DNA of 48,745 nucleotides, filler included, from Sphacelaria rigidula (taxonomy: Eukaryota), in assembly GCA_964200075.2 (NCBI GenBank). It is 2 parts of 2 records of this genome, joined end to end, with 100 filler letters (N's around TTAATTAATTAA, not from the genome) between each part and the next. Parts side by side here need not be neighbours in the genome. Positions count along the whole stretch, not along the records: positions 1 to 24,331 come from CAXNAA020000209.1; 1 more part is not named here. One strand, given 5' to 3'. Both the position numbers and the translations under genes were made by a program. The notes beneath the pieces are model-generated. The model made no database searches and was not told where the DNA came from. It saw only the letters and a list, made by a program, of their open reading frames with translations. Positions 1 to 48,745 of this stretch are shown here, in pieces; position 1 is the stretch's first letter, and each line of letters begins with the position of its first letter.

Positions 1-104
1 GTGTCCGTCTCCGTTTCCGAGCCGCAAAGGGCAGATCCGGTAACGACGGTCTGACGTTGCCGCCCCCGCATGATGCCGTTCGGGCTGGTGTGTCGGCAAG
101 GTGT

Positions 105-2389
105 TCACACGTGCTCGTTGGACCTGCGTGAGGTCCGGCACACAAGAGATCCGCATGCATCGTTGGATCTTCCGGGTCTTCGGGCCAACCAACACGGGGG
201 CTACGCTCTTCTGGTTGTTGGGTTTCGGCCTTTTCTTGGCGGCGTGGGTGTAGTTGTACCGAAAATGTCTATATGGTTGTGACTGCTCGGCGTAACTTGT
301 GCTGAGACGGCGGTACGGTCACCACTTCACAAAAAAAGGCTCACCACTTCACAGAAAAGGGACAACAGTAGAACAAAAAGGAGTCAAGTGTAACTTTTTA
401 ACTGGGGGCAAGGTGTGCCCTCCTGTTTTGCTTACAAAAAAGGGTACTCTCCCAGGCTCTCATTTTCGCCGCGGTAGTTCAGCCCAGTAACACTTGTGAA
501 AATGAAAAACAATGATCAGGTATGCTACCCAGGGACCTTGGGCGTGAGGTTGGTGCGCTGGAACGTGTTTTCGAGGTGTTCAGCCCGCGTGCAGCGCCGC
601 GCCCCAAGCGGAAAAGGCGCTACCCTTTTGTTGCTCCAAAAGCGTCAGGGTGTACCCTTTTTTGTATATTGCCCTTTTTTCTCCCCCAAGCTTAATTTTC
701 GGAGAAATCTGAAAAATTCGGAATGCAACGCAGCACTTCGGAGAGGTGCCCAGTGAATCCGCCGTGTTGCTCGGGAGCATTCGAGAATCACCGGGTGCCT
801 TGCCAGTCCCGACAGTTTCGGCGATCTCTGAAAAAACAGTGTGTCGATAATCGTAGACCTTGCACGATCGGCAATTTCGAGGTGTGTATGCCTATGTGTT
901 TCCAACTGTTTGAGATAGATGGGCAAATAATAGTCCGCCTGCTTGTTTGTCGCAGCGTCGATCCGTGAGTCGAGCTTCCACAGTGAAAAACAAGACCAAC
1001 TTGAGTGACATTTGGTCACGTTTCGCTCGTGGATAATCGGGGTGAACGTTATTAGGGGATAAACGCAGTGGGATACAACGGACACAACACGGGATATTAC
1101 GCATTAGGGATGGATTATTGTTGGGGATGAGAGCCCGGAGAATTAAAATATTCGTGTCCACACCAAATCTTCGAAACATGGTTCCATTTTTTCACTTGCT
1201 GGTAGCTATTGACAACTGCTACACGCCATACAAAATTGGACTTCGATAACCGAAATGTCGGGGTCCTAGGTGGAAGCCAATTTTGGGGTAAAAACCAGTT
1301 TTGGGGTCGGATCGAATCATCTAAATCCCCCTAAATTGTTTTTCACCTTGGACCCCGACATTTCGGTTATCGAAATCCAAAGTTGTATGGCGTGTAGTAG
1401 TTGTCGATAGCTACCAGCAAGTGAAGGAATGCAACCATACCTCGAAGATGTGGTGTGGATACGAAGATTTTAATTCTGTGGGTTTGCATCCTCAATAAAA
1501 AAGCCATCCCCAATTTGTAAAATCTCGTGTTACACGGGGACGGATACGGAGACCATGCGGTTCGAAAATGATTTGAACCTTGTACGTGGCGACTCTGAGA
1601 ATGACGCCGGGCGCTGGGAGCAACCTGGGACGACGGAAAATATGCAGAAATGTTCTGGGCGCCACTGTACAGTGGGCGACAGTGCACCTCAAAAATCGTC
1701 GTTGTGTGATATGTTACTACTACTGAGAAATCGCCACAAGTGGAACAGAGCACGTGCGCACACACGGAACGCAGAAAGAGCCACCGCTCCCACCCTTCCT
1801 CTACCAGAAAGAGCCAAAAATAGCGCATGTGGGGAGGGAAACACAGACCGATAAACGAAGCGACGGATAAACACGCTATAAGTCGCGAAAGAAATCGCTT
1901 CTTTGATGAACACAAAGAATAAGGCGAGCTGGGATTCGAATCAAGCGCGGGACAAACGAGCGCGAAACAGGGGATAAAACATTTGGACAAATTCTTTTCA
2001 TCAAAACCAAAAAAACATATGATAATCAGTGGTGGTGGAAAAAAATATGCTCGACGCTGTCGTAGAGCAGGTGAAAAGAGTATTCCCAACAAATATCAGC
2101 CCGATAAATTCCAAACAATTGTTTGCCGCTGTCGCAACTCGCCGACGAGCTTTTTCAGACACTATACTCGAACTTTCATCGGACTCAGCAGCTCCCCAAC
2201 GACCGCACGAGAAACAATGCACATGTAACACATAAATGGCCCGAAAGGAACTATTTGGTATTGTAACGTATTCTCTGGTTATTCACTCTGACCGTGTAAC
2301 ATCTCGTCTGCTACGACCCCTTCGAAAAAACGCAAATCCTGAGTCTTCACATTCGGCGCGAGGAAGGTGAGCAATCTCCGAATTCTCTT
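105..2389 (-). CDS. Candidate small spliced gene of unknown function, 5' end unresolved. Exons 2293-2389, 1849-1900, 1579-1624, 859-974, 105-123; possible upstream exon 2523-2594
   Basis: Four GT-AG junctions chain in compatible phases to give KRIRRLLTFLAPNVKTQDLRFFEGVVADEMLHEAISFATYSVFIRRFVYRLLPAPGVILRVATYKLDSRIDAATNKQADYYLPIYLKQLETHRHTHLEIADRARSNEHV*. Donors are weak (GTC/GTT) and no family was recognised. Confidence 0.45.
1085..1533. mobile_element. Foldback element, ~450-bp imperfect palindrome
   Basis: Arms of ~200 nt; perfect 25-bp pairing of 1242-1266 (ttcgataaccgaaatgtcggggtcc) with 1350-1374. Confidence 0.85.
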
Positions 2390-3499
2390 CTTTGATGAAA
2401 AAAAAAAGGTACTTCAGGCGCACCTGTCTCAAGTCGGCAGCAAATACCCAAAGAATCCGCCGCAATACGCAAGTCCTGCTGCACAATCTCCCAGCCCAGC
2501 GAACGTTTACGCTGGAGCCTACCGTTTTCCACAACCGCTGATCAACACACGCATTCCAATATGAGTACTGCGAGCGCCTTCGTGACTTCAGGAGCTGACC
2601 ACCTCGCAACCGTTCCCACCCGCACCATAAGTAGGAGTTCAGGAAGTATAATTAGGCACCCGGAAGCAAAATTATGCATTTGATTGCGCTCCACGGTCTG
2701 GCTCTCGCAACGCCAGACTGAAAGAACCGCTCACTCGAACGACACATAATATAGCCCATCCCACCGTTGCGTTATGATGTTCAAGAACAAATCATTTGTA
2801 AAACAAGTATGGGTGAAACCTTTCCTGATCCTCGAATCGACTAGCACACTAGCACACCGGGGTGATACAAGACAAAAAAACGAACGTTTGACTTCCAAAA
2901 ACAATCCCGAGGTAGGTACCAAGCCAACAGAACGAACAGGACGTCACGGGACGAGAAAAAGGGTCGACTGCGTCGGACAAAAGACAGCACGCCACCCTAC
3001 TTGATACACACTTGCAACACGCGACACACCCATCATTCAACCTCACAGCGCCCTGTACCCTCCAACACAAAATCGCAACTTCTGCTCCTCATGCGCGTGC
3101 ACCATCCCTACACACGAAACCCCAGTGTTCTCCTTCCCCCCGCTTCGTTCCTTCGTTCGTCCTCTTTTGCCCCCCCCCCTCCTGGCCTCCCCCCTCCCCT
3201 TCAATCCGCGCGACCTCCGTCCCACAATCTTCAATAAAGATACCTAGATGAAACAATTCATAATATATACGTGGCCGGAACTGGATCGGCTACGCAAGCA
3301 TCCATTACATAGCAGAGCCACAATCACGGATCATCGGGGACTACATTTTTCCCATCTCTTTCTACTGCGCAAGATCCAAAGCTGCAGTTACATGTTTGGA
3401 TCCAAAGCAGCAGTTCCTGCTATGCCTGAAAACGTGAATTCGTGCGGCTGGAGTCGATTCGCCCGAGACCCGCTACCGTGTCGGGCAACGGGCTATTGT

Positions 3500-6400
3500 T
3501 CATTTGATAACCACGATCTGCTTGCTCCACCACTCCTCCATGGTCTTTTCCAGAAATCCTGCTTGGAATCCACTCTTCGAAGTCATGGACACCTTCTCTC
3601 TCTGCACCGCGTACACCCCGGAAAAGGCCGAGGTTTCCACCGTGAGCACCACATAGCCTTAACAATAATAGAATCAGAGAGGAGTGGGAAGGGGGTAGGA
3701 AGGCAGGGCAGCAAGAAATCCAAAATAAAATGTAGCAAAGCACGATGTGCGGTTTGAAAAAATCACAGCAGAGTACAGAGGAGGACAGGAAAAGCAAACT
3801 GGAACCCGCTGTCCGCACTGCACTGTGCATCCGTGTAACAGCGTAGTTCAGGAGGTCAGCCACAAGCACATCTTTTCTTCGTGATGCGACCCGCACACAT
3901 AATGAAGTGGGCACTCGCGTGCAAAGCCGTGCACCCTTGTGTACTGGACGTACTCCCCAAAAATTGAGTAACAACAACCTAAAAGTTGAACACGTGCAGC
4001 CAAGACGCGTTCGGTGATGGCGAGAACCGTACACATCTCGAAAAAAATCACACCGTGGACAATACATGGTCAATAGATGCAATAGGCAAACGGTCAATAG
4101 ATTCCACAGACAAGAAACGTACTGCATAAAGTATAGGCCCATTGCAACTATTGCCGGCCGGCATTGGTCGCAACAAGCCTATACTTTATGCAGTACGTTT
4201 CTTGTCTATTGCAACTATAATCTTGATCATATATTGTCCAAGGTGTGAAAAAGATACAAAATGTACCTTTCTTGAGGATGTTGGACTGTTGGTGGCCCCA
4301 ACCAAAGAGGATAGCCACGCCACCGGGCTTGAGCTGGTGAGTGTCGCGATCGCACATGGGGCCCAACAGCAAGCGGTAGCCAAGCCCGTCTCGCCTCCTA
4401 TAACCGAGCAAAGTGAACACAAAAACAGGAAGCAACAGAAGAATGCGAAAGAAAAAGACAAGGGCGATGAAACAAGTGACCGCAAAATCACCGGCACAAG
4501 CAATTTTGACGTACAGGCTGGTTCAGGGTGAACGATCGGAATTCAACTCCCCAGGAATCCTCCACGCCCTTTATGCGAGTTAGACGCTGAATCTTTGCAC
4601 ACAGATGCCCTGATATACCTAGAAGGACCGTTATGAATATTGGCTTTCGAGTTCTTGTTTTTTCGCCAGATATCCGGGGTCCCAGGAGGCGGAGTGAGAC
4701 ACCGCCTCTGGAACCCCTAATATCTGGCGAGGAACAAAAAATCAAAAAGCTCCATTCATACAGTTTTTCTCAATATCTAAGAGCACACGCGTGCAAAAAT
4801 TCGGGATGTAACTCGCGAACACGACGTGAAGGATTCCCCGTATGTGCGTTGAAATATACAGATATACGCAGAATTTCCCCAATTGATTATAGTATGCTAC
4901 CGACGTTTTCCTTCTGCGCCTGAGCTCACGCTGGCGGGTTGGGATCAGTCTTTTGAGTTACGCGACGAAACTGCGTACAAAAGTTCCTTGGACTACCTCG
5001 GGAAGAGCAAAATTTGATTGTTTCATTTTGAGGCAGTCTGTACCGGCTTCCTGTGGTCTCCACGCTGGGACCCTCGAAAGGTGGTAGAGAGCGGTTACTT
5101 TTCTTCAATGGTCCGTTTTCCCATTTGTAGCACTTATATCTACCAAATTACCAAGTTTAAGGATGATCGGAGCTTTTCTCCGAAAGTTACAGCGGAAAAC
5201 GTTCAGAGATTTCCAGGGTCTTCGATGCATATCATCAGTGGAAATCCGAGACCAAGTCCTACATCACCGAAATATCCCGTTTTGGAGTATAACTGGATCC
5301 CAAACACTTTATTTAAAAACTGATTTGGTTTTTGGGTTGGGATTCCTAGCTGATGGTGGTTACTAAGATTTGACTTGTAATGATTTTGGGTGCAGATTGT
5401 GGCGGGAATTTGCTTTTCTAATTGCAGAACAATTTGAAGACCCCTGATTGGCCAATCAACATTCTTACTGCCTACGCCACGGCAAAGGACGCAATAAAAA
5501 ACTGGCGATGTCACACTCTTTGCTTGCTCGTGGGGGTGACTATGATACTAAAAGTTTCCATCAGGTCAGTTTTGCGTTCTGTGTCTAGTGAGAATAATAT
5601 TTTGGACATTCACGCCGGGCCTGGCACCCATTGCGAAAATAACGGCATACAAAACGACTCGGGGGGGGCGCAAAATTTGGTTGCGAAAGAGGAAGTCACC
5701 ACTTGTGCAACAATGGGCAGTCTCTCCAGACATGGACGCGTGTTGACATGCAGTTGCACACACAAGCAGAAGTCCATCAAGACGAAACTAGTGAAAGTCC
5801 GCGAGACGTACAAAAACGGGTACTGAACTGTCGATTTTTTTATTATAGTGGTTATAAGACAGTCGCCACCCAAGATACAGAAAAAAAGAAAACGCCCTGA
5901 CCTGATGTTGTGGAACTGGACGTTCGAAGCGGTGGCATTGATGAAGACCACGCACACGCAACGGCTAGCACCGAGGCCCGTGTTGTTGCTATCCCTGTAT
6001 AGAAAGGAACAGATGACCCACGCAATACGCAGGCAGTGCACACGCCGTGATATATACATGGCTGACTTGACATGCGCTGCACGCTTCCCGTTACGCACGA
6101 CCATCCGCAATTTACACAGTGGGCTACCCTCTACCACTTGCGTGCGTGTCAACCAACCCAGCACGGTACCTTCCGCGGCGCTACTTCACTCCTTCCGAAG
6201 TGGGGTATACTACAATTCTTCCGCGCTGGAAAGACAGTCGGGCCGACAGATCGGAACGCCTGCCGCCCTGCAGTCAACGTTGCATCAATGATGATCGGGA
6301 AACCCAACATACACAGAGGGACCGTTTTACACTGAATCGAACACAGCGAGGACGGAATGATAAAATACCCAATGCATGTAACTTCACCAGTTTTGAACGA

Positions 6401-9400
6401 GCTCCCACGCAATCATGTCCAAGCGACACCAGTTTCCCACTCCTACGCTCTGCAGCTGTTTCTCCGCGCGATTCAGGATCTTCGTCGACGAAACGACAAA
6501 ACGTGAGAGCGAAGGAAACGCAACAGGAAAAACACACGAAACATATGGCACGTGAAAATCGAACCCAATGAAAAAAAAAAAAAACATGAGCGCAGGCAGC
6601 ATGATAAGCTGAAACGCGAACACGGGAAGGCTTGAGATGATGCATTTCCGTACACGTGTTATGGCCGCAGCGCACTGATTTTATCTATCTAGCCAGTATA
6701 GCCGTGCTTGACAATTGTCAAATCTATGACAGAATTACCCTAATCTCCCCTATATACTCATTACGACACCATGAAGTGTGGTCTCGACCGAGGGTATGAA
6801 TGCCTAGTACTGGGGGGAATCGCGGGGCGTCGGTGCAACCACATTCCCTCGTTTCATCTCGATTGTGATTAGTTACCCCCCCCCCCCCCCCCAAACATTT
6901 GTTTGAATTTAAAACTCCCCACTGAAGGAGGNNNNNNNNNNGGGCCTCCAGTTAAACCCCTTCCCTCCTTTTCACTCCGATTGTGATTAGTTCCCCCCCC
7001 CCCCCCCCAGAAAATATGTTATTGAATTACAGTCTGCTACTGAAAGAGGGTTGAAGTATTACGACAGTACGCACGAGCACCGACAGCCCAGAGTAAAACA
7101 AACAAGCTGAAGCCTAAGCGGGTGGCTGTCTACCGAGTTTGCCCGCTGTGGACATTAGGCAAAAGGGTAGAGAGCATATCCAGGTGCGTCTTCTGCACTC
7201 CAATTGGCGGGGTCCATACTCAATAGCGAATGCGTGTTCTCCGAACGGAAGGGCGACCAAATGATACCAGTCTCCGCTCAAACGGCAAGTATGGAAAGAT
7301 TAACGCGTGTCTTCCTCCAGCGGAACACAAGGTGTGGTGGCATTCGTCGGCAAACCTGAGTGGAGAGCTTGTCCAAAGCTCACCCATGAGGGTATAGTTC
7401 ATGAGATGTGGCCTTCAATGGGTGTTTCGGTCAACGTTGGGGTAAAGGGATTCAATGTACACCCATGTCAAGTGAAAACACCCTTCCCTTCCGTGTTTTA
7501 CAGCATCGTCGATTGACCGCAACGACGCTATAAAACACGCCACTCACGGCGTAAGCTAGGGAACCAGGTTATCGTTTCTTCTCGCTGGTGCTTTTGTGTG
7601 ATAACCAATGATGGTGGCCGACTTAGATCTTACTGTGCGACTCGGAGAACGTCAACTCCGAGCGAAGGGGACGCTCGTAATACGCTGTGTTGAAATGGTG
7701 AGACACCCATGAGGCAGTGTGACCCTTGGCTGTCTCTGGAAGTGGCGATCCCACAGAATAAAGCAATTCATACGAGGCTTGTCATTCACATGGAGCATGA
7801 CTCGTATGCCTCGGGTCGAACAATCTTCGCAGCATGCAGGTCATTCCTCACGCCACTCGCCGAACACACTACGGGGCTTCGTGCTTGGTGACCGCGAGCC
7901 TGGTTTGGCAAAAACCCGGCCTGCTCGGTCCCAGCCTTGTAGGGATGAGAAGTCAATGGCCTCATGACTACAGCATGCAAGACCATGAGTACATCACCTA
8001 CCCCCTTTATCTCTCCTCGGCAAATCAATCCTGGATCACTAGGTATAGACGTCGCTTCCGTAATGTTGCTCTCTCCCGGAGGAGGGTGCATAATAAATAA
8101 CGGGTCGCAGCGACGAACACCAAAAAGACAAGATACACGAACGCAACCGGCAACATACAGAGAACGGTCCTAAGGACCACATACCTGAGTGTCACTGAGC
8201 CGGAGGTACGGCACCTCCATGCGGTTGACCGACCCGAACACGTGATCATCAAGAGACTGCTGAACGGCGTTGCTGTGTGCTCTCATCGTCACCGTGGATG
8301 ATGACATCTTTTCGAGTCGGTGTTGGGGGAGGGGAGGGAGAGGACAAGCACGCACGACAAAAAACAAAGAGAGCCGGTGTAGCAAATGTGGGTAGAACAA
8401 AGAGAGCGGACCTCCGCAGTATAGACTGCGAGATAAGATGCCCCCCCAAAAACTGATCGGGGATCAAATACAAAACGCACCTCGCGTTCGCCTTCTGCCC
8501 CAAAAATATCTTGCGGAGACTTCATGCCTGTGGGATCGCCCATCTTCTCCCTGTGTTGGTAGAATTGACAGTAGAGCTCCTCCCTAAAACAATCACCATC
8601 AACGAGGACAGGTGTACAGGGCGGAGGCAGGCACGTTTAATCATGCTTGCGGCGCAAAACGTAAACCGAGCTGGATGGTCGCATTCGAGTGCAATATATC
8701 CGAGAGACGTTTATACACCGCACGAGAATATCGATATCGCCCAAAACAGAATATTGCTGCTCGACACATGTACGAGTAGCGTTCGAGTGCGAGACATACG
8801 GTGGAAGTACCAAGTAGGAGGGAGCCCATCGAAAAAGACTCATGAAGCACCTGCTAGCCTCCGAGGTAGCCTTGAGGGTGATGTCGCCGCCATCGTAGCG
8901 ACGGATAATCACGCCACGATCGACAGCCTCGACGCGCGATACCTCCTCCCACAACTTGGACACCTGCAGTACCCCCAGCGAACCAGGCCGACCACAGAAC
9001 AGGTTACCGTACGAACAAGAAAGTCGGATAAGGCTTCAAATTTCAGCGGGTATTCCCACGTATCATTCTAGAAATCCATGGCGCTCAAATCACTGGTACC
9101 GAATTAGAAGAGGGCGAATGTTCCGATGAGAACATAGAAAAAGTGCGCACTATTCTCCTTCTACTTTGATGTTGCACCCGCTTCGAGCTGACCAAAATAC
9201 ACCCAGTAGAGGTCCCCCAAGCACGACGTTTTTTTTACCGTTTCATGTATCTACCGATGCATGCCATCCCTGACTGGGACAGCACAGAAACTCCAGCCCC
9301 AAGAGGACAGCGCGTGGAGAACCGCAGATAGCGAGGGCACCAAACTCACCATCTGCATCGATTTGACCCCTTCCCTTCCGCTGGTGGCCTTGGCCCTCTT

Positions 9401-12400
9401 CAACGAATCGTTCTGACAACAACAACAAATAACAACAACGGAGGAGCGAGGGTGAAGCGCGTCGCGAGGGGAAACGGCTTCATCATCGCAAGCACACACA
9501 CCGGGGGATAGAGGGGCACGCACCAAGAACCGGGAGGGTGGCAAGCTGAAAAGCAATCACACTACCACGCGTCGAGACAACAAGGAATAAAGGAGGCGGG
9601 GAGGATTTTCAATACCCCGGATGAGGAGAAAGCGACAGTCATGAGTAACAACACATTTTGCGCTTGTAAGTCTCGAAGCCAAACGTGTGAACTCATGGAC
9701 CAGGTACGAGAAGGAATTGCTAAAAAATTCGTTTCGCGCGGGACACTGAAAACTTCAAGAGTGGAAACCAAACGAGATTGGATCGTCACTTCATGCAATG
9801 CACGCTTGAGCACTTCATTTACCGGGCGTCTAGAGCGTAAAAACCTTGGTATACCATACGTGAAAGCTTGGGAGTTAGCTCAATTTCATGCCAGTCACCT
9901 TGCACGTCATCGCCATTATTTGACGATCCTTCCCGCGAGGTGATTTTTTACTTTGACATCCATGTCCGTGCTTGGCACTATCCTGCACGCGCTTCGAATT
10001 TGTCAACTGCTGCACACGATATTGGAACAAGATCGGCACTCGAAACTCCACGTGACCTAACTTGGCCGGCTACAAGCCAAGGCAACCCCACCGGCCAAGA
10101 AAACATCCACACGAAGCATTCTGGACACGCTTACGACAAAGGCCAACAAAAGTGTAATAATTTGCCTCAGAGCATGACGCCGTCACGCCCATCAAGTATG
10201 GCACATTTACATCGCAGAAAAAAAATGTTTTCGGAAAAATCGCAACGGATGTGAGGGCGCGCAGCAAGAAGGGGCGTGCGCGCAACGAACTCACAACGCC
10301 ATATATTTCATAACATGATCGGGAACAAGTGGAACTCGATTTGAAGAGTAAATCTACATTTTTAGCCTTCCAATATTGACACCAATTTCCTAGATAAAGC
10401 CAAAACGAGCGAGACGCCGCAAAGCCTGCTAGGTGTCACCCACGTATACACTGTAGTAGAGTCACAAATAAAGCCACGACACTCCAGGAATGAGACGACT
10501 AACGCTTCGTCCAGTAATTACTTCTTTTCAGTGCAGTTGCCTTGTACCGTACGAACCAACCCTCAGCTTCGCCTTTTTCAGCATTGCACCCCGAGTACGC
10601 GTACCGCAGGTACGTGGAGTAGCGCAAAATTCGCCAAGCGACATTTTTACCCTCGGTCAATTTACTGTCTCTTTCAAGCAGTCAGACCTCAGGAATCGTG
10701 GGTTTGGGGATTAGAACCAGCGATGATTGATCGCACCCTTGCGGACACTCTAAATAATGAGGATCCCCTTCTCTTTTCATTATGCATGACTCACCAACTC
10801 TGCAACATAATTGTTTAGCATTCGCCTGCTCGCCTCCTCCACAAGCACAAACCGCACATGAGTTACGGAACATCAACCATTATGGTTCACCCACGAGTCC
10901 TCACTGGTGGTGCGCCCAGTCTTACTTTACCATTTGCGCGATGAAGCGAAAATGTTGACCGGCCTGCATGCTCCATCTTTCTCAAGAAAATGAAAGATTA
11001 ATCAATCCTGTCAAAATCATCACTTCATCTCAATTTTCGCCTCAGCAGTAACCTTCGCATCCCGCATACGTGAACCACCATCCCCTCTTTGCAAGGATGA
11101 TCATCGTCAAGGCACATACCTGACCCCTCTTCACGAGAATCACTCGGGTGTCGGCAAAGATGATGGTGAGGTCAGCGATCGACGTGTGCGATTCGTACTT
11201 CCCGCCTTTGCCGTCTCCTTTACCGTCCACGCCTTTTTCGACCAACGCCTGCAGAGTTTCGTTGATTTGTGTTTTAGGCGGCGTAGCTGTGATCGGCATG
11301 GAAGCACAATCGTGAGCGTGATTGTGTTATGTCATATCCACAGATTTAGCTGATACGTCGTGCAGCTCCGACTAAGTGACGAAGATACCAAATCACAAAC
11401 AAAAATTCCCGCCATTTCACACTTTCCGAAAAAAAAAAATGTATGTATATATATGGACTAACATGCAATATTCTGGTTTTTAGAAATGATGCTTCGTTTG
11501 TTGATTTTGGAACCCCTGGTCCTACGAGTACCTACACTTTGGTTGTTCGACGATTTCAGCAATGAACGAAGGACACCGTTACTGCTGCACTTCAATATTA
11601 CTGTGGGTATATACGCACGTGACACAGCCCCCACCGCAAGCGGCTAAAAGAGACGCCCCTTCCTCATCACTACGAAGTTGATCGACAGCGGATGAAGTCT
11701 GCTTGAACGAGTTTTTTTCTCGTGATGTATAGACTTACACGCACCAACCCACTAGTATTGTGACAGCACGTTTACGTTTATTCTGTAAACGAAGGTCTCC
11801 TCTGAAACGTTTTCTAGTCAGGTCACCGAAAACATGCGCCAACCGCTAATTTTACACAAGCATGTCCACGAATATGTATTGTACTCTCCCCACACCTATT
11901 TATACATAACAAACATGACGAACTACTGTTAACTTCACGTGCAAGTAACTCATGCCGCATCGTAACCTCACCGTGGCTCGCACTATCACTGTGATTGTTA
12001 GTGAAAAACTCCATATTTGCATTTTGGTATCATGCGTATCTTCAAATTGCCGATTTTCTTGACGGCGTTCGTCCCAAAGTACCGCACATCCAACCATGTG
12101 ACTGCCGCAGAGTTTATCTGTTTCATGACTAGAACCGATGGATTGCCATCCCTTTTTTTTCTTCATTTTCCATCCATGAATTAAAACCTGACACCGTCAT
12201 ACATGGACTATTTCACGGTGACACGTAGTATGTAAAGCCACCTACCTGAGCCTCAGCAGCCTCCATGGAGAAGGCGTCGAGGACCAACTGTCCCGTGTCA
12301 GCGTCCCTGCTTAACGCGCGCGGAGGTCTGAGCTGCTCCTGCTTCTGCGCGTCATCCGCCTCGTTGGAGATGCCCTACAACGATTGGACGGACACCGATA

Positions 12401-15400
12401 CAACAGAACAGCAGTATATTTCAGGGGGGTTCTAGTAGTGTTGTTCCCATGGTGCAACTGCTGACAAGATATTCAAAGCGTGTGACCACGGTTGGATCCC
12501 TGGGGGGGGTCAGTTGAAGTGCGACAATCAATCACCGATCAATCAATCAGCGAATGAGATATTTTAGATGTCCAATGAACCTTACACATGAACCAGAACA
12601 CAAAAGGGTCTCGACTCTTCCTCGCGGGACCGAGGCGGGAAAACGACCGATATCGCCTCCCGTGCTGCCCCGACTCGCTGTATAATTTGGGCAACATCGG
12701 TGTTTTCACAACTGACCGTAGAGCGCTTCACTTTTTGGGGGAAAGCGACCTCATGATCACAAATTCTTGCGCTAAAATTTAAGCATTGAATGTTATCACT
12801 GTGCGGACCGCATACCCCGAACTGCGGTTCAAGCAGGTTTGGAGACCTTAAAAACTCCTGCCCTCAGGCCAGATACTGAGACGTTTCTCACGCAGCAATC
12901 ATTCGAGATGCGTCGTAAGTTCCATGAAACTACATCAAGTCGATCAGGAACCGAGCATGTGTCAATAATCTCGACCAAGATAGCTGCTGAGGCCCGCTCC
13001 TTACAACAGACAAAAACAAAAAATCTGGAAAAATGCCTTCTTGGAGTTCCTACGTCGTTTTACGTCCTAAAAAGAGAGCTAGGTGTAGTTTGACACCTTG
13101 GAAAGACTTGCTCTACTAGTTGAGACGGTTCCAGGACATCCTTCCGTTCTCCGGTGGCCGCAGTTTTTATTCTGGCCCGAAGCGAATTTTTGTCCGGGAA
13201 CGGTCAAGTCCAGAGGAAAATGGCGACTTTTTCTAGATTTGACTGTTTTTGACCGCTCTTGGACGAAAAAAAATGTTTGGTCAAAATAGAAACTGCGGCA
13301 ACCGGATAACGGGAAGATATCTTGGAATTGCCTCAACTAGTGGAGCAAGTCATTCCGGGGTGTCAAACTCCGCCTAGCTCTTTTTTAGGACGTAAAACGA
13401 CGTAAAAGCTCCAAAAAGGCAATTTTCTAGATTTTTATTCTTGACTGTTATGAGGAGCGGCCTGATGTCGGGCGTCGAACTTTGCGTGCTGAGGACAAAA
13501 AATGTAGTATGAAAAATCAAACAAGAAATAAGCAAACAACGCGTTGCTACGCGGGAGCACCTGTTTGAAAACTGCACGTAAATGCAAGCCAGTATGGCCA
13601 CTCCTGTGCGAGCATCTGCCCCGAATTTCCAAACAGCACCTCAGCACACAAGTTTGAACGTGAAATTTTGATATGCGCAGCGGGATCTCGGGTACAAGGG
13701 AGGGGGGGGGGGGGGGGGGAAGAGTATCAACTGCCGAACGGCCAGAAGCCATGCAATAGTGAAATAAAAAACAACAGAGACGGACACAGTTCACTAACCT
13801 GCACAACTGAAACGGCAGCGTCAGAGACGCCCACGACCGGTTTCACTACAGCCCCCACGAGCCCCTTGCCTACGCCCTTGAAGAATCCTCCCACCCCTGC
13901 ACTCTTGGCGCCCTTGACCGGGGCAGTGAAGATGCCGCCGACACCGGAGGCAATCCCGCCCGTAATGTTCGAAGCTCCCTGCACGATGCATTGTGGGAAG
14001 GCCGACGCGATGAGGTTGAGAGGTGTGCTGTTGTCCTCGACGGGCGGGAACTTTTGCCCGTATGGTCGCTACGCAAATGTGAGCACTGCGCATACCGTTG
14101 ACAGCAAACAACTGACGGCAGCTGGCGCCGTATCCCAAATATCAAAGAGCACATACAGCTCAACTTTCATCATCACGGGAGCCAGTATACCCGCTAGTAT
14201 GGACTAGAACAGGGAAAATACCTGCACGAAGCCATGTCCAACGCCACCCTGCTTGGCCATGTTCTTGTTCTTTTCTCTCTCTCGCTTTGCCTTGTACTCG
14301 TCGTCGAAGGAGAGCATCGACACCGTGTCGCTCACGGCACCGCCGACGCCAGCGACAGAGCTGAACACTCCGTGCACCGTGCCTGGGAACCGAACGCAAG
14401 AGCACACGAAAAACATTTCATTTGTGGAAGTCATAAAACTCCCGGTGACGGTAGCAACCGTCGGAGGTGGCCGATGACTTTCCTCGGGTTATGTAGTCAA
14501 GGATTGACCGTAAGTCGTGGGGTTGAGGCAAAGTGGATCACTCGGGAAAGCTCGACGAGAGCCAGCGAGTTAGCCTGATGACGAAATCTGAGAGTCTTGG
14601 TCAAGAGTGATGCCCCAGGAATAGACAGCAGTTCGCTGGGATGATCCCTGTTACCTTGGGGTCCCAGATCCGGCTGTACAGATATGGGAGAGTTTCGGGG
14701 CTCCTGCAAAACTTGCCCCTGTAACAGCCGTTCAATAGGTTACACGTCATGAAAGGAAATCTCTCCGCACATGCCGAGATGGCGATCTCCACACATTCGA
14801 CACTAAGCAAATATCAAGACCAGCCAACGCGAACGACTGAAAAAAAAACGACAGTTCAGACTAAACACGAGATACCAAGCACCTACAAAGCGGAGGGGGA
14901 ATGGTACGCTCAAGTATTACAAGCTGGTTCAGATTGAATACCCAAAATTTATTCCCCGGCTAACGACGAACGCAATACCCAGCCAATATGCACAAATATG
15001 GTATCATACTGACCGCAATGAACAGACGAAAAGGGTGACATCGTCGGATTTTTTTTCAAGGCTATCGCGGTGGCGCTATGGACAAAAATATGTCTCGACC
15101 AATCAGCGCCTTTCAAGTTGTTCCGAAATTGGAAAACACGAATTCCAAGTCCAATTTCCACCGAATCTCCGCATGGTTCAAATCGCAGTAACCGTCATCA
15201 GCTTGGGAATCTAACGGGAGAAACAGATTCTAAAACGGTTCCAACTGGGTCGAATTTTGCCCCAAACCGTAATATTTCGGTGATGTGGAGCTTTGGCGTC
15301 GTCTAATTTCCACTCCTGATACGTACAAAAGACCCACGGAGCCTCGAGACGATTTCCCTTTTATCTGTTGGAGAGAAGCTCAGATCGTCCTCAAACTCGG

Positions 15401-18400
15401 CAGTTTCGTAGGTACTGATACTCCAAATGGAGAAATTATATTCTTGGCAAGATTTCAAAGGTTCTCCGTTCTCTACCGGCTTCCGGGGGTCCCAGCATGA
15501 AGACCCCAGGAAATCGGTACGGAATGCCCCAACACCAAAATTTCGATATTTGAGGGTCACGTGGTATCCCAAAGAACATGTGCACCAATTTTCGTTGCTC
15601 AACTCGAAAAACTGAATCGGCTGGGTCTTGTACCGTACAAACAACCCCCCTAAAGGGCGATTCTGTACTTTAATCAAGTAATCGCATGTTTTTTTATACT
15701 TCAGCGCATGTTTTGGCATTTCCTCACGCCGTTTTTTCGAGTCAGACCACGAAAATTTGCATACATGTTCTGAAGGGCACTTTCTGAAACTCGAAGACCG
15801 TTTTTTTTTTTTTTATTGCTGGTGGCTGTTTATCCAAGGTTGCGGTTAACCCACTTGACCGGGGGAGGGGTACAGATCCCGACTATCTCGACACCAAATA
15901 AGAAAAAGAAGGCCTTCGAGTTTTAGATAGTGTCCTTCAGAACATGTGTGCAAATTTTCGTGGTCTAACTCGAAAAAACGGCGTGAGGAAATCCCGGGGA
16001 ATGAATTTTGGGCGTTCAATCTGAACCAGCTCGTAAACTTCACATTTTTTCAGCACCTCTTCAGGTACAGCCCCGTAACATATAATACCCGATATGTGGC
16101 CATCTCCGTAGTCGAGAACGCAATATACCCAAAAATCAACAGGAACGCATCCGATATAACTGAAATTACCTATTTTTCCCCACAACCGTAAGTGAAACTT
16201 CAAGAGGACCTGGAAATGGCCAAAAATAGTTCATAGCTGCGTGAAAGTGTCATTTTGCTCGGCAACTCTGGGGCGAAGCCCACAGGTAGCTGCTTCTTCC
16301 GACTCTTTGCCGGAAACAATCCCCACCCCGCAAATATGAACACCGCGAAATTTCCATGTGCAACTTTCGACAAGACACTCGAGGACGTAGGGGAACAGGT
16401 GAGTCGTGTCTTTCCCGCGCACGTTAAGCTTTCTGCAAGTTGCAGTAACCGCTTTTCTGCCCTGTGTTTACTCTGCATGTTTCCTTGCCCTCGACTCCAA
16501 CGAAGCTTCTGTTGCTTTTTTGTTCCCCATTACAGATGCGACTGCCCCCGGAACATGATACGTCAGGTTCAGTGACACTTCCGATCTACCGACAACCTGC
16601 ACGGTGCCTTCACTTGCACATTTCGGGAGAGGTGACAGCATTGCCCTCTCTGCTCGTTCTGTGAAGTGCCAAGCACCTCCAACGACAGGTCATAAACACA
16701 CGCAATACTGCAAGCAGGGTGGGAGGCATGGCACGTGTGGGTTGCCTGCTGTGTGCACCAGCACGCGAAATCTCTCCAGTGCTCATGGCTGCGCCTCAAA
16801 CATCTAGCGCAGTTCTTACCCTTGACGAAGCTCTGAGCGCCGCGGCCAACTCCTTCGAAGAATTCTGCCGGTCCTTGGACTAGTCCTTGCGCCGGTGCGT
16901 ATACCAGCGCCTTGGCTCCCCCGCCGACGTTGCTGATCAGATCCGCGGGGCTTCCCAGAGCACGGATGGAGCCCACCAAAAACAGCACCTGGCATATTTA
17001 GAAGCGAAGTACAACTCCCGTTTAGTTCATCTTTGACGGAAATTTCGCAAGCTGCCAGCTAGCATTTTCATCTACCCGACAAAACGACAAACAAACCTGG
17101 AAATAGGAGGACAAAACACGAGCTGTCTGACGGTGTGTGTATTTGAGCAAGATATGCATACAGGTTACAACTTTGAGTTCACACCTGATGAACATTCAGA
17201 AACACTTGTTCATCTGGAAACATTAAAAGACAAGTAAATATCGCACGCGTCAGTAAACGCCCGGAGAAATAGCCACATCCCCTTGCGAATGAGGGCAGGA
17301 AGACAAGCACGGTGTTATAACCTGACGCTTGCAACTGTCGTCCCTCCGACCCTACCTTGGACTCTTTCACAGCTCGGCAGCAGTGGTAGTTATCCGGATA
17401 CATGGCACCCCGCAAGTCCCAAGAACACAATGAAGAGCCCCGGAAGGAGGGAGAGGTCAGCACACAAATGTTATACAGCATCTACAGAGGTAGCAGGTAT
17501 GCACCAAGGTACAGAGTGTGAAAAGGAACAACGATAACCTTCTGTGACGTAAACCGGTAAAGCGCGTTAGTATTTACTGTACCTGAGAGGTAGCGGCGAC
17601 GGTGTAGTGGCGGCTGATGTTCTTGGAGACGTCTTGAATGCTGCCGAAGGTATCTTCGACGAGGTATGACGCAAGATCCACGTTGCTCTTCACCAGGGTA
17701 GGAATCTTGTTGATGATGGGCATGGCGGCCGCATCGTACAGTTTCTGTTTGCATTGCATGGGTACAAGGAATTCAAAACAAGATAAATGGTGAAAATATC
17801 AAAACCACTTGCGAGTATTTGGCTCCATTTCGAGAGCTGGAGAACATTGATCGCATGCCAACGTCAACTGCACGCTGTTCGCATTCACCTCTTCAGTATA
17901 GCGGCCAAGATACTTCTGACTGACATCTTGAGGCAACCCGTACCGTGATTGGGAAGAGTGGCGGCGATGGGGAGGTTAAATGAAATCCGAAGGTGGTGAT
18001 ACTAATAAACATGGCCTAGAGAGGAGCATTGGACACGTGGACGAACCCAAGATACTCTCGTAGTGCATCGCGGGGGAAACGTTATACGACAAGGGTCAAC
18101 AAGACACGGAAAGCTAGCATGACTGCCGATGTTGGAAACAATCACTAGGTGCGAATCACAGGGGGGGAAAACATCTCTGCGAAGGGCAAACTACACACGG
18201 TGCTTCCAAAGGAGTGCTCACGGTAGCCATTGACCGTCACGCATAATCCACCCTCCCTCCAGACATTTGCATATACCAAGACCTAACTACTTTTCCCACG
18301 ATGCTCCCGAACGACGGCGAACTTTGGACAACATGTCACGTGTAAACCAGTGGGGGTAGACACTTTCTCTGCCAATGGCCAACTAAACACGGTGTTTCAA

Positions 18401-21400
18401 AACATGTCCTGATGTTCGGCAACGAGTGTCATGTGGCAGTCACTGGCGAGGCATGTAACCTGCCAACAGTAAACTGAGCACGGTTGGTGCCCGAATTGAA
18501 TGCTGATGGCGAGAAGGAACACTAACGTCAAGGAGACGGAGAATACATTCGTTAACAAGGGTTTACTGAACACCAAGATTCCAACCGGCGGCTGGTGGTG
18601 GCCAGCGGCCATCATACATAACCCGTTGGGAGGAAGTTACGTCTGCCAAGAGTTGGTGTACGCATCACACCATGGACAATATATTACATTGTTTAAAAAA
18701 GCACCACTTATAGTATGGAATCTTATGTCTGCTGAAATAGACACCATGGCCGATACTGTACACGCAACACGTTTTGACAACGTAATCTATTGTTCAGGGT
18801 GTGGGATGCATAGATGTACACAAATGAACACGGGGCGCAAATCGTGATCCGAACACGGCAAATATTCAGCCAATAGACCTTCCATAGATTGCTGAAGTGG
18901 ATGAGAGTGCGACAGTCACGACCGATCCCTCATTATCCTTGCCGCTGCTGCTGCTGCCGCCGCCGCTCTCAGTTTCAGTACGGTGCGCATGCGTGACTAC
19001 GTGCACTCCTGTCGCCACACCATGGTCTGTGACCCACACCCCAGTAAAAACGGCACACTCGATGCGTGCCACCCTGCCCCTCAACCTTGCACATCTACGT
19101 AGGCGATGTCTGGATAGATTCTCTCCACGAATGTTTTGGTAACAATCAAGCATGGTCTGTGTTCATGCCATTTACCGCCAAAGTGCTACACGGGTTAACG
19201 AGCAACATGGTTTGGACGATGATGGCAGTGCTCCTGAAAACCGAAACAATATTCACGGTCTGGAGTTCTCATGAATAACATCGTCTCAACGCGATGTTCA
19301 GGTACATACTTTCTTCTCCTTCCCGTGCTGAACTAATCACATCGGCATACAGGGCAAGTGACCAAGCCACCAGCGACCAAGCAAAACCCAACTGGAGTCT
19401 TGGTTGCACTTGCTCTCGAAAGCATGTCCAGTCACTGATGTCACTGCGCTTTATACCGTGCCAACACCAAGTCAAGAGCACTTCAATTCTTCCATGTTAA
19501 GGGATTATGGACTCATACATTTGAATCTTTCTTCGTTGCGACTCGATTCTACTGTCAGATGTCATTGCTTGAAGCCCGGGCTCCCATTGTTTGTTAATGC
19601 CCCCATCCCAACCTTTCAACACACCGACGAAAAAAATGTACCACACGCAGCAGCGGAGAAAACAAGGGGAATCGCGCTCACGCGAGGACTAGGTGACGCT
19701 GCAGCAATGGCAATATCCATCACTCCTACATAGCCTCTATTGCCACGGCTGGCACCAGCGTAGGCACAAGGCGCCAACAGCTACGGTACACAGGAAACAT
19801 GTAGACTTTGCAGCAGTCGCTAGAAGCTGATGCCGCTAAGTGCATGGATGCGGCTGGGACACTTCTCCGTAAAAATATGCGATTGTTGTTGACCCGTGAT
19901 TGCTTCCGACTCAGTGACACTCGCCGCGATAGCCCCCCCCCCCCCCCAAAACACGTGCCTGGTTTGGGGAGGCAAAATCTTCGCGTGAATCGAAATAGAG
20001 AGAGCCGAGAACAACGAGCAGCTGGGGATTCCCACGCTTGGGTTCGTTCTCGTCAATGTCGCCCATATGAGGCGCTTCATGGAGCCTGAACCCAAACATC
20101 AGGCGCTGTATGCCCATTTGTTTCGTGACACTTTTGGTCTGGGCGTTTTTGGGGGGGGGGTCTCAACACCCTCGAAGACGCGCCGCTGCTACCCTGGCAT
20201 CGTGCTGGGAGTTACGTCAGTGACAGGTCCGCGGACAGATGGTTACACTGTATGTGAAAAACGGTACCGTACGATGCTATGCTGTGACCTACATAAAATA
20301 TGACCCGCAAATGATTTTCAGCTAGTTGCCGAGTGTGTATTTGATGCTCATCGTTTGCGTCATTTTCTATGCGCATGGCCAGTCAGAGAAGAGTGATCTT
20401 GGTCGTTCCTGAGTCTCAATCTCTGAAGGATTACACTAAAATTGAAAGGAACACGAGAAAAAAGACGATGACATAAAAATCTTGACTCGACGCCAAATCA
20501 CAACAATAGCGTATAAAGCACGATGCAAGGAAAGATGGTCATCCGACAACAGCCATTTCACGACGTTTCCATTCCTACGGTCCCATACTGTTCAGCAAGC
20601 TCTCACGTTGGAAGCGGGCGTCCTCATGTAGCTGATGCGACACATAATCGGGTGGAACCGCAGAGTCTTGAAGTACTTCCGCTCGATGCGGGCTGACCGT
20701 CGAACCTGGACGAACACAACAATCGCAGCCACACAAGCGCATCGACACGTACGAGGAAGACTTGTTTTTGAGACAAGTCAGTAGCCCGAACAAGAAAAAA
20801 AAGCAAGACCACAAGGCGGCTAGAAAGACTGTCATCATCAGTCACCCCGCCGACGGTGCGTGTAATGATGTCGGTGACCCTGAATCGCACGCGTGCGGTC
20901 GAAGGGATGAGCAGTGTTGATCACCAACCCGCCTACCGCAGCCAATGACGAAAAAAATCAACCAACCAACCGACGCAGCCATCAACCAATCAACCAATTC
21001 AATCGAACTCAAACAGCAACGTTACAGAACACTACCAAATGCATTATGACAATACGGCTTCAAGGAAGTGACCATGGCGCGTTCAAGCCCTCGACTAATT
21101 ATCCCCACATCTACGATTTCTGAGGCCTGTGACGGTTTAAGAGACAACCAACTAGACTACACAGGCCTGATTGCTCGAAAAAGATAATGAGGTTGATCGC
21201 GGGACAGAACATTCCAAACGCAATTTGGCGCGCTTTTTTACGGGCCTGGGGAGGGGGTTCCTGGGGTGCAGCGCTGGAAACAAGGCCCAAGCATTGATTC
21301 GTATGGTACGAATAAATTACATTCAACATTCAACAGGAAGGATTCTTCAAACGAACCCCGTTTTGTCCGAACCTTCGACCAGATTCCAAAATCACACCAC

Positions 21401-23503
21401 AAGGAACAACAGCTCACCACTCCGCCACACCTGCTCAAACACAAAGGTGCCATTTACACCTGCGGGTGATTCGTGATAATTATTAACGAGTCTATTCCCC
21501 CCCCATCCCCCCCCCCCAAAAAAAAAATATCCGATTTCTTTGGAAGAAAGACGATTCTCCAAAATATGTGAGGTCAGCTTTCCCAGTCAGCTGAGGCAAT
21601 AGATCAGTCCAAGACTGACTACAGAGTTCCGGGAAAACCCAGTATCGGAAGTTTTTTCAGTACTTGTTTGGGTGGGGGGATAGGGAAACAAATCTATTTT
21701 TCCCGGGAAAAAGTTGAAGAAACAGCCTGAGGGAACAAGAGCCCGTCAATAACAGCCCTGAGCAGCGTAGTGGTTGTTTATGAGGGTGCCTAGGGTGGTT
21801 TTTGAGTTGACTCTCACCTGGTGGCCATGCTAATCCCCTTGTTTCATCTGTCTTTCTTCTTTTTTTGTTCCTTTTGTTTTCTTTCGATGTGCTTCTGAGC
21901 ACATCAGATTTTTTTCTTTTTCATTCCGTTGAACTTGGGGAAGCTACTTCTCGAATGTCTTCTCGGCGTCTCTCTTCCTATCTTCATTTTTGTAATATTT
22001 CAGTTGATGCGTTTGTTCTTGTAACCAGGCTGGAGTCTGAGAAAAAATGACCAGGACTCTTTATATCTTATAACGAACAGTAGGGACGGTATTGGAAAAT
22101 CGAGCCTACGTCTGTGACCATGGGTTCGAGAGATTGGACCAATGTGCAGAAATGACAAAAAAGAAATCGGCGGCAAACCTTCGACCACAGCAGAAAGAGT
22201 GTTTGTTCCAAAACGCTCGAACGAGATCCGAAAATGCCTCACACCGGGGACATCTCCTCCACCATGCCTACACAGACCGTTCGCTGTAAGACTCCTGCCC
22301 AAGAAAACAAGGCCCCCGTAAAACAAAAATCTGGCGAAAAATTGGCTTATCTTGCAATGTCCGGAACACAGACGCATACCTCGTCGACGTCCACAAATCC
22401 GCCGGGTATCGCCGCCGCGCCCCTCTCCAACACCTCCGCGGTGCGCTTGGCCACCCACGCGCGGCTGTCCAGTTTGTGCTTCCGCATCTCCAGGTAACCG
22501 CTGACTGGCTTGAACAGTACTAATAGGTGCAGCACGCTGGCTCTGTCTGCCATGATGTCTACCTCCAGCATTCTGAGGTCGAGCCACGAGGCAATAGGGT
22601 CGAACAACGAAGCACGAAAACCAAAAGCATGCCTTATTTCAAGCGGGTTTTGCTTTTCAAGCCAGGCGATTCGCTTAGAATGCGTACTCTGCGAACACTG
22701 CCCGCGCTAACCCATGACACTCGGTTCAATGCGGGCCCTGCTCTCTGCAAATTGCGCACTCCTATTCGAACGTAATGACACGCGCACTTCGGCACTACTT
22801 GTGGCAATAAATACTGAAAGAAAAAACCGCGAGACTTACCGGAATGCAACGTAGTTGAAGTGAGCCGTGTTCGTCGTCTGATTGTTCTCCTTAATGAGTG
22901 ACAGCGCAAGGAATGGCGTGGTCTTCGAGTCCTTGCCCCGGCGCTCGCCTTTGGTGTCTGCTTCCTCAGCTCTGCCGCTCAGGAGCACCGGATATAGTCC
23001 GTCTGGGATGTAATTGTCCACCTGCGTGTACATGGAGCGTTGAAAACGCACACACCTTCAGAATTCACTTACTACGACGTTTGAACGATTTTTGCATGAA
23101 CCCATGCTCTTGGATGATGCCGGGGCGACCGACACGGAAAACAACGCTGATACGGGCTGGGCCTATCCCCCCTTAGTACTCTGCTGCATCACTTTTGTCT
23201 ATTTGGGTGTGTGTGGTGGATGCTATTACGATCTCAACAGATGGGAAAAGTCGAGGAGGGAAAACCCGATGCACATAAGCTTCTCTGTAATGACAGAGAT
23301 GGAAAATCAACAGGCCTGAATGTTGAAAAAAATGAGCCCAAACTGTATCACAGACGACAACGTTTACATGCCAAAACTGCTACCATTACCCTCTTTCAGG
23401 GCTTACCCACCACCATCTGCCCGCCTTCGCGCGAGTACACACCTACCTGCATTGAGCCGATGGAGGCTTGAACGGAGGACAGTCTGTCTTGTGACAGTTT
23501 CAC
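3500..23503 (-). CDS. VPS13: VPS13-family bridge-like lipid transfer protein, C-terminal ~778 aa (5'-truncated at the contig join). 18 exons: 23447-23503, 22840-23021, 22380-22572, 20607-20705, 17583-17744, 16820-16988, 14222-14382, 13799-13978, 12246-12374, 11120-11248, 9350-9412, 8851-8963, 8481-8583, 8185-8307, 6388-6479, 5902-5994, 4267-4397, 3500-3657
   Basis: All 17 introns are GT..AG and phase-compatible, giving one 2337-nt open frame ending in TGA at 3500-3502. Motifs typical of the VPS13 C-terminus: 'IGSMQ-VDNYIPDGLYPVLL', 'YFKTLRFHPIMCRISY', 'LVGSIRALGSPADLISNVGGGAKALVYAPAQG', the Gly-rich ATG2_C/APT1-like 'GGIASGVGGIFTAPVKGAKSAGVGGFFKGVGKGLVGAVVKPVVG', 'LRPPRAL', then a PH-like region. 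Confidence 0.92.
4049..4247. mobile_element. Palindromic MITE, CACACC-TIR family, 8-bp TSD (hAT/P-type)
   Basis: Termini cacaccgtggacaat / attgtccaaggtgtg; flanks aaaaaaat / aaaaagat; perfect internal 31-bp stem 4108-4138 with 4177-4207. Confidence 0.8.
4540..5490 (+). mobile_element. Composite repeat: ~315-bp palindrome (4540-4855) followed by a ~550-bp body
   Basis: Hairpin centred near 4697 (cgccagatat..gaggcgg / ccgcctc..atatctggcg). Body ~4940-5490 aligns by eye with the reverse complement of ~15060-15620. Confidence 0.72.
7695..8005. repeat. Dispersed ~310-bp repeat beginning ATGGTGAGACACCCATGAGGCAGTGT (copy 1)
   Basis: Colinear with 27211-27535 and 45298-45603; no TIR or TSD seen. 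Confidence 0.85.
12484..12550 (+). repeat. SINE/LINE-like 3' end with (AATC)n tail; other copies ~26921-26987 (+), ~41003-41060 (-), ~28770-28810 (-)
   Basis: Shared ccacgg.tg.at.cct..gg..tcagtt.a.gtgc..c followed by aatcaatc repeats. Confidence 0.65.
12990..13465. mobile_element. Foldback element, ~475-bp imperfect palindrome in a VPS13 intron
   Basis: aggcccgctcc...ggagcggcct termini; tacgtcgttttacgtcctaaaaa pairs with tttttaggacgtaaaacgacgta; arms pair almost to the centre near 13225. Confidence 0.87.
15060..15995 (-). mobile_element. Second, inverted copy of the composite repeat (palindrome 15716-15995 plus body)
   Basis: tttcctcacgccgttttttcgagt pairs with actcgaaaaaacggcgtgaggaaa; body shares 'gctgggaccc', 'acatcaccgaaatat', 'gattcc..agctgatg..ggttac' with the 4540 copy. 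Confidence 0.72.
18666..18803. mobile_element. MITE, CACACC-TIR family (138 bp)
   Basis: Termini cacaccatggacaat / attgttcagggtgtg; flanks gtacgcat / ggatgcat (6/8); body similar to the 40828 and 44069 copies. Confidence 0.75.
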
Positions 23504-24271
23504 CTGAATGTCGGAAACCTAACAACCGACGCATTCGCGGGGGGGAAAATATAACGGGAAAGAGTGGTAGGGGACGGGATGAACAAAATCAAAAAGAGGC
23601 AGCGGGGAAACAGAAAAATAGAGGGGAGCACACGTCCACAAGCGCGTGAAAAGCAAAGAAACAAATAATAGGAGGTGCGAACCTCCATGCGATAACGCGC
23701 AGATTGCGGTACACGATCCACACCGCGCCCGGCTTCCGACAAGAACGGTGGTTCAACAATGCCAACTGAAAGTATCTCGTCAGGCGTGGGGCGTGCGACT
23801 TGGGTGTCTGATGCGGAAAACTCACGAAACCGTCCGCCGACTGAAATAAAAGCGAAGCAAGCAAGAGTCTACACCGCAAAACGCGAACGCGAAGTACTCT
23901 CTGGCACAATATGGCGTGAAGTATGGTTTACAGTATGCTTGGGGTACAGTGAAATAGATCATTTCCCTTGACAGAATATTCCATCTTACCCTTGCCACCA
24001 TCGTACGCCTAGCTGCAGTAAAAACCAGTACCCAATCCTCTGGCCCGTGACAACTACTGTTCAGTATCCATCGGGTCCAATATTGATCTACAAAACCTTG
24101 AAAAAAACACACAATATCTTTCTCGGTCCTCCGCACCCCCTTTAGGAAGACGGGGGGCAACACAAATAGGGTGGTGAGCCTGGGTTCCATATTTCCCCGG
24201 GATCTGCATCCCACACATCTCCTTCTTCGAAAGACACTTTCTACGATAGCCCCCCCCCCCCCCCAGCCTTA

Positions 24272-24331
24272 ATGGTGAGACACTCATGAGGCAGTGTATA
24301 AGCCGTTGCTGTCTCTGGAAGTGGCGATACC
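24272..24331. repeat. Same family, cut by the assembly gap
   Basis: atggtgagacactcatgaggcagtgtataagccgttgctgtctctggaagtggcgatacc runs directly into the Ns. Confidence 0.85.
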
Positions 24332-24431
24332 NNNNNNNNNNNNNNNNNNNNNNNNNNNNNNNNNNNNNNNNNNNNTTAATTAATTAANNNNNNNNNNNNN
24401 NNNNNNNNNNNNNNNNNNNNNNNNNNNNNNN
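24332..24431. other. Artificial scaffold/pseudomolecule linker
   Basis: 44 N + TTAATTAATTAA (stops in all six frames) + 44 N = exactly 100 nt. The VPS13 gene to the left and the nucleoredoxin gene to the right both lack their 5' ends. Confidence 0.95.
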
Positions 24432-25065
24432 GCTTGCTCAATCAAGCTAAACGCATCTATCTGCACCGTCAATTTGCGTCCAATGTTGTGGTGGCAGATA
24501 GGGCCAATAGTTATGGGCGCTACCTCACCCAAGTCGCCCTAAAATGGCTATATTTATTGAGTATTTCTTGATGTTAGAAAAATCCTACGACCGCCGGAGG
24601 GGGGGGGGGAGGGGGGAGGGGTAAATAGGGTCTCGGAGTTTCTTTTTGGGCACTCTCGAGTCGGACATGGAAAATCGCCCGTAAGTGGCGCTACGGTAGC
24701 GGTGCATAGATATTTTCTGAGGTTCGCATTGTTAAAAGTCCTTTATTTCATCCAAAAAATATACATGATATGTGTGAGAGCACGCCACGATTAGCATTCC
24801 AATGCGCTAGGGATAAACTGAATGGGTTTGATAAAAGGGTAAAGTATGTCCTGACCCATATCCTTGTATAGCTACTAGCTTTATTATAGGAGCGTCTGAA
24901 TCAGAAAGATCTTGGCCCAAATATGCAACCACTACTGCATTATGACTCCCTTCAGAACTGCCGGTGGACTTGCAAGTGTCATCATCCATCTGGTTGTTCA
25001 GGGCGTGAGTGGCTGCCCCGAAGCCGGCGGCACCGCAGTGTTCGCGGCTGTATTGCGCAATGCTA

Positions 25066-25301
25066 CGGTAGGGGTGCACTTTTTTCGCGAAATTATGTCT
25101 AGTTCAGAGGTTCCTCACGATTCTAGAAGCATAAAAATATGGATCAGGACATCCCCGTTTGCAAATTCGTTCGGGATATCCCCAGCACATCGGAGTAGTA
25201 ATCCTGCCGTACTTTCACCCATTTTCATAGGTCGTGTTTTGCACGAGATAAAGGGCTACTAACAATTGTAACCTCAGAATATATTTGTGCACCCCTAACC
25301 G
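25066..25301. mobile_element. MITE with C(A/G)GTAGGGGTGCAC termini flanked by TA (Tc1/mariner-like)
   Basis: TA|cggtaggggtgcac...gtgcacccctaaccg|TA; body homologous to 30527-30986. Confidence 0.8.
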
Positions 25302-25418
25302 TAGCATTACTCTATTGCTGTACCACTCTTCGTCTTGTACAAGCTGTGTGTTGGAGGGGGTCACTGATGACCGGAACAATATAATTCACCCGAACTTGAC
25401 ATGAAGGTGGAACAAGAG

Positions 25419-25661
25419 CACGGTTCGGACAAATCGTCGGCGGTTCGAATCACCAAATCCACGATTTTTCAGGCCTGAGTGCTCGAAATAGAGAAAAAAG
25501 TCGACCGATGGTCGAAAAGGTTCCCACGAAACTTCTGCGCTATTCTGCGTACCTGGGTTGCAACACTGAAAACAAAGCCCAAGGATTGATTCGTACGGTA
25601 CGAATCAATCACACTAATATCGAGTAATTCCCATACGAATAATTTATTCGTCCGACCCATG
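25419..25661. mobile_element. MITE with 8-bp TSD; degenerate relative at ~21070-21375
   Basis: Imperfect TIRs cacggttcggacaaat / attcgtccgacccatg; TSD aacaagag / aacaagtg; internal 'gcccaag(g/c)attgattcgta(c/t)ggtacgaat' shared with ~21285-21315. Confidence 0.72.
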
Positions 25662-25811
25662 AACAAGTGGCACTGCTGGTCCTATGCAGGCTGGGCATAT
25701 ATATATATATATATATATACGCCTAAATGCAAAATTCGCCACCACTCCACATGTCTGACTTTTGTTTCCTCTCCATTTTCCGGGTGTTTCATTGGGCTTT
25801 GTTCATCACAG

Positions 25812-28431
25812 ATAGTGGGAGTTTACTTTTCCGCAGGGTGGTGCCCTCCATGCCAGGCGTTTTCCCCGGTGCTGTCCAAGTGGGCCAAAGAACATTCCAA
25901 CGAAGTCGTCATCGTTTTCTGCTCTTTCGACAAGAGGTGGGTTTCATAATGTTCGATTTTTTCGTCCTCGTCTTCCCCCATCGAGAACGGACAAGTCTTC
26001 TAGGTACGGAGATTTTGTTTCGCTTCGTTCTTCTCTGTATGGTGGGGCATGACATATTCACACCGCGATACATGGAAGATGCTTTTGTATACCTATATAT
26101 GTGGCCTGATCGGCTCAGCATGCACAGAGTTATGTCGATGTGCTTGAGGTGGCTGAGCGTGGGCACCTGTCACGGCGTAGCCTGTCACAACAATCGAGCA
26201 ATGACCCGCTTCTCACCGTGATTTTTTCAACATAGTGACTGCTTCTTCCTAACCTTGATTCCAGTATTGCCCCGCGGTAAATAGTTGAGGGACAAATCGG
26301 CTTCAATTTTAAGTCGTATTATTGTATCTGTTCGTGATGTCGACTGGTGGTCGGGTCAAGCGCCCATGAGGGCCAAAACATCGGAAGCGGGGACTGTCCG
26401 ATGGGGGGGCTGAGCGGTGTGCCTAATGAAAATAGTTGGATACGTGACCTGCAGCTGTGTGCGGGCAGATCTTCGGGACTGAGAAGGATCAATTGGCACC
26501 ACAGTAAATCAAAAGCAGTCAAATCACCGCTGTTGCGGCTGGTGTCCGATATAGCGATGAATAGCCGCTGTATCGGGCCCGCGCCGTGCCAAGAGATTTC
26601 ATCGTCGTTATATCGGCCATTTCGTTATTCAGGCCCTCGCTATATCAGGCCACCTACTGTACACGAAAATAATGTAGCGAAAATAGCTGAGCCGCAATGT
26701 GTTGCCACGGCGTTTTTATTTTGTTGTCTGGGATATGAGTGGATGCGCTTTTTTGCGCAGAGGACCTTTCCCATCTGAAGTAATGTTGCAGAGGCCTTGT
26801 TTTCTTTCATTATTTTTGTTCACTATGTTTGTCTATTCTGTCTCTCTGTTTTTCTTCACTTTTTTTCAGCGAGTGTTTCTGTTTTTTTCTTTTTTCAGGT
26901 ACGCCTACCATGTGCATAATGACCACGGCTGAATTCCTGGGGAATCAGTTAATGTGCCACCGTCAATCAATCAAGTCAATCAATCAACGAGTGCCTACGT
27001 GGTGCCGGGCACTTGTTCAACACCCAAGGTTGACCCGGAGAACCATGTACTGTTGATAATCGATTATTTGCGAAAATAGTGATGCTATTGCTATCTTCCA
27101 TACTCCGCTGCAGCACTATTTTTTCTCATATCTTGAAGCCCCTCCCTTCCTCGGAAGGAGTCCGTAGGCTAGGGGGGTCGACCACCCCATCTCTTTCTCC
27201 ACCCACGCCTATGGTGAGACACCCATGAGGCAGTGTGGAAATCGTGGCCGTCTCTGGAAGTAGCGATACCAGAAAATGGAGCAACTCATTGGAGGCTGGC
27301 ATCCAAATACAAAATAATCTGGACGCTTTGGGCCGAAGAATCTTGACACGATGCAGCTCATCTTACCCTTCATTCGACTCGCCGAACACATGACGGCGCT
27401 TCGCGCTTGCTGATTGTTCGCGAGGGTGGTCCGGCGAAAACCCGGCGTGCTCCGTCCCGGCTTTATAGGGACGCGAGGTCAACGGCCATATGACTATGGC
27501 ATGCATGATCATAAGTACACCCCCTCCACCCACCCCTTACATTTTGGCATCTCGTGAAATTGATCAGCACTCACACAACACATCGAATCTCGTTACTTTT
27601 TTCGCCACTCACGTCTGCACCGTTTCAACGACGGAAGTCAGACAATCTTCGGCACAAAACCACATACATCTACTAGGATTAGGATTCGAACTCTCATTCC
27701 TTTGCCTCAAGAGGTTTCAGTTGTACCATTTTAATTCAGATCACCGGGGCGCGTACGATGGGCATCTCCCTAAACATGGTTTACCTACATCGGCAGGCTC
27801 GTCTGTGACTTGGCCTACCCAGCACACAGAGCACCGCACGGTACGCGGATTGGAAGGGGATTAGCTATGGGTAGGATCTCAAGCGCATCGGCTAGTATGA
27901 AGCGGTGGGCGTGCGCGAACACCTTTGCGATTCGACGACGAACTCTAAGGCCGCTCATGATTACCGACGAGTCACATCCAGAGTTTACTGAATAAAACTT
28001 ACTTGGGTGGAACATCGTCGACACCATAGCTTCCCTACGACATACCGTCGTAGCTTTAACGAGCATATCCCTGATGCCTAACATTTTGTCCCCGCCCCCA
28101 CCCGCCCTGCGCCCTTTGTCTGCGCGGTCTGTTCCCCGTTTCGGCTCGTGCCGTCGGCCCTCACACGAGCAGTGAGCAGCAAATGAAAGATTACATTAAC
28201 GGCAAAGGCTTCTTGCGCATTCCGTACGGGGCGGATGATGCTCGAACGAAAGCGGCGAATTCGTTCGGTGTGCAGTCCTTGCCCTCCCTAGTTATTTTGA
28301 ACGGAGATACCGGCGCGAAGATCACGACGTGGGGACGTTCTGCCGTGTCCAAGAACCCTTCCCACTGCCTGGAGGAGTGGAAAAAGGGAGGGGACGGGGT
28401 GTCCTGGCTTCAGCTTTTCAAGCCATGGTGA
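25812..28431 (+). CDS. Nucleoredoxin/tryparedoxin-like thioredoxin-fold oxidoreductase. Exons 25812-25936 and 28173-28431; first exon not found
   Basis: Exon 'IVGVYFSAGWCPPCQAFSPVL...VVIVFCSFDK' splices in phase 2 (AG|gtgggt...gcag|T) to 'SEQQMKDYINGKGFLRIPYG...FGVQSLPSLVILNGDTG...WLQLFKPW*'. The YFSAxWCPPC active site and cis-Pro 'SLPSLV' are nucleoredoxin hallmarks. Confidence 0.9.
27211..27535. repeat. Same family, full copy in the nucleoredoxin intron
   Basis: Shared start and shared end (..atgactatggcatgcatgatcataagtacacccc). Confidence 0.85.
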
Positions 28432-30049
28432 CGTTTATTTTTCATTGCCGGGAGCATCACAAAATAAGATAATAGTGGCCTCCTGTATGTGTGTGTGTGT
28501 GTGTGTGTGGTGGCTTTTTCGCAAGGTGCTTCGCTTCTCTTCGTGATGGTTTGCCTTGTGCTATAATACTGGCATCGAAAGTGCGAAATAAGCTGGTGGT
28601 CCTGTCCTGTATCGGGTACTTTCCGCCCCTAGTAGACATGAACTTTCTCATCATTGAAAAAAATATATAAGTGTGGCCCTACGTAAGGTACCTCTTCAGC
28701 TTGATCTGTCATGATGATAGTGCTTATGAATATATGGGCCCAGCTACTATGGTAGTTGAGGTATTGGGTCAATTGATTGATCGATTGATTGTCGTACAAT
28801 AACTGATTGGCGGTGTGTTGTGACTTCGGATTGTCGAGCTGTAGGAGTGCTTTGCGATCATGGGGACTAACGGTGTTCGTATCACGCAGCCATCCGCGAA
28901 GTCTGATCTCCCTCTCGACTGCTTCGACGACTCCCTTTGAAGCTGTCGGGTGCGTGGTGAGATTTAAGGATGTTAAGGTGAATGGGCGCGTGATGTGGTT
29001 ATGTTTGGGGTTATAGCGTCCTCCTGGTTTCGACACTTCTCGGGCAACCACAGCGAGAGCCGTGTTGTTTTTTCTTGATGTGATGGCCGCCGCGCCCCGG
29101 TGATGTAATGGTCCGACTGTCGCCATTAGGGTGGAGAGAACTAGGGTTTGATTCCCGATGCGTTGGGTTTTTTCTTCGCAGTGTCTAATTTCCACCGTGG
29201 GGAACGTGAGAAGGTGAGTAAACAAAGTAGTCGGCTGAGTTTGTTTGACGCGAGTTGATGGGATGCGGGAGTGTTGGTCATGATCCAATCCGCGAGACCA
29301 AAATGCACGGCGTGTACCGGGGAGAGATAGGTTGATCCCTTGAGACCACGGACTCGTCCCGAGGAAGGGGAGGGGTCTAAAGTGCGACAAATAAATGAAT
29401 ACATGGGGTACATTCGTTTGTTGGTGTGGTCATCCTTTTCAAGTTTTTTGCTCATGTCGAGCTTCCTTTCGAAGTTGTTCAGGTTGGTAATCCAACGAGC
29501 GGTTGAATGTGTTATTGGCGGGCAATAGAACATGTCTTCGTGTGACGGAGAACAGGGCGGCTCTTCCAAATAGGCGTGGGTGGAGAAGCAACAATGATAA
29601 GTGTGCTGTCTTCGTTTCCGCCGGCATTACCCCCAGGTGGACTCCTGTTCTTTCTCGTCAAATCTCTATCCTTTCTCCCCCGTCCGCGAGACGAATCCGT
29701 GGTCACAAAGTCTTTCGTCTATTGTTGAGCTCTTGATCCATCTACAATCGTCGCATTTCAATCGTCACAATAAAATATACAACTAGCGTGACTCCTTTCC
29801 TCTTACCACAACCGAACAAGAGCCCGAGCAGCGCGACGACGCACGTCCTCCCATCTATTCCTCTCGGCCGATCTTCCACTGTAGTACAGCCAAAATACCA
29901 ACTGGACTGGCGAATGCGCTCTCCAGCACGTTTGACACAACGGTGCAACGACTTGTTTTCCCCACCACTACTCCCTTGGAGGGAGGGGCATGTAGCACTT
30001 TGCCTCCGGAGCCAAAGCCTGAGAATAGCCAAATCGGCGAAAGGAGGGG

Positions 30050-30130
30050 GCGGGGTACTCATGGTCTTGTATGCAGTAGTCATATGACCATTGTCCTCGC
30101 ATCCGTACAAAGCCGGCACGGAGCACGCCG
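30050..30130. repeat. Same family, partial inverted copy
   Basis: ggggtactcatggtcttgtatgcagtagtcatatgacc is the reverse complement of the family's right end. Confidence 0.7.
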
Positions 30131-30526
30131 CGGGATGGGGGGGGGAGGGGGGTTGCTGCGCATTTTGCTGTGTTATTTCCTGCATCACACTTGTACTAAC
30201 CACTTTTCATTGGAACGGGAAAATACGCTGCCCGAGCGGTACCTGGGTTGTGAGAAAACCGTGGTTTGCCCGAAATATTCGGCGCGGGAGGGTATGTCTC
30301 CTGGGAGAAAGGTCGCGACCCCCTTTGTATTCGCGCAAGAAAGGGACAGCGCAATTGAGTGAACTTTTATCACATTCGTTGTAGTTGGGGCAAAAAACAA
30401 ACCTTTTGATCTCCGATATGAGTATAAATATTTACTTAGTCGTTATGCTTCACTGGTTTCCGCCAACAGGAGGAGACACAAGACAACAGCAGCGGTCTGG
30501 ATAAAAATGACTGATGATCAATGCTA

Positions 30527-30986
30527 CAGTAGGGGTGCACTTTTTGCGCAAAATCTTCCAAGGGTAGGTCGAGAAGAGTATACTCAATTGCGGGGTATTT
30601 TAAAAGTCGCACTTGAAGTACACAAATTGGGGTAGGGTTGTAGGGATCGATCGCTTCCCAGGTATTTTCGGGGTACGAATCCTCAAACGCTACCATAATT
30701 TGAATGCCTCAAGTGCGTCTTTCAAAATACCCCGCAATTGAGTATACTCTACTCGACCTGCCCTTGAAATCTTGTCTGTTTCAGGGGCTCCTAACGATTC
30801 TAGATGAACAAGCAAATGGGTCAGGGCATATCCCCGTTTGCAAATTACTTCGGGATATCCCTAGCATAATTGGAATAGTAATCCTGGCACACTTTCACTT
30901 ATTTCGAAAGTAGTCTTGTTTTGGATGAGACAAAGGGCTCCTAACATTCCTAACCTCAGAAAGTATTTATTTGTGCAACCCTACCG
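30527..30986. mobile_element. Second copy of the CAGTAGGGGTGCAC MITE, interrupted by the CAAGGG MITE
   Basis: TA|cagtaggggtgcac...gtgcaaccctaccg|TA; shares 'atccccgtttgcaaatt..ttcgggatatccc..agtaatcctg' with the 25066 copy. Confidence 0.8.
30559..30766. mobile_element. MITE, CAAGGG family, nested inside another MITE
   Basis: Same TIRs as the 42658 copy; TSD aaatcttc / aaatcttg; the uninterrupted site is visible in the paralogous host copy near 25090. Confidence 0.88.
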
Positions 30987-31124
30987 TAGCGTTACTCTGA
31001 TGCGACATTGGGGGGGAAACGAGAACCATGCTTCATCCGCGATTTTTTTTTTCTTGCAGCGATGCTTCAGTTTGTGGAAGGAATGGTTCAAAACACATAC
31101 ACGCACACACATCTGGTGCTTGAC

Positions 31125-34100
31125 CTGGTTGAGGAATCTGCTGTCACAGTTTTCGGAGAGGAAGCTTTCCGCCGAAAAAGTTGCGAAAGTCTGAAAAAAA
31201 AGACATCCCCGTTCGATCAAAATACCCCTTACTTCTGCATTTTTTTTAGAGCCACCACTCCATCACATACATGTTATCATCGTTGTCGTTGGGTTGCTGT
31301 CGTCGAATATGATGGTGTGTCTTTGTGATATTGTTCTTGAATAATATCAGACCAATAAGACGTTTTTTTTCTTTCCTCTATAACTCCCCCCTTCTTTTGA
31401 GATGGCACATGTGTAGCGCGTCAAACCTTGTAATTTGTATTTTCCCGAGTAGTAACCGTGTGTATACTCTCCCCCCTAACCCTTAGACCGTGGTGCGGGT
31501 AGTCCATCTGGATCACGCATACCTTTTTCAAGTGAATATTGATGTCGATTCAGCAGGTGACCTACCCTCGTGGTTAACGGTCGACCCTGAAACTGAAATT
31601 TCAACCAAAATAATTATCATCGGTGGGAAGTGTGTGCCCGACCAATCCTTAAAAGAAACAACACACGCGAAACTTCTGACATGTACATAATTATATATCT
31701 TATATGGTGAGCACCCCACAATATCTTGAGCTTAAATCAAGTTGTCCCGTATGCGTAAAATCTCAACCAGGCTCGTATTACTTATTTTTGTAGCTCTAGA
31801 CATACGTCACCATCCACAGATGATGGCATTGACCGCCATATATATATATAGGCTGGGCCAGCCTAAAAGCGGATTTGTACTTTGCAGGCGAATTCGCAAT
31901 TTTTTTCTTGGAGTTGGAAAATGAAATTTTGGTAAAATGCCCTTAACTCACGAAAAAAAAAATCGTTGGGACCTCACAGACAGCTTTTCTTCATGCCCTG
32001 TTGATTGTCCATACCAAATTTCACTCTCCAACTCCAAGAAAAAAATTGCGAATTTACATTTGAAAAACCGAGGCGGCGGAAATTCGGAACAGTATTTTGC
32101 AGGCCGTTTATTCGCCCACGTTTGATGTTTGTGGGTTGAAACTTTGTGCGGGACCTTGCTAGGTCGTGATGAACCAAGATAAATGGGTTAGGTTGGGTTT
32201 TATTTTATTTTTTCACTGATTGAGGGCATTCTAGTATGGTAACGATGATTTTTTTCGAGAACGCCCGAACCTCTCATGAAAAAAAAAAAATGAAGGCCTA
32301 TTTTTTTTTTTACTCAGCACACCTTTGTCGTTCTCCATGCCAAGCTTCAAATCACAATTCTAAAAATTGAGCTGAAAAATTGAGTCAAGGCCCAAGAGCA
32401 ATGTTCATTTCTCCTCATAACTCCCCTAATAACACGAAAAAAGATGAGAAAAAACGAAAAAACACCCGGAAAAGCTGTGTTTTGTTTCGTTATGCACTAC
32501 TAGCGGTTCTCCATACCAAATTTCATAGCACAACTCTCAAAAACTGAGACGCGGTATCCAGATTTAGGTAATCTAGTGCCTCTGCTGGTAATATACTGAT
32601 TTTAGAATGGAACCTTATGTGCGCCATATTTCGAGATAGATAACGAACTGGGTGAAAGTGAGGGTATCTATCGTCTCCCCATGCTGCAGGGAAGGTCCAC
32701 ACCAAAATCGTCATCATCCGCTTGATCGATCGTTCGGGGTTTCATATAGGTTTTGATGTAGACGCTATCTCCGCTAGGTATAGGAATTACTGTACATGGG
32801 GTTTACTCGACGAGGAAAAATTGGCCCAGATTTTTGAGCAGATGGGCACCTTCCCCTTGGTTGGACGATTAATACGATATGCAGATCACGGCCCAACTCG
32901 TCTGTGTCGTTGAGACATCGCTTTTAGAGCTTAAATCCGTTTTTAGGCTGGCCCAGCCTGTATTTTATTCTTGTATTATTAATACGGTACCTAAATGAGG
33001 GGAATGAGGGCACATACAGTACAACAGTAGTAGCGATAACTTCTTCATCTGTGTTGCTGTTCTCGCTCGATGACTATTTTGCCGCAGACAGATCTGAACC
33101 CCTCGCATCATCCTCTCTACGCCTGGAAAATAAGCTCAATATCCTTTCACAGACAGTCGTTTGTGCTAGTGCTATTATACAAGTACTGTGTGCTGTCCTA
33201 GTGCTGGATTTGCTAAAACATTACCGATCGAGGGTGAAGATTCATGCGACAGTCTTGACGTACGTCCCACACGCATGGAGGCGTCTGCTGGAAAAAAAAA
33301 ACTAAGCTTATGCTCGGTCGTCGGTGCCCAAGCAATGGACATGCCGACCCGACTATGTGACACGTGCCTACCCGGTGACAAGTACATTGCTGCACAGTGC
33401 CATAAAGTACAGTAAAAGTGCGATGGTGTTTACTTCACGCTGCTGATATAAAGCGGTGGAGGTGCTGTCTCTGTGTACAAGGGTCTGGTTTTCCCGTATA
33501 CTACCAAGATAACTGAACGAGGACGATTTTCGAAGAGGCTCACCAGGTGAGTAGAGCGCGGTTGGTGTACATACTGTAGTGTGCTTCCCACGGTACGGCA
33601 AGGGTAGCCTAAAGGAGAAGCTCCAGCCGTATTGTGCTTTGCGACATATACTTCCTGTTCAGCAACAGTGATGAGTGTGTATGAGTTGGTATTTTGTCTT
33701 GAAACCTCGTGTTGTGTGCCCAGCGCATAGGCGAACGGCAACGATGGAGCGGACACGAAACAGCAACTACAGTACTACTGTACACATAGAGTATAACGGT
33801 TGATAACTCTTTTTCAATCAACATGGAGGGTTTACTGCTTCCTTTGTGCATTCGAGCTCGCCCTCAGCCTCTTCTTGCCGTCCAAGTGGCGACTGTAGAA
33901 CTCAGCTGTCTAGTGCAGCGCAGTGGAACATCGAAGATACGATGGCCAAGTACTTGTTGTGCGTCCACATGTAGTTGTGTTTGTAATAGACAGGCGGAAG
34001 GGAGGCTCCTTGCGGAGATGCAGTTACACTGTCTTTCAAAGTACTTTTGATAGTTTCTGTGCTTCTCCAATATTCTCGGCAGGATAGCGGTGTAGTGGGG

Positions 34101-34748
34101 TCAGCGGGAAGAATGACCAATGCAACCAATCACGTAGCAGCGATGTATGCGTTGACAACAGCGGGAATAGATCAGCAGTGCATTCCACGGTAGACACTGC
34201 GGTACAGCCACTCTTCCGGTTACGGTGTGCGCGAGCAGGTTCTACTTTGTAAATATACTACAGGCTGGAAGGGAAGCCTAGACTTGGATGTTGTGGCCGC
34301 ACTCGCTTTCAAAACGCTCGTTTCCCCTTCATTGTATTGTCATCCTATTGTGGCGTGGGTGCAAGTATAGTGGCGTCACCCATGAGGGTCATGAAGACTG
34401 CTGCGTGCCTGCTGGAATCAATCCGTTTTACTTAGGCTGAATGATTTATTCACGCAACGTTGTCCTTGTAAGCAGAGGACAGCCACCTGCTACTCGCCGT
34501 GCAGGTGCTCTCACCACTCGTTTTCGATTTCTGTTGGCGGTTTTACAAAGAAAGTTAATCTGGCGGTTGACAGCTCGTCGCGTTAAAGTAACAGTAAGCA
34601 GCTAGTGATGCGGGTACGCAGACATTCAATTCGACAGCAGGTGGGTCACCCCCCTCGACTGGTCACAGCTGAGCTCATGAGCAGCAGGGCTTCTTGTTAT
34701 CATAGTGTGGAGGAGCGGCGGGGTCTTCGCGAATGTCCAAGCTTCCAT
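31125..34748 (-). other. Possible spliced orphan gene or lncRNA, head-to-head with the CLK gene. Exon-like blocks 34650-34748, 34487-34530, 33544-33608, 33225-33287, one ending at 33122; further blocks near 31520-31590 and 31125-31190
   Basis: Pyrimidine-rich acceptors (ttttttttccag, ctcctttag, ttattttccag, tttttttcag) and donors (gtgagc, gtaatg, gtatgc). The first five blocks join in frame from ATG 34748 (MEAWTFAKTPPLL...), but the peptide resembles nothing I recognise. Confidence 0.3.
31849..32960. mobile_element. Non-autonomous ~1.1-kb DNA transposon, TA-flanked
   Basis: TIRs aggctgggccagcctaaaagcggattt / aaatccgtttttaggctggcccagcctg; left end lies in a (TA)n run, right end is followed by TA; internal inverted repeat ~31885-32055; no transposase ORF. 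Confidence 0.78.
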
Positions 34749-35451
34749 TTCGCGGTGATGATCAAGTTTGCGCTGCTTGACACTTCAACCAAGACAGAAG
34801 GGACGAAACGCGATACTCGTAAGATACTCGACGGCGTCCTACAATACAGTGGTTTGTCGCGTCGCCGCGAGCGTAGAATTCCAGTCCGTAATGAGCCCGT
34901 TGTATCAGTGAAGATGTCTTTTCTCACGGCGCGCACTCACAATCCGCAAGTTTCAATAACACTGGGCGTTAATTCCGTTTGCACCCACGTCATCGCTAGT
35001 GTCTACCGTAGTCAGCTGGCATGCCGACTAGAACAGTGTGTGTCTCGTGCACAGCAAACAAATGGACAACACGCCGTTTTCTCTCAACCACAACGCGCTC
35101 CGCGTTACGTACGGTACTACTCTCTGTGCGTATTCATCTCGTGTGCAATACATCACGGTACTTTCACCGCCTCACTCTCTCATATTCCCGTTTGCGTTGA
35201 TCCTCGTTTCTGCTTATAAACTGACAGACAATATGGTCACCAACAGCAAAAAGCAAAGACGGTTGCGGCTCTCGTGTCAAATAGCTGGAACCGGGTCATC
35301 ATCGAACCACCATCGATTCTAGAATTGTAAGGCTTGTCGCTCTTCCGTGTAATATCCCACGTGGTGCTCTGCTCTGTGCCCTTATTACCACCGACAGGTG
35401 AACCCCCAAGTATCGGTTCACCACCCGCAGTTGCCCACCAAAATATTCCAC

Positions 35452-38400
35452 ATGACGAATGATCATCACGGCTCGTCGCCGCCGCCGGGACGCCGTCGGC
35501 AGCTGCCACGATCATCTGCATCATATGCCAACCAATCAGCAAAGGGCAACGCCAATGGAGGTGGAGGGGGCGGACAATGGAAGAACACGAGCGGTGACGG
35601 CGGTAGCGGGGGTCCTGGCGGGAGAGGGGGCGGTGACGACAGGAGAGGGGCCGGTGACGAGAGGAGAGGGGGTGGGGACGACAGAAGATCGGGCGGCGAC
35701 GATAGAAGAGGGGGCGGCGATGACAGAAGAGCGGGGGGCGACGACAGAAGGGCGGGGGGCGACGACAGGAGACGCGGCGGCGGCGGATGGGGCGCAGAGA
35801 GAGAGAGAGAGCGAGAGATAGGCTCGGGAAATCGAGGGCGGGGAAGCAGCGGTATTCGAGGTGGTAGAGACGAGCTTACGCATCTGCCGCCGCACCAAGG
35901 TGATTTGCGGCACTCCGGTGGAGGCAGAGATGGTGAGTTCAGCCCCATCGCCGGTCCCGTCGGAGGAAGAGAGCCGTGGGCGGGGGAGGCGAGGACAGGA
36001 GGGAGCGCGAGCCGCGCGCACAATAATCGTGACTCCAGGGACAACATGTCGCGTGGCGCTGCTAATAGTCGCCACCATAGTCGTCCACCCCCGCCGGTTG
36101 TAATCGAACCAAGCAGTGGAGCGATCGGCGTTGGGAGAGAATGGGAGAGGGACCGGAGCCCTCCTCCCGCTCATCATCACCGTCCTGGTGGCTATCGAGG
36201 ATCGGATCGTGATTGGCCGACCAACAGCGGTGGCGGCGGCGGTTTCGGTGGAGACGATTACAGGGGTGGAGGACCTGGAGGTGCCTTCATTGGTGGGGGA
36301 GGAGGAGATAGAGGCGGTCCGCGATACAACGGAAGGGGTAGCGGTTTCCGAGATGAAGCTAGAGGTAGCGGTGGCGGCAGCCATCGAGACATTGGAGGAT
36401 ATCCACCGGATTTCCTCCCGAGTGCACGGGCCGAGATGCACGTGGTAGGCCACGAATATTGGGATCAACCGCGACGTCGATTCAATTCCCGTGATCGCGG
36501 TGCGCCCGGTGGCGGCGGCGTCGTCGGTCCTCTACTACACGGACCCCCTCCCGGTGGCTGGAACAATCCTAGCCAGGGACCGCCTCCTTTCCCACCGGAC
36601 AGGGTCATTTACGATTCCCGTAACCCTCCGCGTGGCGTTGGCCATCCGCCCCGCGGCATCAGTGGCTTCGGCGGGGCAGGTTTTGACGGCTACAGTCATG
36701 TCCCGCTCGGTCCGAGCGGACATGGACCCCCTCCTCCGATGGGAGGGTTTGACTCGAGAGACCGTCAACAGAGACGCAACAACCCGAGTCGTAGCCGAAG
36801 CAGAGAACGAGGAGGTGGCGGCGGCTATCATCAGGGACGTGATTCCAGTGTTGGTCGCGATCGTAATAACAGTAGAATGGGCGGCGGCGGCGGTGGAGTT
36901 GGCGGGGGTGGAACTCGTGGGTCATATCGAAGATCCCCCCAACCAAGAGGACGCCCACGTGGCAGCGGTGGTTCACCCCCAGGGCGTTCTTCCCCGTACG
37001 TCGGCCGTGGTCGACGTGGGGGTGGCAGGGGATACTCCGGGGGAGCGGTTTCTCCCAGAGGAGCAGGCGGTGGCGGTGGTGGACGCGATGAATATCACCC
37101 CCCGGCGTCTGGTGCCGGGGTCAACTATAGAAATGGCGGCGGCGGCGGCAGCGGGGGTAGAGCAAGCACTCGATATGCCAATGGTGGAGGACGTGGCGGA
37201 GGGCATCATGGCGGTGACCACCACGTCCAATCAGGCTATAGTGGCGGTGGCGGGCAGCGCCGCGAGCACAGGAGATATGAGACCCGGGGAGGAGGCGGGG
37301 CGTGGGGAGGGGGCGGGGGTGGGGGACGCGCACCTGATAAGAATGGCAGGCGTGGTCGATCTTCCAGTATGGGTGGTGATTCGGCCGGAAGCGGGAGACG
37401 TAGCGGGGGCGGAGGCGGAGACCACAGCGGAGGCGGCGATGATCAGGGTCACTACAAGGTTTGTACTAGCTTTGCAATTTGAGGGTACCGCCGCGTGCGG
37501 CTGATCGAACTGGCACACCAACAACCACTTTGGGCGGACTGCATGGGCCCGAATCCCGACAAATATGACCGTCGTTTTTCAAGATTTTGGTTTTCGTCAT
37601 TGAATGCGGGGGGATGTGAGTATCGATTATACATTCCATGAAAGTTGACGGCCTGCGGGAGTGGTGATGGGTGATCATCCAATGCTCGTCAGTACATTGT
37701 CCGGCAAGTGCGGGGGGAGAGAAAGGGTTGATCCCGTGAGACTGTGATCTTGCGGGAGAGGATGTTGAGGTAAACCCCACGACCGCCAGAGTGGATTCAT
37801 CATATGCTGAATCGGCATCTTTTTTACTTGAGAAACGCAATCAGGACGCCGATGGCTCACTCACCCTGGTGGTCGAGGAGTTGAAAGTATGACAAGAAGT
37901 ATTATGGAACAAATGAGAGCGACTCGGAGGGTCGAAATTGAAGTATTTGCTGAAGCGGGGAGGCGTACATTTTGGTTACGCTCGCCCCTCGTCTGGCTCC
38001 GCTGTCACGTGCGTGTTCCAACTCTCTATTGGCGAAACTTGGAAGATTTGGGTGTTCAGACGCTGAAGTGAGTAAGTATATTGGGTCGAGCTATATTTTC
38101 AGATAAACTGGCTTTGGGGCGGTATACCTGCACCACATGTCACATTGCCTGTCCTACATTTCTACCGTTCGCAGCAGAAATATACAGAACCAAATTGATG
38201 TTCCTTATGTTTGTCACTTTCAACCCTCCCCCCCCCGTCCCCGTGCTCCGTCTCGAAAGGGATGCGTGGTCAATGGTCGAACGACTAAGGCAAGGAACAA
38301 ATGAGTACGCCCCCGTCCCTGTCCCCGTCCCCTCAGAGGGAGAAATGTGGGAAGTAAACGAAGGTGGCATGAAATCGTTTGGACAGTAGCGAGAAAACGA

Positions 38401-41400
38401 TGACTATACTAGGAGATGAATGGTGGCCACAGACGGCGAACCAGGAAGGGAGGAGGATGTGCAAATGTTCTTCTGTGTTATGTATGGAGGAAACCTAGTG
38501 AGCGCCCAAATGTTGGAGGTGTCTCGAATAAGACTAGGCACGGTGCTCCGTCTCGAAAGGGACGCGTGGTCAACGGTCAAACGACTAAGGCAAGCGACAT
38601 GGGGTACGCCCCCTCCCCACGTCTCGCCTCCCCGTTCCTACTTGGGCGCTCGTGTGCTGTGCTATGCAGGGGAAGAAGGGATCAGTGATTGGGGACCGCT
38701 TCGAGGTGCAGCAGGACGTGGGATTGGGCACGTTCGGTCGGGTCGTGGAGTGCTACGACTTGAAACGGAAACGCCGCGTTGCCGTCAAAGTGGTTCGCAA
38801 GGTATGGAGCCGGGCGCTTTTTTCTCGCGTGGTGCATACGCATGCATGCATGCACATAACCGGTACGCTTGTAGGTATGGGGTGGAGTTTCGCTCATGTG
38901 CTGTCGGTTCTTGAGGGGTGGCGACACAGGCTCCCTCCGGACCCTCGTGTGTGGTGTACAGAGACTTTTCTGTTATCGTAAATCCAAAACTAACCACGTT
39001 TTGGAGAAGAGATGGAAGGTTGATTTTCAGTTGCTTAGTAAATGTTGGTTGGCGGTTGGTTGTTGGTAGTTTTTTTTGTTATGGTGCCACTTTTTATTTA
39101 TTTGACCGTGGTTGTCGCGGCTTTGTTGCTGTCGGTTCTCATGTCGCTGGTTCTACTGCCTCTGGTTCTACTACCATTCGTTCTCTTGCCTGTGCTCTTG
39201 CAGACATTACTCCCTCCATCCCGGCGTGTCTCTTCCGCCTTTGCCGCGTGTATTCCCCGCGTCATCAACTTGTATCCCCCTCGTCCTCCGGTCCATGTTG
39301 TGTGCCCGCAGGTGAAGAAGTACCACGAGTCGGCGCTGATCGAAGCTCAGATCTTGAGAGACGTGAACACCAAAGAGAGGGCTATCCGCCAGAAAGACCA
39401 GGAATCGCTTTGCGTGGAAATGCTGGGGCAATTTGAGCACGCGGGCCATTGCTGTCTGGTGTTCGAATGCCTGGGATTCTCTTTGTACGACTACCTCAAG
39501 AAGAACAACTACCGGGGCTTCCCAATGAACGTCCTTCGCCCCATCGCTCAAGAGCTCTTGCAGGTGAACTCAAGTGGATTTATTCTTGTTGTTGCTATTG
39601 CTGTTCTTGAGTGAGTTGCAAGTGGTGTTTCTGATTGTGGTTGATGGTGGGAGGTGGAGGTGGAGGTGTAGGCGGAGGCGGTTGCTCTTGAATAGTTGGT
39701 TTGGCATTTGAATTTGCTGTAGACATCTGTCGCGCCCCTCTCTTTTTTTTATTTTCACTTGACACTTGTTCTCCAGTGTTCGCGGTCCTTCTGGCATGCC
39801 ACCACAAAATAACAAGAAAGGATCCACGGAGACCGTGGACATGAGGTTGTTTCAAAATAGTCGAAATTGGCATCTGGGAAAAAAAAAGAGGAGAAAACAT
39901 GAAGCAGTTTTCAATCGAAGGCGAAAGAAAAAAATGTGTATTGTGCCAGCAGTTTAAATTACGAAATAAGCCTTTTTTTTCTCTCTTTTTTCTACTGCCA
40001 CTGTTGTTGAGCCCGCAGTGTGATGCAATCCGCGTCACATTGCTCTGCCCTGTCACTACTCTGCCCGGCCGCGTTACTTGTTTATTCATCATGCAGGCAA
40101 TCGAATTCTTGCACTCGATAAAGCTGATTCACACGGACCTAAAGCCGGAGAATATCTTGATGAGGGACTGGGAGGAGCGCGTGGTTACCCTGGACAGTGG
40201 TACCATCCGAGTCCCAGCGTCGCCGCATATCAAGGGTGAGTCAGATCGTTGGAGAGAAGCAACTTGGATTACTGTCGTGTAGGGAGTGCGCATTTTCCCC
40301 CTCCTGTTGATGAAAATGGATTTGGCTTTAGGCTGTTTTGCATTCTCACGTTATCGTTCTGCTCACGATATAGTACTTCTTATGTGGGGTATGTTTTCCC
40401 ACTTGTGCCCGTAGTTGTCGATTGGAGCTCCCCTCATCTCGTTTTTTTGTTTGTTTCGATGTGTTGTTGTTGTTGTTGTTGTTGTATGTTGTTGCTGCTG
40501 CTGCTGCTGTCGCTGCCCCTGCTGTGTTACTGCTGCTANNNNNNGACGCCTTCCGTGGTCACAGGCTAGCAGAAGAAACCAAAATAAAATAAGATAGATC
40601 CAGAATGAAAAATGTGTGTGGAGTGAAGTAATGATGAAGAAATAAGGCCGTTCGGTTACCGGCACGGGAGAAGAACTGAAGAATTGCAAGGTAACCTGCA
40701 AGTCTTGTCATAATATATGTAGTATTACAGAGAAAATGGCTCACCTCATCATGTGCATTCGAGCAAAATACTCAGTGAAAAACATACATGGGCAGGAATC
40801 ACTAACACCTGCACGCGCGGTATTTTACACACCCCGGACAAAAGATTTTTTTGTCAAAAAATATACCGCGTATAGTATGCAATCTATTGTCTGTTGCAAA
40901 AGACGTAATTGTCGATACTGTACGCAGTACACTTCCTGACTGTGTACTCCATTGTCCAGGGTGTGGTATTTGAACACAGAAGGAAGTTCAGGACAGCACA
41001 ATATTGATTGATCCGATTGATTGTCGCACATTAACTGATCCATGAGGGACCCAGCCGTGGTTTTTATCCACAATATGGACTTGAGGTACCCAAGGTAGAA
41101 GAGCACGAAAACGTGTTGCTAAAGAATGAAGAATAGTAAACGTCGAAAAAGCAAAACAAGGAGAGTAAACTCAGCAAAAACAAACAGGAAAGGAAAGGAA
41201 AGGAATGGAAAGGAGAGGCACGGACCGGAACGGAACGGAGCGGAGAGAAGGCAGAAGAAATGATTGTGATAACCCTGCAAGTCCAGCTGGTATACCGTAT
41301 ATTACGTATGTACATTTCAATACTGCACAAGTCATGATTCGAGACCCTGCCTCCACGTGTCCACGCAGTCATCGATTTCGGGGGCGCCACCTACGAACAC

Positions 41401-44400
41401 GACTCTCACGCCTCGGTGGTAAACACCCGCCAGTACCGAGCGCCGGAGGTGATCCTGGGACTGCGCTGGCTCTATCCGTCGGATCTTTGGTCCGTCGGGT
41501 GCATTATTGCGGAGCTTTTTCTCGGAGATCTTCTCTTCGCTACGGTGAGGACTAAAGATACCCTTACACATGAATAACCTGGAACGTTGACTCCAGTTTC
41601 ACGGTCTATATATCTCCGCATGCACGATGTCCTTCGTGTAATGGTGCTGTTGTAGTGAGCTGGATCTTCCGAGAGACGGGCTCATCTCCAGGAATCCAGG
41701 GTGGCCGCAACTTTTGACGCCGCGGCGAACGGATTTAGGGTTGAACGCGTGGTGGTGCATTGTCATGAGGAAAAGGCCGCTCGTTGCACGCGTCACACAG
41801 TACTGTTTCTCCATTCTTAACTGTATGTTGCGGCCAAACACTCCCTCAAGATACTTGCACGGCAATACCCCCCAATGATGTGACCACGTGCCAAGACGAA
41901 GATAGATGGTGCTGTACAACGTGGTGGAGAAGCTCATCGAATTGTGGGGGCATAAGCACATGCTTGAAGCCGGTGACGGTCTGACTAGTGCATTTTAAAA
42001 TCGGTTGGGGCGGAGTTGAGAATCCGGATCGCGTGGCCCATACTTTTTTTTTCGGAGAAGTACAGTGCCTGATATTTGTCGTCGTGGAAGCATGACGTTA
42101 GTAGAGAAAGTGCGACGACAGTCAGCGTGATGCGGGAGTGCTGGTTCAATCCGCGGTACCAAGCTGACGAGCACATGTATATGCCGGGGGAAAAAATGGG
42201 TTGACTCCTTGACAGTACGGACTCGGCCGCAGGTTGGGGAGGGCCTGAAGCACGTGCGAGAAGAAACATAACGGTATACTGTAGCACTGTTTATTTCTAT
42301 TTCTATTTTTTTTTATTGTCGTTGTTGTCGTTGTTGTCGTTGTTGTTGTTGTTGTTGTTGTTGTCGTCGTCGTCATCGTTGTTGTTTTTGTTATCTCCGC
42401 ACATTAGCTCGATCTCTCGAACCCGTGGTCACAGACGTACACTCGCCTTTCCAGTACCGTTGTTGCTATTCCTTACATGAGGTAAGAGGGTAGACTGAAA
42501 AGCCAGCGGCACATATTCACTTGGTAACTACCATTCAGATCGCTCCATTCTCCGTGGACCCTACTTTTAGGGTACTCGTACTCTAAATCTAAAACCTAGT
42601 AATCGTGCGGTCTGATGTCACGGCTGATCACGCCCACTCTCACATGTTACAACACAACAAGGGTAGGTCGAGTAGAGTATACTCAATTGCGGGGTATTTT
42701 GAAAGTCGTACTTGAAGTACACAAATCGGGGGTAGGGTTTCAGGAATCGCTTTGTAGTTATATTTTGGGTACGACTTCCAACACTCTACCCTAATTTGAG
42801 TACCCCAAGTACGTCTTGTAAAATACCCCGCAATTGAGTATACTCTACTCGGACTGCCCTTGCAACACAATCCAGACAGTACGGTCGAGTACAGTTCCGC
42901 ATCAGCGGGCAGCGCCTTGTACGTTTCACGGAAGACGAAACAGCCAACACCTCAAGTTTTCAGCAGTGTGCGAACAGTACTGCGTGCCGACTGACAGAAT
43001 ATTCTACAGAGACGCACACATCGACAATATCGTAGCTCAGGCAATCCAAACCGTCTTCGCAATGCGTAAACACACCATAGAACAGTGACAGCTTCAGCGC
43101 ATGGGAGACGGCGTGAATGCGGTTGTGCTGCGGTAGAGTGAAACAGGGCATGTACCGTGTATGAATCCTTCGTCTGATTGAACATGTTCTCAATTTTGGG
43201 GGGGTGCCAAGTTTGAACGGTTGGCCTTGATGGCGCTTTTAGTTCACATTGTGTTACCCCTATCTGTGGGTGGGAGGTCTTGCTTGTGTTGCAGGCTTCA
43301 CTCCACTCTCTAGTTTTATCAAGTAAATTCTGTACCGGTACATTGATAAATTTGCCATTATAAAGCGCACATCGCTTTTTGAGACTCCGACAACAAAGCA
43401 AGATAACACAAGATGAAGTAGTCAGGACGAGAGATGTCCAGAAAAATTGAAGAAAAGAAGCCTACCGCCGATTTGGTCGGGGTGTGGTGAAAATAACAAA
43501 TTAGATATGCCAACAAAGTTGGAACCCCTGTAGTTCCGAATTTTATAGCTCATCACTGATGCTTTCCGCAAGCCACGCTGCAGATATGTCGGACTAGGTT
43601 TATTCATGTGCACACCACTTGATCTTCTGTACATGTTGTCTTCCTCCAGCACAATAATCTGGAACACCTGGCATTGATGGAGAAGTGCGTGGGAATGTTC
43701 CCATCCACGATGCTGGCCAAGGCGCCGCGCACGCCTGAGTTCTTCGACGAGTTGACCGGAGAGTGCAAGGGGGCTGTGGAGTGTGATGCGGAGAACCGAA
43801 GGCACATTCGACGCATGAAGCGTCTTCAGGTACGTGTTTCAGACGTGGCGAAGTGACTGCGCTGGCGTGATGTGTGAGAGAAATCACAGCACCATATGCA
43901 GAGGTTTTGAACACAGTGCTGGGTGTGTTTGACGTCGATTGTGTATTTTTCCGTGGATATTTCCAGGAGTGTGTTGGGCAGAGCATTTCCTACATTTGGG
44001 TATTTTGAAAATGTCGTACTCTGAGCACCCGAAAGTTGGGTAGAGTTTGTAGATCGGACCATGGCAACCACACCCTGGCCACACCCCCACCGCGTACAGT
44101 ATGATATCCATTGTCTCGAGATGCAATAGTCAACACTGTACGCAGCGCACTTTTTGACAAAGTAATCTGTTGTTCAGGGTGTGATCGCAACACAATATTC
44201 GGAAGGGTAAATACCCGGGTATTTATCCTACCCAAGTACACCCTTGGATATGTTGTAGGTTGAGGATTGTTGACGAAACTCCGAGAGACCCGCGTGGTGC
44301 GTGGAAAAGCACCTGCAGGTGAGGTGTTGTTGCCTGTGTGTGTACGAGAATGTGTGTCTTTTGTTTGGTGGACATCTCGGGAATGTTGCTTGTTTGGAAG

Positions 44401-45905
44401 TGTAGGCACATGCGACGCATGAAATACTCGTACGCGCGCGTGGTCACGTGTCATATGATCGACGTGTCCGAGTCAAGAAGAAACTCAAACACCCCCTGAA
44501 GAAAAATGAAGCAAACAGAATGTGAACTGTATAGCTTGTGCGATTAAGATAAATGGCTTGGATACGCAAGTGATCACCAGACTACCCTAGGCTATGGCAT
44601 TCACACCTACTACTAGCGTGCGCAAAACGATGTATGTAGGTACAACCCACTTGCTCACGGAAAATGGTCCCGCTTTCCGTGAGTTCCCAGGTACCTACGA
44701 AGAACCCTAAATGAGAGACCTTCGTTTATAAGGTGGCTCAGAGAGTACGTAGTTCCCCTGGATCGGAGGCGAAGGTGCTCAAGTCCGGAGTGCGCAGAGT
44801 ACGTGCCAAACTGGGCTCGTCGCTGAGCAGCATATTTGTCCGTATCATCACGGAAAGCCCATGCTTCATACTCTTTGAGTGTATATGAAGTTGTCATTAT
44901 TGGTGACTCCTCTTTCCCACTACAGGATAAGGGTTAAGTAGGCGAGTAGTGAAACGGATCAGCGTTCAAATCACAGCGTCACGAAGGAGGGGTTGGTGAA
45001 TCTATTGTAGTGTTTGTGTGAGAACATGAGGTGGTGGTGTGCGTATACTAGCAATGCCATCGCGTTGTTTATTGGACCATTGCACTGTATGTTTTCTATT
45101 GAAATGGAACATGGGTGACAGCTTATCGTGATTTATCGTGAGATCTGTGATGAGTTGCGTGATAGTCAATTCGCCGACATTTTTTCAGAGGAGCGAGAAC
45201 GAGGCTACCGAGTAACATGGAAACTGAAAACAGTCACCGATGCATAACTCGGCAGTGTGTAAGAAGACTGCAGCGTCCGTCTCCCCCTTGAGAGTACATG
45301 GTGAGACACCCATGAGGCAGTGTATGAGCCGTGGCTGTCTCTGGAATTGACGATACCAGAGGATAAAGCAACTCATTTGTAGGCTGTCATCCACATGCAA
45401 AATGACTAGTACGCTAAGGGCCGAACAATGTTAGCAAGATGCAGCAAACCCTTATGCGACTCCCCGAACATACCACGGCGCTTCGCCCTTGGTGATAGTT
45501 TGTGCCTGATCCGCCGAAAACCCGGCTTGTCCCGTCCCGGCTCTGTAGGGATGCAAGGTCAACGGTACTAAGACTACGGCATGCAAAATCATGACTAAAC
45601 CCTCGAAAGTACAGGTCCAGAAGATGATGTAGTAGGTAGCAATTTCGACACAAGGTAATCCTTTACCAGAAGACAGCAACTTTTTTATCGAGCACGCTCA
45701 AACATGATCAACTTTCCCTGTAAATTAGTGAAGAAGCAGTACCGCACCCTCCCACCCCCTTCCTGTCTTCCTTCCCCAGGAAATAACGGCACCGGTAGAA
45801 AGCACGGGCATGGGCAGCCTCTTGGAGAAACTTCTCACACTGGACCCCAAGCGACGCGCAACTGCAACAGAAGCCCTGCGCCATCGGTTCTTCGATGGGC
45901 TGTAG
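35452..45905 (+). CDS. CLK: LAMMER/CLK-family dual-specificity (SR-protein) kinase, ~1003 aa. Exons 35452-37458, 38670-38801, 39312-39563, 40097-40235, 41369-41544, 43650-43829, 45780-45905
   Basis: Phase-compatible GT-AG exons give '[34 protein letters not shown]', '[15 protein letters not shown]', '[11 protein letters not shown]', 'VIDFGGAT', '[27 protein letters not shown]', the LAMMER-box variant 'EHLALMEK' and '[18 protein letters not shown]'. Start taken as the first in-frame ATG; stop TAG at 45903-45905. Confidence 0.93.
35626..35772 (+). repeat. Coding tandem repeat, 7 x 21 nt encoding xGGDDRR, in CLK exon 1
   Basis: [49 protein letters not shown]. Confidence 0.9.
38243..38613 (+). 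repeat. ~70-bp direct repeat pair 300 bp apart in CLK intron 1
   Basis: gtgctccgtctcgaaaggga(t/c)gcgtggtcaa(t/c)ggtc(g/a)aacgactaaggcaag at 38243 and 38543. Confidence 0.85.
40463..40537. repeat. (GTT)n/(CTG)n microsatellite next to a 5-N gap
   Basis: Direct reading of the sequence. Confidence 0.85.
40828..40965. mobile_element. MITE, CACACC-TIR family (138 bp)
   Basis: Termini cacaccccggacaa / ttgtccagggtgtg; TSD gtatttta / gtatttga. Confidence 0.8.
42127..42255 (+). repeat. Dispersed repeat fragment; also ~29260-29390 (+), ~27135-27200 (-), ~37711-37760 (+)
   Basis: Shared gatgcgggagtg.tggt...aatccgcg...ggttga..ccttga....cggactcg...gg.agggc. Confidence 0.6.
42317..42385. repeat. (GTT/GTC)n microsatellite
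   Basis: Direct reading; accounts for the poly-Thr pseudo-ORF 42146-42376. Confidence 0.9.
42658..42862. mobile_element. MITE, CAAGGG family, ~60-bp TIRs, 8-bp TSD
   Basis: caagggtaggtcgagtagagtatactcaattgcggggtatttt... is inverted at the right end; perfect TSD caacacaa (42650-42657 and 42863-42870). Confidence 0.9.
44069..44183. mobile_element. MITE, CACACC-TIR family (internally deleted, 115 bp)
   Basis: Termini cacaccctgg / tcagggtgtg; TSD atggcaac / atcgcaac. Confidence 0.78.
45298..45603. repeat. Same family, full copy in the last CLK intron
   Basis: Shared start and shared end (..gactacggcatgcaaaatcatgactaaaccc). Confidence 0.85.
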
Positions 45906-47600
45906 ATGGGTGTCCTCATGGAAGGAACGTATACCACAATATGGGATATAGCAGGCGTCTGCAAAAATGTTGCGGCGCGCCCCTTCGTGTCTCGTGAAAA
46001 TGCGCAGGATGATCACTCGTTCGATGCTTGTGAGGTGGTGGTGTTGGGTTTGCCACAACCTTACAGCAGCAACAGTGTGCGCTTGGTTCTCTGTTCGCAG
46101 GCGACCTACTCGTCGCACTGCGTTGTCTGTATTCTGGATGCAGTCACTGTTGGGTAGAATATGCGGAGAGTGACTGAGGCTCACTTTCGGGCGTTGGGCA
46201 CGAGGGCGTGGAGGGCATTGTAGAGATTATTCCTGTTTTTATCCTGGTGAGGCAGACCATCGTTCATGGTGGTGAGAAGAAGAATCCACGGGGGGGGGGT
46301 GAGCAGAGCATTATCGACTGGATCATCTTGAGTGTGTGCTTCTGCTCAAGTTTCCCCCTTCTTTCTTCCTTTCCCGTGTAGTTCCATCATGTTTTCATGG
46401 GGCTAGGAGGAGCGTAGTTCTCAGTTGTGGAGAAAAATAACGCGAATTGCAGCGCGTCGTGTGTGTTCTTGTGTGCTAGGTGTTTGACGAAGTAGGGCTT
46501 TGTTTCTTGCAAGCGGTGGCAAAAGTATGAAATTATGCTAAAACGGAGGCAAACACACTAGTTGAGTTTGGTAAATAGGGCCTGTGTGGTGACGTCGAGT
46601 TACCTATATTGCAGCTGTGGGATTCTTCCGCAGCGGCGACTTGTGTAATTCCCTTTGCAGGGGCGAATCGCTACTCTAAAAATCGATGACATCCAATAAA
46701 ATGTATTGATGTTGCCTTATTATTCGCGTCTTTCCGGAAACTACCGTATCTCAACCAGCGCCAGGTTTTGGGTTAGAGTAGGGGGTTTGCAAGAGGGAAG
46801 GAATTCGCGTTAGGAGAGGAAAGTTTTTTTTTTTTTCCTGTATATGGCATTCGTCGAGTTTTCAAGTAATGATTATTATGTTCTGAAGTGTCTATTCCGT
46901 TCACCAGTGGAAACGTGATCTCAACCTAGTATGAAAGGAGACATAATCGATTATGCCGTCGACTATACCGTTCAAGCGATGATGAAGGTGTTTGTTGAGG
47001 CGGGGATCTATGATAGACGCGGAAGGCGCACGGCGCGAGTGGTGCGGTCGGTGTAAGCATAGAAAGGCGCATGGTTTTGTGCTGGACCTCCCGGGGGCGT
47101 CATGATGACATTTGGTGTGCCTTTAATACTTGTTTTGTGTGGTTTTTCGGTTGTGAGGTGCTGGTCGGGTGATGTAGTGGTACGTTCGTCCGCTCCTTTC
47201 AGTGCACGTTCGGACGACGCCGTTTTTGATACGGCTACTGTTGCCGTACAACGTATTATGACTCTCCGTTGTTCTGCGCGGTGCTGCGAGCGACGTGTTT
47301 TGTTAATTGTGTTGTTTACGTTCGTGTCATCATGGTGGAATGATGTTAGTTGTAAAACTCGAGTTTTCGTCTGTTCTGCCTATCCGTAATGACGCTATCT
47401 CCTAATCCTGAAACTAACCGAGTATCGGCAGTCGACTGTTTGCCCTTGGCACGCGATCACATACATGATGATGGATAGCTTAGTATCATTTTCCAGGCTG
47501 AGCTGATTTCAACCGAACAGATGATCAACCCTGGCAGTGAGAGAAGTATTCTGTCACCCCTTCACTCCACTCCAAAGCAAGTCATTACACTGAGTCCGTT

Positions 47601-48187
47601 CATGTTGCCGAGGTGAACGTTCGCAATTTCAATTTTTTAGTTTAGAGACCCTGCTGTTCCACTACTTCTATACTGGGCGCAGAGCCCAATGTTCCCACTC
47701 GACACGCGAAGCTCAGCAGAAACAGGGCCGAACTCAGGAACCAAAGATCCACCATAGCAATCAGAAGCACACGATTCTACTGGAAGCCTCAAAACCCATG
47801 TTACCGAGGTAAACGTTCGCAACCTCAATTTTTTAGTTCAGAGACCCTGTTGTTCCACTACTTTTGTACTGGGGGCAGAGCCCAATGTTCCCACTCGACA
47901 CGCGAAGCCCAACAGAAACAGGGCCAAACTCAGAAATCAAAGATCCACCATAGCAATAAGAAGCACACGGTTCTACTCGAGGCCTCAAAACCCATGTTAC
48001 CGAGGTGAACGTTCGCAACTTGAATTTTTAGTTCTGAGACCCTGCTGTTCCGCCACTACTGTACTGGGGACAAAGCCCAATGTTCCCACTCGACACGCGA
48101 AGCCCAACAGAAACAGGGCCAACCTCAGGAACCAAAGATCCACCATAGCAATAAGAAGCACATGGTTCTACTGAAAGCCTCAAAACC
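47601..48187. repeat. Tandem array, 3 x ~196 bp
   Basis: Units start at 47601, 47797 and 47993 (catgtt(g/a)ccgaggt(g/a)aacgttcgcaa...) and are highly similar to each other. Confidence 0.93.
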
Positions 48188-48745
48188 TCGGCAGTCAAAG
48201 GGCCGGTTGACAGAGTCGAAGATCCCAATTTTCCGTGTGACATCTGTTGGCGTCCAGGAGGGGCTTGCTTATTCGCCCGCTACCCCCTTGTCAAAGCGTG
48301 TCGAAGCGTCCCTTGGCTGCAATTTATTCGTGTACTTATCCTGAGTCGTCGTTTTATGTCGGTATGAAACCTCATGAGCCTTGTGCAGTTCCAATTTTAC
48401 GAAGTGAAGTCGGTTTCTAGTGCGGGTAAAAATTCGACTAAGTGGTTTTTTGCGACTCCGTTTTTGCGTCAGGATTCTCACGACCTGATTCTTGCGATCG
48501 GATTCTTGCGATCATTTTTTTGGTAGATTTTTCCAGCCTAAAACCCCTATCGATTTCGTTTTTGGGCATGACTTCGTCAAACGGACACCAAACGTATCCT
48601 GCTCCAAGGGGCACCTGGACAAACAGCAGTTGCCGCTGCCTACCAAGTATCATCCTCCAAATCAAAGGCTTGGATGAGAAGTGTGACGGCGGATATTAAT
48701 CGCTTAAATAGAAGGCGTTCTCGATGCGCGTGATATGGGCAATAG

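Follow-up and report, generated by a model that had tools for sequence, protein, structure and literature searches.

The 3′ end of a VPS13 gene in Sphacelaria rigidula raises the question of whether this bridge-like lipid-transfer protein carries, beyond its PH domain, a further C-terminal module related to membrane-binding toxins, and what such a module would do. The far end of VPS13 proteins is known to be targeted through amphipathic helices as well as through adaptors of the VAB and PH domains. The DNA analysed here, hereafter the window, is a 48,745-nt stretch of S. rigidula (GCA_964200075.2) in which two records are joined with N filler. The window contains the 3′ portion of a VPS13 gene from an intron-rich stramenopile that is probably a brown alga, and the initial annotation had proposed that its product ends in an extra domain with an actinoporin-like pattern. 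The parts of the gene are given below in the direction of transcription.

20607..23093, minus strand: upstream VPS13 exons, with an exon start at 20607 (joint 17744|20607), an exon at 22378-22572 and a tblastn match to VPS13 at 22839-23093.
13799-13978, 14222-14382, 16820-16988 and 17583-17744, minus strand: four exons of an ATG_C-type, Gly-rich helical region, to which VPS13 homologues match colinearly in tblastn (13799..17744) and whose joints are present in contigs.
8481-8583, 8851-8963, 9350-9412, 11120-11248 and 12246-12374, minus strand: five exons of a PH-like domain.
8185..8307, minus strand: linker exon after the PH-like domain, with joints 6479|8185 and 8307|8481 in spliced contigs.
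From ~8253, within exon 8185..8307, minus strand: first conserved element of the extra domain, an H-V-F-G-S-V-N hairpin.
6388..6479, minus strand: two-helix exon preceding the beta-sandwich, from its joints and its alignment with helices 62-74 and 80-97 in the model of the homologue P0024.
5902..5994, minus strand: exon running from the end of helix 2 through strand 1, where a conserved N-x-T turn lies, into strand 2 (joints, alignment).
4267..4397, minus strand: exon for strands 2-4, with a long loop, P-G-G-V-A-I-L-F-G-W, leading into strand 4 (joints, alignment).
3500..3657, minus strand: last coding exon, for strands 5-9, with the stop codon at 3500-3502.
3244..3499, minus strand: 3′ UTR, at least; the X1 contig is present from 3244, the X3 contig from 3304, and the X2 contig spans 3000-3660, over the UTR.

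The transcript data comprised three RNA-like runs (X1-X3) from a single study, compared with a DNA-like run (X5). The RNA status of X1-X3 is a software guess from the runs, and it is supported by intron-less contigs that are present there and missing from X5. Each of the three runs contained one spliced contig (2605, 8156 and 8451 nt) that precisely omits the introns 3658-4266, 4398-5901, 5995-6387 and 6480-8184, and the same contigs omit ten more introns, reaching 20606. All of these introns (14/14) are bordered by GT and AG on the minus strand; 14 VPS13 joints are among the 15 joints listed, with 134 others beyond these, and not a single X5 contig (0) contains any of the 14. The exons of the extra domain are spliced onto VPS13. 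The four terminal exons that had been proposed (6388-6479, 5902-5994, 4267-4397 and 3500-3657) are real, with AG/GT borders on the minus strand and a stop at 3500-3502; their borders are identical in the spliced contigs from all three RNA-like runs, their translation equals the peptide given in the initial annotation, and both the 8185/6479 junction and the linkage to the upstream VPS13 C-terminal exons are present in the RNA-like contigs.

Joining the 14 exons from 17744 to 3500 yields 1806 nt, corresponding to 601 open codons and a stop. The product consists, in this order, of ATG_C-like helices, the PH-like domain, the linker and ~180 additional residues; a helical ATG_C-type region with a PH-like domain after it is the arrangement expected of a VPS13 C-terminus. 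Furthermore, it aligns end to end with residues 840-1442 of P0012 (E 1.3e-75) and residues 2044-2637 of P0021 (E 9.6e-73). Pfam detected VPS13_VAB in P0015, P0021 and P0012 and additionally VPS13_M in P0015 and P0021, while the full-length carrier P0073 (3529 aa) encodes VPS13_N (E 6.7e-56), VPS13_M and VAB, an architecture to which those of P0076, P0015 and P0021 are similar. For the gene of the window, the RNA contigs extend ~6 kb further 5′. Within the window, tblastn with seven homologues (E <= 1) identified no colinear VPS13 exons beyond 23093, and the same homologues located no counterpart of the N-terminal two thirds of the gene there. A Pfam search of 145 stop-to-stop minus-strand ORFs between 3400 and 24400 returned no VPS13 family and only chance matches below the cut-off, a failure attributable to exons too short for single-exon ORFs to be recognised; 14 of the other long ORFs in the window gave no Pfam family.

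A post-PH domain is present as first suggested, its size being ~180 rather than ~150 residues (product residues ~422-601). The four exons originally assigned to it belong to it, and it starts one exon earlier (8185-8307, from ~8253), so that five exons encode it. Its N-terminal start is a conserved [Y/H]-x-F-G-x-x-N hairpin, in which the H-V-F-G-S-V-N of S. rigidula aligns with the family's Y-x-F-G-x-x-N and which has a pLDDT of ~94 in the P0024 model, and the family's most conserved motif, G-F-x-x-G-F-L-E-K...W-W-S-K, is encoded in the last exon (3500..3657). A phmmer search with this exon produced 21 matches at E <= 0.001, 20 of which end within 5 residues of the C-terminus, and further searches gave 20 and 13 matches. 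A word-based search with the same exon among proteins of 92-2000 aa had found no match, which is weak evidence and superseded by the phmmer result. Searches recovered ~49 cluster representatives of the family, which has no Pfam model. Every long carrier that could be identified by Pfam is a VPS13, and the family profile places the domain as a single C-terminal copy in all 23 carriers of at least 440 aa and in the product of the window, with no second copy detected inside carriers. The S. rigidula domain retains 20 of the 27 domain columns with a conservation of 90% or more. These results show the domain to be a conserved module at the C-terminus of a VPS13 subfamily. It is split in current gene models, one brown-algal record containing the last exon only, as a 48-aa 'unnamed protein product'.

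The relation to actinoporins had been proposed by eye from an ordered set of motif elements (N-x-S/T following strand 1, Gly, P-x-G...F and G-x-V). These elements do lie on columns conserved in the family, but their likeness to actinoporins cannot be demonstrated beyond chance because the profile searches found no actinoporin. Pfam searches of 25 family members at E <= 10 returned none of PF06369, PF06355 and PF21230, with six unrelated matches each confined to a single member, and a search of all PDB sequences with the family profile (E <= 10) yielded four unrelated weak matches (best E 0.32) and no actinoporin. A cluster of language-model neighbours, in which PF06355 occurs in 20% of members (score 0.83), provides a lead only. 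As no profile links the domain to these families, the likeness would be one of shared fold and not of family membership.

Fold models were obtained for homologues sharing 31-33% identity with the S. rigidula domain. The model of P0024 (pLDDT 90, pTM 0.82) predicts, after a short hairpin, a pair of helices and then a beta-sandwich of nine strands, the fold that actinoporins and aegerolysins have in common with Nakanori, a lipid probe from a mushroom. With this model, all 20 Foldseek matches at E <= 0.001 fall in the actinoporin/aegerolysin/Nakanori fold group, among them ostreolysin A (E 3.6e-5), which for the modelled homologue bears out the actinoporin/aegerolysin-type sandwich that had been anticipated. 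In a structure comparison Nakanori was the best match, two other proteins of cytolysin/lectin fold scored 6.3-6.4 and unrelated folds scored at most 5.8. Two outcomes had been set beforehand as counting against the original claim, a different fold and exons unjoined to VPS13, and both came out in its favour; the actinoporin-like interpretation of the domain is supported.

Nakanori, a non-lytic sphingomyelin (SM)/cholesterol-binding protein of Grifola frondosa (PDB 5H0Q, PF21230), has an extra N-terminal part, and the combination of an actinoporin-like sandwich with an additional N-terminal segment is also seen in the modelled VPS13 domain. The two differ in that the VPS13 domain terminates a polypeptide several thousand residues long, while Nakanori stands alone with 202 residues, and no sequence relation between them could be detected.

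Actinoporins form oligomeric pores via release of their N-terminal helix, and the second helix together with an aromatic cluster makes up their phosphocholine/sphingomyelin site. The domain model has the beta-sandwich flanked by an N-terminal helix that characterises actinoporins (FraC, equinatoxin II, sticholysin II, Fav, HALT-1 and bryoporin; PF06369), but identity to them is ~9-13% without a profile match. Superposition covers 122-127 of the 175-202 residues of actinoporins and Nakanori and leaves ~50 toxin residues unmatched, and the sandwich of the P0024 model contains only 3-residue helical turns in place of the long second helix. The missing helix and the partial superposition suggest that the canonical actinoporin lipid site may be absent from the domain. 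Unlike actinoporins, the VPS13 domain is cytosolic and tethered rather than secreted. Aegerolysins (ostreolysin A/pleurotolysin A, RahU, Cry34Ab1 and AfIP-1A; PF06355) share the compact beta-sandwich with the modelled domain, but lack N-terminal helices, show no profile match to it and act as free 13-17 kDa proteins, frequently together with MACPF partners.

Two earlier findings narrow what is new in this arrangement. In Plasmodium falciparum, VPS13L1 is reported to recruit PfAegerolysin (PF3D7_1364000), which has two aegerolysin domains, through its PH domain at the target membrane, and this likewise places an aegerolysin-type sandwich beside the PH domain at the C-terminal, target-membrane end (PMC13036008). 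The sandwich resides there in a separate protein whose HEPN-like domain binds the PH domain, in contrast to the cis fusion after the PH domain found here. For red-algal VPS13R (Leterme et al., 2023), an unnamed beta-sandwich is described downstream of the C-terminal PH domain, a likeness of position to S. rigidula VPS13; in the text and six supplements searched, that sandwich is neither named nor likened to actinoporins or aegerolysins (PMC10683392). Literature searches found no paper pairing VPS13 with Nakanori, and a search for VPS13 and cytolysin gave no title on a VPS13 domain among the matches listed, whereas at least two papers mention VPS13 together with aegerolysin.

We slightly favour the reading that the C-terminal sandwich is a lipid-recognising, membrane-docking module of the lipid bridge. 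As in characterised members of the fold, loops on one end of the sandwich would identify a specific lipid, or lipid phase, in the membrane, and this recognition would help to dock the bridge on its target membrane. We infer lipid binding and membrane targeting by analogy with these proteins, and the N-terminal tether to VPS13 together with the likeness to non-lytic Nakanori makes a binder more likely than a pore former.

The fold alone is not proof of lipid binding, as illustrated by the VAB repeats of VPS13 itself. These repeats, likewise nine-stranded sandwiches within the same protein family (PDB 7U8T), are reported to have a lysin-like topology, yet to bind peptides rather than membranes (PMC8978259). 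The S. rigidula domain is not itself regarded as a VAB repeat, given an hhalign probability of 0.07% from a rough alignment of the VAB region. The topology reported for VAB repeats is consistent with a sandwich that serves as a VAB-like protein- or peptide-binding adaptor, recruiting a scramblase or another receptor rather than a lipid, a role that we consider rather unlikely.

Other readings give the domain a different activity. In one, which seems quite improbable, VPS13 and a domesticated pore-former fold would form an old and widespread pairing in which the fold recognises the acceptor bilayer and loosens or scrambles it for lipid entry, going beyond passive anchoring; pairing in trans in Plasmodium and cis fusion in ochrophytes, and perhaps in red algae with VPS13R, would suggest such an old partnership. 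That the domain perturbs the acceptor bilayer by insertion, oligomerisation or thinning, as a domesticated pore former easing lipid entry or scrambling where the bridge ends rather than only anchoring it, is very improbable. In its favour, nearly all structural neighbours are pore formers or their partners, and the Plasmodium report suggests that membrane-embedding aegerolysin domains coordinate with bulk lipid delivery by VPS13L1 (PMC13036008). Against it, Nakanori, the top structural match, is non-lytic, and aegerolysins are reported to require a MACPF partner for pore formation. Furthermore, the helix that is freed in actinoporins is here tethered N-terminally to VPS13 and has a moderate hydrophobic moment (muH 0.35); we infer that it may be functionally amphipathic, but the tether and this value argue against pore formation by helix release, and pore formation by the VPS13 domain is unlikely. 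Least probable of all is a role as a lectin, whose glycan might be carried by a glycolipid or a glycoprotein; in its favour, fungal fruit-body lectins of the same fold bind glycans, and lectin-type accessory domains recur in VPS13 proteins.

If the domain is a lipid-recognising docking module, a sphingolipid- or sterol-sensing toxin-fold module built into the protein would represent a new, direct and lipid-based solution to VPS13 targeting. The domain is small and easily expressed, and is therefore convenient for testing lipid-based targeting. The analysis defines a family of ~180-aa domains without a Pfam model. As a fused gene, the S. rigidula VPS13 is an independent counterpart to the association of VPS13 and aegerolysin reported for Plasmodium in 2026 (PMC13036008), and the link between lipid bridge and sandwich fold becomes testable in a second lineage. 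Should the domain bind a specific algal lipid, it may furthermore find use as a probe for that lipid, in the way that Nakanori and OlyA are used to detect SM/cholesterol.

The four stretches that the initial annotation assigned to the end of VPS13 (6388-6479, 5902-5994, 4267-4397 and 3500-3657) are open on the minus strand with AG and GT at their borders, and the last ends in a TGA stop at 3500-3502. The locus is intron-rich and eukaryotic (~49% G+C), with exons too short for Pfam, and consequently no VPS13 family was identified by Pfam in 145 single minus-strand ORFs between 3400 and 24400. The stretch is contained in eight public runs, four of which were compared over 3000-22900: three RNA-like runs (X1-X3, small runs from one study, RNA status guessed by the tool) and one DNA-like run (X5). 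Each RNA-like run contains one long contig (2605, 8156 and 8451 nt), and all three contigs omit 3658-4266, 4398-5901, 5995-6387, 6480-8184 and ten further introns up to 20606. Every one of the 14 introns reads GT..AG on the minus strand, none of these 14 splice joints occurs in X5 over the same range, and the 14 joined exons form 1806 nt (601 open codons and a stop). The spliced contigs match the proposed exon borders exactly, including the 8185/6479 junction singled out earlier for an RNA check, and together with the open 601-codon frame they confirm that the four exons are joined to VPS13. The product comprises:

About residues 1-224 of 601: Gly-rich ATG_C-type region
Following region of about 170 residues: ends in a helix and M-G-D-P
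C-terminal part: a linker followed by an additional domain of ~180 residues

The introns also contain repeats. Regions ~7696-7813 and ~19940-20095 show very high depth in all four runs and are connected by contig joints (e.g. 19945 to 7813), and therefore represent a high-copy repeat family in two introns of the VPS13 gene. The last intron contains a palindrome at 4097-4218 (perfect centre, 61-nt arms, 84% complementary, no spacer), which looks like a dispersed MITE-like repeat; summed depth of X5 in its bin is very high, and contigs break with loose ends beside it at 4062 and 4218. Within intron 6480-8184, two 72-nt direct copies (6824-7013), 75% alike and both with a long run of C at the end, lie on either side of a 10-N assembly gap (6932-6941).

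Transcript contigs run about 6 kb past 22572. tblastn with seven homologues identified nothing colinear past 23093 in the window, which leaves the 5' two thirds of the gene unplaced; the missing colinear exons in 23093-48745 could reflect a scaffold misjoin or very short, divergent exons. N stretches at 24332-24375 and 24388-24431 (reported as assembly gaps at 24332-24431) lie in the filler between the two records, and AT skew flips sign around 24-30 kb. Long overlapping open frames occur on both strands of a G+C-rich island (34000-38000, 55-61%), including:

35353-37482, plus strand, 709-codon open frame

These frames have a high content of Pro, Ser, Ala and Arg, match no Pfam family and are likely either a by-product of composition or part of a low-complexity gene.

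The extra domain, which follows the ATG_C-type helices and PH-like domain, was initially described as ~150 aa in four exons. It opens with a conserved [Y/H]-x-F-G-x-x-N motif encoded in exon 8185-8307, so that its ~180 residues are distributed over five exons; the four exons stand, with start and size revised. When the 52 aa of the last exon were compared by phmmer with 1.84 billion representatives (E <= 0.001), 21 matched, 20 of which end at most 5 residues from the protein C-terminus. Profile searches added 20 matches among proteins of near length and 13 among longer ones, for a total of ~49 cluster representatives carrying the domain. It is single-copy and C-terminal in all 23 carriers of at least 440 aa, and the window retains 20 of the 27 columns conserved at 90% or more. 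Two homologues, P0012 (E 1.3e-75) and P0021 (E 9.6e-73), align with the 601-residue C-terminus from end to end. Pfam identified VPS13_M and VPS13_VAB in P0021 and P0015, VAB in P0012, P0048 and P0058, and also VPS13_N in the full-length carriers P0073 (3529 aa, E 6.7e-56) and P0076 (3541 aa, E 1.7e-49), with no family over the extra domain.

Carriers with a named source comprise two Ochromonadaceae sp. CCMP2298 proteins and, from the brown alga Choristocarpus tenellus, an 'unnamed protein product' of 48 aa that is equivalent to the last exon alone (P0003, CAM9931686.1). The nearest matches share 70-79% identity with the window within the last exon, which suggests a brown alga or close relative as its source. 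Public models of the closest relatives (P0001, P0002 and P0003; 48-143 aa) hold only the last exon, so the VPS13 proteins modelled for these algae are probably cut short. A Pex24p-family Pfam match (E 1.5e-10 to 2.4e-5 across three carriers) just before VAB in P0015 (1434-1569), P0021 (911-1015) and P0073 (1638-1742) may represent another accessory module in this VPS13 subfamily.

The fold was modelled on homologues of the window protein rather than on its spliced product. The model of P0024 (221 aa; 33% identity to the extra domain, E 2.7e-33), based on a 33-row alignment (pLDDT 90, pTM 0.82), contains a hairpin, two helices (62-74, 80-97) and nine strands. The domain of the window is mildly basic (pI 9.0). 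All 20 Foldseek matches in the PDB at E <= 0.001 were ostreolysin/pleurotolysin A, actinoporins (Fav, FraC, sticholysin and HALT-1), Cry34Ab1, IP-1A or Nakanori, supporting the actinoporin/aegerolysin-type fold first proposed by eye. In the structure comparison, the next proteins in rank were a fungal lectin and TDH (6.3-6.4), both of the same general fold; unrelated folds scored at most 5.8 and the VPS13 VAB domain 3.9. Sequence profiles of the family did not reach the actinoporin, aegerolysin or Nakanori families; the tie of the modelled domain to these families is one of fold, and homology is possible. Protein-language-model neighbours with Pfam Nakanori, Aegerolysin and Anemone_cytotox scored just 0.81-0.87 and are thus leads only. 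The best family-profile match in the PDB, the fly protein 4r9p_A, was non-significant (E 0.32) and is probably due to chance; its alignment includes the W-x-x-h-D...W helix and N-x-S strand.

VPS13 C-terminal ATG_C helices and the PH domain are described as engaging the target membrane or its adaptors (PMC7613979; PMC8978259), and characterised proteins of this fold recognise membrane sphingolipid, often with sterol (PMC10259817). From these two properties we infer, with slight preference, that the extra domain would serve as a lipid-recognising anchor giving added specificity at the acceptor end of the bridge. It is rather unlikely that the domain is an adaptor for peptides in the manner of the VAB repeats, which have lysin topology. 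An active membrane-perturbing module is quite improbable: in the window, the hydrophobic moment of the helix preceding the sandwich is only moderate (0.35), and Nakanori is described as recognising sphingolipid without lysis, perhaps owing to an extra N-terminus (PMC10259817). Least probable is a lectin.

Levine's survey describes many VPS13 accessory domains without any sandwich after the PH domain; for the extreme C-terminus it names UBA domains alone, in some algal VPS13s (PMC7613979). Literature searches that paired VPS13 with these fold families (actinoporin, aegerolysin, Nakanori) or with cytolysin turned up no account of such a domain inside a VPS13. In Plasmodium, the VPS13L1 PH domain is reported to bind the HEPN-like domain of a two-aegerolysin-domain protein at the inner membrane complex, according to its authors the first BLTP/pore-former interaction (PMC13036008, 2026). 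Whereas that partner is a separate protein, the predicted sandwich in the window is fused to VPS13, a cis counterpart. The modelled fold supports reading the protein as a VPS13 whose accessory domain is new but of known fold. Ochrophyte plastids are of red-algal ancestry. The unnamed beta-sandwich after the PH domain of red-algal VPS13R, its type not stated in the searchable text or supplements (Leterme et al., 2023; PMC10683392), could well be this same domain, and that would agree with such an ancestry.
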